Shown: positions 1-64,000 of the stretch, piece after piece
Position numbering within the stretch: the first letter of the stretch is position 1
How the letters are laid out: the number at the start of each line of letters is the position of its first letter
Source of the DNA: Elusimicrobia bacterium HGW-Elusimicrobia-2
GTDB lineage: Bacteria; CG03
NCBI GenBank assembly: GCA_002841685.1
Contig: PHAM01000001.1
Location: 7,086-71,085, forward strand
Direction of reading: 5' to 3'
DNA length: 64,000 bases
The notes under the pieces: model-generated
What the model saw: only the letters and a program-made list of their open reading frames with translations
Told to the model about the DNA's origin: nothing
Databases searched by the model: none
Made by a program: the position numbers and the translations under genes

Positions 1-132
1 CGGCGTTTCCGCGCGGGATACGCGCGGCCGCGCCGGACCCGAAAAAAACAAACTTCGGCCCGTGAAATGTTATTATTCCGCTTTTTTTCATAGTGAGCAT
101 TTTACCAAATAAAAATGATGCCGGCCACTTTT

Positions 133-3100
133 TTATTTCAGGAGCTGCTCATAATATTCTTTGAGCATATCTTTGTATTTGAGCGGCCGCTCGCCGCGCA
201 TGGCGTCATTGATGATCTCGCCCTCAGCGTCATAACCGGGCCGCAGAGGAAGGGGAATGTTAAAATCATATTGCTTAAACCCCGCGCCGGGAGAAGATTG
301 CCCCGGGGAATCTCCCTTCCCGCCCGAAGAAGGAAAAAATGAGGGCATGGAGGAGCCGCCGGGTTCAGACTGCGGGTTGAATTCAAAATCATCCATTCCC
401 TTCTGGGCTTTTTTGAGCTGATAAAGCGCCCTTTCCTGAAAGGTCAGAGAATCCGCCGGACGGCCCGCCTTCAGGGAAGATGCTGCGGAAATCATCTCTC
501 TGCGGGCGGCTCTGACATTTCCCGCGATAGCGGCGGGGAACTGGGCGCTCTGCCTTGAATACTCGCTCATCTTTTTTTCAAGAGACGCCGCGCGTCCGGC
601 AAGGGCCGTCTGCGCCGACGATATTTCCATAGAGTATTCCATCTCATCCTGATTCAGGGCCAGGGTGGCGGTATCGGAATAAATATCAAAAAAATCCCTT
701 ATCTCATCCCGCGCTTCGCTCAGTATATTCGCTGTTGAACTGCTGATATCCATGGCCGCCAGCGCCCGGAGCTGTTTTTGGGCATCTTCAAGAGGCCTTT
801 CAAAATCAAAACCCTTATCCATAAATCTTTCAGCGAAATCCGAAACATTTCTGTTGAAATTATAAAGGCCCGGCGTCAGCCGCGCGGCCTCTTTAGCGAA
901 CAATTTGTTTCTGTCGTTCAGCAGGCGCGAGGCGGAATTTTTAACCCCGTCAGCACGGTCCCTCAGCTCCTGCGCTCTGCGGGCGGACTGCTCTTTCAGC
1001 CTGTCCCGGCCCCGCGCGAGCAGCGCTTCGCTGCTTGCTATTATCTTTTCCTCGCCGCTTATTATTTCCGCCAGCGCCGTGTCTTTTTCTTTACGGGGGA
1101 GCGACGGGGCTTCGACAGAAGAAAAACCCGCTTCAAGATTCTTCCTGATACCGCTCAAACTTTTAAGGAGCGCCTTCGCGTGTTCAACGGCCGAAGTGAT
1201 GTCGCCTGAAGAAAGCGCCTCTTTGAGTCCTGAAACTGAATTCTCGACGGAATTGAAATCCATGGATTTGACTGAATCGGAATTCACGAATTCCTCCGGC
1301 AGATTCTGCGGCATGTTCTTAACTGTTTCGGCCAGCTCTCTCATGAGCTGTTCAATTTTCCCCGCGAGTTCCGTCAATTCCTTCAGCATTTCTTCATTGG
1401 GGGCGGTTGAGCCGAGAAAATCATTCAGTTTACCCGCCGCCTCGGATGATTCGCGGGCGATGTTTCCCATATTATCCATCGAACTTCTTTTAAAAAGTTC
1501 TTCGCTGAAAGCGGAAAGTTTTTCAAGAGACTCCGCGATGTCATCCTGTGTATCAAAGGCGCCTTTCTGATCCCCCGCTTTCAATTCATCCCTAGCGCGT
1601 CGGGAATCAGCGGCCAGAGCGTCCAGAGCTTTGCTTAATCCCCTGTATTCGGCGCTGTAATAGCTGCTGTAAAGAGGGTCTTTTTCCGTGCGCGCGGCCA
1701 CGGTTGCGGCATCCTCGGAAAGAGAGAGCAGTTTGTTCTCGACTTCTCTCTGCCGGCGCGTAATCTCATCGGCGCTAAGGGCCTCGCGGTTAATATTCAA
1801 TTCCGCCTGCTTCTGATAAAGGGCGAAAATGTTTTCCTTTAACGCCTCCTCTCCTCTCATATTTTCCCTGTGTGTGTGCAGAAAATCCTTTAATGTAACG
1901 GTGAAACGCCGGCTCAATCCTCGCGCTCCGGATGCATCCAGGGCGGCAATCCAGTACTCCATCACATCCGCCGCCGCCATGACCCGCGAAAGTTTCCAAT
2001 CCCATTTTCCGCGGGACGTTTTGGAATAACTGTTAAAGATCATTGTTTTTACGGTGGGCCCGCCGTTTTTTGAAGAGCAGAACATCACCTCCTTGACGCC
2101 GAAATCATCTTCGGCGAGCCAGGCGATATCAATTCCGGAAAAACTCTCATTTATTATCAGGTCCTCTCCGGGGCTCAGTATATATGCCGACGGCGGACTG
2201 TCCTCGGCCGCGTCCACCTTCCACACAACCGTTCCCGAAGAGACGAGCCCATCGCGCGAGAGGAGCTCCACCTTCCAGTGCCCGGCGCCGGATGCCGTGA
2301 AGGATCCTTTTGCCTGATCCCCCGATACAGTCATTTTTATTTTCTTTTCCTTCCCTTCAAAAACAGCGGCAATAGAGGCGCTTTCAAGTTTTTGCGACGA
2401 TTTTATTATCAGCTCCGCCACGGTTCCCGGAAAAGCGGCAAAACCGCCGAAAGAACTCTCTTCCTCAGGCAGGTTCAGATAAGCGGGGTAATTGATCTTT
2501 ATTTTCCGCCAAAGGACTTTCGGCCTTTCAAGAAGCTTGATATCATAAACCTCCGAATATAGATTTTTCCACCGGAACCTGATCTTAAAAGGCACGAGAC
2601 ACTTTTCTATCCTGAAAGAAAACAGACCCTCGCCGCCCCCAAGTTTCCTTTCCACCCATGTCGAAGAAGGGAACAAAAACATAGCCCGCGGTCTCGCCCC
2701 GGGGGCCGCGCGCGCGAGCAGTTCCCAGGGCTCGCCCTTGACGGCGGTTTTCTCCATTTCGACAGACAGATAGCTTTTTATATCATCTCCGCGCGGAATA
2801 ATCACTCTCCTTGCGGAAACAGAGTTAAAAAACAACACAGATCCCGCCGCTATCATGGCAAGGACGGCTTTCGGATTCAACGACACAAACGACAACAGCC
2901 GGATATCTTTCACAATTTTTGCGGCCGTTTTGATTTCCTCGTCTATAAGCTCCCGCGAAATACCGAGCCCGGAGAGTTTTTCCCTGCTCACCGAAAGATC
3001 CCAGGCCCTGAGCACATCATCCCCTGCGGCCCGGGCGCTTTTCTCGCGGGCGGAGCTAAAAATTTCAATCAAATCCGCGGACAGTCTCACCATAAAGTAA

Positions 3101-3288
3101 AAGCCAAAAAATATCAGCACAAAACTCCTGATACGGAAACTCATGGGAAAAACAAGATCAGCGAGTGAAAAAACGGCAAGGCCCGCCGCGAACGAGGCCA
3201 GTCTTATCAAAAGACAATTGGCCAAAGCGGCCATTACGCGCACACCGTGCAGAACGCCCAGTCTCTTCAGGAAATCATCATTTATCAT
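133..3288 (-). CDS. Large membrane-anchored coiled-coil protein, DUF4175-like partner of a Bat-type vWA operon
   Basis: 1051-aa ORF with two N-terminal TM helices, a long Ala/Glu/Arg-rich coiled-coil region and a Gly/Ser-rich C-terminus; overlaps the upstream vWA gene by 4 nt; family assignment from architecture and neighbours only. Confidence 0.5.
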   Translation of the reverse strand: MINDDFLKRLGVLHGVRVMAALANCLLIRLASFAAGLAVFSLADLVFPMSFRIRSFVLIFFGFYFMVRLSADLIEIFSSAREKSARAAGDDVLRAWDLSVSREKLSGLGISRELIDEEIKTAAKIVKDIRLLSFVSLNPKAVLAMIAAGSVLFFNSVSARRVIIPRGDDIKSYLSVEMEKTAVKGEPWELLARAAPGARPRAMFLFPSSTWVERKLGGGEGLFSFRIEKCLVPFKIRFRWKNLYSEVYDIKLLERPKVLWRKIKINYPAYLNLPEEESSFGGFAAFPGTVAELIIKSSQKLESASIAAVFEGKEKKIKMTVSGDQAKGSFTASGAGHWKVELLSRDGLVSSGTVVWKVDAAEDSPPSAYILSPGEDLIINESFSGIDIAWLAEDDFGVKEVMFCSSKNGGPTVKTMIFNSYSKTSRGKWDWKLSRVMAAADVMEYWIAALDASGARGLSRRFTVTLKDFLHTHRENMRGEEALKENIFALYQKQAELNINREALSADEITRRQREVENKLLSLSEDAATVAARTEKDPLYSSYYSAEYRGLSKALDALAADSRRARDELKAGDQKGAFDTQDDIAESLEKLSAFSEELFKRSSMDNMGNIARESSEAAGKLNDFLGSTAPNEEMLKELTELAGKIEQLMRELAETVKNMPQNLPEEFVNSDSVKSMDFNSVENSVSGLKEALSSGDITSAVEHAKALLKSLSGIRKNLEAGFSSVEAPSLPRKEKDTALAEIISGEEKIIASSEALLARGRDRLKEQSARRAQELRDRADGVKNSASRLLNDRNKLFAKEAARLTPGLYNFNRNVSDFAERFMDKGFDFERPLEDAQKQLRALAAMDISSSTANILSEARDEIRDFFDIYSDTATLALNQDEMEYSMEISSAQTALAGRAASLEKKMSEYSRQSAQFPAAIAGNVRAARREMISAASSLKAGRPADSLTFQERALYQLKKAQKGMDDFEFNPQSEPGGSSMPSFFPSSGGKGDSPGQSSPGAGFKQYDFNIPLPLRPGYDAEGEIINDAMRGERPLKYKDMLKEYYEQLLK

Positions 3289-5324
3289 CGCGTGTTGTCT
3301 TTAAACCACAGCCCCACGAAGAACAGAGCCGTAAAGATCAGATAATAATTTTTCATCGCCGGATGGTAAAAGCCCGAGTCGTCAACGGGCGCGGGAATAT
3401 CCGCGGCGCGGAATAAATCGCTTCCCAGATATTTTCCGAGCGAAAGGCGCGAGATCTCACGCAGATGAGAATGTTTGGCGGAAGTGTTTTCTTCTTCTAT
3501 GCTTTTTTCCGTGACCGTGAATGAAAAGACCTTCTCCGCGCGCACACCCCTCTCACCCGAAACAGATATCCTGACGCTGTGCGGGCCGGGCTCCTCTATT
3601 ATCTTTTTCACCACAAAAACGCCCGGCGACACCATAACCGGCGGAAGATAAGATTGTCCCCCGGGCGCGACATGCCGGACAGTGACGCCGGAATGCAACG
3701 CGTTCCTCAACTGTATCCGCAAAAGCAAGTCCTCTCCGATTTTATAATTCTTTCTGCCCGAAAGACTTATCTCATCAAGCAGGGGAGAACGCGTCAGCCA
3801 CGCGAAAGAATTCTTAAAGAATTCCTGGTAAAAATACGATGTTTCCGGGCCCGCGAAAAAAAGGCGCCAGAGGCTGTTTGTCAAAAGCGTCATGACCCGG
3901 CCCTTACCCTCGTTCCTGACGGCGGCAACAGGGTCGCCGCCGGAAGTTGTCAGAACACTCTGCGCATCAGGCGCGAGCGACGAGGCGGGAGACATGCCCT
4001 TGAGCGGCACATCTCCGGCTGCGGAAATACCGGAAATAAGGGAAGTTACGGGATGGGAGGGAGAGGCCCTGAGAAAAAATTTTTCTTCGCTGAAAGATCC
4101 GCCCGGGCACTCTGTGACCGGAAGAATCTCCCCGAGCGGGCTTTTAAAATAATTCCCGTTACTGAAAAGATCTTCTCCGCCTATGAGCATAAGAGCCCCC
4201 CCTGATCTAATATGGCGAAGGAGTAGCGAGAGATAATCGGGGCTTATGAATTTTGTGTAATCAAAATTAAGGAGTATCACAAGATCGTAATTCGTGATAT
4301 CGTTTAAAAAGATTTCCCGCACGGGAAAAGGTATAAGAGAAAGTTTGTTGTCGGGGAAAGGAACATAATCCGAAGGGTTTCTCAGTATCACGAAAGAGGT
4401 GAGGTCTATCCTCTTGTCGGATTTTATCAGAGCCCGCAGGTTGCTGTATTCCCAGCCTGGCCGGCCGCTTATAAAAAGAACTTTCATCAGTGATTTGAAA
4501 ACCGACACCCTGAAAAAATCGGAGTTGTTCCCAGGATTAGTGTCGGAAGGCAGAAGCTCAACATTATATCTGATATTATCCCCCGCCTCACCCGGGATAA
4601 ATTCGACATCGATATCTTTGACAGTTTCACCTTCCGAAAAAACGACCGGCTTTTCGCCGCCTTTCTCCCCAGGACGGCCTATTCTTATACGCGCCGGGCC
4701 TCGACCGGGCGGGCACTCCACGCGCACACGCGCTTTTGAAACGGAGCCCTGAAACACCTTTTCGGGATACTCCAGTATTTTGAGCGACATGTCATCCTCA
4801 AGAAGCTGTCCGAACCCGGCGCAATGCACCGGTTTTGAGAAATAACAGGACTCGCTCGTCGTGTCTCGGCCGTCGGAAAGAAGAAGCATGGAGCCGCCTT
4901 CCGGCAAAGATGCTGTTATTTCGGAAGCGCTGCGGGAGATAAGCGAGGCGCCGCCGGAGGCGCGGGAATTGAAAAACGCGCTTTCCCCAAGCAGGCGCGG
5001 CTCGGAATCAAATGTGTAAAAAACCAGCTTGAATTTCTTCTTAAGATCCGGCAATTCCCTCCGCAGCGCTCCCTTCGCCGCCTCAAGCCGGGAAGACTTG
5101 CCGTTTTTAACAGCCATACTCGAGGAAGTATCAAGGCAAACGGCCAAAACAGGAGCGGGCGCGCTGCTCTTTTTTCTGATCGCGGGGTTGGCGATGAGAA
5201 AGAAAACAACCGCGAGCGCCGCGAGCCTGTAAAAAACTCCGCGTCGGCGTATCGTCAGATAGGCCAGCAGCGCGAAAAATACAAGAGTCAGATCTTCAAT
5301 CATTATATAAAGCAAACGCCTCAC
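3285..5324 (-). CDS. BatA-like von Willebrand factor A domain membrane protein
   Basis: N-terminal TM region followed by vWA MIDAS motif 'LDTSSSM' (DxSxS); 679 aa; tight operon with DUF4159 and DUF4175-like genes. Confidence 0.7.
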   Translation of the reverse strand: MRRLLYIMIEDLTLVFFALLAYLTIRRRGVFYRLAALAVVFFLIANPAIRKKSSAPAPVLAVCLDTSSSMAVKNGKSSRLEAAKGALRRELPDLKKKFKLVFYTFDSEPRLLGESAFFNSRASGGASLISRSASEITASLPEGGSMLLLSDGRDTTSESCYFSKPVHCAGFGQLLEDDMSLKILEYPEKVFQGSVSKARVRVECPPGRGPARIRIGRPGEKGGEKPVVFSEGETVKDIDVEFIPGEAGDNIRYNVELLPSDTNPGNNSDFFRVSVFKSLMKVLFISGRPGWEYSNLRALIKSDKRIDLTSFVILRNPSDYVPFPDNKLSLIPFPVREIFLNDITNYDLVILLNFDYTKFISPDYLSLLLRHIRSGGALMLIGGEDLFSNGNYFKSPLGEILPVTECPGGSFSEEKFFLRASPSHPVTSLISGISAAGDVPLKGMSPASSLAPDAQSVLTTSGGDPVAAVRNEGKGRVMTLLTNSLWRLFFAGPETSYFYQEFFKNSFAWLTRSPLLDEISLSGRKNYKIGEDLLLRIQLRNALHSGVTVRHVAPGGQSYLPPVMVSPGVFVVKKIIEEPGPHSVRISVSGERGVRAEKVFSFTVTEKSIEEENTSAKHSHLREISRLSLGKYLGSDLFRAADIPAPVDDSGFYHPAMKNYYLIFTALFFVGLWFKDNTR

Positions 5325-5342
5325 AGCAGAATCCCAACATCG

Positions 5343-6065
5343 TTACCATGATTTCAGTTTCCTTTCTATAAAATCCCTGTGGATGATGTCTTTTTTATAG
5401 GTGCCGGTCAGAGAATACATCACGATATTCACAGTGATTTTCACGGCCTCCAGCCGCTGGGCTTCGCCCCCGGGATAACAGCTGTAAATAAATCTTCCGC
5501 TCTCATCCCTGGCCCAGGCGCCGAAAATATCGTTCCGCGAATAGACGATCACCCAGCGCCCGTCTATCCGAACGCCGTAAAGCGAGGGAGAAACCGAATT
5601 GCGTCCCGCGGCCTTCGGCTGCAGATAGAAACTCCTGAATATAACATCATCCTCCGGTATTTTTTCAAGCGCTGCGGCGGGGAAAATTCCGGCGCTGAAA
5701 TCTTTAACCGAGCGGTAAAAATCATCAAGCCCGTAGGACTCGGTCTCATCTATAAACAGAAAACCGCCGGATGAAAGATGCTTGGCCAGAAGAGCCGTTT
5801 CCTTTCTCGTAAAATCCTTCAGCGACCCCTTTCCCGTAACACAGAGAAAGGGATAATCAAAGATACCCTGTCCCACCTCAAGATAAACCGCATCCGTTGG
5901 GGGATCTATGGATGTGGACGAGGCGAGATATTTCAGGACGGCTTCAACAGAGCTTGACAGCGGCGAGGAGCCGCCGCTTTTCTTTATTATGCAAAGCTCA
6001 AAAAGATCTCCGGCGAAACAGCATGCGGACAGGAGCAAAAAAAACAGTATTTTAAAAACTTTCAT
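5343..6065 (-). CDS. DUF4159 domain protein (Bat-operon associated)
   Basis: 240-aa secreted protein (signal peptide); sequence pattern and gene context (next to vWA/BatA-like) typical of DUF4159. Confidence 0.6.
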   Translation of the reverse strand: MKVFKILFFLLLSACCFAGDLFELCIIKKSGGSSPLSSSVEAVLKYLASSTSIDPPTDAVYLEVGQGIFDYPFLCVTGKGSLKDFTRKETALLAKHLSSGGFLFIDETESYGLDDFYRSVKDFSAGIFPAAALEKIPEDDVIFRSFYLQPKAAGRNSVSPSLYGVRIDGRWVIVYSRNDIFGAWARDESGRFIYSCYPGGEAQRLEAVKITVNIVMYSLTGTYKKDIIHRDFIERKLKSW

Positions 6066-8095
6066 TCTCCGTTCTTCACAAGCGCGAGGTTGTATTTTAA
6101 ATTCTCATCATCGGGATTTATAGACAGGCCCTTTTGAAAAAATTCTTTCGCCCCCGCGATATTGCCCGATCTCATCTCAATAAGGCCGAGTTCGTTCAAA
6201 GCGGCGTAACTAACAGGGTTTATGTTAAGGCATTTTCTAAACGCGGCCTGCGCCTCAGCCGTTTTACCGAGCTTGCCCAGCGACAGCGCCAGATTATAAT
6301 ATCTCACATCATCCGGCGTGAGAGAGACAGACTCGGCGAAATGACGCGCGGCAGAATCATAATCCCTCTCCCCAAAATCAAGAACGCCCAGGTTATTCCA
6401 GGCCTCCGGCAAGGCGGGATTGATACTGATTGCCGCTTCATATGACTTACGGGCTTCGTCTCGCCTGCCGAGCCCCGCCCAGACAGGCCCCATATTGGTC
6501 AGGAGCCAGTCTATGTCTTTGCCTAAATGAGAACATATGCGCGCGGTGCCGGGACTTGGGTTTTTTAGCGCCCTGAAATAATAATCAAGGATCTCAATCG
6601 AACGCACCCTATAGTTTTGAAGGCCTGAAGTACGCCAGAAAAAAGCGGGATTGGGTCTGTTTCGCAAAGCGTCTTTCGTCCACAGCAAGCCGTCAAAACC
6701 ATAATCCGGAAAAGGCAACTGGGATTTTGAAAAAGCGAAAAAACTTTTTTCCGGGCCCGAAAACATAAACTTCATCTTCGCCGCATAGCCTCTGGCGGGG
6801 GAAGGATTCCATAAACCGGAAGTTTCCCGCGGCGGATCTTCTCCGTAAAAAGACGGGAAAACGGCGCCGTAAGACGTGTATACCGGCGGCATTTTCACTT
6901 TTTGCGCCCATTTTTTGTAGGCGAGCGCGAATATCAGGTCATCTCCCACCGCGCCTTTCTCTATAATGAGAGCGTTTCCCCGCGGCACGGCCCTGATGAC
7001 GGAATCCGCGAAATCGGAAAGCGAATAAAAATTTCTCAGCGATTGCCCTTTTATGGAAAAAATGAACAGCAGTGCGAATGCCCATACGGTGGATGTGAAA
7101 ATTTTCTTCCGACGGAGAAAGCCCCAAAGCCCTCCGGCGAGCATAATCAGGATCGCCGAAGGCAGAAGAAAGAACCTCTCCGTTATCGCCTCGATAAAAG
7201 CTCCGCTTGAAGAGGAAAGCCCTGCGGCCATGAAAAAAAGCGGGCCGCTGAAAAGAAAACAGATAAAAAGAAAATGATTAAACCCGTCCGCTTTTCTGAA
7301 ATGAGAAAAATACAAAAGAGGGATAAAAATAAAGAGAGGCCCGAAAAAAATAAAACCCAGGCGGGGGTAATCCAGAAGAGCATTGAGCGTAACATGATGA
7401 TGCGATCCGTGAAGGGCGAAAGTGCCGTAATCCCGCCTAAGGAGCACATCTATCCATCGGCCGAAGGTAGAGGGATCACCCCAATTGAACACGGCGCCGC
7501 TCTGCGCGCGGACGATTAAAAATAAATTAGCGTAAAAACCAGTGATGGCCGCGCAAAAAACCATAAGGACAAAAGGGAAATCAAACATTTTTCTTTTAAT
7601 GAGCAGATATATTACTCCCGGCAGAAGGAGGATCAGCGTCTGATGGTTGGCCAGTCCGAGCCCGAAGAGGAAAGCCGCGGCCAGAGCGTTTTTTTTAAAA
7701 GGCGAATACAGCAGGTATATTATCGCGCATGCGAAAAGAAGATTAAGCGTGAAGACCTCGCAGGCCCCCGCTGATGAGAACACGGCAGGAGCAAGCGCAA
7801 AATACAGAAGCAGGCTCGCCGATGTAAAGCGGCACATAAAGAGCATCGCGGAAAACACAAAGAGCGCATTGATAAAATTCATGCGGTAGGCTATATTGCC
7901 CGCGGGAAAAATCTTTGACAAAGCCGCGGTGATTATGACAAAAACCGGATAGCCCGGCGGGTGAGCCACCCCCAGTGTTGATGAGGCGGCGATGAGCTCG
8001 CCCGAATCACCCACATATACGCCGGGCGCAAGATTGTATATAAAGATGAAAAACGCCGCCACTGCCGCGGCGAGGACGCTTCTTTTGATCACCAC
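6062..8095 (-). CDS. DUF2723 / GT-C fold (PMT/ArnT-like) membrane glycosyltransferase-like protein with C-terminal TPR repeats
   Basis: N-terminal ~450 aa polytopic membrane domain ('GDSGELIAASSTLGVAHPPGYP' DUF2723-type N-terminus) followed by multiple TPR repeats; 4-nt overlap with downstream gene. Confidence 0.7.
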   Translation of the reverse strand: MVIKRSVLAAAVAAFFIFIYNLAPGVYVGDSGELIAASSTLGVAHPPGYPVFVIITAALSKIFPAGNIAYRMNFINALFVFSAMLFMCRFTSASLLLYFALAPAVFSSAGACEVFTLNLLFACAIIYLLYSPFKKNALAAAFLFGLGLANHQTLILLLPGVIYLLIKRKMFDFPFVLMVFCAAITGFYANLFLIVRAQSGAVFNWGDPSTFGRWIDVLLRRDYGTFALHGSHHHVTLNALLDYPRLGFIFFGPLFIFIPLLYFSHFRKADGFNHFLFICFLFSGPLFFMAAGLSSSSGAFIEAITERFFLLPSAILIMLAGGLWGFLRRKKIFTSTVWAFALLFIFSIKGQSLRNFYSLSDFADSVIRAVPRGNALIIEKGAVGDDLIFALAYKKWAQKVKMPPVYTSYGAVFPSFYGEDPPRETSGLWNPSPARGYAAKMKFMFSGPEKSFFAFSKSQLPFPDYGFDGLLWTKDALRNRPNPAFFWRTSGLQNYRVRSIEILDYYFRALKNPSPGTARICSHLGKDIDWLLTNMGPVWAGLGRRDEARKSYEAAISINPALPEAWNNLGVLDFGERDYDSAARHFAESVSLTPDDVRYYNLALSLGKLGKTAEAQAAFRKCLNINPVSYAALNELGLIEMRSGNIAGAKEFFQKGLSINPDDENLKYNLALVKNGE

Positions 8096-9810
8096 AGTCC
8101 CAGAATTATTTTATTTCCCTTCACTTTCTTACGGGAAGGAAAAACTTCTTTTCTTTTTCCGTGCCTTAAAAGAGCCTCTCCTTTTGATATCTCAATGCTC
8201 GATTCTTCCCGCGGGTAACGCGCATATAAGATATTGGCGGCGAGAAAGGCCTTCTCAAGCCCGTCGGCCCGGCCGAAGTTCCAGACCTCATCCGGCTGTG
8301 CCAATCGGTAATTTTCTTCGTATATAGACTCGTTCTTAAGCTCACGCACGAGCGTAAGAGCCTCTTTATCAGTCATGTTTTGGGCAGCTTCCAGCGAGAC
8401 GGGGTTGCGGGTGAGCGCGGCATAGGCAAAAGGCCCTATTTCGCATTCTCTCATGTCGCGTAAGGCGTAAAAAGCCAGATCAGCGCTCTCGTTCTCCCTT
8501 CGTATAGCCGAGAGTCTTTTGATAACAGCCTGTCTGTCCATACCGGGATCTATACCCAACGGCGTTTCTTTAACGACTATTTTCTTTTTGATATCGGGAA
8601 GATCCGCCGCAGTGACGCAGAATTCTTTGATGGCAGAGATGAGTTTCCGGAAACTGAAACATCCTATGGAAAATTTTTCTTCAAAAATTTTAACACTTTT
8701 TAAATCTGAAAAATCCACAGAATGAGAAAGCAGATACTGCTCTATATCATTTAGCACGATTCTTCCGGGAAGCGCACAAGCGTGGAAATCCGTCGGCGCG
8801 ACTGTGTCGATGAGCTCTTTTCTTGTGCTGTCTGTGAGCAAATAAGGATGTTTCATCTCGTATTCAAAGAGCGTATCCAGGCCCACGTAGCGGTCATGGC
8901 CGCGGATAATGCCCCTCACCTGGAAACATTTATGAAGATCACTGTGGCGGCGGAGAAAGGCCCCCAGCACCGGAGCCGTGAGGTCGGTTTTCAGATAACA
9001 CCCCAGTTTTTTTCTCAGCAGCCCGTATTCCCCGGGATCTATTGTGGCTTTTTCATAGAGCGTGTGGATGTAACCGCTTTCATGAGAGACAACAGTGACT
9101 TTTTCGTTTTCAAGAGCCCTGCGGGCTTTAACGGAAAGAGCCGTGCCGTTGAACCACATGTTTTTTGTGACAATCCTTCTGTTGTTGGTAAGAACGCCTT
9201 TCCCGAGATTCACGAAATTCTGCGAATGAAGGGGTGTGCCCATAAGAAAAATATCTTTCAGCGGAATCCCCGCGACGATAAAAAGCGCCGCAGCGTACAG
9301 CGCCGCGAGCGAAACGCACTCCCCAGCGCCGGATGAATAAAATTTTTTGTGACGGAAGGCGTCCATGGCTTCCACCGTTTCGGTTTTCCAGTAAGGTATT
9401 ATTTCATCCGTGTATTTTTCAAGGCCGAAATGCCGCCTTATGTCTATGTCAAAATAATATTTATCGCCCTCGTAACCGAAAAGCGCGTTTGACCGGGCGA
9501 GGATTTTTTCATCCACGAAATCACTGAAGCGCGCCATTTCCCTGCTCTTGGATGTGAGCCCCCATGTCTCAATATCCAGATTGAAAGCGTAATTGTCCAT
9601 GATAAACTGCTTGAGCCTGTGGATCCGCCTGAGAGGAGACATCTTTTGTATTCCCCCAAACCACGGATGAAGGCGCCAGCGCCATATTTTAGGCGACATT
9701 ATGTTCGCGAGAACAAGGCTGTAAAGAAGTTCGGGGAAGACGAATATTTCCATATCAGATAATGTAACCGCCGAGGATTTTTTCTCAAGATCTATTCCGG
9801 ATTTACGCAT
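8089..9810 (-). CDS. Hypothetical protein with transglutaminase-like cysteine-protease core motif
   Basis: 573-aa ORF; motif 'GECVSLAALYAAALFIVAGIPLKD...H' resembles the transglutaminase-like Cys/His core (G-x-C...GIP...H); otherwise no recognisable family. Confidence 0.4.
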   Translation of the reverse strand: MRKSGIDLEKKSSAVTLSDMEIFVFPELLYSLVLANIMSPKIWRWRLHPWFGGIQKMSPLRRIHRLKQFIMDNYAFNLDIETWGLTSKSREMARFSDFVDEKILARSNALFGYEGDKYYFDIDIRRHFGLEKYTDEIIPYWKTETVEAMDAFRHKKFYSSGAGECVSLAALYAAALFIVAGIPLKDIFLMGTPLHSQNFVNLGKGVLTNNRRIVTKNMWFNGTALSVKARRALENEKVTVVSHESGYIHTLYEKATIDPGEYGLLRKKLGCYLKTDLTAPVLGAFLRRHSDLHKCFQVRGIIRGHDRYVGLDTLFEYEMKHPYLLTDSTRKELIDTVAPTDFHACALPGRIVLNDIEQYLLSHSVDFSDLKSVKIFEEKFSIGCFSFRKLISAIKEFCVTAADLPDIKKKIVVKETPLGIDPGMDRQAVIKRLSAIRRENESADLAFYALRDMRECEIGPFAYAALTRNPVSLEAAQNMTDKEALTLVRELKNESIYEENYRLAQPDEVWNFGRADGLEKAFLAANILYARYPREESSIEISKGEALLRHGKRKEVFPSRKKVKGNKIILGLW

Positions 9811-9913
9811 AGAAAAATTGACCGCCGAAGCGTCCGGGAATCAGCACTCTTTTGACAAAAGGAATTCCGCGGTCTTAATAAGCGCTTTTTTCATATCCCT
9901 TTTTTATCAAATG

Positions 9914-11185
9914 TCAAGCCGGGAACTTCTGTTTCTCTATAAAGCCGGCGGCAAAAGCCGCCGCAATACCCATAAAAAAACCGGCGGCCGCGGCACGACC
10001 GACGAATTTCTTTTTGTTCGGCGAAACAGGGGAACAGGGGACAACGGCTTTTGATATGATCTTGATATCGCCCAACTTCGCCGCTGAAGCTATTGAGACC
10101 TCCGTTATACGCGAAAAAAGAGAACTATATCTGGTTTTGGCTATGGTGCGAGACCGCGAACTCTCATCTTTGATAACATTCAACTCCGCGACGTGCGTAT
10201 CAAGAGCATACACATCTTTGTATAGTATTTCTTTTTCCGCTTTCAGATAATTCAACTCGTTTGAGAGGAATTCAACTTCAACGGCAACTTCCGCGATCTC
10301 TGATTCAAGTTTGCTGTAAATGGGATTGAGCTCTTCCGAAAAAATCTTCTGGCCATTTACAGATGAAAGATCTTTCCCCTCAATTATTTTAGCCCACAGC
10401 ACATCGTCCACGACCCCTTTGGCCAGACTCTTGTACTGTTTGTGTTTTTTGATCTCGTTTTTCAGAGCCGCCAAACGTATCTGCTGGATTTTTAATTTTT
10501 TTTCATTTCCTATGATCGACGTCTGGATGGCCTGCAGTTTCGCTTTTTTCACCTCAAGCTCGGACAACTTCAAATCAATGTTGTTTTTAATGGAAAGCTC
10601 TGAAAGTTTCCGTTCTTCCGCCACCATTTCGGCTTCGGCTTTTTTTAATTCGCTGTAAAGAAAAGACTGGGATGCCTCCGTCTCGCCCGAAATCATGGCT
10701 ATGACCTTATCCATATAAGCTCTGGACCATGCGTCGGCTACGCGGGCGCAGAGTTCGGGGTCCCTGCCTTTGACAGCCAGTTTTATCATTGAAGTGTCTT
10801 TTATTCTTTCGGGATAAAGCATCCCCAACACACCGGCCGCCGTAACGCCCTCAGTATTTATTTCGGCTCTTATACTCTCTGCTATATCCCCTGCCTTCAT
10901 AAGAGCGAGATGATCGGCCATGGAAATATAACTCGCGCTCTTGGATTTTCCGCTCAGATCAAGACTCAGTGAGGTGTCAAGAGGATTTTTAAGAAACTCC
11001 ATTTTTGAGGGAATTATCATGAGCATGGAAGAACTCTCATATATTTTCGGCTGAATGAGAGCGAAAACAAGTCCCGCTATAAAAAACGCCGCTGTGCAAA
11101 AAGCTATAATGCTGCGCTTCTCCCACAGCGTCATAAACATCCGTCCCAGATCTATCTCATCATCCATTCTGTCATCCTGTGTCAT
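9914..11185 (-). CDS. wzz: Polysaccharide chain-length determinant (Wzz/PCP family)
   Basis: N-terminal TM with Wzz-type motif, long coiled-coil periplasmic region, C-terminal TM; located in sugar-nucleotide gene array. Confidence 0.65.
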   Translation of the reverse strand: MTQDDRMDDEIDLGRMFMTLWEKRSIIAFCTAAFFIAGLVFALIQPKIYESSSMLMIIPSKMEFLKNPLDTSLSLDLSGKSKSASYISMADHLALMKAGDIAESIRAEINTEGVTAAGVLGMLYPERIKDTSMIKLAVKGRDPELCARVADAWSRAYMDKVIAMISGETEASQSFLYSELKKAEAEMVAEERKLSELSIKNNIDLKLSELEVKKAKLQAIQTSIIGNEKKLKIQQIRLAALKNEIKKHKQYKSLAKGVVDDVLWAKIIEGKDLSSVNGQKIFSEELNPIYSKLESEIAEVAVEVEFLSNELNYLKAEKEILYKDVYALDTHVAELNVIKDESSRSRTIAKTRYSSLFSRITEVSIASAAKLGDIKIISKAVVPCSPVSPNKKKFVGRAAAAGFFMGIAAAFAAGFIEKQKFPA

Positions 11186-11224
11186 TTTACTATCTCCTTA
11201 ATATTGATTTAATCAAAAAATTTC

Positions 11225-12340
11225 CTAAACCCCAAAATATTTTTTAATCTCGCCGCATATAAACTCTATCTTTTCCGCTTCAAGCTCCGGATACATGGGG
11301 AGGCTTATAATTTCGTCCTGGGTCTTTTCCGAAACCGGATAATCCCCTTTCTTATACCCCATATCGGCGCAAATGGGCTGCAAATGCAGAGAAAGCGGAT
11401 AATAAATATTATTACCGACGCCCTTTTCCGTAAGATATTTTTTCAGGCCGTCCCTTGTCTCCCGTCCGGGAAAAATACGGAGAGCGTAATAATTCATGGA
11501 GTGCCTGTACCCGTCAGGGATGAACGGCACCTCAACCTCTTTGACCTCTTTAAGGCCTTCGGCATATCCGGCGGCGTTTTGAATTCGCTTCTCTATCCAC
11601 TCGTCTATGTGATTCATTTTCACATTCACAATGGCGGCCTGCAGCGTGTCCAGGCGGCTGTTGAAACCGTGGAGACGGTAATCATAATCAGCGGAAAATC
11701 CGTGCATTCGCAGAAGTTTTATTTTTTCGGCGTATCCCCCGTCGTTCGTGACTATCATTCCCCCGTCGCCGTAACATCCGAGATTTTTGGCGGGGAAGAA
11801 ACTGAAACAGCCGAAATCGCCGAAACTGCCCGTCACTTTGCCGTCTATGGCGGCGCCGAAAGACTGTGCGCAGTCCTCTATCACTTTCAGATCATGTTTT
11901 TTTGCTATTCCCATTATGGCCGGCATATCACAGGGAAGGCCGTAAAGATGAACGGGCATCAGCGCTTTTGTCCGGGATGTGATCTTTGACTCAATAGAGG
12001 CCGGATCCATGTTATAAGTTTTCGGGTCAATATCGGCGAAGACCGGTTTAGCGCCGGCTCTTATAACGGCCTCAATGGTCGCTATGAATGTGAAAGGCGT
12101 GGTAATGACCTCATCGCCCTCCCCGATTCCCGCGGCTACGACGGAAAGAACAAGAGCGTCCGTTCCGGAAGCCACGCCCACACCGTAACGCGCCGCGCAA
12201 GAAGATGCTATCCTTTCCTCAAGCTCAACCACTTCCGGCCCGAGAATATACTTCCCTTCTCTCAGTACCTTATCCACAGCCCTCGCTATTTCATCTTTTA
12301 TTTCATTGTACTGTCCGAGCAAATCCGTTATCGGTATCAT
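11225..12340 (-). CDS. DegT/DnrJ/EryC1/StrS family PLP-dependent sugar aminotransferase
   Basis: Typical N-terminus 'LGPEV..LE..IA' and PLP-lysine region of DegT family; 371 aa; overlaps downstream gene by 4 nt. Confidence 0.9.
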
Positions 12341-13287
12341 CTCACACCCCCGGATCTCAAATTCAGTGATTTAAAATATTCGACGGCGCTCCGCAAGCCA
12401 TCTTTTAGAGGCACTTTCGGAGACCAGCCCAGTATTTTTTTAGCCCGGCTGATATCGGGGCACCTGACCTTCGGGTCGTCGGCAGGCAATTTGCCGAACA
12501 CTATTTTGCTGGAGCTGCCAGTTATGTTTATGATCGTCTCTGCGAAATCCCGGATTTTTTTCTCGTCCGGATTGCCTATATTCACGGGATCGTTTTCGGC
12601 ACTTTTGAAAAGACGGTAAATACCCTCCACCATGTCGTCTATGTAACAGAAACTCCTCGTCTGCGAACCATCGCCGAAAACGGTCAGGGGCTTGCCTTCA
12701 AGCGCCTGGTTTATCAGCTCGGGCACAACCCTGCCGTCATGAGCCCTCATTCTCGGGCCGTAAGTGTTGAAAATCCTGATTATCCTGCTGTCAACGCCGT
12801 GGGAATAATGATAGGCCATGGTCATGGCCTCCGCAAACCTTTTTGATTCGTCATAAACACCCCTGGGGCCCACGCAGTTGACATTGCCCCAGTATTCCTC
12901 TTTCTGCGGATTGACAAGAGGATCGCCATAAACCTCCGAGGTGGAAGCCATGAGAAAAACAGCCTTTTTGGCTTTCGCGAATCCCAGCGCCTTGTGCGTG
13001 CCGATCGACCCGACCTTCAAAGTCTGTATCGGGAATTTAAGATAATCCACGGGAGAGGCGCAGGAGGCCAGATGCAGTATACCGTCCACCGCGCCGTCAA
13101 CATAAATATAATTCGTCACGTCATATTCCATGAAAGAAAATTTTTGATTTGAGAACAGATGTTTTATGTTCTCCATGGATCCCGTGATGAGATTATCCAT
13201 GCAGATAATTTCAGCGCCTTCCTTCAGAAACCTGTCGCACAGATGCGAGCCTATAAAGCCCGCGCCGCCGGTGATAACAATCCTCAT
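12337..13287 (-). CDS. uxs: UDP-glucuronate decarboxylase (UDP-xylose synthase family, SDR)
   Basis: Rossmann '[11 protein letters not shown]' and '[10 protein letters not shown]...YDESKR' catalytic region closely matching UXS/ArnA-decarboxylase family. Confidence 0.85.
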
Positions 13288-14609
13288 ACTCTTCCCACTC
13301 CCCTGTAAAGAAATCCCAGTTTTTTCATTTTTGCGGGATCATAAAGATTCCTGCCGTCTATCAGAGCCGGCACCCTCATCAGCGATTTTACCTTTTTCAT
13401 ATCAGCTTTGGAAAACTCTTCCCATTCCGTCAGCAGCATGAGAGCGTCCGCTCCTTTGACGGCAGTCATGGCCTGAGCGTATTTGAGATTTTTCTCTTTC
13501 CCCAATATTTTTTTAAAACCGTCCATGGCGACAGGGTCATAAACACAGACCTGCGCGTTGAATTTAAGAAGTTCCCTGACGATATCTATGGCAGGGGCGT
13601 TGCGCAGATCATCCGTGTCCGGTTTGAAGGCGAGTCCCCAAACGGCGATCTTTTTCCCCTCTATGTTCCACACGATATCCTTGAGTTTGTCTATCACTGT
13701 CATACGCTGGCTCTCATTTATTCCGTAGACCTCTTTGAGCAGCTTGAAGTCTATACCCTCCTCGTGAGCCATATGGATGAAAGCCAGCACGTCTTTAGGA
13801 AAACACGAGCCCCCGAAACCTATCCCCGCGTCGAGAAAACGCCCGCCGATTCTTTTGTCGAGCCCCATGGCGAGAGAAATATCCTTTATGTCAGCGCCCA
13901 CCCTTTCGGCTATATTCGCCACGGCGTTTATGAAAGATATCTTTGTTGCGAGAAAAGAGTTGGACGCGTGTTTTATCAATTCCGAAGTTTCCGTGTTTGT
14001 CACTATCAGCGGCGCCTTAACCGGAGCGTAGATCCTGTGCATGAGCTCCTCGGCTTTTTTGCTCTCAACGCCTATGACGATCCTGTCGGGCTTGAGAAAA
14101 TCGCCTATGGCTTTCCCTTCCCTCAGAAACTCGGGATTGGATACAACGTCAAACGGAAGGTTTTTCTTATTGTATATTTTGACCGTCTGTTTTATTTTCT
14201 GACCGGTTGATGCGGGAACCGTGGATTTCTCAACAATAACTTTGTAACCGTTCATTGAGAGCGCCACCTCTCTGGAGACAGCCTCCACATACTGGAGATC
14301 GCATGAGCCGTCAGGGCGCGGAGGGGTGTTGACCGCTATGAAAATAGCATCCGATACAGGCACCGCTTTTTTCACGGAATCCGAGAATTTGAGCCGGCCG
14401 TTTTTCATGTTCTTCTTCAAGAGCTTATCAAGGCCGGGTTCATAGATGGGCATCAAACCTTTTTTCAGTTTCTTGATTTTCTCCTTATTGTTATCAACGC
14501 AGATGACACTGTGACCAATTTCGGCGAAACATATGCCGCTCACAAGGCCAACATAACCTGAACCGACAATGGCTATTCTCACACCCTTGGATGATCCTTT
14601 CTTTTTCAT
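13284..14609 (-). CDS. ugd: UDP-glucose 6-dehydrogenase
   Basis: N-terminal NAD-binding '[12 protein letters not shown]', catalytic Cys region 'GGSCFPKD'; 441 aa. Confidence 0.9.
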
Positions 14610-15382
14610 TTTGCTGTCAAGCTCCTTATAAATTTTCTCTTATCACGGCTTTTCAGGATGGCCGTGCCGACGAGAAAAGAATTAAATCCCACTTTCACCG
14701 CCGCGTCTATGTCCCTCCTGCCCGTCACACCGCTTTCACACACAAGCGTTTCCGTTTTTACGTTACCTGCAAGAGCGGCAGCTTTCGCGAAACTGATCTC
14801 GCCGCTTTTCAGGTCCCTCGTGTTTATACCCAGCACCGGTATTCTCATACCTTTTATCTTCTCCCTGTCCCGCTCACAGTAAAGCTCAACGAGGGGCGTC
14901 ATTCCAAGCCGCCGGCTTAAATCAAACAAATTTCTTAACAAATCTTTATCCAGAATCCTGGCGATCAGAAGCAGCGCGTCGGCGCCGTAATATCTGGATT
15001 CATAAACCTGATATTCCGAAAAAATAAAATCCTTTCTCAACACAGGAAGAGGACATATCTTCTTCACCTTTCCTATCATATCCTGATTCCCGCCGAAAAA
15101 CCTGTTCTCCGTCAGCACAGAAACGGCGTCAGCTCCGGATGAGGCATACATTTCGGCCAATTTCTCCAGGTCAAAACGCCTGACGATCACGCCCTCCGAC
15201 GGCGATGACCTTTTTATCTCGGCGATCAGCGAATAGGGCCGGCTCCTGAGGGCTCCGGCAAAATCCCTCGTTTTCGCGGCTCGTCTGATCAGCGATTTCA
15301 TGCGGCTGAGCGGAAGCCGTTTCATGTCTTCGCCCACATCCATCTTCCGCTGTCTTACAATCTCAGTTAAAATATCGCTCAT
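14606..15382 (-). CDS. trpC: Indole-3-glycerol phosphate synthase
   Basis: Motifs 'IAEIKRSSPS...G' and 'SVLTE..FFGG' of IGPS; 258 aa; overlaps ugd by 4 nt; no other trp genes in window. Confidence 0.8.
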   Translation of the reverse strand: MSDILTEIVRQRKMDVGEDMKRLPLSRMKSLIRRAAKTRDFAGALRSRPYSLIAEIKRSSPSEGVIVRRFDLEKLAEMYASSGADAVSVLTENRFFGGNQDMIGKVKKICPLPVLRKDFIFSEYQVYESRYYGADALLLIARILDKDLLRNLFDLSRRLGMTPLVELYCERDREKIKGMRIPVLGINTRDLKSGEISFAKAAALAGNVKTETLVCESGVTGRRDIDAAVKVGFNSFLVGTAILKSRDKRKFIRSLTAK

Positions 15383-15525
15383 AATTCAGTCCAAATAGTA
15401 TTAAATCAGCGCTGATTCGGCAAGCGCAAAGCTGCCACTTTGGGCAAACGATAGCGAGTGTAGTGTAGCTTTGCGTGGCCGCTCTCTGTGATTGCGCGAA
15501 TTATGACCATTTGATAATATTAAAA

Positions 15526-16071
15526 ATGCTGAAAAAAGAAATACTCGTCAAAAAAAACAGGATACATAGAGGGAAAGCTATTGATTTTTTGGCCGACACC
15601 GTCCGTGTGCAGAATGGCAAAACAGCAGTCAGGGAATACACTGACCATCCGGGGGCGGCCGGCGCCCTGCCTGTTCTTCCCGGGAACAGAGTGGTCCTTG
15701 TACGCCAGTACCGTTATCCGGTGGGAAAATTCACCATTGAAATACCGGCAGGCAAACTTTCACGCGGTGAAAAACCGCTGGCTTGTATAAAAAGGGAACT
15801 GAAAGAAGAGGCCGGCTTGGCCGCAGGCAAATTCATACTGCTTTCCAAATACCAGCCGAGCGCCGCTTTTTCAACCGAAACGATACATGTTTACGCCGCC
15901 TTAAACCTTAAACACACCGGGGCCAAACCCGACGATGATGAATTTATAGAAAAAATAGAATTCGACCTGGATGAAGCTGTTCAAATGGTGCGGAAAAAGA
16001 AAATAGGCGACTCCAAAACTATCATTGCTCTTCTTTTGTGGAAGGATTTTCTAAACGGTCGAGAATCTTAG
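15526..16071 (+). CDS. NUDIX hydrolase (ADP-ribose pyrophosphatase-like)
   Basis: Nudix box 'GKLSRGEKPLACIKRELKEEAGL'; start moved to internal ATG (15526) because the longer ORF runs through the divergent promoter region. Confidence 0.8.
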   Translation: MLKKEILVKKNRIHRGKAIDFLADTVRVQNGKTAVREYTDHPGAAGALPVLPGNRVVLVRQYRYPVGKFTIEIPAGKLSRGEKPLACIKRELKEEAGLAAGKFILLSKYQPSAAFSTETIHVYAALNLKHTGAKPDDDEFIEKIEFDLDEAVQMVRKKKIGDSKTIIALLLWKDFLNGRES

Positions 16072-17140
16072 CTATTTTAGACGCCAAAACCTTAGCCTTT
16101 CTATAATCCGGGTCAAGAATAAGGACTTCATTGAGTTTCTGCTGTGATTTTTCATAAAAGCCCTGCCTGAAGAAAGACCTTGCCTCACGATAGAGACGGG
16201 TTTTTAATGTGGAATATCCCAGTCGCGCCGCGAGGGAAAAAGAATGTACAGCATCCCCTATTTCCACCGAGGTAAAACCGTAGTCAAATGAGAATCTGTC
16301 ATATTTAAGCCCGACGCCCGCGCTGAAACCCATAATTGAATCTATTGTGTTCATACCCGACCGGAATCTCAAAACTTCTCCCACCGGAATCTCTATACCG
16401 AAGGACTGGAAAGCCTCACCTTCCGACGGGAATGTCCCGGCAAAAGACAGGATGCTTCCCAGAAAACGTAAGTTTGCGCCAGCCCTCATAATAGACGGGA
16501 TTGTCTGGGGTGATGAGCCGCCGCCGAGCTCCATTTTACCCATAGGCAGAAAATAAGAGAAACCCGTGTTCAGAAGCCCAAAGCTGTATTCCGCGCCGTA
16601 ATGCAAAGCCGCGGCGCTCCCCTCATGTTCAGCCGATAAACGCTGACTCAGAGTGACAAAACTCAAGCCGGATGAAAATGCATCCGCGCGGTAACCAGCG
16701 CCGAGGGCAAAGAAAGAATCGCCGGCCGTAACGGCACCCATCGGCGTATCAAGAGCGCTGTAGGCGTCAATGCTGCCGTAATCCGAACTGAGAGAACAAA
16801 ATCCCGCGGTGAAAGCGGCATTAAGCGGAAGATAGGCGCTGACACCGCGCAAAGATATATCCTCCCACCAGAAAACCGTACCCGCCGACACCTCAGGCCT
16901 CGTAGCCCGCGCGGCGTGAGCGGGATTGATCAGGAAAGAGCCCGACCCCGCGAGAGAGGCGTTCGCGCCGCCGAGAGACACGCTCAAGGGATCCGCCGGC
17001 ACAAAGAGCATCTGCAGAAAAGAGGTTTCCGTCGCGCCCGGCGGCATTGTCAATAAAACCGACAGCAGCAGCGCAACGCCGGCGCGGACAAGAGTCGTGT
17101 ATTTACAGCGCGGCAGGTTTCTGAGAAATTTCAGTTTCAT
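16022..17140 (-). CDS. T9SS-associated outer-membrane beta-barrel protein (PorV/PorP-SprF superfamily-like)
   Basis: Signal peptide; N-terminal motif 'SFLQMLFVPADPLSVSLGGANASLAGSGSFLINPAHAA' resembling PorV/PorP family N-termini; Gly/aromatic-rich beta-strand pattern; 4-nt overlap with upstream T9SS cargo gene. Confidence 0.5.
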   Translation of the reverse strand: MKLKFLRNLPRCKYTTLVRAGVALLLSVLLTMPPGATETSFLQMLFVPADPLSVSLGGANASLAGSGSFLINPAHAARATRPEVSAGTVFWWEDISLRGVSAYLPLNAAFTAGFCSLSSDYGSIDAYSALDTPMGAVTAGDSFFALGAGYRADAFSSGLSFVTLSQRLSAEHEGSAAALHYGAEYSFGLLNTGFSYFLPMGKMELGGGSSPQTIPSIMRAGANLRFLGSILSFAGTFPSEGEAFQSFGIEIPVGEVLRFRSGMNTIDSIMGFSAGVGLKYDRFSFDYGFTSVEIGDAVHSFSLAARLGYSTLKTRLYREARSFFRQGFYEKSQQKLNEVLILDPDYRKAKVLASKIAKILDRLENPSTKEEQ

Positions 17141-20100
17141 TGTATGATCACCAGCTTCCCTCTCTTCTCATTCTCGCCCGATTTTATTCTGTAAATATAA
17201 ACCCCCGACGGAAGTTTGACATCCGTCCAGCCCGTAAAAAGCCCGGGGGGTGAGGCCGTAGCGTCCGTATAGCTGAATTCCTTGAGGAGCCGGCCCATAA
17301 TATCGTATATTTCTATTTTAGCGTCACTGCCCGAAGGAAAAGAAAAGATTATACCATTGCCTATGTCTTCGCTCTTTTTATAGGGCACCGGATATGGATG
17401 AGCGTCTTCTATGCTGAAAAGCGGCCCGCCCATCAGGGCATAAGTTGAAAAATGCCATAGATCCGCCTGGACTTTTTTCTGCGATTTAACGAGCCGGGAA
17501 CTGGGCAGCTTTATCCAGGAAGTCGTATCCGAGAGCCAGTAGATGGCCAGGGATTCCACTCTGACGGGAGGCGATAAACCGTCCACAAAACCGTCGGAGC
17601 CGCTGTCCTCATAAGAGAAAGATAATGTGACGCTGCCCGCGAAAGTTGTTGAAATAACATTATCAAAATCATCGTAAAGGCCCAGCGTCACGACACCGCC
17701 GATGATCCTGCTGTGCGACGGCGCGCCCATGGCGCTTTCGCGCGCGAAGGCGGCGTTTATTTTTTCGTTCTCATCATCAAGGAGCATCTCTATCCTCCCG
17801 GAACCGAAAAGAACCCCATCAGGCACTGTGATAGCGGCAGGACCGGTGGACAGCGTAAATCCTGACGAAAGATCAAATAGCGTCTCAAACTCAAAGGAAA
17901 AAACAGAGGGCAAATAATTCAAAGACATGTCGCGAATGCCTGTTGTCACCGTCACTCTATAACCGCAACCATATTCCAGAAGGGAATGAGGCAAGACGGT
18001 CACTACACAGGCCGAAGAAATATAATTGACATCCGAAAGAACATTTTCGGAAACGGCAATACCCTCATGGTTTTTGATTTTTGTCAGATAAACATTCGCG
18101 TTCGTCACCGAGTCGGAATGAAGAGATTCGCTGAAATGTATCCACATATCAGCGTCAACGTCTGATTTCAAGAGGGTATCCGGCGCGTAATCAATAACCC
18201 ACGGGGCGCTGGTCTCCCGCGTCAGGGGGACAGAGAGGGCGTTTTCCCTGCTTATGCTCTCGAGCCAGTTGCCGGAGTAATCATAACCCAATTCGCCGCA
18301 GGCCAGATAAAGTGTGGTAATGCCGAGATTTAAAAGCTCTACATGCTTATCTTCGGAGGGATAAAACCAGAAAATATTCGCGGAGGCGCTGCTGATGGTT
18401 ATTCCGTCTTCAAACGTCACCTTTGTTTCAGGGCCGGTGCTGGAAGTGTAGACAGATAAAAGCGTACCGATATCTTCCGCCCAGCCCGATATCTCATCGT
18501 TGAACTGCAGCCGGAAACCCGATAATTTTGCCGGATCACTCTCATTCTGAGCGTAAAACTGATTTTCCGGATAGGGTGGGTTAGTGTCTTTGATCCAGAC
18601 AATTTCCATGCTTGTTTCATCCGGCGTGTTGCCCGCGGAATCTTTAATTGAAGCGGATGTCAAATGAATATACAAACTCTCCGCGTCCCTGCCCCAAAAA
18701 GCTATCTGACGCCATTTTTCAAGCGACAGATTAAAATATAGAGTTGATGAAGATGATGCCTCGTCATATTCCGTCTCTTCAAGACTTATCCTCGGTGAAG
18801 ACCCGTCAGGAAAAAGCGGCGATGTCGATATGAAAATATTTTCATAGGAAATAACATCGGGTCTTTTATTGCAAAAAATGATCAGTTCCGCGGAATTTAC
18901 AGGGGAATAGGATTCCTCTCCGTGGCTGTAGCTGGCGCTCCCAGTAACCGGTTTCAGGTTATCCACGGTAAAAGGGTTTGATACGGCCGCTGAAAACTGT
19001 GTCACACCGTATACATCTTTTACGAGAGTTCTCAAAAAAACGCTTTCATATAAGGCGCCCGGAAGATCCTCCGCGCTTTTCCACACCACATCCAGTGCGA
19101 CGCGGGTGCCGGAAGACATAATGAGCGGTTCTTGCGCTGTGCCTATCTGAAAATAATCGGAATTATCCACTTCCGGCGGGGCAAGAGGATGGAACGCGCC
19201 GTCAAAATAAAAAGCTGTCACGGCCGTAGATAATGTAACAGCGTGCCATGGCGCCCCTGCGGCGGAGCCGCTTGTGGAATAACTCACATTGACAAAAGAA
19301 TCAAAATCATCCGGATGCGAACAAAAAATTCGCGCAGATATCCTTCCGTCGCCGGAAGATGACTGCGCGGGCACATTCTCCATCCATGACGAAGGCCCGT
19401 CTCCGGTTATAACGCTTATTTCCTCGTCCGGCCAGAAGGTATTCCCTAAAGAATCATAAACACAGAGCCTGAAATAATATCTGGTGCCAGCCGAGAGATC
19501 ACCCACATTGGCGATACGCGTGGTGATCGACCCCAGCACCGTCTGCTGTACCGGCCCCCACGAGAGACAATATTCATCCACACCCGGAGAAGTGCTGTAA
19601 TAGATCACATATTTCAAAAAATTATGCTCTATCACAGAGATAGATGTGTCATCATCATTGAGATTCCATTGAAGCTGTACATGGGAGGAGTCGTGCCCCC
19701 TGTGCCTGAAACGCGTTATTCCCGAAGGCTCCAGCGTGTCCAGCATAAAAGACGACGAATAAAGCCGGGAGGATTCGTCAATGCCGTCAGAAATAATAAA
19801 TGTCACTTTAACATTGTTATAATAAACCTGCCCGATATCGTTCAACGCGTTAAAGACAAAATCCTGAAGAGAGCCTGTCGAGCAAAAACACAAAGGATCG
19901 GAGAAAGCGCTGTCTGCTGTATTAGATGAGATTCCTATCATCGCCCCGTCAAAATTCTTTAAAAAAAGGCCATCATATGACCACGAATCGTTATTCGCGT
20001 CAAAGCCCCTGTAAAGAAAATCCACATTCCCGCTGCCGTCACTTCTCTGCGAAACGGAGATAGCGCTCAGCGTCGGCCTGTTATTGGTAGCCGCCGAGGC

Positions 20101-22683
20101 TTTATCGTCGGAACCCATGCTGTTCCCGAAGGTGTCATATGCGTAAATACGGAAATAATAAGTGGTGTTGTCGCTGAGTCCGCTTATTGTCGTGGAAGAA
20201 ACCCCGTTAAAATCTTCCGCATCCAGATTAATATCATCAGCGGCTTGCCATAAACCGATACTGTCACCGGAATCATTCACAATACCTGACGGATCATCGT
20301 TATAATATATGATGTATTCGTCAAAATTCACGTCGGCTGAAGGAGATCCGAAGCTGAGCGTCACGCTGGTTGATGTATAAACGCCCGTTGGAGAAAGATC
20401 CCCCGGAGTCTCCGGCCTCTCATTATCTATTTCAAAAATGCCGGAGACACAATATCCGCTGTCCGCGTATCCGTCATTGGCTTTAAATCTTATGCTGACG
20501 GTCTCGCATTGCGTTGATATAACGACTGGCGGATTGGACGCGTGATTCGTCTTCCAGTAGAAAGTGTGCCTGGCGGAAGCACTTAAAGTCTGCGCCGAGA
20601 TAAAAGAAGAATCAAACCCCTCGCAAACCATAGAACCGTCAAGAGAATCCCACGATAAACCGGCATTAAGGGAATATTCAAAGTCTTTAAGCGTACATTG
20701 ATTGCTTTCAAAATCTTTTAATTTAAAATCCGTGACAATCACGCCTTTTTTCGCCGGATCTATCAGAATCTCTGCCAAAGTGTAGTTGCGCGTACAGGTG
20801 GACAGCAGAACATTGTCTTCCTCCCAGCCGGGATATGATTTTTCATTGACGGTGACCTCGGAAGAAGGCGCGCTCCTGGCGCCCTGCGAGTCCAACACCG
20901 TGACAGAAAAAAAGTATGTTTTACGCTGAACATTCAACAAAGTCCATGAACTGTAGAGCATATTACCATAAAAACCGGAGCACTCGCTGAACACCGTGCC
21001 CGATACGGTGGAAATGACCACATTCCCCGCATCATCGCGGAGAGCCAGATCATACTGCAGAAGATCATCCGGCGTCTCATCATCAGCGCCAGAGCCCCAT
21101 TTAAGATGCAGCTTACCCGATTGCCAGGCGAAATCCATTCCCGAAAACGGCGCCGACGGAGAACCGTTAGGGTCATCATCCGATAGCGTTGAATAATAAA
21201 CCTCACAGCCGTCGCCATGGCCGGCGACATAATCAAGGTCACCGTCATTGTCAAAATCCGCTATTGCCACACATTGGGCGTACACCGTGTTTTCCGTCTC
21301 ATCCAGCAGAGAAAAATCACCGCTGCCGTCATTTATATAAACCCGCGTGTATTTCCCGACGCCAAGACGGTACCATCCCGCTATAAAATCAAGGTCGCCG
21401 TCGTTATCCAAATCGGCCACAGCCAACGAGGTGGCGAAAGCGCGCGGGCCTCCGACCGAGCAGTCTTTTGTGAATGTCATATTTCCGCCGTTCATATATA
21501 TCCCTATTTCCGTGAGGACGCATGTCTCGCTCGGGCCTCTTGTGGCGGCTATAAAATCGCACAAGCCGTCGCCGTTAAAATCCCCTATTCCCGCGGCATT
21601 GAAATAATCCGGAGCGGGAGACACCCAATCGGGAGCGGCGGAAAATCCGCCCGAACCATTGCCCTTGTAAACACCTGCGTAGGCGAGCGGACTGAGTGCC
21701 CCATCGGAGGCGTTTTTTTGATTCATCACGACAAGATCAAGAATGCCGTCATTGTCAAAATCTGCGCTGGCGATAGAATTCGTCTCGTTCAGATCTGCGA
21801 AAGACACCCCCTGCGCAAATTGGCCATTGCCCTGCCCCGCGTAAAAAGTGTTCGCTTCCCCCGAACCGGTACCGCCTGTGGTAAGCCCTTCTATTATATC
21901 GTATTTGCCGTCCCTGTTAAAATCAAAACAAGCGGCGGAAGAGGTTTTTTTAGGGTTAAACTCGGCAGAGGAGAGAAAAACAAAACCGCCCGTGTTTATG
22001 AGGACAACCGAGCTTTCATTAGCTGCGCCGCCTCCTATTTCAGCCGCGGCGATAACATCGTTCAAACCGTCGTTGTTGATATCTCTTATCAGCACCCCAC
22101 CAAGCTGCTTACCCGATAGCGTGGAAAAGATCAGGTCAAAGGCGCCCGTTCCGTCATTTCTATAAAAACGCAGCATGGCCTCTGTTCCCTTGCCTCCAAG
22201 CACAATGTCAATATAACCGTCATTATCCAGATCGCCGACTCCTATAGAACCGACATCTTCAAACGCATTCAGGTCGGCGCCGGCGAAAGAAGCTTTTTTC
22301 AAAAACAAATTCATCCTGAATGTTGCCGTATCCGAATACTGCGAATATTCTCCGGAAGAAGAGGAAACCTTTACTTTCCAGTAATATGTCGTGTTTCCCG
22401 AAAGCGGCACGCCGCCGTAAACACAGGATTTGACCGAACTCGTCTCTATTTCAGTATCCCATTTTATAATGCCGAAATCATTGGATGTGGAAACAAGCAG
22501 TCTGTACGCCACCTGCGTTGAGGCGCTCCAGCCGAAAGAGGACTCCGGCGATTCCACGTACACGGGATTTGTTTTATTGTTGCACAAAAGCCCTGTCGGA
22601 GCGGGCACGGCAAAACAAAAAGACGCCCCTATTGCAAAGGCCGCGAAAACGCCTTTAACCAGAAAACCGATTCTTTTCTCCAT
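17137..22683 (-). CDS. Giant secreted surface protein (FG-GAP/VCBS-like and FN3-like repeats) with C-terminal type-A T9SS sorting domain
   Basis: 1848 aa, signal peptide, repeated 'DFDNDGxxD' FG-GAP/VCBS-type motifs, C-terminal ~80 aa 'KIEIYDIMGRLL...LPSGVYIYRIKSGENEKRGKLVIIQ' matching the Por secretion-system C-terminal domain. Confidence 0.75.
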   Translation of the reverse strand: MEKRIGFLVKGVFAAFAIGASFCFAVPAPTGLLCNNKTNPVYVESPESSFGWSASTQVAYRLLVSTSNDFGIIKWDTEIETSSVKSCVYGGVPLSGNTTYYWKVKVSSSSGEYSQYSDTATFRMNLFLKKASFAGADLNAFEDVGSIGVGDLDNDGYIDIVLGGKGTEAMLRFYRNDGTGAFDLIFSTLSGKQLGGVLIRDINNDGLNDVIAAAEIGGGAANESSVVLINTGGFVFLSSAEFNPKKTSSAACFDFNRDGKYDIIEGLTTGGTGSGEANTFYAGQGNGQFAQGVSFADLNETNSIASADFDNDGILDLVVMNQKNASDGALSPLAYAGVYKGNGSGGFSAAPDWVSPAPDYFNAAGIGDFNGDGLCDFIAATRGPSETCVLTEIGIYMNGGNMTFTKDCSVGGPRAFATSLAVADLDNDGDLDFIAGWYRLGVGKYTRVYINDGSGDFSLLDETENTVYAQCVAIADFDNDGDLDYVAGHGDGCEVYYSTLSDDDPNGSPSAPFSGMDFAWQSGKLHLKWGSGADDETPDDLLQYDLALRDDAGNVVISTVSGTVFSECSGFYGNMLYSSWTLLNVQRKTYFFSVTVLDSQGARSAPSSEVTVNEKSYPGWEEDNVLLSTCTRNYTLAEILIDPAKKGVIVTDFKLKDFESNQCTLKDFEYSLNAGLSWDSLDGSMVCEGFDSSFISAQTLSASARHTFYWKTNHASNPPVVISTQCETVSIRFKANDGYADSGYCVSGIFEIDNERPETPGDLSPTGVYTSTSVTLSFGSPSADVNFDEYIIYYNDDPSGIVNDSGDSIGLWQAADDINLDAEDFNGVSSTTISGLSDNTTYYFRIYAYDTFGNSMGSDDKASAATNNRPTLSAISVSQRSDGSGNVDFLYRGFDANNDSWSYDGLFLKNFDGAMIGISSNTADSAFSDPLCFCSTGSLQDFVFNALNDIGQVYYNNVKVTFIISDGIDESSRLYSSSFMLDTLEPSGITRFRHRGHDSSHVQLQWNLNDDDTSISVIEHNFLKYVIYYSTSPGVDEYCLSWGPVQQTVLGSITTRIANVGDLSAGTRYYFRLCVYDSLGNTFWPDEEISVITGDGPSSWMENVPAQSSSGDGRISARIFCSHPDDFDSFVNVSYSTSGSAAGAPWHAVTLSTAVTAFYFDGAFHPLAPPEVDNSDYFQIGTAQEPLIMSSGTRVALDVVWKSAEDLPGALYESVFLRTLVKDVYGVTQFSAAVSNPFTVDNLKPVTGSASYSHGEESYSPVNSAELIIFCNKRPDVISYENIFISTSPLFPDGSSPRISLEETEYDEASSSSTLYFNLSLEKWRQIAFWGRDAESLYIHLTSASIKDSAGNTPDETSMEIVWIKDTNPPYPENQFYAQNESDPAKLSGFRLQFNDEISGWAEDIGTLLSVYTSSTGPETKVTFEDGITISSASANIFWFYPSEDKHVELLNLGITTLYLACGELGYDYSGNWLESISRENALSVPLTRETSAPWVIDYAPDTLLKSDVDADMWIHFSESLHSDSVTNANVYLTKIKNHEGIAVSENVLSDVNYISSACVVTVLPHSLLEYGCGYRVTVTTGIRDMSLNYLPSVFSFEFETLFDLSSGFTLSTGPAAITVPDGVLFGSGRIEMLLDDENEKINAAFARESAMGAPSHSRIIGGVVTLGLYDDFDNVISTTFAGSVTLSFSYEDSGSDGFVDGLSPPVRVESLAIYWLSDTTSWIKLPSSRLVKSQKKVQADLWHFSTYALMGGPLFSIEDAHPYPVPYKKSEDIGNGIIFSFPSGSDAKIEIYDIMGRLLKEFSYTDATASPPGLFTGWTDVKLPSGVYIYRIKSGENEKRGKLVIIQ

Positions 22684-22725
22684 ACTTACGATTTTACTCC
22701 GAAAACGGAAAAACCGGAATATTGT

Positions 22726-24054
22726 TTAATTTTCCTTATCCTCGGCCTCTATCTCCAGCATCTTCTGTTCTGCTTCCATGGGCAGTTCTATTCCGGCATC
22801 TTTGAGTTTTTTGAAAGACGCGAGCGCCCTTTTGCGGACATGAAAAGAACTGTCATTTAAAAGGGGCGTCATTATTTTAACACCCTCTGAAACGCCCATT
22901 TCACCGCAGGCCCATGCCGAGGTCATCCTCATCCAGACATCATCCGCCTTGCCCATCTCAGAGACATTATCCAGAGCGCGGCGCCTGTTCCGCGGAAAGA
23001 GGGCAATAGCCGCGTTGCCCCTCACCCTGTTATTGGGATCCTGCAAATAGGGATCGAGAAGCTCTTCCATAATAGGCGAGTCCTTGAACATTTCCGCCAG
23101 CAGCTCAACCGTATCCGCTCTGACCCTGGCGGTATCGTCCACTCCGGCGATACCCGCCCGGGGCGAATGGGAAGAAAGCTCTATATTGGTGCCTGTCTTA
23201 CTTTTTGTCAGTCTCTCTATCAGTTTGATGACTTCGGCATTCTGAAGTTTCATCATTGATGTTTCCTCAGGCAGTTTAGCCAGAGCGTTCAGCATTTCCT
23301 TCTGATTCTGTAAAATCGCCTGATATTCCCCCTTGCTGCCGAGCGTTTGCACTATTTGCGAAATCCTCCTCTCCTCTTCCATGAGCTTGGATTCCTTCTT
23401 CTTAGAAAAAGCCGCCGCGACAAAATAGCCCAGGCCCATAACAGCCATAAGGTTCAGGGCGAGCAGAATAAATAAAGAAGTCGGATAAGGCATTTCCGCC
23501 TTGTTCTCCGGTTTAAGTATTTCCCGCATAACCTCTTCTTTTTTTTCGGCTTCCTGTTTTTTTACCGGTTTTTTTTCTGCCGCGGGCTTTTTCGCCGCTG
23601 TTTTTTTCTCCGCCTTTGGAGCAATCTTTTTTGCCCCAGCGGCATCGGGCTTTACAACAGCCGGCCTGGATCCGCCCATAAGTTTTGACAAACGCTCACT
23701 GATTTCTTTTACTTCAGGGGTGAGAGCTATTTTTCCGGCGTCCGAGATATGTGCCATGGCTTTTGCGTAATCCTTCCGGGATTCCATTAAAAGAGCCATT
23801 TTCACCAGCGTCTTGTGGTGGAGATCCCTGACCCTTTTTTCCGAGGGATCAGTCTTAAAAAGCTCAGACGAATCCTTAAATGCGGCTTCATAATTTCCGG
23901 TGAGGAAATTCTCAAAAGCCGCCCCGAAAGCGCGGGGGTCGATCTCCGCGCGGACCAACGCGCAAAAAGCCGTAAAGATAATTATGCTTTTTATTAATTC
24001 CTTAGGGGACAGGATTAATCCTGCCCCCTCGTTAAAAATATTTATTTTTTTCAT
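22726..24054 (-). CDS. HEAT-repeat (PBS-lyase-like) protein with signal peptide, Lys/Ala-rich linker and TM helix
   Basis: C-terminal repeats 'DPNNRVRGNAAIAL', 'NDSSFHVRKRALASF' typical of HEAT/PBS lyase repeats; central hydrophobic helix. Confidence 0.5.
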   Translation of the reverse strand: MKKINIFNEGAGLILSPKELIKSIIIFTAFCALVRAEIDPRAFGAAFENFLTGNYEAAFKDSSELFKTDPSEKRVRDLHHKTLVKMALLMESRKDYAKAMAHISDAGKIALTPEVKEISERLSKLMGGSRPAVVKPDAAGAKKIAPKAEKKTAAKKPAAEKKPVKKQEAEKKEEVMREILKPENKAEMPYPTSLFILLALNLMAVMGLGYFVAAAFSKKKESKLMEEERRISQIVQTLGSKGEYQAILQNQKEMLNALAKLPEETSMMKLQNAEVIKLIERLTKSKTGTNIELSSHSPRAGIAGVDDTARVRADTVELLAEMFKDSPIMEELLDPYLQDPNNRVRGNAAIALFPRNRRRALDNVSEMGKADDVWMRMTSAWACGEMGVSEGVKIMTPLLNDSSFHVRKRALASFKKLKDAGIELPMEAEQKMLEIEAEDKEN

Positions 24055-24073
24055 CGCATTCCCTCCAGCTCAC

Positions 24074-25486
24074 TTATTTCTGCTTTTCCAAATCATAGCC
24101 CAATATGTTTAAAAGTTCATCCATGCGGTTAAAAAAATCCCACACCTCCCTGTGCAAAGGATTAAGTTTAACGGCTTTCAGAAGGAATTCCCTTGTTCGC
24201 AGAAAATCCCCTTTATCCAAAGACATCTGCGCGAAATTCAGGCTTTCTAAAAAGGTGACCTCAATATTCCCTGGATATTTTTTAGAGGCGGCCGATATAA
24301 TATCAGCGCATCGCTCATAATTACCGCCTTTGTAAAGAGACCACGCTTCATTGAGTTCCACCGAAGACTCCGACATATTTTTATCATCTTCAAAGCCCGG
24401 ATTCAGGAGTGCGGCTTGACTAAACAGGATTCCCGCTCTCTCTTTCTCACCCGCAGTCATCAGCCTTCTGGCCTCAGCCATAAGTTCCTGCGCTTTTTTC
24501 GACACCATCGCGGGGTCGAAACGGCGGGCCTTTTTAGCGCTGCGCGAGGCGGCGCGCTTCTTTCCGGAAGCGAGAAACTCAAAAGAGGAAGCCAATTCCG
24601 CCTCGCATATCAATGTCCCCGTTTCATCTTTCATCTTCTTCGCCTGTTCCATGGCGGGATCTTTTGCCAGAGCTTTTTCAAGATATTGAAAAGCCTTTTC
24701 AAATCTTCTTTTTTTGTAAGCGTCTTCCGCCTTTAAAAAATACTCGAGCGCCTTCTCTTCATCTTTGGCGCGCTGTTTATCGGATTTACCGAGATCCGAC
24801 GATTCCGCCTCCGAGAGCTTTTTCAGCAGCTGTTTTCTCAATTTGGCGGCGGCGTTGTTGGCCGGGTCCAGCTTGAGCGCGTCATTCGCCAGGCCCAGCG
24901 CTTTCACGGGATTGGCGGATAGCCGCATGGCTTCCGTATATTTCTGAGCGGCGATTTTTTTCTTTTCGCCTATAACGCTGCTGTAAAGTTCCCTGAAAAA
25001 TGAGCTTTTGAGCAACGCTTTAAGCTTGAGCGCCTCATTGTTGCCGGGATCAAAAAACAGGATTTCGGAGGAGGACTCGGCGCACTGGACAGGATCCTGA
25101 GAGCTGAGAAAACTTTTGGCCTCTATGACTTTCTCCTCTATATACGAGAGAAAAACATCCACCGAAAGAGCTCTGCTATCTCCTATTTTCGCACGCGCGA
25201 TATCAAGCTCACCATTTCTGAAATATATCTCGGCCGCACGGCAAAGCCTCCTGGCCTCGTCATTCTTGATCTGCCCGTAAAGATCTATAGCGCGGGAATT
25301 TTTGGGGTATTTTTCAAGCGTTTTATATATCATATCCAGCGCGTTAGGCGTATTGCCCCGCTGATATTCCATAAGCGCCTTTTCTATCATCTTATCCTGA
25401 TCGGCATCGGGCGCAGCGGCGCTAAAAGCCGGCGCGCAAAAGCCCGCCATGAACAAAAATAATCCGCGCAAAAGCCAAATTCTCAT
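24074..25486 (-). CDS. TPR-repeat secreted protein
   Basis: Multiple TPR-like repeats; start moved to the Met preceding a signal peptide (MRIWLLRGLFLF...) because the longer ORF reads through an intergenic repeat element. Confidence 0.55.
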   Translation of the reverse strand: MRIWLLRGLFLFMAGFCAPAFSAAAPDADQDKMIEKALMEYQRGNTPNALDMIYKTLEKYPKNSRAIDLYGQIKNDEARRLCRAAEIYFRNGELDIARAKIGDSRALSVDVFLSYIEEKVIEAKSFLSSQDPVQCAESSSEILFFDPGNNEALKLKALLKSSFFRELYSSVIGEKKKIAAQKYTEAMRLSANPVKALGLANDALKLDPANNAAAKLRKQLLKKLSEAESSDLGKSDKQRAKDEEKALEYFLKAEDAYKKRRFEKAFQYLEKALAKDPAMEQAKKMKDETGTLICEAELASSFEFLASGKKRAASRSAKKARRFDPAMVSKKAQELMAEARRLMTAGEKERAGILFSQAALLNPGFEDDKNMSESSVELNEAWSLYKGGNYERCADIISAASKKYPGNIEVTFLESLNFAQMSLDKGDFLRTREFLLKAVKLNPLHREVWDFFNRMDELLNILGYDLEKQK

Positions 25487-25695
25487 AATCCCGGATCCAT
25501 CGGCAGTGAAAATTTTATATCGGGCAAGCATATCAGACGCTATCCGGAGCGGGCCATATGAGCGAGGAGTTTCGCGCCATGCTCCGAGCGAATTGGCAGC
25601 GAACCGCATACGTGAGCGGCCGTCTACGGATAGCGCGGGATGTGATCGACGGCTGTCGGATAATGATGTCCTGTGATATTGAGTTGATTCCGGCA

Positions 25696-26214
25696 TTATT
25701 CCCTTTCCGAAATTTCCCTCATCAGCGCGTCTATCTGCATGGACGCCTCAGCGGCCTGTTCCTGCAGTTTTTTCTCAAATTCCAGCGTCAGCCTCCTAAG
25801 TTCTTCCGCCTTCTGTTTTTCGTGTTTCGCCCCGGAGACGAGTGCGACGGCATCGGCATTTTTGGACGAGAGGGCAATATCCGCCTTAAGTTTTTCTATA
25901 ACGGAATTCTGCGAGGCGATCTCGGCCGAAAGAGAATCTACTTTTGCTCTCGCCGATTCCAGCCGGGAAGATAAATCCCTCTCTTTCACGGCGCTTTTTC
26001 TCAAATCATTTTTCATGTTCGCCAGAAGCCGTCCCACATCTCCCATCAGCCTTTCCTTTAAAGCGGGGCTCATTATAAGTTTGCGGGATATCTCAGTTTT
26101 CAATAAAGAATTTTCCTCTATGAGAGCGTTGATCTTCCTGTCTTTTTCATCCAGCTGTTTCTGCCATTCCATGATTCTGTCCTCTATATCCCGCTTTATC
26201 TGTTTGCTGTCCAT
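25696..26214 (-). CDS. Coiled-coil protein of unknown function
   Basis: Start trimmed to ATG at 26214 (GGAGAC RBS) to avoid overlap with the strongly supported methylthiotransferase gene; heptad-rich, no domain recognised. Confidence 0.4.
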   Translation of the reverse strand: MDSKQIKRDIEDRIMEWQKQLDEKDRKINALIEENSLLKTEISRKLIMSPALKERLMGDVGRLLANMKNDLRKSAVKERDLSSRLESARAKVDSLSAEIASQNSVIEKLKADIALSSKNADAVALVSGAKHEKQKAEELRRLTLEFEKKLQEQAAEASMQIDALMREISERE

Positions 26215-27389
26215 AATGTCTCCGCGGCGGCGCCGTTCATAAACCCGCCCAATGTTCCTTCCACCTCTACCCTGACTATATCGCCGGGCAACGCCTTTCC
26301 CGCGGGAAATTTCACCTTGAGATAATTGTCCGAGGTGCCGTAAAACCATTCCCCTATCTTTGTCTCAGCGACAACTTCAAGGCCCTGCCCGATAAATTTG
26401 CGGCGGTAATCTTCGGGTGATTTCGCCGCCGCGGCCAGAAGACGCGCCTTTCTCTCTTTTATAACAGAAGGCTTCAAAGGCGGATACAAGGCCGCGAGAG
26501 TGCCGGGCCGCGCTGAAAAGGGAAAAACATGGATCTTGCTGAACTGCGCTTGCGCAACAAAATCCAGCGTTTCATTAAAATCATCTTCGCTTTCACCCGG
26601 AAACCCGTATATGATGTCCGTCGTAACCGCGGCTTTATCAAAATATCTTCTTATTTCATCCAGCGTCTTCATAAAATCAGAAGCGCTGTATTTTCTGCGC
26701 ATTTTTTTCAGCACACTGTTACTGCCGCTTTGAAGCGGCACGGGAAAATGAGGGCATATATTCGCGGCCATGGAAAGTTTCTTAACAAAATCTTCCTCAA
26801 AAGGCGGCTCCAGAGAACCCAGCCTTATCCTGGCCTTATATCTTTTTCTTATGGTATTTATCAGATCAGGGAGGCCTCCGCCCTGATCCTTGTACAAATT
26901 GATGTTCGTGCCCGTGAGCACAAGCTCAGAAGGAAACGCCCGCGCGTTTTCAAGGCACTCTAATTCCCGCATAATATTTTCCCTGCTTCTGCTGGCAGGC
27001 GCGCCTCTTAAGGTGGGCACAATGCAGTATGAGCAAAAATTATCACAGCCATTCTGTATCTTCAAAAAATACCGCTGCCGGCCTTCCGGCAGGACTGAGG
27101 CGAAAACCGGCGGATATTTCAGCTTTATGCCTATGCATGATTCCAACGCGGCCTCTTTCAGGGAATCTGTCACGCATCCCGATAGAACAACCTCGGCGGA
27201 CGGATGATTTTTTTTAAACGCCAGCGCTGTTTTGAGAGCCTTGTTCTCGCTCCGGGCGGTGACACAGCACGAATTCACAATACACAAAGAGGGATCGCCT
27301 CGCGATAATGACCAGCCCTCCCCGCAAAGCGCCGAAATTATTTTTTCCGAATCGGCGCGATTTGTTTTGCACCCGAAAGTCTTAATCAT
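26196..27389 (-). CDS. mtaB: Radical-SAM tRNA methylthiotransferase (MtaB/MiaB-like, MTTase-radical SAM-TRAM)
   Basis: N-terminal MTTase 'IKTFGCKTN', radical SAM 'IQNGCDNFCSYCIVP', C-terminal TRAM-like region; ~398 aa from ATG 27389. Confidence 0.8.
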   Translation of the reverse strand: MIKTFGCKTNRADSEKIISALCGEGWSLSRGDPSLCIVNSCCVTARSENKALKTALAFKKNHPSAEVVLSGCVTDSLKEAALESCIGIKLKYPPVFASVLPEGRQRYFLKIQNGCDNFCSYCIVPTLRGAPASRSRENIMRELECLENARAFPSELVLTGTNINLYKDQGGGLPDLINTIRKRYKARIRLGSLEPPFEEDFVKKLSMAANICPHFPVPLQSGSNSVLKKMRRKYSASDFMKTLDEIRRYFDKAAVTTDIIYGFPGESEDDFNETLDFVAQAQFSKIHVFPFSARPGTLAALYPPLKPSVIKERKARLLAAAAKSPEDYRRKFIGQGLEVVAETKIGEWFYGTSDNYLKVKFPAGKALPGDIVRVEVEGTLGGFMNGAAAETLWTANR

Positions 27390-27421
27390 AAAACTTTCCT
27401 TCTTTCTGTGGGCGCTATTGG

Positions 27422-29863
27422 TCAAAAATGCCCCCCGACACCGCGAAATGTATTGAGCAATCTATCTATATCCTTATCCCGCGGGAAATTGGGCGATATC
27501 TCTTCAAGAAAATTCACGGCCTTTTTCCTGTCGCCCCTCATGTAATAGATTTTCGCGAGATTCGTGGCGAAATTCTTTTCTCCGGGATAAAATTTCACGA
27601 GCCTCTCATAAACAGAGGCGGCCTCGTCAAAACGTTTCAGCGATGTGAGACAATTCCCCAGATAAAAAGCGGCGCCCGCATCGCCCGGGTTGGCATCTAT
27701 TATTTCCCTGAAAAGAGGCAAAGCTCCGGCGAAATTCTCCGCCTTCACCGCCGCTATGGCTTTATCCCGCCACTTCTCCACGGGAATTCCGAGGCGCGGC
27801 AGGAGACTCTCTAAATTTCTTTTTGCCGTATCATAGGCCGGATTGATTTCCATGGCTTTTTTATAGAGTTCATAACTTTTGCGCAGGTCGCCCTTAAGCA
27901 TATAAACATAGGCCAGATTATTCACGATATCGGGAGAATCCGGCTTCAGCTCAAAAGCGCGGCTGTAAAATTCCTCGGCTTTTTTTATATCTCTTGCCTT
28001 TTCCTCCCGCAGAAAATGATTTCCGAGCGCCAGAAAATATTCCGCGGACACAGGATTGATCACCGCGGCCTCCCTGTAATTTTTTTCGGCCTCATCCGCT
28101 TTACCCATGCTCTGATAGGCTATGGCGAGATTATAATATATCTCATCATAGCCAGGGTTGGCTTTAAGAGCTTCTTTGTATGCCCACACCGCCCTGTCAT
28201 ATTTTCCCAATCTCATATAGCAATTGCCGAGTTCATAGTTATTATCCGTGTTCCAGTGATAATAACGCCAGGATTTGAGGCAATCTTCAGCGGCGCGCGC
28301 TATATCGCCCATACGCGAACGGGTGAAACCGGTGAAATAATCCATCTCCCCTTTAAAATAATCCGCCTGTTTCTTTATAAAAAATATGACAAGCGCAACT
28401 GAAATTATTTTAAGCGCCAAAGCCGTCTTCAATTTTCGCGAAACGATATACTCACCACGCGAACTTTCCGCCACGGCAATTCCGACCGCCGCCCAAAAGG
28501 CCATAACCGGCATGGGAAAGTTAAGTGTAACGTTGAGCATATTATCAGCAATAAAGCCCGCCGCCGACGCTACACAGGCGAGGATCAGCAGGCTGCCGCC
28601 TTCAAAATAGGCGCGGGATGTTCTAAAAAAGAACACTATCCAAATGGCGGCAAAAAGAAAAAAGCCCACAATCCCCAGCTGAGAGAGCTGTTCAAGAATT
28701 TCGTTATGCGAATTATTGGCGTGAGTCCTCATACCTCCGAATTCAGGTTTTTCCGCGATTATTTTTCCCTGCTCAACAGGATAGCGTATCTCAAAACTTC
28801 CCCAGCCGTGGCCTAATACCGGCGACCGCCTGATCATTCTCAGGGATGCATCCCATATGAGCAAACGTTGGTTCAGCGACGCCGCGTCCCCGGAATTCGA
28901 CAAATTTGCGGAAGAAGTAATTCTTGAAAAAACCGATGGCTGATCCTTCAGATAAGCCAATTTTGGAAAGACCCAGGCAATCAAAAAAAGCAAAAACACC
29001 GCAATCGTCGTTTTTCTCCACAAGCCCTTTTTGAGCGCAAAAATAAAATAAATAAAAAGCGCAACGCCCGCGCCGCCCCACGAACTCCTGGTCTGGGTGA
29101 TAAGGAGCGCAAAAACATTAAGAGAAAAAACAAGCCCCCACAAAATTGTTGAAAGCGCCTTGACCGAGGCCGAAAAGCCCCAGAGACAAAGTATAATAAT
29201 AACAACTTCAAAGCTGGCGATAAAGTTGGGGTTTCCGAAAGTTGACACGCTGCGCGAGCCGTAATGGTGGAGGTTCTGCGGCCATATGAATTCATGTCCG
29301 GTGTACTGCATAATGGCGTAGAACGCGGAAATGGAAGCGGTTGCGACGAGCACGTAAATCAAAATTTTTTTATAATAGCTGTCTTTCGCCATAAGAAAAG
29401 AAATATAAAAAACAGCCAGGCAGTTGAACACAAAAAATATCATCCGTTTCCCCCAGAAGACGAAATAAGCCGTTTTCCACTGGGGATAATATATAAGCGC
29501 GGCCACCAGCGACAATGAGATGAGGATGCCGTAAGCAGCAAGGGGTTTGTCAAGATAGGTCTTCGCGAAAGTTATGTGACCTTTTTTGGAAAAAAGCAGG
29601 AGCAAAACGGCGACCGCGGTCAATGAGCGGAAAATAATATTCTGGATTATGTAGGGGTTGCGCGTCACGGCCGTAAAGAAGATCAGCGGCGAGAAAAATA
29701 TCGCCGCCGCAAAAACCCAGAACGCGGCTGAAAGCGCTTCGTTCCGCCACGGCGGACTTGCAGCTGCCGTGGCGGATGCGCCACGGCGTACGGGGCTTAG
29801 AGCCCTTTCAGTATTTCCGCGGCTCTTTTGTCGTGGGGATCTATTTCCAGAATCTTTAGGCAT
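27422..29863 (-). CDS. O-antigen ligase (Wzy_C) family membrane protein fused to C-terminal TPR domain
   Basis: ~12 TM helices in N-terminal 450 aa, then many TPR repeats; start uncertain (ATG at 29863 would overlap upstream paralog by 67 nt). Confidence 0.65.
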   Translation of the reverse strand: MPKDSGNRSPRQKSRGNTERALSPVRRGASATAAASPPWRNEALSAAFWVFAAAIFFSPLIFFTAVTRNPYIIQNIIFRSLTAVAVLLLLFSKKGHITFAKTYLDKPLAAYGILISLSLVAALIYYPQWKTAYFVFWGKRMIFFVFNCLAVFYISFLMAKDSYYKKILIYVLVATASISAFYAIMQYTGHEFIWPQNLHHYGSRSVSTFGNPNFIASFEVVIIILCLWGFSASVKALSTILWGLVFSLNVFALLITQTRSSWGGAGVALFIYFIFALKKGLWRKTTIAVFLLFLIAWVFPKLAYLKDQPSVFSRITSSANLSNSGDAASLNQRLLIWDASLRMIRRSPVLGHGWGSFEIRYPVEQGKIIAEKPEFGGMRTHANNSHNEILEQLSQLGIVGFFLFAAIWIVFFFRTSRAYFEGGSLLILACVASAAGFIADNMLNVTLNFPMPVMAFWAAVGIAVAESSRGEYIVSRKLKTALALKIISVALVIFFIKKQADYFKGEMDYFTGFTRSRMGDIARAAEDCLKSWRYYHWNTDNNYELGNCYMRLGKYDRAVWAYKEALKANPGYDEIYYNLAIAYQSMGKADEAEKNYREAAVINPVSAEYFLALGNHFLREEKARDIKKAEEFYSRAFELKPDSPDIVNNLAYVYMLKGDLRKSYELYKKAMEINPAYDTAKRNLESLLPRLGIPVEKWRDKAIAAVKAENFAGALPLFREIIDANPGDAGAAFYLGNCLTSLKRFDEAASVYERLVKFYPGEKNFATNLAKIYYMRGDRKKAVNFLEEISPNFPRDKDIDRLLNTFRGVGGHF

Positions 29864-31917
29864 GTTTCTTTGGCTAGCGATTTTTTATTGATGGCCTGAT
29901 AAAAATTCAGCAGGCTCGTGTACGCTTCCCTGGATCGGGTTATTTCAACAACTTTTTTATAATTAAGCTCGGCTTCGTCGTATTTTTTAGACAGATAAAG
30001 GACATTCGCGAGATTCAGATATGCTTCTACAAACTCTTTCTCTTTGATCTTCTGCCTTGCTATCGCCTCTCCAAAAGCCTGCTCGGCTTCGGCGTATCTT
30101 CCCAGCTGCACGAGGCAATAACCTTTCCTGAAAGGCGATAAGGCGAATATGGGGTCTATGTCCATCGCCTGATTGAATTTTTCAACAGCCTTCTCGTACA
30201 TGCCCATTTTAAGATATATGTTACCCTCCTGGTAATGCACCTGCACATAATTGGGCGCCATGGCGAGCACATCATCATATTTCGCTATTGTCCGCTGGGG
30301 GTCGGTCCGCGCGACGCCATTAGGCATTGTTTTATCCCACAGAGGGTGATAGCGCGGCGTCTTATCCCATCTGTCGTTATAGACATTCCCCATAAAATAA
30401 TGAGCCATTATGAAGCGCGGCCAGAGGGTGATGACTTTGTCATAATGATAGAGCGCCCTTTCCCAAACCCCCTGCTTTGAATAAGCTATCGCTATATTGT
30501 GATTCACATCGGCTATGAAAAATTTTCTGAAAAAGAGCATGGAATAAAGCGTCACGGTGATGACGGCGAACTGCAGGATTATCCTGGAAAGATCCCCCAG
30601 CGGTATTATATACTTCTTTTTATCCTTTTCGGGAAAAGTGAGCGCCCCTATCACACCTATCATGAGCCAGAAAAGATGCCCCGATGACACAAAACGCATA
30701 TGAACATCCACCGCCGCCTGGGCTAGCATCGCCAGCGCCCCCGACATCCAGCCTATAAGAAGAAATGTCCTGTCAATAAGTTCTTTGCTGGCCGATTGCG
30801 ACGGCACTCTTTCAAGTTTTGATAATTTTCCTATCGCTGAATAAAATGTTATAAACAAAACTAACAGAAAAAATCCAAATCCTATCATTCCCTCTTCATA
30901 AAAAATCTCCAGGAAGTCGTTGTGCGCATGATCCGTCTCGGTGTTATGTTTGCCCTCAATCCAGAATATTTCGGGATGACGGAACATCGGATACACTTCC
31001 TTGAAACTGCCAATACTGGTGCCTACGACGGGATGCTTTTTCAGCATTTCCAGACTTGACATCCATGTAAAAATTCTGAATTTATATGAAATAGGGTTGC
31101 CCGCCATGTAGACAAGACCCAGCAAAAGCGCGAATAAAAGCGGCAGGCCGAATTTTAAGATCTTTAACACTTTTTTTCTGTTAATAAACCCGGCAAAAAG
31201 CGCCGTCAGCGTCAGCGACGAGGCCGTCATCACGGCAAAACCTATAAAACTGCCCTTGGTAACACTGATCCACACACCATAGGCGGCCATGCCATAAAGG
31301 CCGGCATAAAGGGGATTTCTGGTTTTGAAAAACATGCTGAGCGGCAGAGCCGCCGCGCCCACCAACCAGGCCCCGAAAAAATTGGGATTGCCGAAGGTGG
31401 AAAAATGCCGGCTGCCGAAAGCCCCTTTCCACGCGTAGGGGTCGTAACCCAGCTTCTGCATAACGCCGTAAAAACAAACGACAAAACAGGTCAGCATCAG
31501 AACGGAGGTGAGGATTTGCACATCTTTGAGTTTTCTGAATTCAAAAAAACCTATAAAGACGAGGCCCGTATAAATACAGCGCCTCCAAAATTCATCAAAA
31601 GAAGCCCATATTTTGAAAGGCGAGCCGGCGTAAGAAAAACAACCCCAGAGAAAATACGCGGCCACGGGAATGAGAAAAGCCATTTCCTCAATGGAAAAGC
31701 GCAGCCCGTCCTCCAATTTTTTCAGAAGGAAAAGCCCTATGAGGAGAGATCCTCCCACCTGAACAATGGTTATCTTTATCGTCGCCGAATCATAGGTTTT
31801 AAGGTAAAAGAATACCGCCGCCGAAAAACACAGCGCGGGCGTAAGCAGCACCAGTGCTTTGTGAAGAAAATCAGCCAGCCCTCCGGAAGAAATTACATTA
31901 ATATCGTTTTTACCCAC
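29797..31917 (-). CDS. O-antigen ligase-like membrane protein fused to C-terminal TPR domain (paralog)
   Basis: Polytopic N-terminal domain + TPR repeats; start assigned to GTG 31917 with GGAGAG RBS immediately after the upstream methyltransferase stop. Confidence 0.65.
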   Translation of the reverse strand: MGKNDINVISSGGLADFLHKALVLLTPALCFSAAVFFYLKTYDSATIKITIVQVGGSLLIGLFLLKKLEDGLRFSIEEMAFLIPVAAYFLWGCFSYAGSPFKIWASFDEFWRRCIYTGLVFIGFFEFRKLKDVQILTSVLMLTCFVVCFYGVMQKLGYDPYAWKGAFGSRHFSTFGNPNFFGAWLVGAAALPLSMFFKTRNPLYAGLYGMAAYGVWISVTKGSFIGFAVMTASSLTLTALFAGFINRKKVLKILKFGLPLLFALLLGLVYMAGNPISYKFRIFTWMSSLEMLKKHPVVGTSIGSFKEVYPMFRHPEIFWIEGKHNTETDHAHNDFLEIFYEEGMIGFGFFLLVLFITFYSAIGKLSKLERVPSQSASKELIDRTFLLIGWMSGALAMLAQAAVDVHMRFVSSGHLFWLMIGVIGALTFPEKDKKKYIIPLGDLSRIILQFAVITVTLYSMLFFRKFFIADVNHNIAIAYSKQGVWERALYHYDKVITLWPRFIMAHYFMGNVYNDRWDKTPRYHPLWDKTMPNGVARTDPQRTIAKYDDVLAMAPNYVQVHYQEGNIYLKMGMYEKAVEKFNQAMDIDPIFALSPFRKGYCLVQLGRYAEAEQAFGEAIARQKIKEKEFVEAYLNLANVLYLSKKYDEAELNYKKVVEITRSREAYTSLLNFYQAINKKSLAKETCLKILEIDPHDKRAAEILKGL

Positions 31918-31918
31918 T

Positions 31919-32941
31919 CTAAGCTCTCCCCGCCACGGCGGCCGATTCCCGCGCCTGGCACAGAAAATGCCAGTATGGCACCTTATCCGAAACCGTGACA
32001 CTGTCAAAGCTGTCTTTCAGTTTCATTATATCTCTTCTCTCAAAACGCTGTTCTATTGGCGTAAAAAACCTGTCATACACATCCTGTTCTGTCCTTTTTA
32101 TGCCTTTGCCCCTGTAAGAATCATAAAGCGGCACCAGACCTGACATTTTAAAACGGTCAAGCACGGATCCGATGAGAACAAGCGGAAAATACACAAAGCG
32201 CGCGGCAAGCGGCGGGATCAGCGTTCTCAAAAAAACGCTCCGGCTCCTTGAAAGGGCGCGCCTTAAAAAAGTCACCCCGGCGAGGATCCACTTGAAATAA
32301 AACGGCTTGTTATCCAGCGCGTAATAGAGATAGACCAGAACTCGCGGAGAATATTTTTTAAGTTTTCTAACTTCATCAAGCGCGTCCGTCGGCAGATGAT
32401 GCAGCACCCCAAGACAAAACAGAAAATCCGCGTAATTAGCGCAAAACGGCAGGTCGCTGATATCGCCCATGAAAAACAGGCAGTTTTCCCGCCCCGCCAG
32501 GTTTCGTCTGGCCTCGAATACGGCATCTGAAAAATCAACGAGCATTATCTCTCCGCACACATCTTTGAGAAAATAACTGAACCTGCCTATGCCGCATCCC
32601 AGGTCACAGGCGCGTCTGCCGCGTAGGGATTCAATGTCCACAATATCAAAATATTGCGCGAATTCCTCTCTGTGAGACGGTATTATTTCGCTGTATTTAA
32701 CCCATTCCTTTCCGAAGGTGTCCTGAACGTCTTTAGAAAAGTCCGGATAACTGCCGTCGGAAGAAGCCACACCGAGAATTTTCTTGACTTTCTCCGTGTA
32801 TTTTCCCCGCTCAGATAATATGATAACATCATCAATAATCGGATATACCTTAGAGCGCACCACTAGCGCGTCTTTTCCCAGGCATATTTCGTCTGTGCCG
32901 AAAATCTGCTTAAGCGAATTTATCTTGTTATCATAATACAT
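31919..32941 (-). CDS. Class I SAM-dependent methyltransferase
   Basis: Motif I 'ACDLGCGIGRFS'; start moved to ATG 32941 since the longer TTG-initiated ORF translates a 17-bp-stem hairpin. Confidence 0.65.
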   Translation of the reverse strand: MYYDNKINSLKQIFGTDEICLGKDALVVRSKVYPIIDDVIILSERGKYTEKVKKILGVASSDGSYPDFSKDVQDTFGKEWVKYSEIIPSHREEFAQYFDIVDIESLRGRRACDLGCGIGRFSYFLKDVCGEIMLVDFSDAVFEARRNLAGRENCLFFMGDISDLPFCANYADFLFCLGVLHHLPTDALDEVRKLKKYSPRVLVYLYYALDNKPFYFKWILAGVTFLRRALSRSRSVFLRTLIPPLAARFVYFPLVLIGSVLDRFKMSGLVPLYDSYRGKGIKRTEQDVYDRFFTPIEQRFERRDIMKLKDSFDSVTVSDKVPYWHFLCQARESAAVAGRA

Positions 32942-33014
32942 AATCAGTGCGTCCACATTTGTATATTTTAGTATAAATGACCCCGTTACACAAGAAAAAA
33001 GGGGACGAAAAAAA

Positions 33015-33073
33015 GGGGACGGAGGAAAGTCAAAAGAATTAAACAAGCGACTTTCCTCCGTCCCCTTTTTTTT
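33015..33073. terminator. Perfect 17-bp stem hairpin with flanking T/A tracts (bidirectional intrinsic-terminator-like) in divergent intergenic region
   Basis: GGGGACGGAGGAAAGTC-17 nt loop-GACTTTCCTCCGTCCCC followed by T8 on plus and preceded by A7 (T7 on minus). Confidence 0.55.
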
Positions 33074-33153
33074 ATATTTATTTGCGCAGGGGCCTTCTTA
33101 TTTTGTATTTTATCCCATGCTTTTAACTTTAAATTTTTCGCAGGGGGGCCGGG

Positions 33154-34182
33154 TTGAGATCATCTCTTTTTAATTTCGAGCTCCCTGAAGAGCTCATCGC
33201 CCAGAAACCGGCAAAAACGCGATCGGGATCCAGTCTCCTGGTTTTTGACAGAAAAAGTGGAAAACGCCGCTTTGAAAAATTCAGCGCTATTATCAAATAC
33301 TTCCAAAAAGGCGATGTTCTCGTGTTAAACGACACGAAAGTCATACCCGCGAGACTCACTGCGATGAGAAAAACAGGCGCTAAAGTGGAGATTTTTGTTT
33401 TGCGCCGGTCAAAAAAACAGGGGCATGAGCTATGGGAATGCCTTATAAAGCCGCTGAAAAAGGTAAAACCCGGCGAAACGCTCATTATAAAAAATTCCCT
33501 TCAATGCGAGATCGCGGAAAAAACTGAAGGCCGGGCTCTGGTAAAATTCAACGGCGAAGTCAAAGAAATTCTCGCTTCCTATGGAAAAATACCCTTCCCA
33601 CCCTACATCCGTGAAGTCAGACAAAATCCGCGACGCTATCAGACGGTTTACGCCAGGAACTGCGGCGCTGTCGCGGCCCCGACGGCAGGACTGCACTTCA
33701 CAAAGGAAATACTCGGCGCTCTCTCCCGAAAGGGCGTTGAGATAAAATTTATAACACTGCACACGGGATTCGGCACTTTTACGCCGCTGCGCGGAAAGAC
33801 GATCGAGGAGCACCTTATGGACGAGGAATTCTTCACCATACCCGAACAAACAGCCCTTGCCGTCAACCGCGCGATAGCCGAAAACCGCCGTGTGTTTGCC
33901 TGCGGCACAACGGTGACGAGAACACTTGAAAGCAACGCCGTTAAAAAAAACGGGGTCATGACTGTCCGCCACGGGTCCGGCCTCACGGGCATGTACATCA
34001 CTCCTCCTTATAAATTCAAGATCGTCAAATCTCTCATCACCAATTTTCACACACCCCTGTCCAGCCTCATCGTCCTTGTCAGCGCCTTTGCCGGCAGAAA
34101 AAATATCATGGAATGTTACGCGGAAGCCATAAAACGCAGATGGCGCTTTTTCTCCTTCGGCGACGCGATGCTCATATTGTAA
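33154..34182 (+). CDS. queA: S-adenosylmethionine:tRNA ribosyltransferase-isomerase
   Basis: N-terminus 'LFNFELPEELIAQKPA..R..S.LLV' and overall length 342 aa typical of QueA. Confidence 0.9.
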   Translation: MRSSLFNFELPEELIAQKPAKTRSGSSLLVFDRKSGKRRFEKFSAIIKYFQKGDVLVLNDTKVIPARLTAMRKTGAKVEIFVLRRSKKQGHELWECLIKPLKKVKPGETLIIKNSLQCEIAEKTEGRALVKFNGEVKEILASYGKIPFPPYIREVRQNPRRYQTVYARNCGAVAAPTAGLHFTKEILGALSRKGVEIKFITLHTGFGTFTPLRGKTIEEHLMDEEFFTIPEQTALAVNRAIAENRRVFACGTTVTRTLESNAVKKNGVMTVRHGSGLTGMYITPPYKFKIVKSLITNFHTPLSSLIVLVSAFAGRKNIMECYAEAIKRRWRFFSFGDAMLIL

Positions 34183-34198
34183 ACTTCCTGTCATGGCT

Positions 34199-34360
34199 CA
34201 AACATACTTGGAAAAACGATTTAGAGCGATATAGGAAAATTTAGGATAAAAAATCGTGTAAAAATTCCGCTTGTTTGAGCGCAAGCGAGTTGCGGAATTT
34301 TAGATTTTTTCTCCGTTAAAAATTTTCCGTCTAGCGAAAAAGATTTTTCCAAGTATGTTT
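34199..34360. repeat. ~160-bp imperfect palindrome (nested inverted repeats) between queA and murF
   Basis: Outer arms AAACATACTTGGAAAAA / TTTTTCCAAGTATGTTT, inner arms AAAATTCCGC / GCGGAATTTT, central CGCTTG..CAAGCG. Confidence 0.6.
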
Positions 34361-34403
34361 CTGAAATTCTACTGTTTTATACGGCTTTGTGCTATAATTC
34401 GAA

Positions 34404-35765
34404 ATGATATCTCTCAGCATCAAAGAAATTATAGAAGCGACCGGTGGAAAACTTATCAGCGGTAAAGATAGCGTCAAAATAACAGGTGTTTCCATAGACT
34501 CCCGCCGCCTGCGCAAAGATGATCTCTTCTTCGCACTTAAAGGCTCGCGGCTGGACGGCCACCGTTTCGCCGCGGAAGCGCTCAAGAAATGCCCGGCGGC
34601 AATCGTTGAAAAAGCCCCTCTTATCAAAAGCGGAAAAAGCGTCATCCTCGTTAAAGACAGCCTTTCGGCTCTCAAAAAGACAGCCGCGCTATGGAGAACA
34701 AAAATAGAGCCGCGCGTTATAGCGGTCAGCGGCTCCAACGGAAAAACAAGCACAAAAGACCTGCTCGCCCATATATTGAAAAAACGCTTCCGCGTAAACG
34801 CCGCCGAAAAAAGTTTCAACAATTTTATCGGCCTGCCCCTTACGGTTCTTAACACACCCCGCAGCGCTGACATCATGATCGCCGAGATGGAAACAAATGT
34901 GATAGGCGGAATACTTCGCCTGTGCGAAATCGCCCGGCCCGATACCGGCATTATCACGAACATAAGCGACAGTCATCTGAGCGACCTGAAAACAAGGGAA
35001 AATGTGTTCAGAGAAAAAAGCGAACTGGCCGAATATATTAGCCCGTGCGGGTCTCTTATATTAAACAACGACGATCCATTCGCCGCGAAATTTAAAAAAA
35101 TTTTCCGCGGAAAGCTCATAACATATTCGCTGAAAAAGAAGAGCCTCTGCCAAGTGAAAATAATAAAAACGGGTTTGGGCGGCACCGAATTCATCCTCCG
35201 CGGAAAAAGCTTTAAAACTTCCCTGCCCGGAGCATTTAACGCGCTCAACATAGCCGCCGCCATAGCCGCTGCTCGGATTTTCGGAATACCGTGGGAAACA
35301 ATCATAGAAAGTGTTAAAACATTCAAAGCTCCCCCGGGGAGAATAAGCGTTAAAAAGATCAAGGGCCGCATATTGGTCAACGATTCTTTCAACGCCAATC
35401 CAGGCTCGGCAAAAGCGCTGGCGGCGCTTCTCAAAAACGAAAAAGGGAGCAAAGCCGTCGTCTTCGCGGATATGCTGGAACTGGGGAAAGATTCTTCACG
35501 CCTCCATGCCGAAACTGGCGCTGATTTCGCGGCATCGGGCGTGGAATCCGTGCATTATATGGGCAGATTCGGCGACGCTTTCATCAAAGGGTTTAAAAAA
35601 ATCAATCCGGCTATAAAATACATTATCCACACGGACAGAAAAAAGTTAATGGCCGCGGCAGTTAAGGAACCGGCAGACATAATAGCGTTCAAAGCTTCGC
35701 GGGCGATGAAAATAGACGAGATATTCGATCATGTGGTCAAACATATATCTTCTCGGAACCGTTAG
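34404..35765 (+). CDS. murF: UDP-N-acetylmuramoyl-tripeptide--D-alanyl-D-alanine ligase
   Basis: Mur ligase motifs 'VIAVSGSNGKTSTKD'; 453 aa. Confidence 0.9.
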   Translation: MISLSIKEIIEATGGKLISGKDSVKITGVSIDSRRLRKDDLFFALKGSRLDGHRFAAEALKKCPAAIVEKAPLIKSGKSVILVKDSLSALKKTAALWRTKIEPRVIAVSGSNGKTSTKDLLAHILKKRFRVNAAEKSFNNFIGLPLTVLNTPRSADIMIAEMETNVIGGILRLCEIARPDTGIITNISDSHLSDLKTRENVFREKSELAEYISPCGSLILNNDDPFAAKFKKIFRGKLITYSLKKKSLCQVKIIKTGLGGTEFILRGKSFKTSLPGAFNALNIAAAIAAARIFGIPWETIIESVKTFKAPPGRISVKKIKGRILVNDSFNANPGSAKALAALLKNEKGSKAVVFADMLELGKDSSRLHAETGADFAASGVESVHYMGRFGDAFIKGFKKINPAIKYIIHTDRKKLMAAAVKEPADIIAFKASRAMKIDEIFDHVVKHISSRNR

Positions 35766-36855
35766 TTTACTCACCGATATTTCCAGTGAAATGATAAAGG
35801 CCGTACTGCCGGCTCTGCTGGCAGTTATGGGAGCAGGGGGCATGGCCTTAGGTCTGGTGGGCAACCTCCCCCAGGTTTTTGAAGGAATCGCACATTATCT
35901 CAGCGGATCACTCTCGGACAAAACAGGAAAAAGAAAAAACCTCATATTCGCGGGATATCTGCTGTCCTGCCTGTCCAAACTGCTCATCGCCGTTTCAGCG
36001 ACGAGCGCGGCTGTGGCGGCATCCCGGAGCGGAGAACGCATAGGGAAAGGCCTGCGCATAGCTCCAAGGGATTCTCTTATATGCGACACTGTCCCTCAAG
36101 AATACGCGGGCAAAGCTTTCGGGATACAAAAAGCAATGGACAGCTCCGGAGCGCTCATCGGCACTCTGGCGGCATACATACTGTGGCAGACAGGCTGCGG
36201 TATAAAAACGATAATCCTCTTCGGGGCCGCGATATCCTTTATCGCGCTGCCTCCGATTTTAATGCTCCGGGAAAAACTCATACCCGGAAAAAACTGCGAG
36301 ATGAAATCAGGCCTCGCCAAAATCAGCTCTCTGTTTATCTATACGGGCTTGTTTTCACTGGCAAACATCAACTATCTGTTTTTTATAAGTTTCATCCAGA
36401 TCTACGGAAAAAGCTCGGGGAGCCCTGTCTCCTCAGGAATTTTTGCCTATATCGTCTATAACTTAGCTTACGCCGTCTCCGCCGTGCCGGCTGGAAAGTT
36501 CGCATCGCTAAACGGATGCAGAAAGGGCCTGATATTCGCAAACATCCTGTTCATCATTTTATGTGCCTTATTCATTTTCATTCCCGGATCGTATCTGACC
36601 GCTTCAATGCTCCTGCTGGGAATTACCGCGGCCTTTTCAACGGTGAGCATCAAAACCTGGATCAATGAATTGACCCCGTCAGCAAAACGCGGCAGAAACA
36701 TGGGTAAACTGCAGATCACACAGGCCTTTTCTCTTTTAGGCGGAGGAATAGCGCAGGGCATCCTCTGGAACATGAATCACACCTACACCTTCGCGCTCGG
36801 CGCCGCTGCGGGGGCGCTGGCGCTCGGCTTTTTGTTTACTCTTAAAGAAAATTAA
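35731..36855 (+). CDS. MFS transporter
   Basis: 12 predicted TM helices, MFS-like N-terminal 'LLTDISSEMIKAVLPALL'; overlaps murF 3' end. Confidence 0.65.
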   Translation: MWSNIYLLGTVSLLTDISSEMIKAVLPALLAVMGAGGMALGLVGNLPQVFEGIAHYLSGSLSDKTGKRKNLIFAGYLLSCLSKLLIAVSATSAAVAASRSGERIGKGLRIAPRDSLICDTVPQEYAGKAFGIQKAMDSSGALIGTLAAYILWQTGCGIKTIILFGAAISFIALPPILMLREKLIPGKNCEMKSGLAKISSLFIYTGLFSLANINYLFFISFIQIYGKSSGSPVSSGIFAYIVYNLAYAVSAVPAGKFASLNGCRKGLIFANILFIILCALFIFIPGSYLTASMLLLGITAAFSTVSIKTWINELTPSAKRGRNMGKLQITQAFSLLGGGIAQGILWNMNHTYTFALGAAAGALALGFLFTLKEN

Positions 36856-37436
36856 GACAGGGCGGCGGAAAGAGATTCTCTTATTTCTTTCCACGAACTG
36901 ACCCTGTAAAGATTTGCCGTTTCGCCCAAACAGCGGTTCCAGGGATAATCAAGCATATATGTTTTGATGCCCGAAAGAGCGATCCCCCGCGCGAAATCAA
37001 GCCTGTCCTCTATAAAAGCTTCAAACTTAAAAGGGAATTCTTTGATCAGGTTGATCTTATTATTGCCTTCTTTGATAAAATGTATCTCTTTAAACGGGAT
37101 GCCTTTTCTTTTTAAAAATTCTTCGGACTGCCTTCTCGCGTCGGCGGGCCTCGCCGTGATCACCACTATATCAAACTTTTCCGCCAGCTCCATAAGAGTA
37201 TCTTTCGCGCCATCGACAAGCTCCATTCGGCTCCAGACATTTTCTTTCAGCATCAATTGATAGGCCTTCTCCACATCATCTTTTGTGATGGGCAGGCATT
37301 CCTCGTAAAAATATTTTGTGATCTGCTCTCTGTAAAACTGCTTGCCCGTGACTCTTTTGATATATTCCCTGAAAACGGGATCCGTATCGGTTATTATCCC
37401 GTCGAAATCCGTGCCTATGATCTTTTTCTTCTCCAT
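36852..37436 (-). CDS. HAD-superfamily 5'(3')-deoxyribonucleotidase-like hydrolase
   Basis: HAD motif I 'GTDFDGII', size 194 aa and pattern similar to NT5C-type nucleotidases. Confidence 0.5.
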   Translation of the reverse strand: MEKKKIIGTDFDGIITDTDPVFREYIKRVTGKQFYREQITKYFYEECLPITKDDVEKAYQLMLKENVWSRMELVDGAKDTLMELAEKFDIVVITARPADARRQSEEFLKRKGIPFKEIHFIKEGNNKINLIKEFPFKFEAFIEDRLDFARGIALSGIKTYMLDYPWNRCLGETANLYRVSSWKEIRESLSAALS

Positions 37437-37469
37437 AACTGTGCTTTTATCTCCCTTTTTACAACGTGC

Positions 37470-37506
37470 TTAAAAATAAACGGCCCCGGCTAAAACCGGG
37501 GCCGTT
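37470..37506 (-). terminator. Rho-independent terminator downstream of ferredoxin gene
   Basis: ACGGCCCCGG-TTTTAG-CCGGGGCCGT hairpin followed by TTATTTTTAA on minus strand. Confidence 0.7.
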
Positions 37507-37523
37507 CCAAATCAGACTGATTC

Positions 37524-37706
37524 TTATTCTATGTTTATCGCGTCAACGGGACAGTTTTCAGCGGCGTCTTTCACATCCTCTTCCTTATCCACCGTCACCG
37601 CTCCTTTCACCACGGCCACGCCGTCAACAATCTCAAAAACTTCCGGAACCGTCTGTTCGCAAAGACTGCAGCCCGTGCAAAGATCAGCGTCAATAGTAAC
37701 TCTCAT
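37524..37706 (-). CDS. Small 4Fe-4S ferredoxin
   Basis: 60 aa, 'CTGCSLCEQ...CP' single-cluster ferredoxin pattern. Confidence 0.8.
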   Translation of the reverse strand: MRVTIDADLCTGCSLCEQTVPEVFEIVDGVAVVKGAVTVDKEEDVKDAAENCPVDAINIE

Positions 37707-37849
37707 TTTATTCCTCCTGTTAACTTTAAATTTGCCTCATTATAGCTTTTTGATCTCTTTTTTTCAATGTGTGTGTGGCTGGCCCATGTGGGGACGCTGG
37801 GCGTCTTGACAGTGGAGAAAGATGCAAGAAGTCCCCTTTTCCCTAATAT

Positions 37850-37877
37850 TTTGCTGGAAACGGAGGCGGGAGGATTC
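37850..37877. repeat. 28-bp direct repeat duplicating the 3' 16 nt of tRNA-Ser plus 12 nt of its downstream flank (second copy 38021..38048)
   Basis: TTTGCTGGAAACGGAGGCGGGAGGATTC occurs identically at 37850-37877 and 38021-38048. Confidence 0.8.
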
Positions 37878-38031
37878 TCCTACAAGTAATCCGCCTGACG
37901 GCGGATTCTCGCAGGCCGCCCCTCGCGGCGCTCGCCTTCCCTTCGACTTCGCTCAGGAAAACTCGCGCATCGCTGCGGTCTTCGAATCCTCACACAAGCC
38001 AAGCAGTTGGCTTGCTCCTATTTGCTGGAAA

Positions 38032-38119
38032 CGGAGGCGGGAGGATTCGAACCCCCGGTGCACCAAAGGCACACAACGGTTTTCGAGACCGCCGCATTCG
38101 ACCGCTCTGCCACGCCTCC
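38032..38119 (-). tRNA. tRNA-Ser (anticodon CGA)
   Basis: Reverse complement folds as GGAGGCG acceptor, D-arm, anticodon loop CTCGAAA (CGA), long variable arm, T-arm GGGGGTTCGAATCCTCC; no encoded CCA. Confidence 0.85.
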
Positions 38120-38126
38120 ATTAAAA

Positions 38127-38738
38127 TCAGTCTTTATCATACACCAATGACGCTATGCTTTGCAAGCATAGCCGCAGAATGTCTTCCAGACGGACACTGT
38201 CGCCTGTTAGCTCACGCAGCGAGGCGGCATCCACGCCGTCAAAATCAGTATCGTTATTTACATTAATTCCGGCGCCCAGCACCGCGCCGACGCATTTGGA
38301 ACCGCTGTAAAACCCGGTGACTATTATCCCGGCGAGCTTGGAACCCGACGGCGTCACAATATCATTAGGCTCTTTTGTCCTGAGGGCCAGCGAAAGCTCC
38401 CCCTCAAGGCCGTCTTTGATCTTTTCCGCGGCCTTGATGGCGCAATCCTCATTGAGTAAGGCCAAAGAAGACGGCACAAAAAACGAAAACCATAAGCCCC
38501 CGTGAGGCGAATGAAATTTTCTGCCGAATCTGCCAAAAGCGCCGCTCTGGCTGCGTGCGACAATGAGCAAAGGCCTTCCGGGGCAGGTTTTGATTTCTTC
38601 CCTGACGGCTGTCTGCGTCGAAACGCATTCATCCAGTATCTTAAGCCCCGATGAGGGGAAAAAGCTTTTTAAAATATCACGGACTTTGTCTTCCCTTATC
38701 TCATTGAAATCCGCGCCGTCTTTAGAGCTAAACTTCAA
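38127..38738 (-). CDS. birA: Biotin--[acetyl-CoA-carboxylase] ligase (group I, no HTH)
   Basis: BPL catalytic motif 'GRFGRKFHSPHGGLWFS'; 203 aa. Confidence 0.75.
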   Translation of the reverse strand: MKFSSKDGADFNEIREDKVRDILKSFFPSSGLKILDECVSTQTAVREEIKTCPGRPLLIVARSQSGAFGRFGRKFHSPHGGLWFSFFVPSSLALLNEDCAIKAAEKIKDGLEGELSLALRTKEPNDIVTPSGSKLAGIIVTGFYSGSKCVGAVLGAGINVNNDTDFDGVDAASLRELTGDSVRLEDILRLCLQSIASLVYDKD

Positions 38739-39570
38739 GAGAAAAATCAGCGGCCCGCACAGAATGTGTCAAAGCCCCCGAGGATATCCTGTCGACGGGA
38801 ATGTGTTTATATTTCAGAACGCTTTTTTCATCTATACCGCCGGATATTTCTATTAGCGTATGGGGAGACATGCTGTCTCTCAGCTCCACGGCACGCGAGG
38901 CCTCACGCGGTGTAAAATTATCGCAGAGGAGCACATAGGGTTTTATGGAAAGGATCCGCTCTGCCGATTTGAGATCATCGGCTTCAAATATCACTTTTTT
39001 TCCCCTGAAGGCCTCGATCAGAGAATCAAGTCCGGCGTAAGCGATGTGATTGTCCTTCACCATCGCCACTTCCGCCAGATCAAACCTGTGATTGACACCG
39101 CCGCCGCAGCGGACGGCATATTTTGAAAGATATCTGAATCCGGGAAGCGTTTTCCTTGTGTCCAGCAACGCCGGCTTTCCGGCCGTTATCCAGTTATCGT
39201 CGATGATCTTCCTGAAAGAGGCGGTTTGGGTCGCTATTCCCGAAAGGAAAGAGAGAAAATTGAGCGCAACCCTCTCCGCTGAAAATATCATGCCCGCATC
39301 TCCCTCTATAGCGCAGACGATTTCACCGCCGGTAACCGGCGAGGCGTCCTTTTTGAGCGCTCTCACTTTTATGTTTTTAGATCGCGCGGTGAAAACAGCC
39401 GGAAGCAGAGCCATGCCCGCGAGGCAATAATCGCCTCGGGCAACAATGCTGGCTTTGACCTTGCGCGCACGCGGCAGAAATTTTGACGTGATATCGTCAC
39501 GAACCCTGTCCTCACTGAAAGCCCTTTTGAGCAGGAATGAAAACTCCTGTTGTTCTTTTTTATTTAACAT
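38728..39570 (-). CDS. nadC: Nicotinate-nucleotide pyrophosphorylase (quinolinate phosphoribosyltransferase)
   Basis: QPRTase pattern throughout, 'RKTLPGFRYLSKYAVRCGGGVNHR', 'MVKDNH'; 280 aa. Confidence 0.9.
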   Translation of the reverse strand: MLNKKEQQEFSFLLKRAFSEDRVRDDITSKFLPRARKVKASIVARGDYCLAGMALLPAVFTARSKNIKVRALKKDASPVTGGEIVCAIEGDAGMIFSAERVALNFLSFLSGIATQTASFRKIIDDNWITAGKPALLDTRKTLPGFRYLSKYAVRCGGGVNHRFDLAEVAMVKDNHIAYAGLDSLIEAFRGKKVIFEADDLKSAERILSIKPYVLLCDNFTPREASRAVELRDSMSPHTLIEISGGIDEKSVLKYKHIPVDRISSGALTHSVRAADFSLEV

Positions 39571-39589
39571 AAGGCGGGGACGCCATGTT

Positions 39590-40118
39590 TTATATGTCTT
39601 TGTGAATTACTCTGCCTTCTTTTGTGCTGACATCAACGGAAGCTTTGTGGAGTATCCTGTCAAAATCAGCTATGACTTTCATTATCTCCTGCGAAGAAGA
39701 TGCCGCGAAAATTTTTTGCATCATGACATCGCTTTTCAGCAACCTCGCCGCGCGGGCCACCACCTGGATATATTCCCTGTTCAGGTCAGGCGGGGAGGCC
39801 ACCATAAAAACGGCGTGGACGGGTTTTCCATCAAGAGCGTTGAATTCCACTCCGTCCCTGACCATGCCCATAGCACAGAAGATCCTTTTGACACTTTCAT
39901 GCTTGGCATGCGGAATGGCTATTCCGCCGCCTATGGCCGTTGATTCGAGTTCCTCTCTCTCCCTGATGGCCTTTAAAAAAGTGTCTTTGTCCGACAAAAC
40001 CTTTTCGGCCGCGAGGCACTCTGTGAGCTCCGCCATAATGGCATTTTTATCATGCCCCTTCAATTCTATCACAACGGTCTTTTTACTTAAAACATCCTCT
40101 AAAAACACTTTATCTCCT
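39590..40118 (-). CDS. ptsN: PTS EIIA-Ntr-like regulatory protein (fructose-family IIA domain)
   Basis: 'STAIGGGIAIPHAK' phosphorylation-site region; start reassigned to GTG 40118 with GGAG RBS to avoid overlap with tRNA-Gly. Confidence 0.7.
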
Positions 40119-40149
40119 TGCTGACGCCGTAAATTCCAAACCAGATTTT

Positions 40150-40226
40150 TGGAGCGGGCGATGGGATTCGGACCCACGACCTCAACCTTGGCAAGGTTGC
40201 GTTCTAGCCAGCTGAACTACGCCCGC
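40150..40226 (-). tRNA. tRNA-Gly (anticodon GCC)
   Basis: Reverse complement: acceptor GCGGGCG, D-arm GTTCAGCTGGCTAGAAC, anticodon loop TTGCCAA, T-arm GTGGGTCCGAATCCCAT, encoded CCA. Confidence 0.85.
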
Positions 40227-40274
40227 TCTATTGGGATTATCCTATCCAAATATTCCAGGATTGTCCAGCCCTTT

Positions 40275-41225
40275 TCAGTCTTTGACAATCCATGTGCCGG
40301 TCTTTCCGTCCATGGCTTCGCCTATTTTTTCCGGGCAGGTTATCAGGGCTTCCATGCCGCCGTTCTCAAAAAACTTGATTACCGCCTGTATCTTGGGAAG
40401 CATGCTGCCCTTGGCGAAATGACCTTCGTCCATATATTTTTTAGCTTCTGAGACTGTGATCCTGTCGAGCTGTTTCTGATCCGGCTTACCGAAATTAATA
40501 CAGACTTTTTCCACCGCCGTAGAGATGAGAAGAAGATCCGCCTTTATGTTGGAGGCCAGAAGAGCCGACGCGAAATCCTTATCTATCACAGCCGCGCAGC
40601 CTTTGATTATATTCTTCGCCTTATCATAGTACACCGGGATGCCGCCGCCGCCCACGGCCACAACAATGAAACCGCCTTTAACCAGCGTGGCTATCGCGTT
40701 TTCTTCAAGTATTTCTTTGGGTAAGGGCGACGGAACAACCCTTCTCCAGCCTCGTCCGGCGTCTTCCACTATATCCCAACCCTCTTTTTCCTTTCTTGTT
40801 TCAGCATCTTCTTTTGTCAGAAAAGGCCCGACCGGCTTTGAGGGATTCTGAAACGCGGGGTCTTCCTTATCCACAAGAACCCTTGTCACAACCGTTACGA
40901 CTTCTTTTTCAATGCCCCGTCGCCGGAACTCGTTTGAAAGCGCCTGCTGAAAATTATAACCTATAGAGCCCTGCGTATCGGCTCCGCAGGAGTCCATGGG
41001 AATCGGATGCAAACCTTCTTTTATCCCGGCCTCACTCCTTAAAAGCATAAAACCCACCTGAGGGCCGTTGCCGTGTGATATCACGACATTCCAGCCCCGC
41101 TCGATCATATTGGCTATGTGCTTCACCGTCTCGACGACGCACATATACTGGTCCGGCACGGATGAATGCGCCTTGTCTTTTATGAGCGAATTACCACCAA
41201 CGGCTACAACTGCTACTTTACTCAT
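40275..41225 (-). CDS. arcC: Carbamate kinase
   Basis: N-terminus 'KVAVVAVGGNSL' and 'VVISHGNGPQVG' typical of carbamate kinase; 316 aa. Confidence 0.9.
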   Translation of the reverse strand: MSKVAVVAVGGNSLIKDKAHSSVPDQYMCVVETVKHIANMIERGWNVVISHGNGPQVGFMLLRSEAGIKEGLHPIPMDSCGADTQGSIGYNFQQALSNEFRRRGIEKEVVTVVTRVLVDKEDPAFQNPSKPVGPFLTKEDAETRKEKEGWDIVEDAGRGWRRVVPSPLPKEILEENAIATLVKGGFIVVAVGGGGIPVYYDKAKNIIKGCAAVIDKDFASALLASNIKADLLLISTAVEKVCINFGKPDQKQLDRITVSEAKKYMDEGHFAKGSMLPKIQAVIKFFENGGMEALITCPEKIGEAMDGKTGTWIVKD

Positions 41226-41268
41226 TTGTTCCTCCTAAAATATACGCTTTCTGATTGTCCGGACGCGT

Positions 41269-42315
41269 TTAGAGTTTGTCCGACATTGTCAAAGCCATAA
41301 TGGCTTTCTGAACATGAAGCCGGTTTTCGGCGATATCCAAAACTATGCTCCGTGGCCCCTGATTCACTTCACGCGTGACCTCGGCACCCTCGTCGACAGG
41401 CATGGGGTGGATGAATTTCGCCCCGGGATTTGCGGTTTTCATTTTTTCTTCATCGCAGATCCAGTCTTTGTACTTATCACTTGCGGCGCGCTTTATCTCG
41501 GCCTCTTTGCCTATCTCATAGAAGTCTTTACCGAACCAGTTGCGCGAATAAACATAATCAGCGCCCTTATACGCGGCCCTCGGATCGCCTTTGACGATCT
41601 CAAAAGTGCCGCCGGCGGCTTCAGCGTTTTTCTTCGCCTGCTCGACTATGTTTGCGGGAAGCGAATAGTTATCGTCCGGATAAGCCAGTTTCACATTGAC
41701 GCCCAGACGGGAGTTCAGAAGAAGGCTTTCGTGCACGGAACAATAGCTGCGGGCAAGAGCCCCTTTCGCCCAGGTTTGGACAATAGTCTTGCCTTTGGTG
41801 GGCTGATTGTTGTTGTGCTCCCTCATCCCCATGATATCGGCAAGGCCCTGGCAGGGATGATAGATATCATCCGCCATGTTGATTATCGGCACATCCGCAT
41901 GCTTGGCATATTCCCTGAGGATCTTGTTGCCGTCGCCGTAATTGTCAACGGAAGTTTCAAGGATCCTTATTCCTATGCCCACGGCGAACCTCGCCATGAC
42001 CTTCGCGGCGTCGTGAATCGTCTCACCCGCTACCTCGACTCCCTTCTTGACGCTCTTGAGCCTCATTGCCTTCGGCTCGATGAACTGGGCGTGTCCGCCG
42101 AGTTCCGTCGCCGCGGCCTCGAAAGACTGCCTGGTTCTGAGCGAAGGGTTATAGAAGAACATTATAAATGTCCTGAACGCTAACATACTGTTGTACGGTT
42201 CCCCGTAACGGTTCGCCTTCATCTTCACGGCCAGAGACAGTATTTCTTCTATTTCCTCAACCGAAAGTTCCTGCGTGGTCACAACATCTTTACCAAACAT
42301 TTTTGATTTTGCCAT
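41269..42315 (-). CDS. YgeW-family-like carbamoyltransferase paralog (divergent; HCLP replaced by 'IHPMPV')
   Basis: 'NPSLRTRQSFE' carbamoyl-phosphate motif, 'HPCQGLAD', 'TWAKG', 'KDWICDEEKM' shared with YgeW-type transcarbamylases; lacks canonical DVWxSMG and HCLP. Confidence 0.65.
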   Translation of the reverse strand: MAKSKMFGKDVVTTQELSVEEIEEILSLAVKMKANRYGEPYNSMLAFRTFIMFFYNPSLRTRQSFEAAATELGGHAQFIEPKAMRLKSVKKGVEVAGETIHDAAKVMARFAVGIGIRILETSVDNYGDGNKILREYAKHADVPIINMADDIYHPCQGLADIMGMREHNNNQPTKGKTIVQTWAKGALARSYCSVHESLLLNSRLGVNVKLAYPDDNYSLPANIVEQAKKNAEAAGGTFEIVKGDPRAAYKGADYVYSRNWFGKDFYEIGKEAEIKRAASDKYKDWICDEEKMKTANPGAKFIHPMPVDEGAEVTREVNQGPRSIVLDIAENRLHVQKAIMALTMSDKL

Positions 42316-42338
42316 TTTATATCTCCTGAAATTCTGTT

Positions 42339-43358
42339 TTATCTCATTGTCAAAGCCATAATGGCCTTCTGGGCATGAAGCCTGTTTTCCGCCTCATCAT
42401 TCACTATGGAAATCTTCGGATCGTCAATAAGCGCGTCCGTAACTTCAAATTTCCTTCTGGCCGGCAGACAGTGCATATACACGGCGCTTTCATTGGCTTT
42501 CTCAAAATGCTTATGAGAAATACACCAGTCTTTTTTATAATTAGGCCCGACTTTGGCGTGCTTATCAGGGTCACGCGCCCATGATTTGGCGTATATGACA
42601 TCCGCGTCTTTAGACGCTTTCCATATATCATGCTCTATGTTGAGAGAGCCGCCGCTGACCGCTGCGGCTTTTTTGGCATAGTCAACATAATCCTGATCAA
42701 CATCATAAAGTCCCGGCTCATCCGGATAAGCCAAAGTTATGTTCATTCCCAGAGCGCAGCCCGCGGATATCATCGTCTGCGGAACGCCCGCCGATTTTGC
42801 TCTCTCGTCATAAGCCCATGACATAACAATTTTCTTTCTTCTGACAGATTCCATTCCGCCGAACTTTTCTATCATCGTCAGAATATCGCCCATGATCTGG
42901 CAGGGATGTTCCTTGTCATCCAGCATATTGATGATCGGCACTTTTGAGAATTCCGCAAGACCTCTCAACACTTCGCGGGCATCGCCATACGCATAGGTTT
43001 CCGCACCCATCTGAGCTTTAAGATTATACAGCCGGATAGCAAAACCGTCCAGAAACCTTGATATCATCTCGGCCGTGTCTTTCCACGATTCCTTATGGGA
43101 AAGCTGAAGTTCCTCGGGGCTATATGTCTGTCCATTTCCTCCGAGCTGGGAAATACCGCTTGAAAACGAGAGCCTCGTCCTCGTTGACGGCGAAGCAAAA
43201 AGCATACCAAGATTTTTGCCGGCGAGAAGATGCTTCTGGCTTTCGCCGATGGCATTTCTCAATTTCAAATCCCTCGCGACCTCAAGTATGGTTTCAAGCT
43301 CCTCCTTACTAAAGTCCCTCACGCTGATAAAATCTCTACCCTTAAGGTTAGTGATCAT
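42339..43358 (-). CDS. YgeW-family transcarbamylase (unknown-substrate carbamoyltransferase)
   Basis: 'SPSTRTRLSF', 'HPCQIMGD', 'KKIVMSWAYDERAKSAGVPQ...MNITLAYPDEPGLYDV...DADVIYAKSWA...KDWCISHKHF...VYMHCLPA' matches E. coli YgeW block by block (recalled from memory); lacks OTC 'DVWxSMG'. Confidence 0.7.
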   Translation of the reverse strand: MITNLKGRDFISVRDFSKEELETILEVARDLKLRNAIGESQKHLLAGKNLGMLFASPSTRTRLSFSSGISQLGGNGQTYSPEELQLSHKESWKDTAEMISRFLDGFAIRLYNLKAQMGAETYAYGDAREVLRGLAEFSKVPIINMLDDKEHPCQIMGDILTMIEKFGGMESVRRKKIVMSWAYDERAKSAGVPQTMISAGCALGMNITLAYPDEPGLYDVDQDYVDYAKKAAAVSGGSLNIEHDIWKASKDADVIYAKSWARDPDKHAKVGPNYKKDWCISHKHFEKANESAVYMHCLPARRKFEVTDALIDDPKISIVNDEAENRLHAQKAIMALTMR

Positions 43359-43393
43359 AATAATCCTCCTTTTATTTCTTTCCTTTAAAACCC

Positions 43394-44617
43394 TTAAAAC
43401 ATATTTTTAAGCCATTCAATAAGGCCTTTTCTGCGTTTGCGGTGGCCGGGGGCGGTCAGCGACGGAGATTCCTTGCTCACATCGTATTTGAGCAGACCCA
43501 GGACAGATGTCCATGAAACATCGTCCACAACAGCCGCGTCGCCCGCGCAATTGGCGGGGTAGCCCAGCCGCGTCTGAAAACCGAGCTCCGCGCGCACATA
43601 ATCCTCCATCCCCGGCAGTTTGGCTCCGCCGCCGACAAGAATACAGCTCGGCACGAGATCAGGATTGATCTTCATAGCCTCAAGTTTTCCTTTGATGCCG
43701 CTCTTGCCGAAAATATCCGCCAGACGCCCGCTTATTATTTCCGATATATCTTTAAGGCTCACCTCGTCCTTGGTCCTGCCGTCGATCCTTGTGACCTCTA
43801 TTTTGCCTTCTTTGGGTATGTGCGCCTGTGTGGCGAAACCGAAATCCTCTTTGATCCTGGCCGCTTCGAGGCGCGAAGATTTTATCTCCCTCGCTATATC
43901 GTTGGTTATGTAATCGCTGCCGTTGCGGATCGCGAAAAAGCCTCTTATCCCGCCTTTATTAAAATAGGATGTTTCGCAAAGGCTGCCGCCTATGTCTATG
44001 AGTATGCAGCCGAGAGCTGTTTCATCGTCAAGAAGAACAAGTTCCGCGGCGGCCAGTGACGAGAGGATGGTGTTCTGTATCTCAAAACCCGCCTTCTCCA
44101 CGCATTTCCTTATATTGGTCAGCATTGACGCTTTGGCGATAATATTATGCACATTCACCTGAAGATGTTTCGCCGCCATACCCTTGGGATTCATTATCCC
44201 CCTCTGATTATCCACCATATACTCAAGGGGTATCGTGTGTATTATCTCATCCTCGGAATTCGGTATGCTGCTTCGCGCGGCCTGGAGCACCTGTTTCACC
44301 TCGTTGAAGCTCACCTCCTGGTCCTGAGACATGACCGCTATGGCGGCGTGATGATCCAGGCTTGATATGTGCATGCCGTGCACGCCGAGTGAAACGTAAT
44401 TAATATTGGTTTGCGCCTTGTCTTCAGCGCTTTCTATGACTTCTCTTATGGATTCGACAGTCTGGGGAATATCTATGATGATTCCCTCTCTTATGCCTTT
44501 GCAGGGCCTGGAATCATAGCCGAGAACTTTTATCTGCTCACCGACGACATCGCCTATCACGCATTTGATGTGCGACGACCCTATTTCAAGTCCGGCCCTG
44601 ATGCTTTCACCTGTCAT
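43394..44617 (-). CDS. ftsA: Cell division protein FtsA
   Basis: Actin-like ATPase motifs 'GLEIGSSHIKCVIG', 'ILIDIGGSLCETSYF', 'VLVGGGAKLPGM'; 407 aa. Confidence 0.9.
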   Translation of the reverse strand: MTGESIRAGLEIGSSHIKCVIGDVVGEQIKVLGYDSRPCKGIREGIIIDIPQTVESIREVIESAEDKAQTNINYVSLGVHGMHISSLDHHAAIAVMSQDQEVSFNEVKQVLQAARSSIPNSEDEIIHTIPLEYMVDNQRGIMNPKGMAAKHLQVNVHNIIAKASMLTNIRKCVEKAGFEIQNTILSSLAAAELVLLDDETALGCILIDIGGSLCETSYFNKGGIRGFFAIRNGSDYITNDIAREIKSSRLEAARIKEDFGFATQAHIPKEGKIEVTRIDGRTKDEVSLKDISEIISGRLADIFGKSGIKGKLEAMKINPDLVPSCILVGGGAKLPGMEDYVRAELGFQTRLGYPANCAGDAAVVDDVSWTSVLGLLKYDVSKESPSLTAPGHRKRRKGLIEWLKNMF

Positions 44618-45384
44618 TTATTATTTTCAACTCCTTTATGAAATTTTATAATAGCACTTCGCATTTTTTTTGTAAATGGGCGCAAATCTATGTACTGGAT
44701 CTTCCGGCCTTTTGACGCGGCGTCTTTTATAACTTTGCCCACAGACTCCACTTTTTCCCGGACAAGTTCCCGTTCGGGACTGCCGAATAGAACCGCGCAA
44801 TCGGCCATATTCATTTTAAGCGATTCCCCCTCCATTGAAAAAGAAATTATAGCCTCGTAGAAATTGTTTTCCGTATCCCGGATATCTTTTAAAAACGCCA
44901 TGATCTCATCGCGCCGCCCGGATGCCGCCTCATTGTAATCGCTCCACAGCGGGATCTTGTATTTTTGTTCGGCGGCAGAAACGCTCCTGACGATCTTATC
45001 GTCTAATGTAATGATAAATTTCCGGCTTTCCCTCATAAACATGGCCGCGGGAATACGCTCTTTGATCTTCACGATTATCTTTCCGGGCAAAACCCTTCTT
45101 ATCTTCGCTCTGTCTATCCACTGTTCTTTCAGGAACAGATCCTCATCCAGTTTGTAGCTGAAAATATTGGCTCCGGTTTTCATGTCTATGAGTTTCTTCA
45201 CGTAATCTTCATTGAGCACCGACAATCCCCGTATCTCTATTTTCGTGACATTGAGCTTATCCCAGCCGAGCAAAAAATTGTAACAGAAATGCGCGGCCGT
45301 GCCCAGAGCGAACAGGAAAAACAGCGCGAAAAGAATTTTAAAGCCGTTGCCCTTTTTTTTCTTTTTGCGGGGGCGCTTCTTCAT
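44614..45384 (-). CDS. ftsQ: Cell division protein FtsQ/DivIB
   Basis: Basic N-terminus, single TM, POTRA-like region; position between ddl and ftsA. Confidence 0.7.
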   Translation of the reverse strand: MKKRPRKKKKKGNGFKILFALFFLFALGTAAHFCYNFLLGWDKLNVTKIEIRGLSVLNEDYVKKLIDMKTGANIFSYKLDEDLFLKEQWIDRAKIRRVLPGKIIVKIKERIPAAMFMRESRKFIITLDDKIVRSVSAAEQKYKIPLWSDYNEAASGRRDEIMAFLKDIRDTENNFYEAIISFSMEGESLKMNMADCAVLFGSPERELVREKVESVGKVIKDAASKGRKIQYIDLRPFTKKMRSAIIKFHKGVENNK

Positions 45385-46316
45385 CTTTTGAGAGAATCTT
45401 TTATTATAGCCGCCACAGTTTCATCAAAGCTTATCCCGACAGCGGCGGCCGCCTCCGGCAAAAGGCTCGTCTCCGTCATCCCCGGAATAGTGTTTATTTC
45501 AAGGGCGTAAAAAATCCCTGCCTCGGACCTTATAAAATCCACACGGGCGGCGCCTTTTATGCCTAGAGCCCCGCAGACTTTCAGAGTGTCCCTGCCCAGA
45601 GCCGCGGATGATTTTCTGTCTATCAGCGCCGGCACAATATGAGCGCTCATGCCCGGAGCGTATTTTGCTTCGTAGTCGTAATATTTGTTTTTCGGCACTA
45701 TTTCCAAAACGGGAAGAACTTTCCCCGCAAGATACCCGACTGTAAACTCACGGCCTTTGATGTATTTTTCCGCCAAAATTTCATTGTCGCGCGCAAAAGC
45801 TTTATCAATTGCTTTCTTTATGCTTCCACGGCCTGTAACAATAGACAACCCCTCTGAAGAACCTTCTGAAGACGGTTTTATCACAACCGGCAGGAGGCGC
45901 GCGACTCTGTCAATTATATTTTTTTCGCCCCTGACAATTTTTATGCCGGGCGGTGTCTTTATGCCCTCGGCGGTAAAAATAGTTTTTGTAAGCGCTTTAT
46001 TCATACAGACGGCGGATGCGGGAACACCCGAACCGCTGTAAGGAAAGCCCATTATTTCAAGCAGGCTTTGAAGCCTGCCGTCTTCACCCCATGCCCCGTG
46101 GCAGGCTATGAAATAAAAATCCGCCCGGGCTGATTTAATTTTTGAGACCATATCGCCGCGACCTATGTCAACAATACGGCTTTTGAAAGCCAGCCGTTTC
46201 AGCGCCCCGTTGACAGCCGAGGCCGTTTTGAGCGATATCTCCCTCTCGCTCTTTGAAAGTCCCGCGAGCACCGCTATTTTTTTAATACCTGCTAGCTTTA
46301 TTTTTTTATTCTTCAA
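45381..46316 (-). CDS. ddl: D-alanine--D-alanine ligase
   Basis: ATP-grasp Ddl pattern 'FIACHGAWGEDGRLQSLLE', 'EGSSEG', C-terminal 'EINTIPGMTETSLLP'. Confidence 0.9.
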   Translation of the reverse strand: MKNKKIKLAGIKKIAVLAGLSKSEREISLKTASAVNGALKRLAFKSRIVDIGRGDMVSKIKSARADFYFIACHGAWGEDGRLQSLLEIMGFPYSGSGVPASAVCMNKALTKTIFTAEGIKTPPGIKIVRGEKNIIDRVARLLPVVIKPSSEGSSEGLSIVTGRGSIKKAIDKAFARDNEILAEKYIKGREFTVGYLAGKVLPVLEIVPKNKYYDYEAKYAPGMSAHIVPALIDRKSSAALGRDTLKVCGALGIKGAARVDFIRSEAGIFYALEINTIPGMTETSLLPEAAAAVGISFDETVAAIIKDSLKR

Positions 46317-46409
46317 CTTTTCACTCCTTCCTTAGCCCTGACTATAGAAAACATTTTCATTTTTTTCCACCGCCTCGCTGACAAATATCTCATATTTTTC
46401 ATATCCCTG

Positions 46410-46823
46410 CTAAAAAGTATCAGAACCGTCACCATACTTTTCCCTTGTGAATGTTGTTTTTCCTGTTATTTTGCCAAGGATAATATCGGCTTTTCTGCAA
46501 AGCATAACAAATTCTTCTTGCTCAAATCCGCTATGTTTCAAATTGTTATATATTCGGTGCCGTATCTCTACATATTCTTTGGATAACCTGATTGATTTAT
46601 CTCGATCCGAACTTGTTGGAAGTTGTTTGCTTAGACGATAGAGTTTTTTTGCAGCAACATAGCTTGCGTGTGCAATTTGAACACATTGCCAATTTAAGAC
46701 TTTATTAGGAGAACGAAGCGAAATAAAGACCGACTCCTGTAAGAAGTCCTTGATACGGCAGCACAAATCAAAAAAACCTACAAATGCTAAAATGCTTCCA
46801 ATTATCTGAATTGGTGATATCAT
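46410..46823 (-). CDS. Hypothetical membrane-anchored protein, translationally coupled to the type IIG RM gene
   Basis: 137 aa, hydrophobic N-terminus 'IQIIGSILAFVGFF', start 1 nt after RM gene stop; no recognisable domain. Confidence 0.45.
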   Translation of the reverse strand: MISPIQIIGSILAFVGFFDLCCRIKDFLQESVFISLRSPNKVLNWQCVQIAHASYVAAKKLYRLSKQLPTSSDRDKSIRLSKEYVEIRHRIYNNLKHSGFEQEEFVMLCRKADIILGKITGKTTFTREKYGDGSDTF

Positions 46824-46824
46824 T

Positions 46825-49800
46825 TCATTTAATCGGCCATTGGGGGGTGGTTTGGTCGATTTCGGTCATCAGGCGGGAGGTTTCTTTCAGCACAACTACT
46901 ATTTTCTGCCAGTGCAGAACTTCGTCAAATGTCAGGAAACGGCCTTTTCTGCTTTTCAGCCATTTGTCCAAAACCTGATAGCCGCCGATATAGAAATTCC
47001 AGACTGCTGGTTCTATTCCTTCAAAATACTGTTCTTTGTTGATATAAATTCTTTTTGTTTTTTCTTCGTAATTTACTTTCACGACTTCGTTTTTTCCGGA
47101 AATCGGAAATCTTGTGATGAGTTTTTCCAGTGCAGGTGATTCCATCAGGTGAAGTGAGACAAGTTCCTTTCCTTTTTTAACAAGGTTTTTGAAACGTTCC
47201 CTGTCGGAAGTCAAAGGCGCACGGGGAAAATCTATTTTCAAAAATTCGGCATATCTTTTTCTGTATTCCGGCGAATGAAAGACCGCATAGATGTAATAGA
47301 AAATATCTTCGGGGCCGAATGTCTTTTTTAAATCCCCCTGGCCGTCTAAAACAAAATCAAGTTTCAGTTTCCCGCTGACTTCCCTGACAAACTCCGGCTT
47401 AATATTCGGCTGACGCTTTGATTCTGTCTCGTTCTGTTTCTCATCAGGATAAAGATACAACGGAAAAATATATCCTCTTTCTTTCGTTTTATTTGACACA
47501 TAACAGTCATCTGTAATACTGTTTGTCGCTAAAATATGCCGCCAATTATTTCCTGATAATTGACGACATAAGTACAATGCAACATTATTCCCAAAAAGCA
47601 TATGACGCATAACTTTTTCCCTTACACGCCAAACAACTGTTGGATGATAATAAATATTCCTTGTATCAAACGGTCGATATAGCAATTTATCAAAATAATC
47701 TTTCCAATTTTCAACACTTGTTAATTCTGCTCGCGCTTTTGATACTCTCCACGCATAATTTTCTGATAACTTAAACTTTTCTTTTATTTCTATATCGCTG
47801 AAAGTTTTGTCTCTGAAACATTCTATTCTTTCTTTTAACGGTTCCTTTTCAAAATCAATTACGAATTTATCTCGCGCAGTAACAATGCCTGTGCAGTTTA
47901 CCGGAAAAATATCTGTGATTTTCCAGTATTTTTCGTATTCACTTCGTCCTTCTTCGTTTCTTGGAATAAAGAAGTAATATGGACTATTGGGGCTGAGTTC
48001 TTTATAATTTGTTTTATTAATATCGTTTTCTGAAAGAATTTCATATTTACTATCCCTCGTCCCCCACAAATCTGCATAATAAATTTTTGCCGGGCCTTCG
48101 GCTTTCTGTTTTTTTACGAATAAATTTATTGCAACACCCTGCTGTATGTCAAAAACATTTTCGTCTTTTGTGCCGTCGGGACATTTCTCCTTTTTCTTCG
48201 CATTGCCGTGCAGATTGAGAATATATATTTCCGAAAATGTATTGAGCAAAGACTGTCTCATTCCACGGAATGTGGGATTATCAAGGTAAGCGTGATTTGT
48301 TATTATTCCCACAACGCCCTGGCCTGTCCTGTCAATCTTCCACTGCGCGAAGCGGATGAACTTCACATAATCGTCCTGTAACCAGACTTTTCTCTCGTTC
48401 AAAGGTTTACCGTCAATGAATTTATAATCGTCTATTAGTTTTGTTATCCATTTTCCCATATTCGCGGATATACCGGAATAGGGGGGATTGCCGAGGATTG
48501 CCATTATCGGCACTTCGTTTTTTACTCTTGCGGCCTGGGCGGATTCTTCGGCTATGAACTGCGCGAATAGAGGCAGGTCTTTGTGCTCTGCTTCGCTTAG
48601 AGTGTTTGTGAGATAAATTCCAAGACGCTGGTCTGAATCAAATTTGTAGCCGGTCTCCTGCAGGAGGAGTCCGAGTTTCAAATGAGCGACCGTATAAGGC
48701 GCCATCAGAAGTTCAAATCCGAAGACTCTTTTCAGGAGATGCTCCGCTACATATTCGTCCCACACTCCCTTTTGTCCGTCTTTTTCCATCTTGTCATAGA
48801 TCAGTTTTATGACAGAGTACAGGAATGTTCCCGTTCCGCAGGCAGGGTCAAGAATAAATGTCTTTGAGTCCGCAAGCCCCTGCGGCCGTCTGAAACTCTT
48901 CTTAAGAATACTGTCAAGAGAACGGACAATGAATGAGACCACAGGTTCCGGCGTGTAGTAAACCCCGCGGGATTCCCTGAGCTTGGAGTCATAGGCGGCA
49001 AGAAATGTCTCGTAAAAATGGACGACAGGGTCTTCTTTCTTTGTCTTTACCCCGAAATCCTTTAAAATCTCCTTGATGTCGGATACGGAAAGAAGCTGGG
49101 CGAGGTCGTCAACAAGCCAAGCAATCCTGTCGTCAAGGTCGGGGCCTGCGATGTGGTTGAAAAGTTTCCTTAAGAACGGGTTTGTCTTTGGAAGGAGAAA
49201 AGCCGAGTGCTCACGGGTAAATTCTTTTTCGTCCGGCATATTGCACCGCGCCGCAAACAATCCGTAGGCGATTGTCTGGCTGTATAAATCGGCAAAGCTT
49301 TCCTGCCTTAAGCCCTGAATCAGTATTTCACGAAAGGCTTCATACTGGGAATGGAGAGTCCCTTTTTCCTGCTCTTTTTCAAAAGCCGCATTTATCAAAT
49401 CCCGGATCATTTGGGTTATCTGAGCCATACGCACCGCAAGTTTTTTAGGGCTTTTTATTTTTTCAGGAAGGACACAGAGAAAAGATTGGATAATTTTAAT
49501 AAACTGATCTTCATTCCTGTGCAGTAGGTTGACCTTCCCGGAAGAATCACACTCCCCTATGATTACGGTTTCCGCTCTTTCCCCGTTTACGTAGCGTCGG
49601 AATTCAAGATAATCAGTCAGTATTAAATTTGATAATGATGTGCGGTATCTTTTTAACTGCTCTGATTTTTCTATCTCGTCCAGACTCTTGCCTATGTCTT
49701 TCGTTTCAATATATCCAACCGTCAGTTTTTTCTTTGTGATGATAAAATCCGGAGCGCCGCAAGCGACTCTCTTGGGTTCGTTTATGGCAGAAATCCCGGC

Positions 49801-49914
49801 TTCAAAAGATTCAATCAATGTTTTCAGCGCCGGGCGATATGTATGCTCGCCCGCCTGGCCTGTCTTAAGGTTTTTCTGTATCTCCGATAAGTAGTTTTTT
49901 ATGTTAGCTGTCAT
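46825..49914 (-). CDS. MmeI-family single-polypeptide type IIG/IIL restriction-modification enzyme (endonuclease + N6-adenine methyltransferase + TRD)
   Basis: N-terminal PD-(D/E)xK 'PDFII...YIETKDIGKSLD' (cf. MmeI 'IEMKSRGKDLD'), SAM motif I 'DPACGTGTFL' (MmeI 'DPACGCGNFL'), catalytic 'ILGNPPYSG'; 1029 aa. Confidence 0.85.
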   Translation of the reverse strand: MTANIKNYLSEIQKNLKTGQAGEHTYRPALKTLIESFEAGISAINEPKRVACGAPDFIITKKKLTVGYIETKDIGKSLDEIEKSEQLKRYRTSLSNLILTDYLEFRRYVNGERAETVIIGECDSSGKVNLLHRNEDQFIKIIQSFLCVLPEKIKSPKKLAVRMAQITQMIRDLINAAFEKEQEKGTLHSQYEAFREILIQGLRQESFADLYSQTIAYGLFAARCNMPDEKEFTREHSAFLLPKTNPFLRKLFNHIAGPDLDDRIAWLVDDLAQLLSVSDIKEILKDFGVKTKKEDPVVHFYETFLAAYDSKLRESRGVYYTPEPVVSFIVRSLDSILKKSFRRPQGLADSKTFILDPACGTGTFLYSVIKLIYDKMEKDGQKGVWDEYVAEHLLKRVFGFELLMAPYTVAHLKLGLLLQETGYKFDSDQRLGIYLTNTLSEAEHKDLPLFAQFIAEESAQAARVKNEVPIMAILGNPPYSGISANMGKWITKLIDDYKFIDGKPLNERKVWLQDDYVKFIRFAQWKIDRTGQGVVGIITNHAYLDNPTFRGMRQSLLNTFSEIYILNLHGNAKKKEKCPDGTKDENVFDIQQGVAINLFVKKQKAEGPAKIYYADLWGTRDSKYEILSENDINKTNYKELSPNSPYYFFIPRNEEGRSEYEKYWKITDIFPVNCTGIVTARDKFVIDFEKEPLKERIECFRDKTFSDIEIKEKFKLSENYAWRVSKARAELTSVENWKDYFDKLLYRPFDTRNIYYHPTVVWRVREKVMRHMLFGNNVALYLCRQLSGNNWRHILATNSITDDCYVSNKTKERGYIFPLYLYPDEKQNETESKRQPNIKPEFVREVSGKLKLDFVLDGQGDLKKTFGPEDIFYYIYAVFHSPEYRKRYAEFLKIDFPRAPLTSDRERFKNLVKKGKELVSLHLMESPALEKLITRFPISGKNEVVKVNYEEKTKRIYINKEQYFEGIEPAVWNFYIGGYQVLDKWLKSRKGRFLTFDEVLHWQKIVVVLKETSRLMTEIDQTTPQWPIK

Positions 49915-50135
49915 CTCTGAAATAGCGCCATATTTAATATTTCACATTTGCAAAATTAATTCTGTATTTCATTCTCGTCTTAAAAATGCCATCATCCTTT
50001 TAATATTTTTTTATTCGTTTGTATAGAAGTTTCAAGGATAGGTGTTTAAACGCTTGTATTATAAGCATTTAAGATTCCTCATCTTCGTTCGGAATGACAT
50101 GTTTAATGCTTTTTGGAGTAGACTCATTATTAAAT

Positions 50136-50999
50136 TTATTTATCATTTTCCGACATAGTAAACTTCAATTCGGCTGTGATAACATTGTTATCGTCAATTA
50201 TATTTTTTTCCATGCTTGTTTTTTCTTCTATTGCCAAAATTACTTTTTTGATTCTTTTTACATTACCCGTCCCAATACCATGAACCTTAATATAATCAAT
50301 CCCATATTTTAACCTTGTCAATATCTCCTTTTCAATATCTTCTTCCTTCATTTCAAAGCTCACAAACACTGAGCACGGCAAATCATCGACATAGGGATCG
50401 TATAAGCTAAGAAACTTTGTTTTAATTTTGTCTTCCGTCGTATATATTTTGGATAATGCTTCATACATTTCCTTAAAGTCTTTTTCATAATATCCTGCTG
50501 TGCATAAATTTGTAATATTAGCGCCTCTCTTGCCATACTTGTCCCGAATATCCCTCTTCATATCCCTCACTTCCTGATTTCTGTGTTCCAAAAATACCTT
50601 CTTGATATACATAGCTTGCCTGAGTATTATTAAATCTACTGAGGAAATTTTATTTTGGTAAAATTTTAATATTGCTTGAACATCCGGCTCCGAATCCTTC
50701 TTTTTTATATCTTCAGCCCAATCGTTGTCTTTTGTTGTAAGAAAAATAGGTTCACCTTTAACTGATTCCTTGGCGCTGTCCTTTAAAAGAGTATTTAAAA
50801 TATTTCTGTCGTCCTGACTAAGCTTTTCAGGATTAATAATCGTTTTGCCATTTTCTGACATAACGCTTTGACTGCTTTGACAGTTAATCACAACGTTGCA
50901 ATTATTAAAAGTATTGCCGTCGCCTTTTTGGATGCTATCTGCTATTTTTGCATCAACATTGTTAGTGATGAGGCCTTTGAAAAATTCTTTCCAACCCAC
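50136..50999 (-). CDS. Hypothetical protein (island cargo); weak Smr-like 'HG(K/I)GTG' motif near C-terminus
   Basis: 287 aa, AT-rich codon usage, C-terminal 'IDYIKVHGIGTGNVKRIKKVIL' loosely resembles second Smr-domain motif; overlaps upstream small ORF (ATGA). Confidence 0.45.
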   Translation of the reverse strand: MGWKEFFKGLITNNVDAKIADSIQKGDGNTFNNCNVVINCQSSQSVMSENGKTIINPEKLSQDDRNILNTLLKDSAKESVKGEPIFLTTKDNDWAEDIKKKDSEPDVQAILKFYQNKISSVDLIILRQAMYIKKVFLEHRNQEVRDMKRDIRDKYGKRGANITNLCTAGYYEKDFKEMYEALSKIYTTEDKIKTKFLSLYDPYVDDLPCSVFVSFEMKEEDIEKEILTRLKYGIDYIKVHGIGTGNVKRIKKVILAIEEKTSMEKNIIDDNNVITAELKFTMSENDK

Positions 51000-51244
51000 T
51001 ATTTGTTGCGAGTTGCCACTTTAAAAATTGATGGCAAATCTGATTTTATAAACAATTCTGACCCTTTTTGTACCCCCGCAAAATCATCCAGCAATAACTC
51101 TTCTCCATCCGGGGTTAAAACTCTTTGCGCGAGGTTATCTGTTTCAACTACATATCCGTCTGCATCAACTGTTTTACCAAATATTTTTAAAATAAATTCT
51201 TTCGTTTTTTGATCTTCTCTAAAAGTGATAACTTCTTCACTCAT
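50999..51244 (-). CDS. Hypothetical small acidic protein (island cargo)
   Basis: ~81 aa from ATG 51244 (AAAGGAG RBS 6 nt upstream); coupled to downstream 287-aa ORF. Confidence 0.4.
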   Translation of the reverse strand: MSEEVITFREDQKTKEFILKIFGKTVDADGYVVETDNLAQRVLTPDGEELLLDDFAGVQKGSELFIKSDLPSIFKVATRNK

Positions 51245-51377
51245 TGTCATCTCCTTTATTTTTCATATCGCCCTTTCATCATCATAATTGTTCATTTATA
51301 CCAATTTGTAAAAGCCATGTAAAGCCCCATGATGAGTCCACCCCGATTGTCAGGATAAATTTCAGCAAAATGAACTT

Positions 51378-52226
51378 TCATTTTCCGAATCTTCCCCAGA
51401 ACTCGACGAGAGTCTCCAGATAAACGCCTTGCGCCTCATAAACCCTCGCGCGAATCCTGCTCATCAGTTCATAAGCGTCGTCGGCAGGCCTCCCGCCCCG
51501 CAAAACAAAAACATTCGCGTGAAGAGGCGAGACAGAAACGCCGCCCGCGCGCCAGCGCGAACAGCCGCATTGCTCGATGAGTTTGCCCGCCGGTATCCCT
51601 GCGGGATTCCTGAATATGCACCCGCTCCCGTTCTTGTATATAAAACCTTTTTCCTTTCTTTTTGCCGTCAGCTCTTTTATCCTGTCAATTATTTTTTTCC
51701 CGGCTTTTTTCCTCAGCGAAAAACAGGCTTCCAATATAACGGCGGGGATTGGAACGGGCCCCGTCCTGTAAGAAGCTTTTATCATCCCGCCCGAGATCCT
51801 GTATTCCCTCCCCGAACGGTAAAACCTGAGCCATTTGAGGACATCACTTATGGCACTTCCGAAAGCACCGGCGTTTTTAAAAACAGCCCCCCCGACGGAG
51901 GCGGGAATCCCCGAAAGGTTTTCCAGGCCGCAAAGCCCCGCCGCGGCGCTTTTTTTTATCACATCTTTCAGCCCGGCGCCGGCCCCGGCGATAACATCGT
52001 TGCCTTTGAGCTTAATTTTTTTGAAATCCCCGTCGAGCATGAGCGCCGGTTCGGTTAAACCCGCGGAAGAAATAATGACATTGGAGCCGTTTCCCAAAAC
52101 CCTGAAAGTGTGGAACTGCTCCGTAAAAGCCTTAAGTTCAGCGACGGTGGTGGCCTGCCACACATGAGCCGGGCCGCCCGAGGCAAGATAAGTAATATCC
52201 CTCAGATTAATAAAGCTAACTTCCAT
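51378..52226 (-). CDS. murB: UDP-N-acetylenolpyruvoylglucosamine reductase
   Basis: FAD-binding 'FRVLGNGSNVI', 'LENLSGIPASVGGAVFKNAGAFG'; 282 aa. Confidence 0.9.
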   Translation of the reverse strand: MEVSFINLRDITYLASGGPAHVWQATTVAELKAFTEQFHTFRVLGNGSNVIISSAGLTEPALMLDGDFKKIKLKGNDVIAGAGAGLKDVIKKSAAAGLCGLENLSGIPASVGGAVFKNAGAFGSAISDVLKWLRFYRSGREYRISGGMIKASYRTGPVPIPAVILEACFSLRKKAGKKIIDRIKELTAKRKEKGFIYKNGSGCIFRNPAGIPAGKLIEQCGCSRWRAGGVSVSPLHANVFVLRGGRPADDAYELMSRIRARVYEAQGVYLETLVEFWGRFGK

Positions 52227-53544
52227 TTTTTGACAGCGGCGTCAGATCCCTGCCGGCAGGCAGTCTGACATTTGACATGCTCAAGTTTTTTTTAGAAAGT
52301 TTGAGATACTGGATCAGCGGTATCCCCGACGGGCAGACATAAGCGCAGGCGCCGCACTCCATACAGTTCATGGCTTTATCATAGGCCTTCCCCGCTTTGT
52401 AAAGAGCAAAACTCTCACGGGGCATAAGACCCATGGGGCACACCGACGCGCAGCGCAGACAGCGCAGGCACTCATATTCTTTCCTTTCCTCGCCCCACAG
52501 CAGCAGAATGCCGCTGGTTGCCTTGGAAACCGGCACATCCATATCGCACACGGCCTGGCCCATCATGGGCCCGCCGAATATGATCTTATTCACATTGTCG
52601 GGCAAGCCCCCTCTGAAATTTATTATATCTTCCAGGCGCGTTCCCGCGGGGATAATAACGTTTCCGGGTTTTCTGAAATAAGCGCCGAGCGTCACCACTC
52701 TCTCATAGAGCGGCTTGCCTTTAACAACGGCCTCATAAACCGCGAAAACCGTCCCGACATTCATAACCGCCACCCCCACATCCAGCGGAAGGCCGCACAT
52801 GGGCACCTTCTTACCGCTAACAGCGTAGATCAGCTGTTTTTCTCCGCCCTGGGGGTATTTCGTTTTAAGGAGCTTCACTTTTATCCTCTCGGAGCTCCTG
52901 TTTAAAAGCTCCTGCGCGGCGTCGGGTTTATTGTCCTCTATCCCTATGATTATCTGTTTGGCCGACAAGGCCCGGGCCGCGATCTTCGCGCCTTCTATTA
53001 TATCAGCCGCCTTCTCCCTGATAAGACTTTCGTCGGCGGTGAGAAAAGGTTCGCACTCGCAGGCGTTGACAATAAGGGTTGTCACCTTTTTACCGGGGGG
53101 CGGTGAAAGTTTCACATCCGCGGGGAAAGCGGCGCCGCCAAGGCCCACGATCCCGGAATTCCTGACTATCTCGCTGATCTGGGACGGAGCAAGCAGCGAC
53201 GGATCCTTAATATTTCCCGCGGGAGCGGGCTCATCCTTAAAATCATTTTGGATTATAACGGCCTCAAGTTTTTTTCCGGAACAATGCGGCCACTTTTTTA
53301 TATCCTCTACGACTCCGGAAACGGGAGAATGTATAAAAGCTGATATCCTGCCGTCGGGTTCGGCTATAATCGAACCCTTCAGCACGGCGTCTCCCTTTTT
53401 AACAACGGCCTTTGACGGAGCGCCGCAGCTGTTGGAAAGATGCAGATACACTTTCTCCGCAGCGGGGAGCCTCTCTATGGAAAAAGCCGAACTGTCTTTA
53501 TGCTGTGCGGGGTGAACACCGCCCGCAAAAGTGGCCGGTCTCAT
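52216..53544 (-). CDS. RnfC/NqrA-like iron-sulfur flavoprotein (stand-alone)
   Basis: SLBB/NADH-binding-like region and C-terminal 2x4Fe-4S 'CLRCLRCASVCP...CMECGACAYVCP'; start set to Met preceding conserved region; no other rnf genes nearby. Confidence 0.7.
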   Translation of the reverse strand: MRPATFAGGVHPAQHKDSSAFSIERLPAAEKVYLHLSNSCGAPSKAVVKKGDAVLKGSIIAEPDGRISAFIHSPVSGVVEDIKKWPHCSGKKLEAVIIQNDFKDEPAPAGNIKDPSLLAPSQISEIVRNSGIVGLGGAAFPADVKLSPPPGKKVTTLIVNACECEPFLTADESLIREKAADIIEGAKIAARALSAKQIIIGIEDNKPDAAQELLNRSSERIKVKLLKTKYPQGGEKQLIYAVSGKKVPMCGLPLDVGVAVMNVGTVFAVYEAVVKGKPLYERVVTLGAYFRKPGNVIIPAGTRLEDIINFRGGLPDNVNKIIFGGPMMGQAVCDMDVPVSKATSGILLLWGEERKEYECLRCLRCASVCPMGLMPRESFALYKAGKAYDKAMNCMECGACAYVCPSGIPLIQYLKLSKKNLSMSNVRLPAGRDLTPLSKNGS

Positions 53545-55121
53545 GACAAAAGGCTCTCCTCCATTTTCCTGAACATGGAAACAGCCGCGCCAACACATTC
53601 GGGGTCAAACTGCGTGCTCGAATTGATTATCAGCTCTTCTATCGCCGCGGCCACCGTTAATTTACGGCCGTAATTCCTGTCGCAACGCATAGCGTCAAAA
53701 GCGTCGCAAACGGCTATGATCCGGGCGCCGAGCGGAATATCTTTTCCTTTCAGCCCTTCAGGGTAACCCGTCCCGTCCCATTTTTCATGATGATATTTGA
53801 CATAAGGGGCCAAAGCGCTGAGCCCCGCGCTTTTTTCCAGAATCGCCGCGCCCGTTTCGGAATGTTTTTTCATCAGCGCCCATTCCTTGTCGCTGAGCGG
53901 ATCCGGTTTCTGCAGTATTTCCTGCGGCACGGCGATCTTGCCTATATCATGCAGCAAAGCGGCCAGAGATATCTCCTTCGCCGTATTCTCATCCTGCCCT
54001 AATGCCAGCGCAAGTTCTTTGGCTGTGGAGAGCATATTCCTCGAGTGCCTGGGATTGGGATAATATCCGGCCTCCAGCGTATCGAGCAGCAGCGCCGCCG
54101 TGTCTATAAAGGTTTCGGGAATCCCGGAATCGCGCGGCGGCTGTTTCAGCACCTGGGTGATCTGAGAAGCCAGTATGCTCAAATACAGCATATCCTGCGA
54201 CGAAAAATCCTGACCGTTGATCTTGTTCACCGTCTCAATAACGCCCACGGGCCCGTCGGCATCGCCAAGAGGCGCGACCATAATGTTCCTCGTTGAAAAA
54301 CCGGCTATTTCATCCACCCTGGAAGAAAAGTGCTCGGACTCCCCCGCTTCGTTGACAATGGCCTCGCGGCCTGTCTTCACCGCCCAGCCGGAAATCCCCT
54401 CATTAGCGGGAAACTCATACCCTAAAAGTTTATCCTTGACTTCGCCCGTTACGGCCGTAAAACGCAGGACGTTTTTCTCTTTATCAAGGAGCATAACGGA
54501 GGCAGCCTCGCATTCCACAATATCCGCGGCGGCGCGGACGCTATCCTCAATAAACTGCTGAAAACCGGAAACTTTGGAAAATGCTTTAACAATATCAAAA
54601 AGTTTCTGCATCTTGATGATGCTGCTGTTCATATCCGCCAGAAGAACGGCCTGCTCCATTATTTTCTCGAGCAGCGCCGCGGCTTCGTTAAAGAGCTTCA
54701 CCTCATGCGGGGGGAACTTTTCGCGCCTGTCGGCGTGAAAGGCCACCATCATCCCCCGCACGGCCACACCCGAACCTATGGGAAAACACATAAAACCCTC
54801 GTTTTCAACATGTCCAGTTGATCCGCCTTCTATGTTTTTGAATATTTTTAGAGCGTACTCCCGCTTTTCCATATCCGCATCGAGCAGTTCGTCTTCCTGT
54901 TTGACCGGATAAAAAGAGAACAGCTCTGTCTGACTGTCTATAACGGCTATCATCACTTCGGCATGCACGGCGTCACCGAGTATATGAGCGGCGCGGGAGA
55001 GGAATTCATCTTTGCCTATGGTCAAATCCATGAGTTTCACCAGGCCGCTGATCACCTTGCATCTCAGGTCCAGCTGCAAAACCGTTTCCCTCAGCAGAAT
55101 TACCTGCTTATTATCTTCCAT
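53541..55121 (-). CDS. GAF-domain HD-GYP phosphodiesterase
   Basis: Two GAF-like regions then HD-GYP 'LLHDIGKIAV...HHEKWDGTGYPEGL'. Confidence 0.85.
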   Translation of the reverse strand: MEDNKQVILLRETVLQLDLRCKVISGLVKLMDLTIGKDEFLSRAAHILGDAVHAEVMIAVIDSQTELFSFYPVKQEDELLDADMEKREYALKIFKNIEGGSTGHVENEGFMCFPIGSGVAVRGMMVAFHADRREKFPPHEVKLFNEAAALLEKIMEQAVLLADMNSSIIKMQKLFDIVKAFSKVSGFQQFIEDSVRAAADIVECEAASVMLLDKEKNVLRFTAVTGEVKDKLLGYEFPANEGISGWAVKTGREAIVNEAGESEHFSSRVDEIAGFSTRNIMVAPLGDADGPVGVIETVNKINGQDFSSQDMLYLSILASQITQVLKQPPRDSGIPETFIDTAALLLDTLEAGYYPNPRHSRNMLSTAKELALALGQDENTAKEISLAALLHDIGKIAVPQEILQKPDPLSDKEWALMKKHSETGAAILEKSAGLSALAPYVKYHHEKWDGTGYPEGLKGKDIPLGARIIAVCDAFDAMRCDRNYGRKLTVAAAIEELIINSSTQFDPECVGAAVSMFRKMEESLLS

Positions 55122-55127
55122 ATTCGC

Positions 55128-56330
55128 TCAGTCCTCCCAGTTTTCAATCAGATAATTTTTGTTTTCCTCAAAGATCCCGGCCTGCCGCCCCACAGCTTCG
55201 TCAACGCCGAGCTGCTCGCATTCTTTCAGAAAAGAATCCAGCCGGGCGTAATAAAAAGGCGTGATCAGCCCGACGAGCTTGAAACGGTCTTTTTTCCAGC
55301 GGTGGTAAATGCAGGCAAAATCATAGACGATCCTCGTCCACAGATCGGCGGAAAACATTTTGGAAGCATTGGCCTTTTTAAGCGAAGCGAAAGTGCTCTG
55401 CCGCAAAATGTCCTTCCATATCTTCATGAGATTCACGGATGAGGCCATGTATCTTTCAAAATAATCGTCGTTCCCGATGGCGAGCTTCGGGGGCGTCACT
55501 TCGTACGGCGCGTTGACAAAGGGGATGTCGCGGCTTCCCTTGACCATCTCCCATTTGTGGCAGTATCTTTCCATCAGCTTGAAACTTGTGCTGAGCACCT
55601 GGCGGAACATCGGACCCAACTGGTCGGGGCGGCGGCTGTCATGATCCTTGACGCCGAGAAAGCACTGCCCCGTGCGGAAAGACTCATTGGCCGCTATTGT
55701 CGTCATCCATATATCTATGCCGAATCTTGACACGTTGTTGTCCCAGTAAGCCCAGTCAAGGAAATACCTCACAAGAGGAGCCCTCATGCCGAAATCCCCT
55801 CCTATGGGCTGCCGCAGGCGCTGGCCATAAAGGGCTCTCGTCAAAGGATATGTTATCAGGTTTGTTATCGTGCCGTCCCTGTAATCCCTGACATAGTAAG
55901 GCGTGATGAAATCAAATTCTCCCGCCAGCAGCGGAGTGCCGAGATCCCTCAGCCATTCGGGGTTTATGCTTTTCAGATCAGCGTCAAAGAGCATCAGCAC
56001 CTTTGCTTTGAGGATACGCGCGGCTTCCATGATCGCCCTTAAAGCCATCCCCTTCCCAGCGAGTCCCCTGTATGTCGTGCACACCTTTTCGGATGAGGCG
56101 CTCTTGAATTTATCAAAAGCTATGTCCAGCGTGCTGTCGGTGGAATTACCGTCTGAGACCATTATAACGGACTTTGACTTCGGGAAATATTTGGACAGTC
56201 CCTTATCTACGGTTTTGAGGACACCGAGTATGGTCTTCTCATTGTTGAAAGACGGTATGCCGACAAGTATATCAACATGCTTCATCGTATGGAGCTGTTG
56301 ATGTATATTCGATCCTAAGCTGGACTTCAT
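55128..56330 (-). CDS. Family 2 glycosyltransferase
   Basis: GT-A fold N-terminus 'ILVGIPSFNNEKTI...VIMVSDGNSTDST', DxD-like 'LFDADLK'; 400 aa. Confidence 0.6.
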   Translation of the reverse strand: MKSSLGSNIHQQLHTMKHVDILVGIPSFNNEKTILGVLKTVDKGLSKYFPKSKSVIMVSDGNSTDSTLDIAFDKFKSASSEKVCTTYRGLAGKGMALRAIMEAARILKAKVLMLFDADLKSINPEWLRDLGTPLLAGEFDFITPYYVRDYRDGTITNLITYPLTRALYGQRLRQPIGGDFGMRAPLVRYFLDWAYWDNNVSRFGIDIWMTTIAANESFRTGQCFLGVKDHDSRRPDQLGPMFRQVLSTSFKLMERYCHKWEMVKGSRDIPFVNAPYEVTPPKLAIGNDDYFERYMASSVNLMKIWKDILRQSTFASLKKANASKMFSADLWTRIVYDFACIYHRWKKDRFKLVGLITPFYYARLDSFLKECEQLGVDEAVGRQAGIFEENKNYLIENWED

Positions 56331-57271
56331 TTAAGGCCCCTCAGAAGAAAATGCAGTATCGCCTTCTGGAGATGCATCCTGTTGTGCGCCTGCGCGAACA
56401 CTATAGAGTTGGAAGAGTCCATCACCTCGTCGGTGAGTTCCTGTCCCCTGCGCGCAGGAAGACAATGCATCACGGACACATTTGCCGAAGCCTTGTCCAG
56501 CAGTTCTCTGTTCACCTGATACCTGCCGAAAAGTTTTTTTCTCTCCGCCTCTTCACCCTCATCGCCCATACTGGCCCACACATCGGTGTAAATAAATTCG
56601 GCGTCTTTCATGTATCCGGGGTCTATCTCGCTGGACGAATAAATGCCCTGATTCACTTTTTTGACAGCTTCAAATTCAGACTCGTCAAACATGAATTTCT
56701 CAGGACAGATAATTCCGAATCTGTATCTGATTATTCCCGAAAGGTTGAGAAGTGACCGGCTCACATTGTTGGAGTCCCCCACGAATACCAGTTTGACTTT
56801 GCTGAAGTCGAAATCAAGAACGCTTTTTTCATCCAGCCCCTTTTTCTCACAGACCGTGAAAATATCCGCCAGCGCCTGACAGGGATGGAAGGATTTTGAA
56901 AGGCCGTTTATCACCGGCACGGAACTGTATTTCGCCAGGCCCTGCACATCTGAATCGCTCGTCGAGCGTATCATTATTACATCCACATAACCGGAAAGAG
57001 TTTGAGCCGTGTCGCCCACTGTTTCTCCGCGTGAAAGCTGCAGCTCGTTTCCGGAAAGATTTATAGCCCTTCCGCCGAGCTGATACATTCCCGCCTCAAA
57101 AGATACCCTTGTCCTCGTGGAGGGCTTCTGGAATATCATGGCCAGGATTTTTCCCTTCAGCGCGCCGGCATATTCACTCTGATTTTTCTTTATCCTGAAA
57201 GCGAGCGCGAAAAGTTCCCGCACCTCGTTTTCGCTAAGATCCGTCACCTCAACAATATCTCTTTTTTTCAT
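56327..57271 (-). CDS. argF: Ornithine carbamoyltransferase (canonical)
   Basis: 'STRTRVSFE', 'HPCQALAD', 'DVWASMG', 'HCLPARRG' canonical OTCase motifs; 314 aa. Confidence 0.85.
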   Translation of the reverse strand: MKKRDIVEVTDLSENEVRELFALAFRIKKNQSEYAGALKGKILAMIFQKPSTRTRVSFEAGMYQLGGRAINLSGNELQLSRGETVGDTAQTLSGYVDVIMIRSTSDSDVQGLAKYSSVPVINGLSKSFHPCQALADIFTVCEKKGLDEKSVLDFDFSKVKLVFVGDSNNVSRSLLNLSGIIRYRFGIICPEKFMFDESEFEAVKKVNQGIYSSSEIDPGYMKDAEFIYTDVWASMGDEGEEAERKKLFGRYQVNRELLDKASANVSVMHCLPARRGQELTDEVMDSSNSIVFAQAHNRMHLQKAILHFLLRGLK

Positions 57272-57392
57272 TTTCTCTTAAACCCCTTCTGTTTTCCGAG
57301 CCAATTCTATTTATGATTTCACTTTACAAAGCCCCACCCCTGTCATTTCGAGCGAAGCGAGAAATCTAAAATGCTTCTTAGCGCGAACTCAT

Positions 57393-58160
57393 TTATTCTT
57401 CCTCAAACGCGACTATGCGGCAGATGCACGATTCCCCGCCCTGAAATCTCCAGGGGAAACAACCTATTGTCGTGCGCTTGTTAAGAAGCTTGTCAACTTC
57501 TCCTCCTATATTCTCGGCGTGAATAATCTCCTGCGGAAAAAGCCTCACATGCATAAGCTGATAATGGTCTTCCGGGAACATATTATCCAGGCTTTTGCCG
57601 TATTTCTTTTTAAGATATGTGTCGCATTTAACCGCTTCCTTCGGCATCCAGTCTTTTATTTTTGTGTTCATGGGATGATCCGCAGAACCGCAGTCAACGC
57701 CCAGCCATTTCAGTTTCTTTTTCTCGCACCACTCGGCGAACTCCATCATCGGCCCGGGATGCCTGACCATATATCTCACCTCGTCGGCTTCCGGCTGGTC
57801 CCATGCGTATTTGTGATAGCCCGTGTTGATTATAACGATATCTCCTTCCTTCACTTCAACCCTGTCCTCAATATCTTTTGAGGTGTATATCCCGTAATCC
57901 TCGGCTATATCCGAAAGATCCACGATGACGCCGGGGCCGTAAAGAAAGCCGTTCAAAGGCAGGGAAGCTATGTCCTTGCCATGAGTGCAGAAATGCAGCG
58001 GGCCGTCCAGATGTGTGCCGACATGATTGGAATGGGTCAGCAGCTGGCCGTTGGCGCCGTTGGGCGCGAGCCTCTTGAAGAATTTGATCTGCAGGGGTTC
58101 GTAAGTCGGCCAGGCCGGAGTCAGATGACTGATGGGCTGAGATAAATCGTAAAGTTTCAT
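57393..58160 (-). CDS. Cyclase-family protein (kynurenine formamidase-like metal-dependent hydrolase)
   Basis: 'HSNHVGTHLDGPLHF' motif characteristic of the putative cyclase/arylformamidase family; start at ATG 58160 with GGAGG RBS. Confidence 0.75.
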   Translation of the reverse strand: MKLYDLSQPISHLTPAWPTYEPLQIKFFKRLAPNGANGQLLTHSNHVGTHLDGPLHFCTHGKDIASLPLNGFLYGPGVIVDLSDIAEDYGIYTSKDIEDRVEVKEGDIVIINTGYHKYAWDQPEADEVRYMVRHPGPMMEFAEWCEKKKLKWLGVDCGSADHPMNTKIKDWMPKEAVKCDTYLKKKYGKSLDNMFPEDHYQLMHVRLFPQEIIHAENIGGEVDKLLNKRTTIGCFPWRFQGGESCICRIVAFEEE

Positions 58161-58359
58161 AATATTTCCTCCATAGCGGGACAGTATAGCTCTCCCTAAC
58201 ACTACCAAAAGCATATTCCCGCGATTATATCATATGCGCGCTGTTTTTTCCAAATAAAAATTTACTTGGCTACAATGATACTAAGGGAAAAAGTGTATGA
58301 TATCCTCAAGTTTTGCCATGAAGAGCATTGTGAGAATATAAGGCAAGCACCGCGGATGG

Positions 58360-58436
58360 TATCCGGCGGGGCTCTATGAGCGAGGGCTTAACCCCGTTCC
58401 CGAAGCGAATTGAGAGCGAACCTCATACGTGAGCGT
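58360..58436 (+). repeat. ~78-nt conserved intergenic element, copy B (copy A at 25541..25618; partial copy 57346..57393)
   Basis: TATCCGG-GGGC-TATGAGCGAGG...CGAAGCGAATTG-GAGCGAACC-CATACGTGAGCG shared with 25541-25618 at ~75% identity with co-varying GGAG/CTCC vs GGG/CCC stem. Confidence 0.6.
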
Positions 58437-58564
58437 CCCCGACGAATATCTCCGGGGTGATTGCTTATGGCAGAATTTCAGTTAGTGTTCTGAAAGAAAG
58501 CTTCTGCGTGGAATTTATGATATAATAAAGTTTGTGATTATCGTTTACCGTGAAAGGGGAAAAT

Positions 58565-59401
58565 ATGGTTGAAATAGGAAATTTCAATAAATTGAAAGTG
58601 GTGAAACATGTGGATTTCGGCGTCTATCTCGCCGGCGGCGAGCTGGGCGAGATACTCATGCCCATAAGATATGTGAGCGAGGGATGCAAAGACGGCGATA
58701 TCGTCGAGGTTTTCGTGTACAGGGACTCCGAAGACCGCGTCATAGCGACAACCGAACAGCCCCTCGCACGGATAGAGGAATTCGCTTTTCTGAAAGCCGT
58801 CACGGTCAACAACATAGGGGCTTTCCTCGACTGGGGCCTGATGAAAGATCTCTTCGTGCCCTTCCGCGAACAGGAAAAGAAGATGGAGGAAGGAAAATCC
58901 TATGTCGTAAAAATATATCTGGACAAAAAAAGCGACCGCATCGCGGCGTCCTCCCGCCTCACCCGCTTCCTTGACCAGTCATCCGCCGATTACAAAGAGG
59001 GACAGAGCGTAGAGCTGCTGGTGTGCGGAGCCACCGAACTCGGCTACAAAGCCGTGATAAACAGCTCTCACATGGGAATAATATATAAAAACGAGGTTTT
59101 CCGCCCCCTGCACATAGGAGACAGGACAGCGGGCTTCATCAAAAAAATAAGGGAAGACGGAAAAATAGACCTCAGCCTGCAGGAAGCCGGCCACGAAAGA
59201 ATAGGCCCAGCCGCGGAAATTATCATATCAAAAATAAAAGAAGCCGGCGGTTTCCTGCCGGTAACGGACAAGAGCGAACCCGAGATCATCTACACGATCT
59301 TCGGCATGAGCAAAAAAGTTTACAAAAAGGCCTGCGGCACGCTTTACAAAAAGCGGCTGATCATAATTGACAAAAAAGGCCTGAAATTGAACTCGGCTTA
59401 A
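58565..59401 (+). CDS. CvfB/YitL-family S1-like RNA-binding protein
   Basis: N-terminus 'EIGNFNKLKVVKHVDFGVYL' and repeated S1-like segments typical of CvfB; start at ATG 58565 with AGGGGA RBS. Confidence 0.75.
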   Translation: MVEIGNFNKLKVVKHVDFGVYLAGGELGEILMPIRYVSEGCKDGDIVEVFVYRDSEDRVIATTEQPLARIEEFAFLKAVTVNNIGAFLDWGLMKDLFVPFREQEKKMEEGKSYVVKIYLDKKSDRIAASSRLTRFLDQSSADYKEGQSVELLVCGATELGYKAVINSSHMGIIYKNEVFRPLHIGDRTAGFIKKIREDGKIDLSLQEAGHERIGPAAEIIISKIKEAGGFLPVTDKSEPEIIYTIFGMSKKVYKKACGTLYKKRLIIIDKKGLKLNSA

Positions 59402-59997
59402 AGTTCTTTCAGAAGTTTTTTAACCTCTTTTATTTTTTTGCTGTCCGGATATTTTTTTATAAACCCCTCTGTTGCTTTTTTCGCGCTGTCCTTGTCTTTG
59501 TTCAGGATGTACGCTATACACAAACTGTAATCCGCTTTTTCTTTAAGAGAACTCTCCGGATATTTCCCTGAGAAATCATTTAAAAGCTCTATCGCTGAAG
59601 CGTTTCTCCCTGATTTCATTTCAATGCCCGCGAGCCTGACATACGAAAGCTCCGCCCACCATGTGAGGGAATAATTCTTGATGATGGCCTTGAATTCATC
59701 TTCGGCTTTTTGGGTGATTTCGTTTTCAAGCAGACTCTGCGCTTTCAGATACAAGATCGCGGCGTCTTCATCCGCATCGTCCTCTTCGCCTGCCTCGTCA
59801 CCGTCTTCCGCTTCTTTCAAGTCAGCTTTCTCCGTGATTTTTTCCGTTCCTTTCCCATCTTCTTTCACTTCGGCTTTTTCCGCGGTGTTCTCCGGAGATT
59901 TGATCACCGATTCCGGCTCCTCGGCTTTAACAGCCGCGGCGCTGAAAAACAGGCACACGGCAAACACAACCGACAAAACAAAAACGACTTTTTTCAT
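59398..59997 (-). CDS. Secreted TPR-containing protein (YbgF/CpoB-like) with acidic low-complexity linker
   Basis: Signal peptide, Glu/Asp/Lys-rich region, C-terminal TPR-like helices. Confidence 0.45.
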   Translation of the reverse strand: MKKVVFVLSVVFAVCLFFSAAAVKAEEPESVIKSPENTAEKAEVKEDGKGTEKITEKADLKEAEDGDEAGEEDDADEDAAILYLKAQSLLENEITQKAEDEFKAIIKNYSLTWWAELSYVRLAGIEMKSGRNASAIELLNDFSGKYPESSLKEKADYSLCIAYILNKDKDSAKKATEGFIKKYPDSKKIKEVKKLLKEL

Positions 59998-60050
59998 ACT
60001 TTCCCCCTATCTTATTTCTTCTTACTTGATAACACTTGCTTTTGCGCCTG

Positions 60051-63000
60051 TCAGGATTCTATTTTCCAGCAGTCTTCGCCGAATTTATCCTCAAGCCCGT
60101 TGAGGAATTTTGAATCTATTGTAACACCGATATCCGTGGCCCAGCGCCATTTCCCGCGTTTTTTTGTGTGCAGAACGAATGACACCTGTGTGTTGCCGGG
60201 ATATTTTTTGAGTTCTTTGACGACCCCGTTGATGTATTTTTCATCAAGGCCGGCGGTGCTCATATATATCTTGAGCTTTTTCGGTATTTTCCTGAAGGCC
60301 TCTTTCGCCGAATAGAACTTCTCGCCGAAAAATCTTTTCCCCGAGGCCGCTTCGGTAATGGAGCCTTTAACGGCTATTATACTGTCTTCCTTTATCTCGG
60401 GCATGTCCGGCGGCAGCTTGTCCTTATATCCCACCAGCTCAAGGACACCCGTGAGGTCTTCCAGCTTGATGACGAACATATCCTTCCCTTTTTTCGTTTT
60501 CAGGTTTTTCACTTCTTTGACGATGCCCGTCAGCGTGTGATCGGCCACACCGCTCTTCTCGAGTCCGGCCAGCGTAGATGTCCTGAAATAACGGAAATAT
60601 TTCTCGTACCGTGTGAGAGGATGGCCCGTAAAATAAAAACCCAGCGCCTCTTTCTCGTATTTGAGTTTCTGTGTCTCCGTCACCTCGCCTTTCAGTTCAA
60701 CGGCCGCCGGCGGCTGGGCGAAAAGGCTCTCCTGCCCCGACAATTTGTCCCTGTTGGCGCTCTCGGCCGAGGCCATCATCATATCCAGTGATTCTATAAT
60801 GCCCCCGCTGTCGCGCGAAAGGCCCCAGCATGCGCCGGCTTTAACAAGGAATTCCGCCATCCTCTTGTTGAAAGAAGTGAGAGCCACCGCCCGGGCGATA
60901 AAATCGTTAAAATCTTTGAATTTGCCGTTCTTATTCCTGTCAGCCACGAGATCCCCGCAGGCCTTTTCGCCCGTGTTCTTCACCGCGAGCAAGCCGAATA
61001 TGATCGTCTTATCGCCGTGAGAACTGAAATACACATCGCTGGCGTTTATGTCCGCCGGCTTTACCCCGATACCCAGCCGCTCGCACTCGGCCAGATAGGG
61101 TGAGAGTTTCTTCTCGTCCCCTATCACGGAATTGAGCAGCGCCGTCATGAACTCAAGAGGGAAATTTGTTTTCAGATAAGCGGTCTGGTAGGAGATCAGC
61201 GCGTAAGCGGTGGAGTGGCTCTTGTTAAAACCGTATTCGCCGAAATGAACCAGCGTGTCAAATATATCACCCGCAAGCTTCTCGGGGATCTTGTTAGCGG
61301 CGCAGCCTTTCATAAAATCTTCTTTCTGCGCCTCGAGCACGGCCATTATCTTCTTGCCCATGGCCTTTCTCAGCACATCCGCCTTGGCGAGCGAGAATCC
61401 GGCCAGGGCCCTGGCTATGAGCATCACCTGCTCCTGATAGAGTATTACACCGTATGTCTCCTCGAGGATATCCTTGAGGAGCGGGTGCGGATACTCATAA
61501 GCGCGCAGGCCGTTTTTCCTCTCAATGAATTCATCGACCATTCCCGACTTCATGGGGCCGGGGCGGTAGAGCGCCAGCACCGCGCTCAGGTCGGTGAAGA
61601 GCGTCGGCTTCATCTTCCTCAGCACATCCCTCATGCCCTCGCTCTCCACCTGGAATATCCCCACCGTCCGGGCCCGGGAGAGCATCTGAAACGTTTTCTT
61701 ATCGTCGCGTGGAAGATTATTGAGATCTATTTTTATCTTCTTGTTCCTGTAAACATCCGAAACCGCGTCCTGTATGACCGTGAGGGTTTTAAGGCCGAGA
61801 AAATCAACCTTGAGCAGGCCCATTCTCGTCAGATAATCCCCGTCATACTGCGTTATGAGGCCGTTTTTCGACCGGGCAAGCGGCACAAAATCGCTGATCT
61901 CTCCCGGCGTTATCACGACCCCCGCGGCGTGCACTCCGAAATGCCGCTTCCTCCCCTCTATGCGGCTGGCGTTCAGGAGCAGCTCTTTCAGCTTAGGCTT
62001 GGCCGCTGTGATCTTTTTAATGTCGCCGCTGCTGTCCATCGCCGTCTTTATGTCATCGCCCGGAGGAATGAGTTTTGTCAGGATGTCGCATTCTTTTAAA
62101 TCTATGCCCATGACGCGGCCCACGTCGCGTATCGCGCCCTTGGCCAGCATCTTGTTGTATGTTATGATCTGTCCGACGGAATCCTCTCCGTATTTCCCTT
62201 TTACGTAATCCACGACCTCAAGCCGGCGCGCCTCCTCAAAATCAATATCCAGATCGGGCATGCTTATCCTTCCGGGATTGAGGAACCTCTCAAAAAGAAG
62301 ATCGTATTTCAGGGGGTCTATGTCGGTTATGTTGAGAAGATACGCCACGATGCTGCCCGCGCCGGAACCCCTGCCCGGACCGACGGCGATGCCCTGCTTG
62401 CGGGCGTAATTAATGAAGTCCCATACGATGAGAAAATATGACGAGAAACCCATATTCTTTATGACTTCCAGCTCCATCCCCATCCTCTCCGTGACGGCTT
62501 TTGTCTTTTTTCCGTAGCGGGCCTTGATTCCTTTTTCACAAAGGCTGGACAGATAGGTGAAGGAATCAAAACCCTTAGGGGGCTCGTAAGCGGGGAGCCT
62601 CAACTGCTCAAAATCTATCACGACATTGCACTTTTCCGCGATAGCCAGCGTCGTGTTCAGCGCCTCCGGCACTTCCCTGAATATCTCAAACATCTCGTCG
62701 CCGCTCTTGAGATAGAATTCCTGCGTCGGGAGCTTGAGCCTTTTGGGGTCGTCAAGGGTGCTGCGTGTGCCGATCGCCAGAGCTATGTCCTGCACCGCCG
62801 CGTCATTCTTAAGAGAGTAATGCACATCGTTTGTGGCCACGGTTTTGATATCCAGCCGCCTCGCCAGCTCGATGAGGTCTTTCATCACGGCTTTCTGCTC
62901 GGCCATACCGTTGTCCATGAGCTCTATGTAAAAGTTATCGCCGAAGATATCCTTCATCTTTTTTGCCGACGCGAGAGCGTCTTCAAACCTGTCATTCCTG

Positions 63001-63464
63001 AGAGAATTTGCCACCTCTCCCTGCAGACAGCCGCTCAACACGACAAGCCCCTCGCTGTGCTGTTCAAGGATGGCCTTGTCTATGCGCGGCCGGTAATAAA
63101 AACCTTTGCTGTATGAATAGGAGCTGAGCTTGGTGAGGTTCCTGAAACCCGTGTCATTTCTGGAGAGAACCGTGAGATGATAATTTTTCCTCGCGTAAGT
63201 GGCCTTCGTGTCCGTGGCGTCGGCGCCGGTGGCAAGATAGAATTCACTGCCGAGAATGGGCTTGAGATTTGCTTTGTGACAGGTCTGGTAGAACTCCGGC
63301 ACGCCGAACATATTCCCGTGATCCGTTATCGCCAGCGCCTTCATGGAGTTGGCCTGCGCCGCCAGAAGGAGGTCGCCGGGATTGCCCTTGTTATCGACTA
63401 TCTGCGAAACGCCGTCAAGCAGGCTGTACTCCGTGTGCACATGCAAATGAACAAATTCTCTCAT
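60051..63464 (-). CDS. dnaE: DNA polymerase III alpha subunit
   Basis: PHP domain 'FVHLHVHTEYSLLDG', polymerase core and OB fold; 1137 aa. Confidence 0.95.
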   Translation of the reverse strand: MREFVHLHVHTEYSLLDGVSQIVDNKGNPGDLLLAAQANSMKALAITDHGNMFGVPEFYQTCHKANLKPILGSEFYLATGADATDTKATYARKNYHLTVLSRNDTGFRNLTKLSSYSYSKGFYYRPRIDKAILEQHSEGLVVLSGCLQGEVANSLRNDRFEDALASAKKMKDIFGDNFYIELMDNGMAEQKAVMKDLIELARRLDIKTVATNDVHYSLKNDAAVQDIALAIGTRSTLDDPKRLKLPTQEFYLKSGDEMFEIFREVPEALNTTLAIAEKCNVVIDFEQLRLPAYEPPKGFDSFTYLSSLCEKGIKARYGKKTKAVTERMGMELEVIKNMGFSSYFLIVWDFINYARKQGIAVGPGRGSGAGSIVAYLLNITDIDPLKYDLLFERFLNPGRISMPDLDIDFEEARRLEVVDYVKGKYGEDSVGQIITYNKMLAKGAIRDVGRVMGIDLKECDILTKLIPPGDDIKTAMDSSGDIKKITAAKPKLKELLLNASRIEGRKRHFGVHAAGVVITPGEISDFVPLARSKNGLITQYDGDYLTRMGLLKVDFLGLKTLTVIQDAVSDVYRNKKIKIDLNNLPRDDKKTFQMLSRARTVGIFQVESEGMRDVLRKMKPTLFTDLSAVLALYRPGPMKSGMVDEFIERKNGLRAYEYPHPLLKDILEETYGVILYQEQVMLIARALAGFSLAKADVLRKAMGKKIMAVLEAQKEDFMKGCAANKIPEKLAGDIFDTLVHFGEYGFNKSHSTAYALISYQTAYLKTNFPLEFMTALLNSVIGDEKKLSPYLAECERLGIGVKPADINASDVYFSSHGDKTIIFGLLAVKNTGEKACGDLVADRNKNGKFKDFNDFIARAVALTSFNKRMAEFLVKAGACWGLSRDSGGIIESLDMMMASAESANRDKLSGQESLFAQPPAAVELKGEVTETQKLKYEKEALGFYFTGHPLTRYEKYFRYFRTSTLAGLEKSGVADHTLTGIVKEVKNLKTKKGKDMFVIKLEDLTGVLELVGYKDKLPPDMPEIKEDSIIAVKGSITEAASGKRFFGEKFYSAKEAFRKIPKKLKIYMSTAGLDEKYINGVVKELKKYPGNTQVSFVLHTKKRGKWRWATDIGVTIDSKFLNGLEDKFGEDCWKIES

Positions 63465-63670
63465 AATATCCCTTATATATACGAAAATATTTTCAAAATT
63501 ACCACATTTATCATTTTAACAGCAGCAGATTTGTCTATTGCGCGCATTTAGCAATTTCGCTAATGAGCTAAATACTTTTTACTCTATCTCCGCTATATAG
63601 CTTGGAGAAGGTGGGATTATGAAATGCTACCATTCTTACAAGGTTGGTATTTTTAAATCAAAAAGTTCTT

Positions 63671-63853
63671 TTATAGTTTTTGCAGAGCTTTCTTGAGTTC
63701 GGGGATATCCGTGGTAAGAGCGAACCTTATAAAACCTTCGCCGTGTAACCCGAAGCCGAGGCCGGGAGTCGCCACTATATTCTTGTCTTTGAGCAGATGC
63801 GCGGCGTATTTTATTGAAGATCTGTAGCCCCGGGAAAGAGGATCAATGCGCAT
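63671..63853 (-). pseudogene. C-terminal remnant (~55 aa) of a class I/II aminotransferase
   Basis: 'IVATPGLGFGLHGEGFIRFALTTDIPELKKAL' matches the extreme C-terminus of fold-type I aminotransferases; no upstream N-terminal part in any frame; overlaps the stop of a different upstream ORF fragment. Confidence 0.5.
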
Positions 63854-64000
63854 TCCCCTGCCCCTTTTTACTCCGGTTTTCTTTTGTTTGTTTTTTGATT
63901 TCTTCCAGATATTTTAAATCCTCAATGTCCTTTGGCCGTCCAGCGGCTTTCTTCATTTTAATAAGGTCATTCAATGAGGCAAAATATCCCTTCGTTTTGC

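Follow-up and report, generated by a model that had tools for sequence, protein, structure and literature searches.

Two homologous intergenic hairpins

The same sequence occurs twice between genes in the window (the whole stretch of 64,000 nt that was analysed), and the question it raises is whether it is a base-paired element or an array of protein-binding sites, and in which molecular form it would act. The first-pass annotation had described it as an element of ~78 nt with two full copies, here called A and B. The two are indeed homologous: blastn with short words aligned them at 75% identity over 105 nt (E = 1e-15), and a covariance model scored A at 84.5 bits and B at 88.6 bits. Their similarity runs past the 78 nt at both ends, and the whole hairpins in the MFE folds measure 116 nt for copy A (25529-25644, + strand; covariance-model core 25544-25630) and 126 nt for copy B (58341-58466, + strand; core 58362-58447). 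The element as first described is real but too short, and its main compensatory helices, the outer stem and P2, were missing from that description. The shared blocks are present as they had been listed, except that copy A reads CGAGCGAATTG and not CGAAGCGAATTG. Nothing besides A and B was found in the 64-kb window by blastn at word size 7 or by the covariance model with all filters off at E ≤ 10. A supposed 3'-half copy at 57346-57393 was missed by both searches; it is a different small hairpin that contains GAGCGA.

Copy A lies between the stop of a gene for a 172-aa hypothetical protein (25696, − strand) and the start of a TPR gene (25486, − strand), and its conserved + strand is antisense to both. 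Copy B occupies the interval between two divergent promoters, that of a cyclase gene on the − strand and that of cvfB on the + strand; it precedes the conserved −10 box of cvfB and is outside the cvfB 5' UTR. Both had been taken as intergenic, and gene calls elsewhere agree: three public assemblies of this genome leave B free of gene calls, and the TPR gene as called in a relative of 91% identity lies downstream of the element. Because of that call in the relative, the 540-aa ORF at 24074-25696, already suspected of reading through the element, is judged to be a read-through artefact. Similar spurious long ORF calls occur over the element in related contigs, and annotators should mask it for this reason. 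A tRNA/tmRNA scan found only two ordinary tRNAs, both elsewhere than the element.

The GA strand folds into a hairpin with a three-way junction

We call the strand that is + in the window the GA strand. On it, all copies share a common fold, a long imperfect hairpin capped by a tight three-way junction. The outer stem of 20-30 bp varies in sequence among copies while its pairing is kept, and it leads into P1, which is usually GGGG/CCCC. In copy A the 5' strand of the outer stem and P1 (25529-25552, +) pairs with 25620-25644, and this helix 1 shows compensatory double changes in 12 of 20 pairs. The linkers of the junction are 0, 1 and 2 nt long; the single A leads to P4, and the linker of two bases, a G followed by either U or G, returns to P1.

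P2 is a covarying helix of 6 bp that stacks on, or continues into, P3. Five variants were observed, all of them paired: CUCUAU/AUUGAG, CUGUGU/ACCCAG, GCC[A]UAU/AUUGGC, CCC[A]UAU/AUAGGG and CUC[A]UAU/AUAGAG. Copy A has GCC[A]UAU (25553-25559, +) paired with AUUGGC (25592-25597), which with the junction base A at 25598 makes up 25592-25598 (+). In copy B, CUCUAU (58372-58377, +) pairs with AUUGAG (58409-58414), and the junction base A completes 58409-58415 (+).

P3 has the general form 5'-GAGCGAGG paired with CC(C)G(N)AGCGA-3', in the pair series G·A, A·G, G-C, C-G, G·A, A·G, G-C, G-C. The P3 arm of copy A (25560-25591, +) consists of GAGCGAGGAG (25560-25569) and CUCCGAGCGA (25582-25591) around a loop at 25570-25581, giving two tandem G·A/A·G steps plus G-C pairs. 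In the P3 arm of copy B (58378-58408, +), GAGCGAGGG and CCCGAAGCGA form the helix, and a single base bulges out between the G·A steps. The GGAG/CTCC of copy A and the GGG/CCC of copy B, which had been proposed as alternative pairings, belong to this real helix. Among copies its G-C and C-G pairs are invariant or change from G-C to G·U. P4, GCGAAC/GUGAGC with one tandem G·A, closes a loop of 7-9 nt that ends in AC. Its arm in copy A (25599-25617, +) comprises GCGAAC (25599-25604), the loop CGCAUAC (25605-25611) and GUGAGC (25612-25617); that in copy B (58416-58434, +) has the same helix strands around CUCAUAC. An A-U pair of P4 is G·U in three copies, and the remainder is invariant. The junction bases are GG in copy A (25618-25619) and GU in copy B; with the 3' strand of P1 and the outer stem they occupy 25618-25644 (+) and 58435-58466 (+), respectively, as placed by the MFE fold and RNAalifold. 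In this fold the four GAGCGA boxes are strands of the P3 and P4 helices, mutually paired via tandem G·A mismatches, and the tandem G·A steps of both helices are invariant, never having been repaired to Watson-Crick pairs.

Covariation and strand polarity

From nine group-1 copies, RNAalifold recovered the model independently, with 34 pairs, 15 of which carry compensatory double changes. The strongest of these changes fall in the outer stem and P2. The number of double-change pairs was 15 against 9.0±1.6 in shuffles (0 of 500 shuffles reach 15), and the covariation score was 0.349 against 0.175. Paired cells made up 93.8% in these copies, compared with 34-45% when partners were slid by 1-3 columns. 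For all 17 copies under a simpler model, whose register is one base out in copies that have the bulged A, 82.6% were paired against 32-46% in slid controls. Covariation this far above both kinds of control, together with the further copies found in related genomes, bears out the original proposal of a base-paired structured element.

The two strands do not fold equally well. Folding is better on the GA strand in 13 of 16 copies, and mismatches in the outer stem read on the GA strand as A·G (18), G·U (15) and G·G (8), compared with 5, 5 and 1 for their mirror images C·U, A·C and C·C. The bias is the same whether a copy is sense or antisense to the genes beside it. These mismatch counts are of non-independent events and are supportive of strand polarity rather than proof of it; the bias points to a single strand of GA polarity and does so for RNA and single-stranded DNA (ssDNA) alike. 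The covariation likewise fits RNA and ssDNA equally.

A low-copy dispersed family in uncultured Elusimicrobiota

Scans of related MAGs for more copies, a check that the first-pass annotation had itself recommended, were made with sequence patterns over Elusimicrobiota-type MAGs and metagenomes and found ~16 distinct copies beyond A and B. A block pattern applied to one genome per species gave nine true copies: one in JAYEJT01, a MAG named Elusimicrobiota (L001), two in VMTI01 (L002, L007), four in JBDRMV01 (L003, L005, L009, L010) and two in JBDRRS01 (L008, L011). A looser pattern over metagenomes gave six more (L015, L025, L026, L027, L033, L038); metagenomes Ga0180009 and Ga0180732 carry copies, as does the MAG SWCC01. 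The assembly accessions are GCA_034660675.1 for JAYEJT01, GCA_013791675.1 for VMTI01 and GCA_008633205.1 for SWCC01; the window itself is contig JAEMOH010000190.1 of the Elusimicrobia MAG GCA_017973775.1. A further distinct copy (L070) lies on a contig from a hydrothermal-vent metagenome. Many metagenome matches and three genome matches were discarded as false positives, being GAGCGA-rich tandem repeats or high-GC coding sequence. The search patterns required the conserved boxes, and family-wide conservation is therefore partly a matter of ascertainment.

Within the collections scanned, the host range is a clade of uncultured Elusimicrobiota only, and the viral contig, phage and plasmid collections yielded no copies. 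Members are 112-130 nt long, and a nested long form measures 173 nt. Copy number is low, with two copies in 64 kb here and none extra in ~290 kb of flanking DNA. Searching around 30+ related loci turned up, besides the seeded copies, a single degraded one (28 bits) and a single inverted orthologue. The copies inside one genome are few and diverged, and no near-identical pairs were found. Of the 4227 models of Rfam 15, only two tRNAs pass the gathering threshold in the window; no match overlaps the element around A and B at E ≤ 10 or at five other copy-bearing loci at E ≤ 5. Literature searches by taxon, motif words and sequence strings returned no description of the element, only primer coincidences. 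Judged by these sequence comparisons, A and B are securely placed as members of an undescribed, low-copy, dispersed intergenic family.

Homology between paralogues stops sharply at the base of the hairpin. A subset of copies has the ends CGGCAGA.../...TCTGCCG, and outer stems otherwise differ among copies. Identical unit ends, CGGCAGATGG...CTCTGCCG, are common to L033 and L038, which are in the same MAG, and L015; the flanks of these three are mutually unrelated and self-complementary (TTTATTA/TAATAAA, CAAAGAG/CTCTTTG and CAATC/G[T]ATTG). Two possible histories fit such flanks: insertion into the middle of short palindromes, or extension of the stem outwards through template switching. The P2 subtype tends to be common to the copies of one genome. 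In the 173-nt long form, present at different loci in two MAGs (L003, L008), a complete element replaces the P4 loop of an outer, apex-less module. Flanking direct repeats reach at most 5-8 nt, not above shuffles, in 16 of 17 copies; the exception is L002, which has a flanking repeat of 27 bp.

Gene context and orthologous sites

The neighbours of the copies are ordinary housekeeping genes without a common theme: lpxI/lpxB, radical SAM/trxB-like, SNase-like, aspartate oxidase-like, ABC transporters, TPR and cvfB. The conserved downstream gene set that had been suggested as a test is not seen among these unrelated neighbours; no neighbouring protein recurs across copies other than generic ABC ATPases, and no shared regulon or adjacent regulator was found across them. 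Orientation to the neighbours is mixed: within tandem gene pairs ~4 copies are sense and 4-5 antisense, 3 copies lie in divergent regions and 1 in a convergent region. Copies A, L003, L008 and L070 are antisense to their neighbours. There is no terminator-like site at A or B, and the 3' flanks of copies are heterogeneous. No sigma-70-like site, of the kind that a stand-alone sRNA gene might carry, occurs at a fixed distance, scores being equal to the opposite-strand control under a consensus that may not be the phylum's own. The 64-kb window contains no transposase, reverse transcriptase or HUH genes. Replication-strand bias judged by GC skew was inconsistent, as the sign tracks local gene orientation.

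Three sites could be compared between genomes. The element at site A, between the 172-aa hypothetical gene and the TPR gene, is intact in the window and in VMTI01 (~68% protein identity). In the 91% relative it is present with two internal segments replaced (28 bits), and in an 87% relative it is absent. Two other relatives retain an arm of 19-21 nt, which is of marginal significance and stands in the expected place and orientation. At site B, between the cyclase gene and cvfB, the element is found only in the window's genome and in 0 of 5 relatives with 83-88% CvfB identity; remnants seen there by eye in L066 and L068 were dropped, as blastn did not find them significant. Single copies are dispensable, because they have been lost or have decayed at orthologous sites.

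The third site, between a 260-aa gene and an M23 peptidase gene, carries the element in opposite orientation in L038 (SWCC01) and L070 (the vent contig), and lacks it in VMTI01 (L069), where the neighbouring protein is 79% identical. L038 and L070 are of the same subtype and have the same locus-specific outer repeats, AAGAGC...GCTCTT. They differ at 1 of 87 core positions and at 6 of ~121 hairpin positions; 5 of the 6 differences fall in three stem pairs, all still paired, through two compensatory double changes and one change from G-C to G·U (on the GA strand). At this locus the adjacent proteins share only 76% identity, and on the side of the upstream gene the non-coding flanks defy alignment. 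Either strong purifying selection has acted in place and the element has flipped by recombination between its own arms, or there were two insertions into the same palindrome. Taken together, the family behaves as a dispersed repeat that is free in orientation and whose individual copies are dispensable.

Comparison with known elements

Long palindromic intergenic repeats are represented by ERIC/IRU in enterobacteria, YPAL in Yersinia and Correia/NEMIS in Neisseria. As in these families, the copies described here are imperfect palindromes of ~100-170 nt, intergenic, non-coding and in either orientation, with long hairpins possible in transcripts and with presence or absence among related genomes. 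ERIC/IRU, YPAL and Correia elements are conserved over their whole length, with defined terminal inverted repeats and tens to hundreds of copies, and Correia elements come with TA target duplication. In contrast, the conserved part here is the apex, a branched asymmetric three-way junction with covarying helices, while the stems vary, copy number is low and no target duplication was seen.

REP/BIME and REPIN sequences, which are associated with RAYT, are built of REPs, simple hairpins of 20-40 nt with a conserved GTAG, hundreds of copies and a flanking RAYT gene. The present element resembles them as a dispersed, lineage-persistent extragenic palindrome, and REP function or mobility also depends on a folded single strand with strand-specific mismatches. 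Its unit of 112-130 nt with a branched apex and its scarcity set it apart. The position equivalent to the REP GTAG reads GGAG, GTAG, ATAG or GGCG among copies, and no RAYT (Y1 HUH) gene is present in the 64-kb window, the other genomes being represented by pieces of 2-15 kb.

Two systems in which enzymes read folds of ssDNA are the T-shaped hairpin of the parvovirus AAV ITR and the integron attC site, recognised by HUH and tyrosine recombinase enzymes, respectively. The likeness to both is one of resemblance only, as enzymes recognise each of them in folded single-stranded form, with extrahelical or mismatched bases that are specific to one strand. The AAV ITR also has a long palindromic stem capped by two small arms and GAGC-type repeats in its Rep-binding element; unlike here, those repeats are Watson-Crick paired in the stem and lie at genome ends. 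attC sites have conserved ends (RYYYAAC/GTTRRRY) and a variable centre and occur in cassette arrays, whereas in this family the apex is conserved, the ends vary and the copies are solitary, in chromosomal intergenic regions among housekeeping genes, which separates it from attC.

In its compact junction, invariant nucleotides, covarying stems and scattered copies without a fixed neighbour, the element is also like candidate structured RNA motifs and small ribozymes (hammerhead, twister and those of the Weinberg type). It differs from these in having no Rfam match, other core sequences, a very long closing stem and inversion in place.

Several further classes were considered and set aside. A MITE assignment does not suit an element without target-site duplication in 16 of 17 copies, with differing outer stems and with few, diverged copies. 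Intrinsic terminators do not fit either, given the lack of a terminator-like site at A or B, the heterogeneous 3' flanks and the three copies that lie between divergent promoters. Nor does the element appear to be protein-coding: 1-nt indels separate the copies (the bulged A and the bulge in P3), their paired changes are compensatory, and gene callers skip it. In all, no Rfam family and no repeat family tested matches; the element resembles ERIC, Correia and REP sequences in behaviour and differs from them by its branched, covarying apex and variable ends.

Possible modes of action

We regard it as secure that the copies form a new, conserved and structured family whose members act as a folded single strand with a defined polarity. 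That this strand is RNA, with the invariant GA-rich apex as a docking platform, is our preferred reading, held tentatively and at a little under an even chance. The working form would be the folded single GA strand, most probably as RNA; its near-invariant, GA-rich apex would be the surface on which a protein docks or a tertiary contact forms, and the long stem would serve only as a stable double-stranded handle. RNA is preferred because functional RNAs typically show sheared G·A pairs in tandem, G·U wobbles and a tight junction whose bases are invariant, and the orthologous pair L038 and L070 argues for selection in place. The choice of RNA over ssDNA, the docking of a protein and the manner in which new copies arise are points that we infer.

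Several observations stand against this reading. No promoter or terminator is conserved with the element and homology ends sharply at the hairpin, so there is no visible route to transcription of the GA strand in the roughly half of copies that are antisense. Loss, rearrangement and single-arm remnants at orthologous sites are usual for selfish repeats. The thermodynamic z-scores of the MFE folds, taken alone, are modest (−1.6 and −2.2), and the ascertainment by box-requiring patterns noted above applies here as well.

The main rival, which we consider unlikely on balance, is a non-autonomous mobile or duplicative DNA element read as folded ssDNA. The branched hairpin would then be the binding or processing site of an enzyme supplied in trans (an HUH endonuclease, transposase or recombinase), new copies would land at the centres of short palindromes, and any RNA would be a by-product. 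Such an element would account for the dispersal over unrelated housekeeping intergenic regions in both orientations, for the presence, absence, remnants and rearranged copy at orthologous sites, and for the nested long form at two loci in two MAGs. It would also suit the P2 subtypes common within genomes, the lack of a promoter travelling with the unit, and the shared unit ends of L033, L038 and L015 within unrelated yet self-complementary flanks. G·T and G·A mismatches are tolerated in DNA hairpins too. Set against it are the lack of target-site duplication (the 27-bp repeat of L002 excepted), the small number of copies and the want of near-identical, young ones. No partner enzyme was found, the window having no transposase, reverse transcriptase or HUH gene, and the viral, phage and plasmid collections had no copies. 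The 99% core identity of the orthologous pair suggests selection in place rather than turnover, the alternative being independent insertion into the same palindrome.

A bolder proposal, to which we give a rather low probability, is that the family represents a new functional class. It could be a self-cleaving or protein-scaffolding RNA with three tandem-G·A helices as its docking platform, or a bacterial 'T-shaped hairpin' recognised as ssDNA or as a cruciform. Either way, the apex would be flipped in place by recombination between its own arms, and the fold of one strand would be selected whatever the orientation of the host gene.

A new class of small self-cleaving ribozyme, taken by itself, seems improbable. 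The compact multi-helix junction, the invariant unpaired or non-canonical bases and the covarying stems would be in keeping with one, as would the dispersal of several copies over a genome in both orientations; hammerhead and twister ribozymes, too, lie scattered through bacterial intergenic regions without a link to particular genes, and tandem G·A next to helices occurs in the hammerhead core. However, no Rfam ribozyme model matches, the junction linkers are just 0, 1 and 2 nt, the conserved boxes are accounted for by helices, and there is no mark of a cleavage site. The cores of known self-cleaving ribozymes, for example the hammerhead CUGANGA...GAAA, are absent as well. A hammerhead-like 'UGA-helix-GAA' reading was rejected, since the CUGA turn is missing and the G·A steps lie away from the junction.

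We think it highly improbable that the copies are neutral relics, old quasi-palindromes kept paired by template-switch 'palindrome correction' alone. Loss and decay are frequent, as a relic would predict, and the perfect locus-specific outer stems could come from template switching. Correction from arm to arm, on the other hand, could not maintain an asymmetric, non-palindromic apex, which shows one change in 87 nt despite 76% identity of the neighbouring protein, and the G·A mismatches are conserved where they should have been 'corrected'.

The first-pass annotation had placed copy A in the 5' leader of the TPR gene, and on the map A and B, both structured and conserved, each precede the start of a gene. 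That they serve as cis-regulatory leaders or riboswitches for the TPR gene (A) or cvfB (B) is nevertheless very doubtful indeed, and as far as sequence evidence goes this role is refuted: A runs antisense to the TPR gene on its conserved strand, B is upstream of the conserved cvfB −10 box, the genes downstream are unrelated from copy to copy and vary in relative orientation, one orthologous locus carries the element inverted, and relatives lack it ahead of their TPR and cvfB orthologues. Barely credible is the operator array offered as the original alternative, with the GAGCGA boxes as transcription-factor sites in double-stranded DNA: the four similar hexamers share one orientation, but their spacings of 26, 12 and 15 nt are out of helical phase, they pair with one another in a fold backed by covariation of the helices on both sides, no common regulon or neighbouring regulator accompanies them, and binding to double-stranded DNA leaves the compensatory changes of P2 and the outer stem unexplained.

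Implications

If the fold is functional, an uncultured phylum about which little is known would have yielded a new structured RNA or ssDNA motif. The architecture of this motif is unusual in that three helices based on tandem G·A pairs meet in a tight three-way junction, and so is its evolution, in which a near-invariant sequence is invertible and individually dispensable. The family may serve as a test case for how dispersed bacterial repeats stay under selection and for whether hairpin repeats flip their core in place.

Rearranged, partial and composite copies

At site A, the intergenic region between the gene for a 172-aa hypothetical protein and the TPR gene, a 91%-identical relative carries a rearranged element (L055:3045-3215) that is present in two independent assemblies (L055 and L056). 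Its outer stems are nearly identical to those of window copy A, and two internal segments differ by replacement: AG is replaced by a 23-nt GC-rich insert containing a palindrome, and the P3-3'/P2-3'/P4-5' region by an unrelated 46-nt stretch. The rearranged copy scores only 28 bits against the covariance model. In the orthologous region of L060/L061 and L062, a solo arm is the sole remnant of the element. These arms resemble a solitary 20-nt 5' arm in the VMTI01 contig L007 (L007:271-292), which lies 15 nt downstream of a complete element in the same orientation and is 90% identical to the element's arm.

A long form of the element, 173-182 nt in length, was found in the JBDRMV01 contig L003 (L003:2130-2311, + strand) and the JBDRRS01 contig L008 (L008:1589-1761, - strand). 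In this form, an outer module carries a complete element instead of its P4 loop; the outer module retains GGGGCUG...AGCGAAC...GAGCGUCCCC and has UUUUUC where the P2-P3 arm would be. The same composite occurs in two MAGs at two different loci, radical SAM/trxB-like and lpxI/lpxB.

Other small repeats

The first-pass annotation had reported a 3'-half copy of the element at 57346-57393 of the window. This is a small hairpin, TCATTTCGAGCGAAGCGAGAAATC (57340-57366), flanked by the stop codon of the cyclase gene and the start codon of the carbamoyltransferase gene, and is not a member of the family. Its possible pairing is AUUUCGAGC-GAA-GCGAGAAAU, including a tandem G·A, and similar GAGCGAAGCGAG strings were frequent among false positives of the metagenome scan. 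Three aspartate/ornithine carbamoyltransferase-family genes lie within the single 64-kb window, all on the - strand (41269-42315, 42339-43358 and 56327-57271), the two adjacent ones beside an amino-acid kinase gene. The window also encodes a 1029-aa Type ISP restriction-modification enzyme with N6_Mtase and Type_ISP_C domains (46825-49914, - strand), followed by two small genes, neither with a Pfam match.

The palindromic motif CCTGCC...GGCAGG may represent a second small repeat family of these genomes. At L065:1798-1820 it takes the form CCTGCCTGCCGGCAGGCAGG, an insertion adjoining the cyclase start that is absent from L064, and a related hairpin stands where the element would be at site A of L059 (L059:3055-3095).

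Reading frames, flanking repeats and orientation

ORF finders run the downstream gene across the element at window 24074-25696 (- strand), L033:5669-7555, L038:1561-2847 and L070:2276-3607. Because the element by chance lacks stop codons in one frame, these calls carry spurious N-terminal extensions.

Among all copies, only that of the VMTI01 contig L002 is bracketed by a direct repeat (L002:3290-3559). The perfect 27-bp repeat CGAGTCCCTGCACCGCTACCATAAATT lies on both sides of the element and its short flanks, with a spacing of 243 bp, and in this copy a ~60-nt insertion separates the core from the 3' arm.

Elements of the same subtype occur in opposite orientations in two genomes, the SWCC01 contig L038 (L038:2733-2861) and the hydrothermal-vent contig L070 (L070:2290-2437). 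As the locus-specific outer repeats are the same in both, the opposite orientation of the element between them suggests in-place inversion through recombination between the hairpin arms.

Follow-up and report, generated by a model that had tools for sequence, protein, structure and literature searches.

A cassette of two uncharacterised transcarbamylases and a carbamate kinase beside ftsA in an Elusimicrobia genome, a candidate module for phosphorolytic ureide catabolism

Two transcarbamylases of separate clades, TC1 and TC2, and a carbamate kinase (CK) form a compact cassette next to ftsA in the 64-kb stretch of DNA analysed here (the window), which comes from an uncultured Elusimicrobia bacterium. 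The reading preferred, to which we give about an even chance, is that of a catabolic module cleaving purine-derived ureido acids phosphorolytically, with a yield of carbamoyl phosphate and ATP. TC1 and TC2 would each use phosphate to release an N-carbamoyl (ureido) group from a ureido compound that bears a carboxylate, and the kinase would convert the resulting carbamoyl phosphate and ADP into ATP, CO2, and NH3. The likeliest substrates would be ureido acids from anaerobic purine degradation of the reductive, 2,8-dioxopurine type.

All features described lie on the minus strand. The cassette starts with TC1 (42339-43358, 339 aa), followed after 23 bp by TC2 (41269-42315, 348 aa), each ORF carrying both Pfam transcarbamylase domains (OTCace_N and OTCace), and after a further 43 bp by the carbamate kinase gene (40275-41225, 316 aa), whose product passes the NCBIfam arcC model. 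These three ORFs stand exactly where the first-pass annotation had placed them. The upstream boundary is ftsA (43394-44617; NCBIfam ftsA 296 versus a cut-off of 175.85, and Pfam), the final gene of a ddl-ftsQ-ftsA block, and the downstream one is a tRNA-Gly(GCC) gene (40150-40226; ARAGORN, Rfam tRNA 65.3 bits). The 35-bp spacer between ftsA and TC1 (43359-43393) holds the TC1 ribosome-binding site AAGGAGG, and no terminator-like site is predicted there. All three cassette genes are intact and under strong purifying selection (dN/dS 0.02-0.06), TC2 being the most constrained (about 0.02) and TC1 standing at 0.059. Outside the cassette, the separate canonical ornithine carbamoyltransferase (OTC) already recognised at 56327-57271 scores above both cut-offs (PRK00779, 364.9 versus 306; TIGR00658, 335.8 versus 280.85), so that the organism encodes an ordinary OTC besides TC1 and TC2.

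The module had been described as lying where ftsZ would be expected. Indeed, the ftsZ signature GGGTG[STA]G is absent from every frame of the 64-kb window, but the adjacency to ftsA is a lineage-specific synteny confined to the window and three other loci (L009, L010, and L093), and no evidence for a functional meaning of this position or for a link to division was found. In relatives elsewhere, the cassette stands within purine-catabolic clusters or in unrelated housekeeping contexts. In L010 and L093, about 600 bp separate ftsA from TC1 and include a truncated gene, a 5' remnant, for TCx, a compact YgeW-like enzyme whose clade is defined here from related loci, as is that of another group, mini-YgeW. 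These remnants are 91-95% identical to the intact TCx gene of L009, whereas the spacer of the window has none. Because truncated TCx persists between ftsA and TC1 in these close relatives, TC1 has displaced TCx in situ, which makes TCx the ancestral occupant of the TC1 slot in this lineage.

TC1 carries the motifs STRTR (in FASPSTRT), HPCQ, HCLP (MHCLPA), and YAKSW, a beta4 Arg (R109), and an extra loop, SWAYDERAKSAGVPQ. It stays below the cut-off of every NCBIfam model, with OTC models scoring highest (NF001986, 251.5 versus 306; TIGR00658, 245.9 versus 280.85), followed by those for N-acetylornithine carbamoyltransferase (AOTC; NF003384, 223.7 versus 288) and putrescine carbamoyltransferase (TIGR04384, 215.6 versus 500). 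The AlphaFold2 model of TC1 (pLDDT 92.3) has the Pyrococcus furiosus OTC as top PDB match. TC1 belongs to a distinct and uncharacterised clade beside the OTCs.

TC2 displays SLRTR (in FYNPSLRT), HPCQ, YSRNW, a beta4 Arg (R117), and HPMP (IHPMPV) in place of HxLP, a replacement of HCLP that had been correctly noticed. Its best NCBIfam match is the AOTC model NF003384 (233.0 versus 288), ahead of the OTC models NF001986 and TIGR00658 (211.5 and 191.8, cut-offs 306 and 280.85) and of TIGR04384 for putrescine carbamoyltransferase (192.9 versus 500), none of these cut-offs being reached. The AlphaFold2 model (pLDDT 93.2) is closest to the AOTC structure 3kzk (TM 0.86/0.90). Among the TC2 sequences of an alignment, HPMP is present in 62 of 69 and SRNW is invariant. 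TC2 represents another distinct, uncharacterised clade, this one beside AOTC.

The first-pass annotation had proposed two tandem paralogs of the YgeW family, one catalytic and one altered (a regulatory or pseudo-enzyme subunit), serving a new energy pathway in the place of ftsZ. Short blocks are in fact common to TC1 and Escherichia coli YgeW (xxWAY...K..xVPQ, KDW, and MHCLPA do align). Nevertheless, the YgeW models NF005538 and TIGR03316, which give 620 and 592 bits to a true YgeW from the related locus L004, give only 161.1 and 158.7 bits to TC1 (residues 3-261 of 339 aligned) and 106.3 and 98.3 bits to TC2 (residues 3-309 of 348), for cut-offs of 453 and 500. TC1 is as near to the OTC of the window (31% identity) as to E. 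coli YgeW (32%). YgeW (about 396 aa) is extended by helices at both termini and by two more helices inserted into its 240's loop (PMC4581275), all lacking in the alignment of TC1 and TC2, and no YgeW structure occurs among the best 50 fold matches of either model. In a neighbour-joining tree with 200 bootstraps, the TC1, TC2, and YgeW clades are each monophyletic in 200/200 replicates; TC1 groups with OTC in 152/200, with YgeW in 0/200, and with mini-YgeW plus YgeW in 1/200, whereas TC2 groups with AOTC, apart from YgeW. Both proteins thus fall outside the YgeW clade, and membership of this family is rejected on HMM score, length, fold neighbours, and phylogeny alike. A recent tandem duplication is also rejected: TC1 and TC2, 36% identical, belong to different ancient clades, are not nearest relatives, and come together in 2/200 bootstraps. 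As for an altered subunit, the prevalence of HPMP in its clade, a complete carbamoyl-phosphate site, the low dN/dS, and its place in the constant core of the cassette all argue against a degenerate TC2. Taken with the restriction of the ftsA adjacency to one lineage, these results leave the two-paralog scheme very improbable.

The residues of the carbamoyl-phosphate site are all kept in both proteins (SxRTR, beta4 Arg, HPxQ, HxxP, and the C-terminal Arg). Both also contain the motifs by which competence is judged in the superfamily (Fx[EKNDAQ]xSxRT, HPxQ, and HxLP, together with the beta4 Arg), TC2 with Met for Leu in HPMP; the HxLP motif acts via main-chain atoms. On the side of the second substrate, K203 and K270 of YgeW anchor the substrate carboxylate, and their equivalents are basic in TC1 (K188/K258) and TC2 (R189/R258). 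The equivalents of YgeW Q160, S200, and D124 differ, the alignment near Q160 being uncertain by one residue. In the knotted transcarbamylases (the AOTC/SOTC/YgeW group), a proline-rich loop after beta6 makes up a trefoil knot together with the 240's region. The loop insertion of TC1 and TC2 has the length of the AOTC/YgeW loop and an xKSW or xRNW motif, but is not proline-rich. The kinase, with scores of 399.8 against TIGR00746 arcC (cut-off 358.25) and 425.5 against PRK12352 (cut-off 266) and 49% identity to E. coli YqeA, is by sequence a bona fide carbamate kinase.

The family relationships could also suit an anabolic module, in which the kinase would act as a carbamoyl-phosphate synthetase, like the Pyrococcus carbamate-kinase-like enzyme, and TC1 and TC2 would carbamoylate amino compounds in a variant arginine route (e.g., via acylated ornithine) or for the synthesis of a ureido metabolite. 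TC1 is sister to the OTCs, with the P. furiosus OTC as its best solved relative, TC2 is sister to the biosynthetic AOTC, and stand-alone cassettes occur amid housekeeping genes, including in Asgard archaea. However, the window already encodes a canonical OTC, and the residues binding ornithine or acetylornithine are missing (DxxxSMG; E144, W77, and K302 of AOTC). Moreover, no arg gene was found among the recurrent neighbour families of TC2 loci; what recurs there is catabolic, namely xanthine dehydrogenase (Xdh), YgfK, SsnA, adenine deaminase, and a nucleoside ABC transporter. An anabolic role is therefore improbable.

These neighbours emerge from a survey of 68 GTDB species-level loci with TC2, ranging from Cloacimonadota, Chloroflexota, and Elusimicrobiota to Asgard archaea. 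Carbamate kinase adjoins TC2 in 71% of these loci, and another transcarbamylase stands directly upstream of TC2 in 47%. The upstream slot is occupied by TCx in 27 loci, by TC1 in 4, and by YgeW in L011; from phylum to phylum, TC2 is what stays constant in the cassette, whereas the TC1 position is what varies. Flank statistics come from the 26 loci flanked by at least 7 kb on either side: ThrC-like or CysK-like PLP enzymes are present in 65%, Xdh, YgfK, or SsnA in 31%, and some partner tied to purine or nucleoside catabolism in 77%, whereas about one quarter are stand-alone loci in housekeeping contexts. The cluster of L004, a close relative whose TC1 is 77% identical, brings together an M20 peptidase (YgeY-like), Xdh, a CysK-like enzyme, the true YgeW (620 bits), TC1, TC2, carbamate kinase, a ThrC-like enzyme, YgfK, a true SsnA, and a true YgeX. 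In five further loci (L008, L013, L023, L045, and L070), Xdh and YgfK accompany TCx-TC2-CK and both PLP enzymes, with SsnA also in L008 and L023, and no YgeW, YgeX, HyuA-like, or M20 peptidase genes were found in their examined DNA. All these transcarbamylases are currently annotated as 'ornithine carbamoyltransferase', and no assayed enzyme from the TC1, TC2, or TCx clades was found in the literature.

Xdh, YgfK, SsnA, and two PLP enzymes mark the reductive uric-acid pathway, described in 2025 in gut bacteria, which employs one transcarbamylase (YgeW) and one amidase (YgeY). The substrate of YgeW, given as not defined in the first-pass annotation, is 2,3-diureidopropionate according to two 2025 studies: YgeW phosphorolyses this compound, and YqeA makes ATP. 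The cassette may possibly remove both ureido groups of 2,3-diureidopropionate. TC1 would then take the role of YgeW for the first cut, and TC2 would remove the leftover ureido group, which the amidase YgeY hydrolyses in E. coli, so that each purine would yield two ATP rather than one. In this scheme, we infer that the reactions run in the catabolic direction, what the substrates are, and which cut comes first.

The purine link is made by association in other genomes, because the window has no purine genes and about a quarter of the well-flanked TC2 loci are stand-alone. The earlier remark that the usual YgeW partners are missing holds over the whole 64 kb, where no hydantoinase, DAP ammonia-lyase, M20 peptidase, Xdh, YgfK, or SsnA gene was found; the association with Xdh, YgfK, SsnA, HyuA-like enzymes, and adenine deaminase is a property of the relatives. 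Since L004 and L011 also include an M20 peptidase (YgeY-like), in L004 along with YgeW and YgeX, TC2 is not simply a replacement of YgeY there. Loci with an upstream transcarbamylase would be expected to have an M20 peptidase less often, but this anticorrelation is not significant (p = 0.28). A recognisable hydantoinase is missing from most variant clusters, and the intermediate may therefore differ from 2,3-diureidopropionate. Since TC2-CK pairs often occur with no second transcarbamylase, TC2 does not have to act after another such enzyme.

Such pairs, found in many loci and also in housekeeping contexts, lend themselves to a scavenging role in which TC1 and TC2, working side by side rather than in succession, would each have a ureido compound of its own, imported or made elsewhere, and share one kinase for ATP production. 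Candidates include N-carbamoyl-beta-alanine from pyrimidines, N-carbamoyl amino acids, allantoate or ureidoglycine, and citrulline-like compounds. The lone TC1-like genes, the genome in which TC1-like and TC2-like genes lie about 175 kb apart, and the missing purine genes of the window are in line with this, as is the free swapping at the upstream slot, expected if the slot merely adds a second substrate range. Yet what holds this slot is either YgeW or an enzyme whose substrate residues resemble those of YgeW, and the informative contexts are those of purine and nucleoside catabolism rather than pyrimidine, arginine, or polyamine genes. Parallel scavenging is accordingly rather unlikely, although well ahead of a biosynthetic role.

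Under the preferred catabolic reading, the more specific form is put forward tentatively, as possible rather than probable. TC2 would have a new specificity and, with a YgeW-type partner (here TC1), would phosphorolyse both ureido groups of a purine-derived C3 intermediate and thereby double the ATP yield, with the product passing to the ThrC-like/CysK-like PLP pair instead of YgeY/YgeX. Such a branch of anaerobic purine fermentation, so far undescribed, would be widespread among uncultured anaerobes, and TC2-CK is also present in Asgard archaea. The claim that these genes make up an uncharacterised transcarbamylase-carbamate kinase module, belonging to the type in which ureido compounds yield carbamoyl phosphate and ATP, is supported. 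The window has also led to a conserved alternative downstream module that dozens of lineages of uncultured anaerobes possess: TC2 with carbamate kinase, an exchangeable transcarbamylase partner, and a pair of PLP enzymes. If true, the proposal would assign roles to three orphan clades of transcarbamylases, put right those metabolic reconstructions in which these genes count as arginine metabolism, offer a route by which anaerobes could win a second ATP per purine, and provide enzymes that may help decide which ureido group goes first in the known pathway.

Among known systems, the closest solved relative of TC1 is the P. furiosus OTC (PDB 1a1s/1pvv; 201 bits, 36% identity, TM 0.85/0.92), with which it shares STRTR, HPCQ, HCLP, and Q85 in the 80's loop. 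Unlike this OTC, TC1 lacks the ornithine-binding DxxxSMG, replaced in the alignment by DVIYAKSWARD (and in TC2 by DYVYSRNWFGK), the Lys of FxKxSxRT, and the GDxxNN segment, and has YAKSW and an insertion after beta6, at the position of the 'proline-rich loop' of the knotted AOTC and YgeW. The AOTC of Xanthomonas campestris (PDB 3kzc/3kzk) is both the closest solved structure and the closest curated family to TC2 (184 bits). The two share xxSW where the 240's loop begins, the loop insertion, and an SxRTR motif whose second residue is not Thr. TC2 differs by A148 for E144, R258 for K252, E312 for the carboxylated K302, L86 for W77, and HPMP for HCLP (TC1 has L146, K258, E305, and L86 at the four residue positions), and by its recurrent neighbour, which is carbamate kinase, with no arginine-biosynthesis gene among the recurrent neighbour families.

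The arginine and agmatine deiminase pathways, which pair a catabolic OTC or a putrescine transcarbamylase with carbamate kinase, resemble the cassette in the sequence of ureido phosphorolysis, carbamoyl phosphate formation, and substrate-level phosphorylation, but the cassette has no adjoining deiminase or antiporter, scores far below the putrescine transcarbamylase model (216 and 193 versus 500), and is devoid of ornithine- or putrescine-binding residues. TCx stands upstream of TC2-CK, mini-YgeW adjoins YgeY-like M20 and carbamate kinase genes, and both carry near-complete YgeW second-substrate residues (E/Q160, S200, K203, K270, and HCLPAD), whereas TC1, which groups with OTCs, retains of these only the two basic ones. 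Compared with the YgeW-YqeA system of the reductive uric-acid (2,8-dioxopurine) pathway in E. coli and Clostridium sporogenes, the cassette has two transcarbamylases rather than one, both about 50 residues shorter than YgeW and 31-32% identical to it, and most variant clusters include ThrC-like and CysK-like PLP enzymes instead of YgeX and, usually, of M20 (YgeY-like) and HyuA-like hydantoinase. In common with that system, a putatively catabolic transcarbamylase adjoins a carbamate kinase (49% identical to YqeA), the K203/K270 positions are basic, an extended loop follows beta6 (WAY...K..VPQ), relatives have the cassette within the same Xdh/YgfK/SsnA clusters, and the slot upstream of TC2 can be filled by YgeW.

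The ddl-ftsQ-ftsA block is read from the minus strand, starting with ddl (45381-46316) and continuing with ftsQ (44614-45384) and ftsA (43394-44617). Directly downstream of ftsA, on the same strand, stands a cassette encoding a 339-aa transcarbamylase, TC1 (42339-43358), a 348-aa transcarbamylase, TC2 (41269-42315), and a 316-aa carbamate kinase (40275-41225). The gaps ftsA/TC1, TC1/TC2 and TC2/kinase measure 35, 23 and 43 bp, a strong ribosome-binding site (AAGGAGG) precedes TC1, and terminator prediction gave no terminator-like site in the ftsA-TC1 gap. Scanning the cassette surroundings for promoters and terminators was uninformative, and neither the window nor seven related loci gave a riboswitch or other RNA element that might name the ligand. 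With 399.8 against 358.25, the kinase scores above the curated arcC cut-off, and it shares 49% identity with E. coli YqeA. Downstream come a tRNA-Gly(GCC) (40150-40226, minus strand), then a PTS-EIIA/PtsN-like gene, nadC and a birA-like gene, all on the minus strand. The PTS-EIIA/PtsN-like ORF, as listed (39590-40177, GTG start), overlaps the tRNA by 28 nt, and its true start probably lies further downstream.

The rest of the 64 kb carries envelope and polysaccharide genes, TPR/Wzy proteins, a restriction-modification enzyme, murB, dnaE and similar genes. A canonical ornithine transcarbamylase (OTC), separate from the cassette (56327-57271), scores above the cut-offs of both OTC models. Hydantoinase, M20 peptidase, DAP ammonia-lyase, Xdh, YgfK and SsnA are all absent from the 64 kb. 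The separate OTC and the lack of hydantoinase, peptidase and DAP ammonia-lyase confirm the first-pass annotation. Between orf287 and ddl, a Type ISP restriction-modification enzyme (1029 aa) and a 137-aa ORF (46410-49914) make up about 3.7 kb that is extra relative to the collinear locus L010. The G+C content of 2-kb windows is 0.39-0.43 over 46001-52000 versus 0.47-0.53 in adjacent windows, and the segment is probably a recently acquired island within the division/cell-wall cluster.

Both transcarbamylases had been described as tandem paralogs of the YgeW family. The coordinates and motifs read at that stage are correct, and the blocks shared with YgeW (WAY...K..VPQ, KDW, MHCLPA) are real, yet they are features of a wider group. 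Among the NCBIfam transcarbamylase models, none is reached at its curated cut-off by either protein: TC1 scores best with OTC (251.5, cut-off 306) and TC2 with N-acetylornithine transcarbamylase, AOTC (233, cut-off 288). The YgeW model (cut-off 453) gives 161 for TC1, covering residues 3-261 of 339 only, and 106 for TC2, versus 620 bits for the true YgeW of a related locus taken as control. BLASTP identities of TC1 are 32% with E. coli YgeW, 31% with the OTC of the window and 36% with TC2. Among solved structures, TC1 is closest to P. furiosus OTC and TC2 to Xanthomonas AOTC. Confident AlphaFold models (pLDDT 92.3 for TC1, 93.2 for TC2) lead to the same family placement, with 1a1s as top fold match of TC1 (TM 0.85/0.92) and 3kzk as that of TC2 (TM 0.86/0.90), and for neither model does a YgeW structure rank among the 50 best matches.

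In a phylogeny of 41 representatives (200 bootstraps; all trees are neighbour-joining only), TC1, TC2 and YgeW are each monophyletic in 200/200 replicates. TC1 groups with OTC in 152/200 and TC2 with AOTC in 109/200, TC1 with YgeW in 0/200 and TC1 with TC2 in 2/200; a larger tree of 153 sequences leaves the topology unchanged. By scores, fold matches and bootstraps, TC1 and TC2 are thus neither YgeW-family enzymes nor products of a recent tandem duplication. They are instead members of two old, separate, uncharacterised clades. A 2015 review of the transcarbamylase family (PMC4581275) noted independent clades without known function, and no published characterisation of TC1- or TC2-type clades was found in the literature. 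The earlier observation is essentially correct, its family label and part of its interpretation being wrong.

The active sites were compared using the residue table of the same review (PMC4581275). In the alignment, all carbamoyl-phosphate-binding residues are retained in both proteins: S58-T-R-T-R62 (SxRTR), R109 of beta4, H151, Q154, H296-C-L-P and the C-terminal R326 in TC1, and S58-L-R-T-R62, R117, H153, Q156, H303-P-M-P and R332 in TC2. The HPMP of TC2, from which an "altered" partner had been deduced, is present in 62/69 sequences of its clade. It is not a mark of inactivation because the HxLP motif works via main-chain atoms (PMC4581275). With regard to the second substrate, DxxxSMG is missing from both enzymes, the insertion after beta6 typical of AOTC and YgeW is found in both, and the 240's loop starts with xxSW/xxNW (YAKSW in TC1, YSRNW in TC2). 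The positions of YgeW K203/K270, where knotted enzymes anchor the substrate carboxylate (PMC4581275), are basic in both (K188/K258 in TC1, R189/R258 in TC2), so that an acidic ureido substrate would fit better than ornithine or putrescine. Measured against the related loci L010 and L009, TC1 has a dN/dS of 0.059, TC2 of about 0.02, the kinase of 0.04-0.06 and ftsA of 0.03-0.05; TC2 is the cassette gene under the strongest constraint. On these ratios, the invariant motifs and its role as conserved core, a reading of TC2 as a degenerate paralog is rejected.

The closest GTDB relatives of the window are Elusimicrobiota MAGs, and the ftsA-cassette arrangement is common, and confined, to the window, L009, L010 and L093. 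Both L009 and L010 share about 82-85% DNA identity with the window; synteny with L010 spans from an HD-GYP gene to birA, and L009 also retains the downstream tRNA and EIIA gene. In L009, ftsA is followed by an intact TCx, a member of a compact YgeW-like clade (40% identical to TC1), and then by a TC2 96% identical to that of the window. In L010 (8334-8927) and L093 (1136-1733), ftsA and TC1 are separated by a TCx 5' fragment of about 122 codons, which matches the N-terminus of the L009 TCx at 91-95% identity and is frameshifted in L093; the equivalent position of the window (43359-43393) lacks it. Since TCx is intact in L009 and fragmentary in L010 and L093, the ancestral order was ftsA-TCx-TC2-kinase, with in-situ displacement of TCx by TC1. 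The fragment is a relic of the displaced gene, lost from the window, and TC1 abutting ftsA is the tidied end-state of this replacement. A single tight TC2 subclade includes all three partners, TC1 in the window, L010 and L004, TCx in L009 and Cloacimonadota, and YgeW in L011, a pattern expected if the three do equivalent jobs.

The cassette had also been said to occupy the place of ftsZ. It does follow ftsA, and the FtsZ signature GGGTG[STA]G has no match in any frame of the 64 kb or in the examined DNA of L009, L010 and L093, but a functional link to cell division or a replacement of ftsZ is rejected, the cassettes of other relatives lying elsewhere.

Homologues of TC1 and TC2 are abundant in metagenomes and, where source-named, are mostly called "ornithine carbamoyltransferase", a few TC2 homologues being called "N-acetylornithine carbamoyltransferase". 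Scanning GTDB species genomes with a TC2 alignment returned 80 loci, 68 of them with a TC2-clade gene, from Elusimicrobiota, Cloacimonadota, Chloroflexota/Anaerolineae, Caldisericales, Eisenbacteria, Myxococcales, Marinimicrobia and Asgard archaea. Neighbouring genes were assigned to types by BLAST with a self-built reference set, and the co-occurrence percentages are lower bounds as many contigs are cut short. A carbamate kinase adjoins TC2 in 71% of the 68 loci, and in 47% the gene immediately upstream encodes a second transcarbamylase, which is TCx at 27 loci, TC1 at 4 and true YgeW at 1. TCx (about 350 aa) has the YgeW second-substrate residues and lacks the YgeW extra helices. Among 26 well-flanked loci (at least 7 kb either side), 65% include a threonine-synthase-like (ThrC-like) and/or a 488-aa cysteine-synthase/CBS-like (CysK-like) PLP enzyme, 31% Xdh, YgfK or SsnA, 23% a Bmp-type nucleoside ABC transporter, and 77% at least one such partner; YgeX was typed in 0/26.

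The L004 cluster (TC1 77% identical) lists M20 (YgeY-like), two Xdh, CysK-like, true YgeW, TC1, TC2, kinase, ThrC-like, YgfK, true SsnA and true YgeX. The Cloacimonadota-type L008 reads SsnA, YgfK, TCx, TC2, kinase, CysK-like, ThrC-like and Xdh, and L011 reads M20, YgeW, TC2, kinase, ThrC-like and CysK-like. L002 combines three amidohydrolases including adenine deaminase, a metallo-beta-lactamase-fold protein, TC1, TC2, kinase, a nucleoside transporter and ThrC-like; L006 has ThrC-like, PALP and M20, then TC1, TC2, kinase and HyuA-like. In L090, TC1, TC2 and a kinase stand among housekeeping genes, and such genes are the sole neighbours of stand-alone TC2-kinase pairs, giving no functional clue.

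The two PLP enzymes accompany TC2 and the kinase in about two thirds of the well-flanked loci, as at L004:7074-8546 and 13193-14440, L008:10023-11489 and 11493-12755, and many others. The CysK-like partner (488-490 aa) has N- and C-terminal extensions and falls under every curated cut-off; the ThrC-like partner passes the thrC model, and its N-terminal Cys-rich stretch resembles a zinc ribbon. Comparison of both with solved structures and curated families yielded no specific function. The DAP ammonia-lyase YgeX was not found in the loci cited for both enzymes, apart from the true YgeX listed in the L004 cluster.

Several variants were encountered. TC2-clade genes occur in Asgard MAGs (Thor-, Hod-, Hermod-, Heimdall- and Promethearchaeota: L021, L022, L025, L028, L035, L036, L042, L054, L059, L060, L066, L067); in Hod, Hermod and Heimdall loci the kinase precedes TC2, with a HyuA-like gene near two of them, and the Thorarchaeota TC2 has HCGP for HPMP and no adjoining kinase. 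In the Elusimicrobia-type loci L090 (12259-13341), L020, L026 and L072, the standard carbamate kinase after TC2 is replaced by a divergent amino-acid-kinase-family protein of about 360 aa, 37-40% identical to the window kinase and with a faint Pfam AA_kinase match. Lone TC1-like genes are found in L001, L005, L091 and L092, and a lone TC2-like gene in L007. That of L005 (7311-11008) lies beside, and in divergent orientation to, an agmatine deiminase (PAD_porph) and an N-carbamoylputrescine amidase-like CN_hydrolase, the sole sign of a connection between the TC1 clade and polyamines and a single case that may be due to chance. A metagenome scan with a TC1 alignment, meant to add further TC1 contexts, used patterns too generic and returned mostly ordinary OTCs, L093 and L094-L104 alone being useful. 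The contigs L094-L104 carry another compact clade, mini-YgeW (about 325 aa, without the YgeW extra helices), which shares NMQCDIYHP, SWAYAxSYxKPxSVPQ, YPKSW and HxLPAD with the YgeW active site and groups with YgeW in 188/200 bootstraps. Its neighbours are YgeY-like M20, carbamate kinase, the same PLP and amidohydrolase genes, HyuA-like, adenine deaminase and Bmp.

The substrate of YgeW, formerly regarded as undefined, is 2,3-diureidopropionate according to two 2025 studies which, with a commentary, established the reductive uric-acid pathway. In these studies, XdhD/XdhAC convert uric acid to 2,8-dioxopurine, YgfK dearomatises the ring, and HyuA opens a hydantoin to 2,3-diureidopropionate. YgeW then splits off one ureido group by phosphorolysis (the choice of group is disputed), YqeA turns carbamoyl phosphate into ATP, YgeY hydrolyses the second ureido group and YgeX converts 2,3-diaminopropionate to pyruvate.

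A comparable role can be proposed for the cassette, which has a genuine carbamate kinase and two transcarbamylases that, judged from sequence, are intact, strongly constrained and equipped with carboxylate-type second sites. Across genomes it is conserved, often within reductive uricolytic clusters, with an upstream slot interchangeable with YgeW. The cassette would run in the catabolic direction, an anabolic role being a live rival. TC1, like TCx and YgeW, would take one ureido group off a ureido acid of purine origin, with 2,3-diureidopropionate the most likely candidate, and TC2 would take off the other, for a yield of two carbamoyl phosphates and two ATP; the upstream enzymes of this organism would be encoded elsewhere, or ureides imported. 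Taken together with the general reading of ureide phosphorolysis for ATP, this two-cut model has about an even chance of being right. Against it stand the lack of purine genes in the window, the many TC2-kinase loci without a second transcarbamylase, the M20 peptidase (YgeY-like) retained in L004 and L011, with YgeW and YgeX also in L004, and the missing recognisable hydantoinase in most variant clusters. An upstream transcarbamylase and an M20 amidase, compared as alternative partners of TC2, show a trend in the expected direction that is not significant (Fisher p = 0.28) and is not counted as evidence. Parallel scavenging of different ureides is likewise a live explanation.

In comparison with the established pathway, neither 2025 study mentions tandem transcarbamylases, TC2-like enzymes or ThrC-like/CysK-like partners, and one of them scored any PF00185 in the neighbourhood as "YgeW". 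The window cassette would be one case of a widespread, unannotated form of catabolic transcarbamylase plus carbamate kinase, with a partner swap documented at the locus itself.

Follow-up and report, generated by a model that had tools for sequence, protein, structure and literature searches.

A low-GC insertion carrying a restriction-modification enzyme between murB and ddl in Elusimicrobia is probably a composite, nested islet

The DNA between murB and ddl (46287–51375, about 5.1 kb) in the 64-kb stretch of Elusimicrobia sequence analysed here, referred to as the window, is judged from comparison with relatives to be a genuine insertion. The comparison suggests that the region is probably a composite, nested accessory islet in a lineage-specific hotspot, spread by homologous recombination. 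It would then be an ordinary kind of core-gene-flanked defence hotspot, although its location is unusual. The island contains a two-gene cassette (p83 and p287), a single-chain restriction-modification (RM) enzyme, and a small predicted membrane protein (p137). All four ORFs are on the minus strand and, as an earlier note on this DNA had reported, run in the same direction as murB and ddl. The relatives available for comparison (loci with L numbers below) are only a handful, and all are MAGs or metagenome contigs.

The GC content of the island is 38.5% over 46317–51377, against 49.1% for the rest of the window, and no 5.06-kb stretch of the window has a lower value. Windowed GC, which is 0.48–0.54 in murB/rnfC and near 0.49 in ddl, is 0.30–0.40 across 46250–51250, and GC3 is 0.26–0.44 in the island and 0.49–0.63 in the flanks, which confirms the abrupt fall described previously. 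The low GC is uneven, with values of 0.46–0.49 at 48250–49250, where the RM gene encodes its methyltransferase domain. Domain and family searches of the four proteins found no integrase, transposase or recombinase domains, again in agreement with the earlier note. The description of the island as a defence island holds for the RM enzyme (PADLOC REase_MTase_IIG, 1060 bits), but not for the genes within 46410–46823 and 50136–51244, since p83, p287 and p137 match no defence model.

The upstream core flank is murB (UDP-N-acetylenolpyruvoylglucosamine reductase; 51378–52226, minus strand; Pfam MurB_C 4e-21, FAD_binding_4 1e-13), which is syntenic in L002, L003 and L082, and whose start overlaps an rnfC-like gene (52216–53598). 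The downstream flank is ddl (D-Ala-D-Ala ligase; 45381–46316, minus strand; Pfam Dala_Dala_lig_C 3e-45), followed by ftsQ (44614–45384) and ftsA (43394–44617). In other bacteria the gap between murB and ddl is about 200 nt or less in 79 of 84 syntenic loci, and in L003, which represents the empty site, the two genes overlap by ATGA, such that the ddl ATG overlaps the murB TGA (...TTTTCAAAATGAAAAAAATTGCGGTG). On these grounds the island is read as an insertion into a normally tight junction, as had been proposed.

The left junction (51292–51381, minus strand) retains a remnant of the ancestral ddl start, in which ATGAAA overlaps the murB stop (TGA, 51378–51380). A 29-codon ORF now starts at this ATGAAA and extends into the inserted DNA; JGI annotates a 29-aa gene here. 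The junction reads GGAAAATGAAAGTTC in the window and GGAAAATGAAACCAAAG in L082, and homology to the empty site stops at about 51376. At the other end, an alignment of ddl upstream regions indicates that ddl has a new leader located on the inserted DNA (46284–46392, minus strand). Its putative elements are a promoter-like TGGAAA-N17-TATAGT (46341–46369, from a promoter scan), the RBS GGAAGGAG, a TTG start (46314–46316) and a 10-codon N-terminal extension. The decayed ancestral start is ATT at 46284–46286 in place of ATG; L003 and L104 have ATG at the same position, L091 has ATC and L002 has ATA. The window, L091 and L104 have the GGAG...TTG leader in common. The insertion point lies inside an essential-gene operon where the flanking genes overlapped, so that a new ddl start had to be supplied.

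The first cassette gene, p83 (50999–51250, minus strand, 83 aa), encodes a small acidic protein (pI 4.6), whose true start is likely to be the ATG at 51244, giving 81 aa. Searches of Pfam, PADLOC, NCBIfam and PHROG assign it to no family, and the p83 stop and the p287 GTG start overlap (TAGTG). Homologues of p83 with 41–48% identity are found directly upstream of distant p287 homologues. The second gene, p287 (50136–50999, minus strand, 287 aa), consists of a variable N-terminus, a helical domain with the sequence KYGxRGxNIxNLCSAGYFE, and a C-terminal Alba-fold domain with NIHGIGxxN. The cassette family is widespread (558 clusters) and uncharacterised. p287 differs from Alba/SpoVS/IF3-C-like fold proteins in that it lacks sequence-level membership (the isolated domain has no Pfam match), in that the domain is fused to an unmatched N-terminal and helical part of about 200 residues, and in having its own invariant NIHGIGxxN and a constant partner gene of 77–86 aa.

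Upstream of the cassette there is a putative promoter (51284–51323, minus strand), TTTACA-N17-TATAAA with an overlapping TTTACA-N17-AATTAT, which the promoter scan lists at 51312–51284 with 9/12 matches. The block GGGGCTTTACATGGCTTTTACAAATTGrTATAA is kept in the window, L002, L082 and L090, and is missing in L003. The cassette is kept at the murB–ddl site in at least four lineages, and p83 and p287 stand alone upstream of ddl, with no RM gene, in L002, L086 and L087. The previous view of one island is therefore upheld as regards the insertion but not as regards a single unit.

The RM enzyme (46825–49914, minus strand, 1029 aa; Pfam Type_ISP_C 1e-94, N6_Mtase 5e-14) has a PD..ExK-like nuclease at its N-terminus (PD55-56, E70-x-K72), a gamma-class N6-adenine methyltransferase (DPACGTG at 356, NPPY at 476), a target-recognition domain (TRD) that is Type_ISP_C, and no helicase. 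A phmmer search of the PDB gave LlaBIII (1e-51), LlaGI (5e-45) and 7lo5 (1e-44). The last, a 1029-aa chain, is taken to be DrdV from its chain length and molecule name. The alignment to solved structures covers only residues ~293–932, and the N-terminal nuclease region matches no solved structure. The earlier note had proposed an MmeI-family type IIG/IIL enzyme. A single-chain type IIL/IIG enzyme is what is found, but not membership of the MmeI family: Pfam MmeI_Mtase scores 20.7 bits, below the 27-bit cut-off, the TRD is Type_ISP_C, and there is no MmeI structure among the PDB matches. By homology the enzyme is DrdV/type-ISP-like. It resembles DrdV in being a single chain of 1029 aa that lacks a translocase and joins an N-terminal nuclease to a gamma-class N6A methyltransferase and a Type_ISP_C-type TRD, while its likeness to LlaGI and LlaBIII, both of type ISP, lies in the methyltransferase–TRD module. 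The methyltransferase and TRD of DrdV and type ISP enzymes are highly similar (bioRxiv 10.1101/2021.01.06.425610). Like DrdV and MmeI, to judge by homology, the enzyme most likely places methyl groups on one strand at an asymmetric site, and cleaves DNA without this mark a fixed distance away. The gene is intact, with its motifs present and 92–95% amino-acid identity between lineages, against 0.65–0.69 at 4-fold sites.

Between p287 and the RM gene is an AT-rich spacer of 221 nt (49915–50135), 94–95% identical to L082, which marks the approximate left edge of an addition comprising the RM gene and p137. Homology to L002, which has the cassette only, breaks off ~30 nt short of the p287 stop and resumes within ddl. 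p137 (46410–46823, minus strand) begins a single nucleotide downstream of the RM stop and encodes a small basic protein (pI 9.4), with about 20 hydrophobic residues at the N-terminus that are read as a membrane segment. No family was found for it in Pfam, PADLOC or other family searches. The earlier statement that three of the ORFs have no recognisable family is thus borne out for p83 and p137, and p287 has an Alba-fold domain without a Pfam match. Homologues of p137 form only three clusters. One adjoins the same RM gene in L091 and is 98% identical to p137 in DNA; another is flanked by a STAND-like NTPase and an MkoA-like helicase (L094/L095).

All four island genes are present at the same junction in one other lineage, represented by two MAGs (L082/L083 and L091/L092). 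The earlier note had regarded such an occurrence as evidence against an insertion, but the insertion stands, given that other relatives are empty or have different cargo. In L104, the genes directly upstream of ddl are a type III Mod (645 bits), a DUF1016/PDC-S02 nuclease and a type III Res (590 bits), at 29–47% GC and all co-directional. This island is at least 8 kb long; the 8 kb of flank ends short of murB, so the murB side is outside the view.

Sliding identity between the window and L082 and L091 is 0.85–1.00 from about 51200 to about 45650, and the non-coding spacers in this tract are 0.94–0.98 identical. In rnfC, murB and ftsQ identity is 0.61–0.83, with 0.45–0.51 at 4-fold sites. Within ddl, identity to L091 is 0.96–0.98 at 45761–46060 and then 0.61–0.73 through ftsQ, which indicates that the 5′ two-thirds of ddl is part of a recently exchanged tract. 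The breakpoints are approximate rather than exact to the base, against a background identity of 75–80%. The island and part of ddl are far more alike than the flanks, which points to homologous recombination, acting via the conserved flanks, as the means of spread.

The comparisons point to a history in three steps, of which they show the first two. The cassette, with its own promoter-like leader, was inserted after ddl codon 2; the old ddl ATG then decayed, leaving ddl to be read from an RBS and start on inserted DNA. In some lineages the type IIL RM enzyme and the tightly coupled p137 were added between the cassette and ddl, and in the L104 lineage the type III RM and DUF1016 nuclease lie directly upstream of ddl instead. 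Finally, the mosaic identity suggests that cargo has been exchanged among related Elusimicrobia, with crossovers probably close to where murB meets p83 and within ddl. Recombination through the flanks would not need an integrase. Co-directional cargo presumably keeps ddl-ftsQ-ftsA expressed by read-through, internal promoters or both. One difficulty is that the low GC3 of the cassette (0.26–0.35) has persisted although synonymous sites appear saturated with changes relative to L002, which is unexpected of a cassette long inherited vertically; it might instead have been acquired repeatedly from a shared low-GC pool. Tentatively, the cassette may be a toxin-antitoxin-like or other conflict module, with p287 binding nucleic acid via its Alba-fold domain.

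Direct repeats were previously described as bounding the island. Both are present as described (ATTTTTCATATCCCT at 46394–46408 and ATTTTTCATATCGCCCT at 51258–51274). The exact word common to both is 13 nt, TATTTTTCATATC, at 46393–46405 and 51257–51269, and its 12-mer has no further copy in the window. In 5000 shuffles of the boundary spacers (93 and 127 nt), a shared word of at least 12 nt occurred in 0.16% and of at least 13 nt in 0.06%, and a comparable word was shared by 11 of 3000 random segment pairs from the island. The repeat is therefore unlikely to be due to chance (p about 0.001–0.004), for a word chosen post hoc. The ddl-proximal copy comes directly after the p137 stop codon, and L091 and L093 have an identical copy at the corresponding position. 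The murB-proximal copy (GATATGAAAAATA on the minus strand) is just before the p83 RBS, inside the conserved 5′ leader of the cassette in every relative, as ATATGAAAAATAAGGAG in L002 and L082 and ATATGAATAATTAAGGAG in L090. The repeats do not bound the island, since the sequence missing from the empty site reaches about 105 nt outside each copy.

These observations bear on the idea of a single mobile element, in which all four genes arrived in one event and the 13–15-nt repeats are a target-site duplication or att core. In favour of this idea, the repeat is unlikely by chance and has no further copy in the window, L082 and L091 keep both copies in the corresponding positions, and its core ATATGAAAAA is similar to the ancestral ddl start (in L104 the ddl ATG still in use is AATATGAAAAAG, and L003 has AAAATGAAAAAAA), so it could descend from a duplicated target. 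We nevertheless consider a single element improbable. The cassette occurs in relatives without the RM gene and p137, L002 already has weaker flanking copies (ATATGAAAAAT and ATATGAAAAT), and inserted DNA extends beyond both repeats, of which the murB-side copy is downstream of the promoter-like block. Moreover, the island proteins include no recombinase, distant cassettes lack the repeat motif, and identity to L082/L091 is a mosaic rather than uniform. The nested islet, for its part, leaves the 13-nt repeat without a certain explanation.

A somewhat less improbable view, though still an unlikely one, is that the cassette is a lineage-specific housekeeping addition, for example an Alba/SepF-like regulator binding nucleic acid or FtsZ, and that only the RM enzyme and p137 are defence genes. 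Identity to L002 at 4-fold sites is 0.58 in p287 and 0.53–0.56 in the flanks, so the cassette has diverged in step with its flanks and its history in the cassette-only relatives appears vertical. In L184 a distant cassette follows rpoA-rplQ, and in L185 one lies between glmS and pyrRBC; both stand alone in a setting of housekeeping operons. The neighbours of distant cassettes gave no defence matches, which leaves a defence role for the cassette unsupported. Against this, the cassette is missing in the close relative L003 and patchy elsewhere, has its own promoter-like leader, adjoins resolvases in L098 and L103, and has a different context in every lineage. Its GC3 is also far below that of the genome. 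An assembly or binning artefact, joining low-GC foreign DNA to murB and ddl contigs, is hardly credible. It is true that two related-lineage MAG assemblies break in the RM gene (at residues ~291–326, where L082 stops and L091 begins), but these halves overlap and have the same gene order. The order murB-cassette-RM-p137-ddl is also found on an 81-kb JGI contig, an 82-kb NCBI contig (HGW-Elusimicrobia-2) has a 100%-identical p287, and cassette–ddl junctions occur in four independent JGI samples. The same junctions thus recur across independent assemblies (JGI, NCBI HGW-Elusimicrobia-2, and NCBI/ENA/Logan MAGs).

The composite islet joins a known class of core-gene-flanked defence hotspots. In Pseudomonas aeruginosa, cDHS1 and cDHS2 are marked by core genes and have no obvious mobile-element machinery, and homologous recombination via the flanks has been proposed (PMC10250203); the integration hotspots of E. 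coli are a further core-gene-flanked precedent (PMC10121019). The murB–ddl islet shares with them a variable or empty content between core genes, GC below that of the genome, and RM or other defence genes. It differs in its very small size (1.4–5 kb where both ends are in view and at least 8 kb in L104, compared with a median of 26 kb), in lying inside an essential-gene operon at a former gene overlap and supplying a new ddl start, in having all its cargo co-directional with the operon, and in being known only from a few uncultured Elusimicrobia. In Endomicrobium, from the same phylum, RM systems act as mobile units; for example, an RM set and hypothetical genes lie between mutS and mutL, with no traces of transposons or integrases (Zheng et al., 2016, PMC4760077); that paper cites Nobusato et al. 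(2000) for insertion with long target duplication. Both cases place RM and hypothetical genes between contiguous core genes without mobile-element traces. Most of the RM genes in Endomicrobium are pseudogenes, and direct repeats never flank them, whereas the murB–ddl islet has an intact RM gene, a short direct repeat, and evidence of exchange between lineages.

An rnfC-like gene (52216-53598, minus strand) comes first in the gene order, followed on the same strand by murB (51378-52226), the four cargo ORFs and ddl (45381-46316), and then by ftsQ and ftsA. The cargo consists of p83 (50999-51250) and p287 (50136-50999), which together are called the cassette here, an RM enzyme (46825-49914) and p137 (46410-46823). 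The window is also matched by an 81-kb contig (Ga0246099_100154) of JGI metagenome 3300029890, and a 100%-identical copy of p287 is annotated in 'Elusimicrobia bacterium HGW-Elusimicrobia-2'. The earlier note placed the island inside a dcw cluster. This is correct in that murB, ddl, ftsQ and ftsA are present, except that the cluster here consists of these four genes only. The genes 5' of murB are the rnfC-like gene, GAF-HD and glycosyltransferase genes, and two OTCase/ATCase-family genes lie 3' of ftsA. No FtsZ/tubulin signature (GGGTG[ST]G) was found in any frame of the 64-kb window. In place of ftsZ after ftsA are the two OTCase/ATCase-family paralogues and a carbamate/amino-acid kinase gene (41269-43358), and the order ftsA, OTCace, OTCace, AA_kinase is also kept in the related loci L086 and L091. 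A third OTCase/ATCase-family paralogue is found upstream at 56327-57271. The rnfC-like gene encodes an RnfC/Nuo51-like FMN and 4Fe-4S protein of 460 aa and overlaps the murB start at 52216-52226, an arrangement shared with the related loci L002, L003 and L082. As an operon partner of the flavoenzyme MurB, a coupled electron-transfer subunit is unusual.

The drop in GC content between murB and ddl that had been described is borne out by windowed GC, which falls from about 0.5 to 0.30-0.40 across 46250-51250. The island has a GC content of 38.5%, against 49.1% in the remaining window, and is the lowest-GC 5-kb stretch within the 64 kb. GC3 is 0.26-0.44 in the cargo genes vs 0.49-0.63 in the flanks. 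The exception in GC is the methyltransferase part of the RM gene, at 0.47.

Close relatives were sought by a Ddl-based scan of species-representative genomes, which gave two, L002 and L003. One extra close relative, L104 (SWCC01004375; Ddl 80.5% and FtsA 91% identical), was among the matches listed in the Ddl metagenome scan. L003 (Elusimicrobiota MAG156; Ddl 78% identical) has an empty site, with the stop codon of murB overlapping the start of ddl (...TTTTCAAAATGAAAAAAATTGCGGTG). Across 84 loci drawn from many phyla, with murB ahead of ddl and both on one strand, the gap between the two genes is estimated at about 200 nt or less in 79; the outliers are L105 (382 nt), L068 (470 nt), L002 and L118 (both 1386 nt) and the window itself (5119 nt). 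Given the overlap in L003 and these short gaps, the insertion is therefore derived and unusual, and its position at the murB-ddl junction stands as first described. Compared with L003, the inserted DNA spans ~51375 to ~46287, and its left junction keeps the ATGAAA that overlapped the murB stop (GGAAAATGAAAGTTC in the window, GGAAAATGAAACCAAAG in L082). One of the outliers, L118 (Ga0210006_1000068, 6628-7963), comes from a distant bacterium (Ddl 46% identical) and has further genes between murB and ddl, for a membrane protein of 126 aa and a protein of 170 aa that by eye resembles the ORF6N/antirepressor type. The junction thus takes up small accessory insertions elsewhere too, though rarely (5 of 84 loci).

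The relatives differ in what they hold at the junction. L002 (Elusimicrobia CG03_land_8_20_14_0_80_50_18; Ddl 80% identical) and L086-L089, four JGI contigs from that species, contain only the p83 and p287 pair, also in low-GC DNA. Both flanks of this cassette-only state (murB, pair, ddl) are visible in L002 alone; in L086 and L087 the pair is directly followed by ddl, and L088 and L089 are short and show neither flank. A second lineage, represented by MAGs GCA_013791675.1 and GCA_018900575.1, has all four genes, with murB, p82, p287 and the RM N-terminus on L082-L085, and the RM C-terminus, p144 and ddl on L091-L093. The independent assemblies of this lineage (NCBI, ENA, Logan) all end within the RM gene at one place, residues ~291-326 (~48900-49100 in the window). 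Here the methyltransferase segment of higher GC begins and identity falls locally to 0.77-0.80, which suggests either strain-level mosaicism or paralogous methyltransferase sequence confusing the assembly. L104 has different cargo directly 5' of ddl: a type III Mod (PADLOC 645 bits), a DUF1016/YhcG PD-(D/E)XK protein (PDC-S02) and a type III Res (590 bits), together with genes to which no role is assigned, all co-directional and with GC of 0.29-0.47. This cargo fills at least the 8 kb of flank covered, which does not extend to murB, so that the murB side is unseen. A different DUF1016 gene lies just 5' of the cassette in L090, a 2.5-kb contig with neither murB nor ddl.

The same flanks thus enclose variable contents, including none, across the window, L003, L002/L086, L082 with L091, and, as seen from its ddl side, L104. 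Because the contents differ among relatives, the stretch 5' of ddl is a small hotspot, whose occupancy states at the junction number at least four. Only about four states of the cargo are seen in all, and the recognised defence cargo is RM IIL in the window, and RM III with PDC-S02 in L104.

Comparison of the window with L082 and L091 indicates how the contents may have moved. Nucleotide identity is 0.61-0.83 over rnfC and most of murB and 0.61-0.73 over most of ftsQ, while between ~51200 and ~45650 it is 0.85-1.00. Within this segment it is 0.94-0.95 in the non-coding p287-RM spacer, 0.97-1.00 in p137 and the p137-ddl spacer, and 0.96-0.98 in the middle of ddl. At 4-fold sites, identity to the four-gene lineage is 0.45-0.51 for rnfC, murB and ftsQ, and 0.98 for p137. 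High identity in non-coding DNA and at the 4-fold sites of p137 is not a result of purifying selection. The island and part of ddl have an ancestor shared more recently than that of the two genomes. The simplest mechanism would be exchange of incoming DNA by homologous recombination through the conserved flanks, which would require no integrase. Such a route has been proposed for the core defence hotspots of Pseudomonas aeruginosa (PMC10250203). Against L002, the divergence of the cassette matches that of its flanks, with a 4-fold-site identity of 0.58 in p287 compared with 0.53-0.56 in murB, ddl and ftsQ. This is consistent with inheritance of the cassette since the common ancestor with L002.

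On these comparisons, the description that suits the locus best is a small, nested defence hotspot, exchanged by recombination, where murB and ddl overlapped, a reading that replaces the repeat-bounded mobile island of the earlier note. The kind is known and the place unusual, with an uncharacterised, widespread two-gene family as a by-product. The locus shows that even the junction of two overlapping essential genes can host turnover of defence genes. The conditions that appear to apply are cargo in the direction of the operon, replacement by the insertion of the translation start, and conserved flanks for homologous recombination. No relevant paper came up in a literature search on insertions in dcw clusters. 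For Endomicrobium, of the same phylum, RM genes are described as inserted between contiguous core genes with no sign of mobile elements (PMC4760077); exchange through the flanks would fit these insertions as well, and the present locus is a second and better preserved Elusimicrobia case.

The direct repeat had been taken as the border of the island. Its two copies, one ddl-proximal and one murB-proximal, are positioned exactly as stated, share 13 exact bases (46393-46405 and 51257-51269), and contain a 12-mer that occurs only at these two sites in the 64 kb. Among shuffles, ~0.1% give a shared word of this length between the boundary spacers; among random pairs of segments from the island, 0.4% do. 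They are nevertheless not borders: each copy lies ~105 nt inside the inserted DNA. A target-site duplication with the 13-mer as border is therefore rejected, because the inserted DNA continues past both copies. Nor does the empty site carry one repeat copy, as had been expected, since L003 has just the core ATGAAAAA, which is the ddl start itself. The absence of mobility genes noted previously holds for the four island proteins, which have no tyrosine or serine recombinase, integrase or transposase match in Pfam, NCBIfam, PHROGs or PADLOC. With no recombinase, repeats that are not at the borders and no full copy in the empty site, an integrase-mobilised genomic island was also rejected.

The murB-proximal copy is part of a conserved cassette leader (ATATGAAAAATAAGGAG in the window, L002 and L082), 3' of a conserved promoter-like block TTTACA-N17-TATAAA. 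That the repeat motif is a feature of the cassette itself was ruled out, because the motif was not found in the distant cassettes. The ddl-proximal copy comes after the stop codon of p137, and L091 has an identical one. A weaker pair is already present in the cassette-only relatives, with ATATGAAAAAT preceding p83 and ATATGAAAAT located where ddl now starts. The repeat core ATATGAAAAA is the ancestral ddl start context, and in L104 AATATGAAAAAGATTGCG is the live ddl start. We infer, with low confidence, that the repeat copies may be relics of the ddl start region, which would have been duplicated, or used as microhomology, upon insertion of DNA at this A-rich site.

The ancestral ddl ATG has decayed yet is recognisable, as ATT in the window, ATC in L091 and ATA in L002, and is intact in L104 and L003. 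The present ddl start is an upstream TTG behind the RBS GGAAGGAG, ~10 codons longer, and the new leader is common to the window, L091 and L104. In all the variants, each of the cargo genes points in the direction of the operon, which extends what was first seen in the window. Between murB and ddl, no terminator-like site was found on the minus strand except one inside p137, and promoter-like elements before p83 and before ddl are conserved among the relatives. The arrangement fits a presumed need for insertions to keep ddl-ftsQ-ftsA expressed.

The RM enzyme (1029 aa) matches Pfam N6_Mtase (5e-14) and Type_ISP_C (1e-94) and PADLOC REase_MTase_IIG (1060 bits), with motif I (DPACGTG) at 356 and motif IV (NPPY) at 476. 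Its assignment as a single-chain enzyme of type IIL/IIG is thus right, but membership of the MmeI family is wrong: Pfam MmeI_Mtase scores 20.7 bits, below the 27-bit cut-off, no other MmeI model matches, and phmmer against the PDB gives no MmeI. The nearest solved structures in that search are LlaBIII (1e-51), LlaGI (5e-45) and the 1029-aa chain 7lo5 (1e-44), which we infer to be the type IIL enzyme DrdV. The MTase and TRD of DrdV are stated to be very similar to their type ISP counterparts (bioRxiv 10.1101/2021.01.06.425610). LlaGI and LlaBIII, which are type ISP enzymes, have 1406-1578 aa, whereas the enzyme here has 1029 aa and no translocase; no helicase, ResIII or AAA domain was found with Pfam. 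A PD...ExK-like motif (PD55-56...E70-T-K72) is readable in the N-terminus, and the full-length PADLOC model PDLC03631 matches from residue 5; residues 1-290 have no match to a dedicated nuclease HMM in Pfam or to a solved structure (phmmer against PDB). Between the lineages the protein is 92-95% identical, against 0.65-0.69 at 4-fold sites. Purifying selection thus acts on it, and the enzyme is probably active.

The gene for p137 begins 1 nt past the RM stop and encodes a basic protein with a hydrophobic N-terminal segment, read as membrane-spanning. Homologues fall into three clusters only. One lies beside the same RM gene and another is on a short contig. The remaining one is a 65%-identical homologue from unrelated metagenomes (L094 640-2181 and L095 1052-2599), between a STAND-like NTPase (PADLOC PDC-M28C, 6e-16) and an MkoA-like (Mokosh) helicase (4e-29). 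By its neighbours, p137 recurs in defence-like settings, yet not as a dedicated RM partner.

The most useful by-product of the analysis is a lead to an unannotated two-gene family with an Alba-fold domain and a constant small partner. A word-index search with p287 gave five close homologues only, all in these Elusimicrobia; a full HMMER profile search gave 558 clusters with E<=1e-3, and 406 when the limit was E<=1e-10. At 50% identity, the family comprises no fewer than 558 clusters. Most of the matches listed are 250-300 aa long. No member matches Pfam, no PDB sequence matches, and there is no match in IMG/VR, phage or plasmid collections. Residues Y170, F212 and H240 are invariant, and D122, K148 and the loops KYGxRGxNIxNL and HGIGxxN are conserved. 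In an AF2 prediction made from 54 diverse sequences, the C-terminal domain has an Alba/IF3-C-type alpha/beta fold. Assignment to the Alba superfamily by sequence was rejected for lack of a Pfam Alba match; across 26 isolated domains of the family, no sequence match to Alba, SpoVS or Smr was found except one to Smr at E = 0.14.

A gene of 77-86 aa lies 5' of the p287 homologue in six unrelated contexts, with an overlap or a gap of 0-24 nt, and in three of the six its product is homologous to p83 (41-48% identity). In the window the two genes overlap by TAGTG. They form an adjacent, co-oriented, tightly spaced pair kept across lineages, as in type II toxin-antitoxin systems; no recognisable toxin or antitoxin domain was found in either protein (Pfam, PADLOC, NCBIfam, PHROG, PDB), and p83, p287 and p137 match no PADLOC defence model. 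The leading guess, though a rather doubtful one, is a toxin-antitoxin-like or other conflict module, because the partner is small and acidic (pI 4.6), the coupling is tight, the pair has its own promoter-like leader, its distribution is patchy and its GC is low. It is unlikely, though conceivable, that the pair is a previously undescribed, widespread and addictive two-gene conflict module (toxin-antitoxin, abortive infection or similar), whose effector would act on nucleic acid via the Alba-fold domain (invariant His, NIHGIGxxN) and the KYGxRGxNIxNL loop. If so, an addictive module would explain both fixation in an essential cell-wall operon and the seeding of a defence hotspot. The main alternative is a lineage-specific housekeeping role for the cassette. 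A defence role outside the murB-ddl locus is unsupported: the neighbours of distant homologues gave nothing in PADLOC beyond one marginal Cas3-HD match (E = 5e-4), and guilt by association was rejected on these neighbours and on the lack of IMG/VR, phage or plasmid matches.

No family or structure match to p83 was found at permissive thresholds. Its residues ~31-57, GY(I/V)VExDNPAQKVLTPDGExLL..F, align ungapped to the T4 fibritin foldon tag of PDB 7jph_B, and its C-terminal half has a weak SH3-motif likeness (both E > 0.8, not significant), which may hint at a small beta-rich oligomerisation domain. Distant cassettes follow rpoA-rplQ (L184), lie between glmS and pyrRBC (L185) or near HD and HTH genes (L099), or occur near resolvases and giant proteins (L098, L103). 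In both of these last loci (L098 1-2447 and L103 1-2123), a giant protein of 1816 to >2100 aa that has no Pfam domain occurs together with a protein of ~180-214 aa and a serine resolvase, and this may be a mobile element carrying the cassette.

Follow-up and report, generated by a model that had tools for sequence, protein, structure and literature searches.

Two adjacent genes in the window, the 64,000-nucleotide stretch of Elusimicrobia DNA analysed here, form a self-contained, horizontally mobile two-gene module that has been transferred between the bacterial and archaeal domains. Its two genes lie next to each other in every case, in the same orientation and with tight coupling, and they co-diverge as partners under purifying selection. 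Both products belong to protein families without description in any curated library. The large protein combines a predicted N-terminal amphipathic helix, a six-helix domain, and a C-terminal domain of the Alba/IF3-C fold class, and the pair may act as a conflict-type module.

The module is 1.1 kb long (Table 1). Both ORFs named in the original prediction exist at the predicted lengths, and the C-terminal string IDYIKVHGIGTGNVKRIKKVIL is present in the 287-aa protein. The ATGA overlap that had been placed at 50999 is replaced by the junction TAGTG, in which the stop codon TAG of the small ORF (51001–50999) and the GTG of the large ORF overlap by 1 nt, as read from the sequence. For the small ORF, the 81-aa start is preferred over an ATG at 51250, because the Shine–Dalgarno-like AAAGGAG leaves the latter without a spacer. 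The computed isoelectric point of the small protein is 4.62, in line with the expected value below 5, and that of the large protein is 5.94.

Table 1. Features of the gene pair and of the neighbouring insertion, in window coordinates.
Feature	Position	Strand	Description
Small ORF, 81 aa	50999–51244	minus	acidic; obligate upstream partner; ATG at 51244
Large ORF, 287 aa	50136–50999	minus	GTG start (50999–50997)
Shine–Dalgarno-like AAAGGAG	51251–51257	minus	6 nt before the ATG at 51244 (sequence reading)
Promoter-like site TTTACA-17-AATTAT	51284–51312	minus	murB/small-ORF interval; 9/12 matches; weak
N-terminal amphipathic helix, residues 2–13, GWKEFFKGLITN	50961–50996	minus	predicted; family pattern M-[SGA]-[FWL]-[LFW]-[DE]-K-L-K-x-[LI]-[FLIV]-K
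Six-helix domain, residues 89–206	50382–50735	minus	signature YGxRGxNIxNLC[ST]AGY[FY]E (155–172); near-invariant D122, K148
C-terminal βαβαββ domain, residues 207–282	50154–50381	minus	Alba/IF3-C fold class
HGxG loop H240-G241-I242-G243	50271–50282	minus	between β2 and α2; codons CAT GGT ATT GGG
Type IIG RM gene	46825–49914	minus	N6_Mtase and Type_ISP_C domains; PADLOC REase_MTase_IIG, 1060 bits
137-aa ORF	46410–46823	minus	context, outside the module
RM gene plus 137-aa ORF	46410–49914	minus	separate insertion, about 3.9 kb, between the pair and ddl

Pairing of the two genes is strict. An HMM of the small protein locates the small ORF directly upstream, on the strand of the large ORF, wherever upstream DNA is available among the 40 genome loci, and likewise in 64 of 64 metagenome loci with such DNA. 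The predicted co-translation is supported by the junctions, whose tightness is a family trait: among 87 non-redundant loci, 70 have the two genes overlapping or at most 10 nt apart (4-nt ATGA-type overlap, 10; 1-nt overlap, 13; gap of 0–10 nt, 47). The pair thereby displays the two adjacent genes with a tight or overlapping junction that are expected of Type II toxin–antitoxin loci. Evolutionary distances of the partners correlate (pairwise r = 0.71 against a permuted maximum of 0.11), and conservation is higher in the small protein, with a mean pairwise identity of 43% compared to 33% for the large protein. No conserved third gene accompanies the pair across the loci compared. A search for internal homology between the small and the large protein returned none (hhalign probability 2%).

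An exhaustive profile search collects 558 representatives of 50%-identity clusters for the large protein, 406 of them at E ≤ 1e-10 and nearly all 250–300 aa long, while close relatives retrieved by word-indexed search comprise only five clusters, all from Elusimicrobia-type MAGs. Between the window and the related locus L009, dN/dS is 0.14 for the small and 0.15 for the large gene, compared to 0.13–0.21 for murB, ddl, and ftsQ, and dS of the pair is comparable to that of the flanking core genes (0.65–1.07 against 0.74–1.14), indicating vertical co-divergence under purifying selection. With this number of clusters, these dN/dS values, and the strict pairing, the ORFs are real genes far beyond chance.

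As the original prediction had it, neither protein has a recognisable family in curated libraries. Both window proteins give zero matches in Pfam, NCBIfam, PADLOC, PHROGs, and PDB sequences, and PADLOC-DB 2.0 (5027 models) contains no family for either of them at E ≤ 1. The 117 aligned members of the large family share no consistent Pfam or NCBIfam family and yielded no PDB hit, and the small-protein family (38 members) has no Pfam or PDB relative. Further, a recognisable toxin, antitoxin, or DNA-binding regulator or operator-binding domain is not detectable in either protein, and literature searches for an Alba-type toxin–antitoxin or defence module found no prior description.

In the window, the upstream neighbour of the pair is murB, and a Type IIG RM gene lies 221 nt away on the downstream side, in close agreement with the predicted 220 bp. 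Relatives whose proteins are 71–84% identical keep the same murB–small–large order. However, the slot downstream of the pair varies among close relatives: it is empty in L009 and L005, where ddl-ftsQ-ftsA follows directly and there is no RM gene, it holds the RM gene in the window, and it holds a ParB_N/HTH_ParB gene in place of the RM gene in L012. By blastn, positions 50164–46288 of the window, which carry the RM gene and the 137-aa ORF, stand in for 186 bp of L009, so that the RM cassette is a later, separate insertion. Thus, of the claim that the pair sits inside an island, its position near the RM gene and its foreign composition stand (the region 46.5–51.4 kb has 30–45% G+C, compared to about 50–54% around it), while the single island resolves into two separate insertions. 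Between 45.5 and 52.5 kb, neither flanking direct repeats nor a terminator or Rfam element mark the island boundaries.

Within the Elusimicrobia lineage of the window, the pair has descended vertically in its place between murB and ddl, without dependence on the RM gene. We give very little credence to the idea that the pair serves the adjacent Type IIG RM enzyme as an accessory or regulatory component. The idea draws on a real recurrence, since Type IIG homologues 38–42% identical to the window enzyme occur at most 2 kb away from the pair in two other, unrelated lineages, a co-occurrence of the kind that had been proposed as a check. In L020, the homologue (38% identical) follows the pair on the same strand at a distance of 237 nt, in the same pair-to-RM arrangement as in the window, and in L099 it is 42% identical over its full length; the Type IIG RM is the only specific neighbour family found in three independent clusters. 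Yet about 90% of the independent loci have no such RM gene nearby, and an intact, selected pair is kept without it in L009 and L005 and next to the ParB-like gene in L012. Moreover, Type IIG enzymes work as single-polypeptide systems.

The hosts of the pair are spread over both prokaryotic domains. Archaeal members come from Woese-, Nano-, Aenigm-, Pace-, and Micrarchaeota and from a Thermoplasmatales archaeon; bacterial members come from Patescibacteria, Saccharimonadia, Bacteroidota, Gammaproteobacteria, Clostridia, Bdellovibrionota, and Lentisphaerota, as well as from two unrelated lineages of Elusimicrobia. In a distance tree, archaeal and bacterial members are interleaved. The A+T content of the pair exceeds that of its flanks in 34 of 34 loci, with an average difference of 8.2 points, and in GC-richer hosts its GC3 is 0.17–0.36 compared to 0.46–0.61 in the neighbouring genes. 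As a separate observation, GC3 of the pair is about 0.3 in both the window and the L009 genome despite vertical inheritance.

The original prediction had treated the pair as cargo of an island that also carries the RM gene and as a candidate defence or toxin–antitoxin module. The pair does not depend on the RM gene, and it is absent from the mobile-element collections searched. No relatives occur in 2.9 M IMG/VR viral contigs (motif-limited scan), in 50,697 INPHARED phage records, or in 72,556 PLSDB plasmids, and a phage or plasmid origin was rejected on these zero matches. Toxin–antitoxin and defence genes are usually common on phages and plasmids. The BFVD viral structure library likewise contains no neighbour beyond the generic fold.

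The genomic company of the pair is diverse. The 132 genes flanking 38 diverse loci fall into 131 different Pfam families, mostly of core functions, and PADLOC reports among them single DRT, REase II, and SoFic matches plus cross-hits to helicase and TatD. Counter to the original prediction, most loci lie in core contexts unrelated to defence islands (ftsZ, aEF-2/aEF-1α, infB, aaRS, ftsK). Among the operonic neighbours, aEF-2 and aEF-1α flank the pair from both sides; others are infB with a DEAD-box helicase, Spt5, aaRS genes, UvrD, UDG, and a RadA-like gene. An association with translation genes (EF-2/EF-1α, infB, aaRS, Spt5) was set aside as uninformative, since small DPANN and CPR genomes are dominated by genes of this kind. 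Neighbours of a mobile or conflict type are an IS240 transposase, DUF6602, a weak NERD match, a ParE toxin–antitoxin pair at L137, and a prophage-like stretch.

In an unbiased all-against-all neighbour census of 43 independent clusters, about 30 of which have at least 2 kb of flank, only two neighbour families recur in three lineages, the Type IIG RM and tyrosine recombinases. An integrase association was rejected, as one of the three tyrosine recombinases is XerD-like and probably housekeeping. The associations with Type IIG RM and with division genes both lie above naive expectation, the latter having been noticed post hoc.

Of 60 independent clusters, 5 place the pair next to division and cell-wall genes. 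These are murB|pair|ddl-ftsQ-ftsA in the Elusimicrobia clade of the window, murD-ftsW-murG-ftsA-ftsZ|pair in Patescibacteria, ftsZ|pair in an archaeon, mraY-murD-ftsW-murG-[ParE toxin–antitoxin]-x-pair at L137, and RNase J|pair|ftsK-RodZ-like at L140. Adjacency to FtsZ as a defining feature was rejected: it was seen in two striking cases and did not increase with 80 more loci, amounting to 2 of 100 clusters after the sample had been tripled, and it now enters only into a rival explanation considered below.

For the large protein, a first AlphaFold model built from four close homologs was too poor (pLDDT 52) and was replaced by an AlphaFold2 model from the 117-sequence alignment, which reaches a mean pLDDT of 86 and about 97 over residues 100–280. 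In this model, a helix (residues 3–12) is followed by a low-confidence Asn-rich linker, a small β-hairpin with a helix (36–77), and two domains. The N-terminal helix pattern is present in 99 of 117 members, with a mean hydrophobic moment of 0.47 compared to 0.31 in control segments; a Bacteroidota subclade has a basic N-terminus in place of the amphipathic pattern.

The six-helix domain has no PDB match by fold or by sequence profile. Its conserved polar residues (D122, K148, R158, N161, N164, Y170, and E172) are enzyme-like. The adjoining C-terminal domain is predicted with a pLDDT of about 97, and DSSP assigns strands to residues 210–213, 236–242, 263–270, and 273–280 and helices to 219–231 and 244–260. 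Within its HGxG loop, H240 is conserved in 115, G241 in 106, and G243 in 112 of the 117 members, and N246 follows with 111. Further positions conserved throughout the family are F196, F212, and the KYG stretch at 231–233.

This domain had been thought to recall Smr weakly, and the resemblance holds for the fold class and for the position of the HGxG loop but not for membership at the sequence level. The Smr domain is a βαβαββ sandwich with HGXG or TGXG in loop 3 and an N-terminal LDXH/DxH motif (PMC3200294). The C-terminal domain of the large protein adopts the βαβαββ fold, which is common to Alba, IF3-C, and others and is not specific to Smr, and its HGxG sits at the β2–α2 junction, the loop 3 equivalent. 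The first Smr motif (LDLHG) is absent, as originally noted: no DxH or LDxH is present, and the β1 consensus PFAVFV[S/N/H]x.M contains no conserved Asp or His. Pfam Smr (PF01713) does not match the window protein at E ≤ 1, and against the 117 members it gives a single match at E = 0.008, which is at noise level among 20 unrelated single matches. Smr chains in the PDB are likewise not found at E ≤ 10, with either a full-length or a domain-restricted profile. Structurally, Alba, SpoVS, Pop7, TusA, and IF3-C all rank above Smr.

On these results, Smr membership was rejected at the sequence level and reduced to fold-class resemblance. According to the structural model, the Smr resemblance is real at the level of fold and motif, and Alba is the nearer structural neighbour. 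It is accordingly quite improbable that the 287-aa protein is a divergent Smr endonuclease or ribosome-collision sensor with the small acidic protein as its inhibitor. Such an assignment would be consistent with the defining Smr fold and with the near-invariant HGxG at the site that carries HGXG in Smr families 1 and 3, whose His contributes to the nuclease activity of MutS2 (PMC3200294). The missing DxH does not by itself set the protein apart, since this motif, catalytic in SmrB, is lost in many genuine MutS2-type SMR domains; however, SMR domains without DxH are reported to bind collided ribosomes without cleaving, i.e., as binders and not as nucleases (PMC10897456). Besides the lack of profile signal and the five better-ranking folds, the large protein also differs from MutS2, SmrB, and N4BP2 in having no MutS, KOW, or CUE domain.

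The fold of Alba (PF01918) superimposes closely on the C-terminal domain. In contrast, sequence membership is not supported, with no Pfam Alba match in the 117 members and none in PDB profile searches, and the Alba/Sso10b superfamily, including SpoVS and Pop7-Rpp20 of RNase P/MRP, shows no sequence similarity to the large protein. Moreover, the domain here is one part of a fusion that also comprises a helical domain of 120 residues, a linker, and an amphipathic N-terminus; an HGxG with a near-invariant His is not an Alba feature, and the pair includes an obligate small partner gene.

The overall architecture brings to mind SepF, the FtsZ membrane anchor of bacteria and archaea, which consists of an amphipathic helix (residues 1–12), a linker, and a C-terminal core (PMC8178401). 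Like SepF, the large protein would combine an N-terminal amphipathic helix and a flexible linker with a C-terminal α/β core, and the pair occasionally adjoins ftsZ or sits in dcw clusters. We considered the pair as an accessory cell-division or envelope factor, in which a SepF-like large protein would bind FtsZ or another divisome component, with the small protein as its partner. In addition to the predicted parallel in architecture (PMC8178401), the co-oriented placement in or next to division and cell-wall clusters in five of the 60 independent lineages, and stable vertical inheritance with purifying selection inside the dcw cluster, speak for such a role.

Several observations make it rather unlikely nonetheless. 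The association was noticed post hoc, FtsZ adjacency stayed at its low level as loci were added, and with about 60 contexts, some neighbour families should recur by chance. SepF (PF04472) matches the structure far less well than Alba does, and Pfam and PDB searches reveal no sequence similarity to it; the large protein is also twice the size of SepF, carries the extra helical domain, and is always paired with the small ORF. Furthermore, the family is rare and patchily distributed, has passed between the domains of life, and keeps its foreign composition even in division clusters, where GC3 of the pair is 0.17–0.34 compared to 0.46–0.54. Finally, the ParE toxin–antitoxin pair of L137 occupies the same dcw gap, which suggests that division clusters are simply tolerated insertion sites.

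We tentatively favour a conflict-type role, toxin–antitoxin-like or abortive-infection-like, as possible though short of probable, because the cassette is autonomous, patchy, and of foreign composition, and recurrently keeps the company of RM, toxin–antitoxin, and mobile genes. The likeness to Type II toxin–antitoxin and two-gene abortive-infection modules extends to the translationally coupled cassette with a small acidic partner, the AT-richness, the absence of fixed neighbours, and the occasional position beside RM, toxin–antitoxin, or integrase genes. Unlike those modules, the pair has no recognisable toxin, antitoxin, or operator-binding domain, its small partner is the more conserved one, and it is not found on plasmids or phages. 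Thus, from the predicted antitoxin/inhibitor–effector pair, the coupled two-gene unit with a small acidic partner stands, while a toxin–antitoxin or defence role is at present a hypothesis.

Individual observations bear on the conflict-type role in both directions. Insertion sites are recurrently common to the pair, the Type IIG RM, and the ParE toxin–antitoxin pair, which speaks for it. The viral, phage, and plasmid collections searched hold no relatives, which speaks against it, as do the mostly housekeeping neighbours with only sporadic defence matches among the 132. The greater conservation of the small partner (43% versus 33%) points the same way, since an antitoxin more conserved than its toxin is unusual, and so does the lack of any detectable known toxin, antitoxin, or DNA-binding regulator domain.

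Mechanistically, the two products would be made in fixed proportion and would form a complex. In this view, the large protein would be held at the membrane via its N-terminal amphipathic helix and may bind nucleic acid or a phosphate-bearing ligand via the Alba/Smr-like C-terminal domain. The HGxG loop of that domain presumably adjoins the polar residues conserved in the helical domain. The small acidic protein could restrain the large one or serve as its cofactor.

A broader proposal, which we consider unlikely, is that of a cross-domain mobile module in which a membrane-tethered Alba/Smr-fold protein and a highly conserved small regulator would act on a target that bacteria and archaea share, either the FtsZ divisome or membrane-held nucleic acid. 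Such a module would be a transferable accessory division anchor or a division-blocking immune or addiction system unlike any known one. In a related possibility, the cassette, having no integrase, may spread by homologous recombination between conserved flanking core genes (ftsZ, EF-2/EF-1α, infB, murB/ddl, ftsK).

With this analysis, a dark-matter gene pair gains a name and boundaries, along with conserved motifs and a confident fold; its hundreds of sequence clusters in DPANN archaea, Patescibacteria, Bacteroidota, and other lineages, mostly uncultivated, have had no curated-library coverage. The module is a two-gene mobile unit built on a known fold class, with a modest chance of being something categorically new. 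If it is a conflict system, it would represent a new effector architecture, composed of a membrane helix, a helical domain unmatched in the PDB, and an Alba-like HGxG domain, and would be active in both domains of life, including ultra-small symbionts, whose defences are thought to be few. If it is linked to division, it would be a rare case of a horizontally traded divisome accessory. A minor observation concerns transcription: promoter-like sites number 10 in the region, compared to 6.1 expected from shuffles.

Close Elusimicrobia relatives differ in what fills the slot that separates the pair from ddl, as seen on comparing the window with L009 and L012, two loci of such relatives. In L009 and in L005, a further relative, nothing lies in this slot, while in the window and in loci L001 to L004 it is occupied by the Type IIG RM gene and a 137-aa ORF. 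L012 carries a ParB_N/HTH_ParB gene at this position. The site immediately 3′ of the pair thus looks like an insertion hotspot.

The inserted RM cassette includes the 137-aa ORF, which starts at 46823, while the stop codon of the RM gene begins at 46825. The ORF is AT-rich (GC3 of 0.30), and L009 lacks the RM cassette together with this ORF. Pfam gave no match for it, with only DUF5490 appearing at E=0.03, and no homologs were found in any of the fetched loci.

The pair itself displays a GC3 of 0.26-0.36 in the window and in L009 alike, with flanking genes at 0.49-0.61. Window and L009 pairs have diverged by a dS of about 0.65-1.07, and despite this divergence the GC3 of the pair has not ameliorated. 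Consequently, its AT-richness seems to be actively maintained.

In the dcw cluster of L137, a ParE toxin gene and a 77-aa ORF form a toxin-antitoxin pair, just downstream of which follow a 208-aa ORF and the family pair. Thus, this cluster is broken by several small cassettes, in parallel to the window. In L041, the pair shares the orientation of aEF-2 and aEF-1α within a conserved translation-factor operon. Further, the DUF6602 gene, the pair, and the RM homolog of L020 are all AT-rich, and this archaeal locus may therefore represent a small defence islet.

While 99 of the 117 aligned members of the large-protein family possess an amphipathic N-terminal helix, the large protein of a Bacteroidota subclade (L032, L039, L047, and L134) starts with a basic segment instead, such as MPSKKKSSKK or MPNTHHQKKK. 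Its small partner has a distinct N-terminus of its own (LLFTEKALPLILEAFGK) and a C-terminal EGKY. In L049, the large gene is split, so that it is either a pseudogene or has been misassembled.

Coordinates of the compared regions and associated features
Locus	Feature	Position	Strand	Remark
Window	Pair	50136-51244	-	GC3 comparison
L009	Pair	7419-8524		GC3 comparison
Window	Pair-ddl slot	46288-50164		Slot comparison
L009	Pair-ddl slot	8499-8684		Slot comparison
L012	ParB_N/HTH_ParB gene	1690-2475	+	Slot comparison; slot occupant
Window	137-aa ORF	46410-46823	-	Adjoins 3′ end of Type IIG RM gene
L137	ParE-toxin gene and 77-aa ORF	5253-5746	+	Inserted after murG, dcw cluster
L041	Pair exactly between aEF-2 and aEF-1α genes	3461-8323	+	Nanoarchaeota MAG
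L020	Pair with DUF6602 protein upstream, Type IIG RM homolog downstream	1778-2626, 4120-5295	+	Aenigmatarchaeota contig
L049	Large gene as two ORFs	6001-6579 and 6584-6793 (span 6001-6793)	+	Small ORF intact
L009	Extra segment with 127-aa OTCace_N fragment gene	11579-12187		Counterpart site in window about 43343-43395

Further along, ftsA is separated from the OTCase gene in L009 and L005 by an extra segment of ~600 bp, which is absent from the window. In addition, the region contains two OTCase-like paralogs of full length, and an amino-acid kinase gene comes after them.
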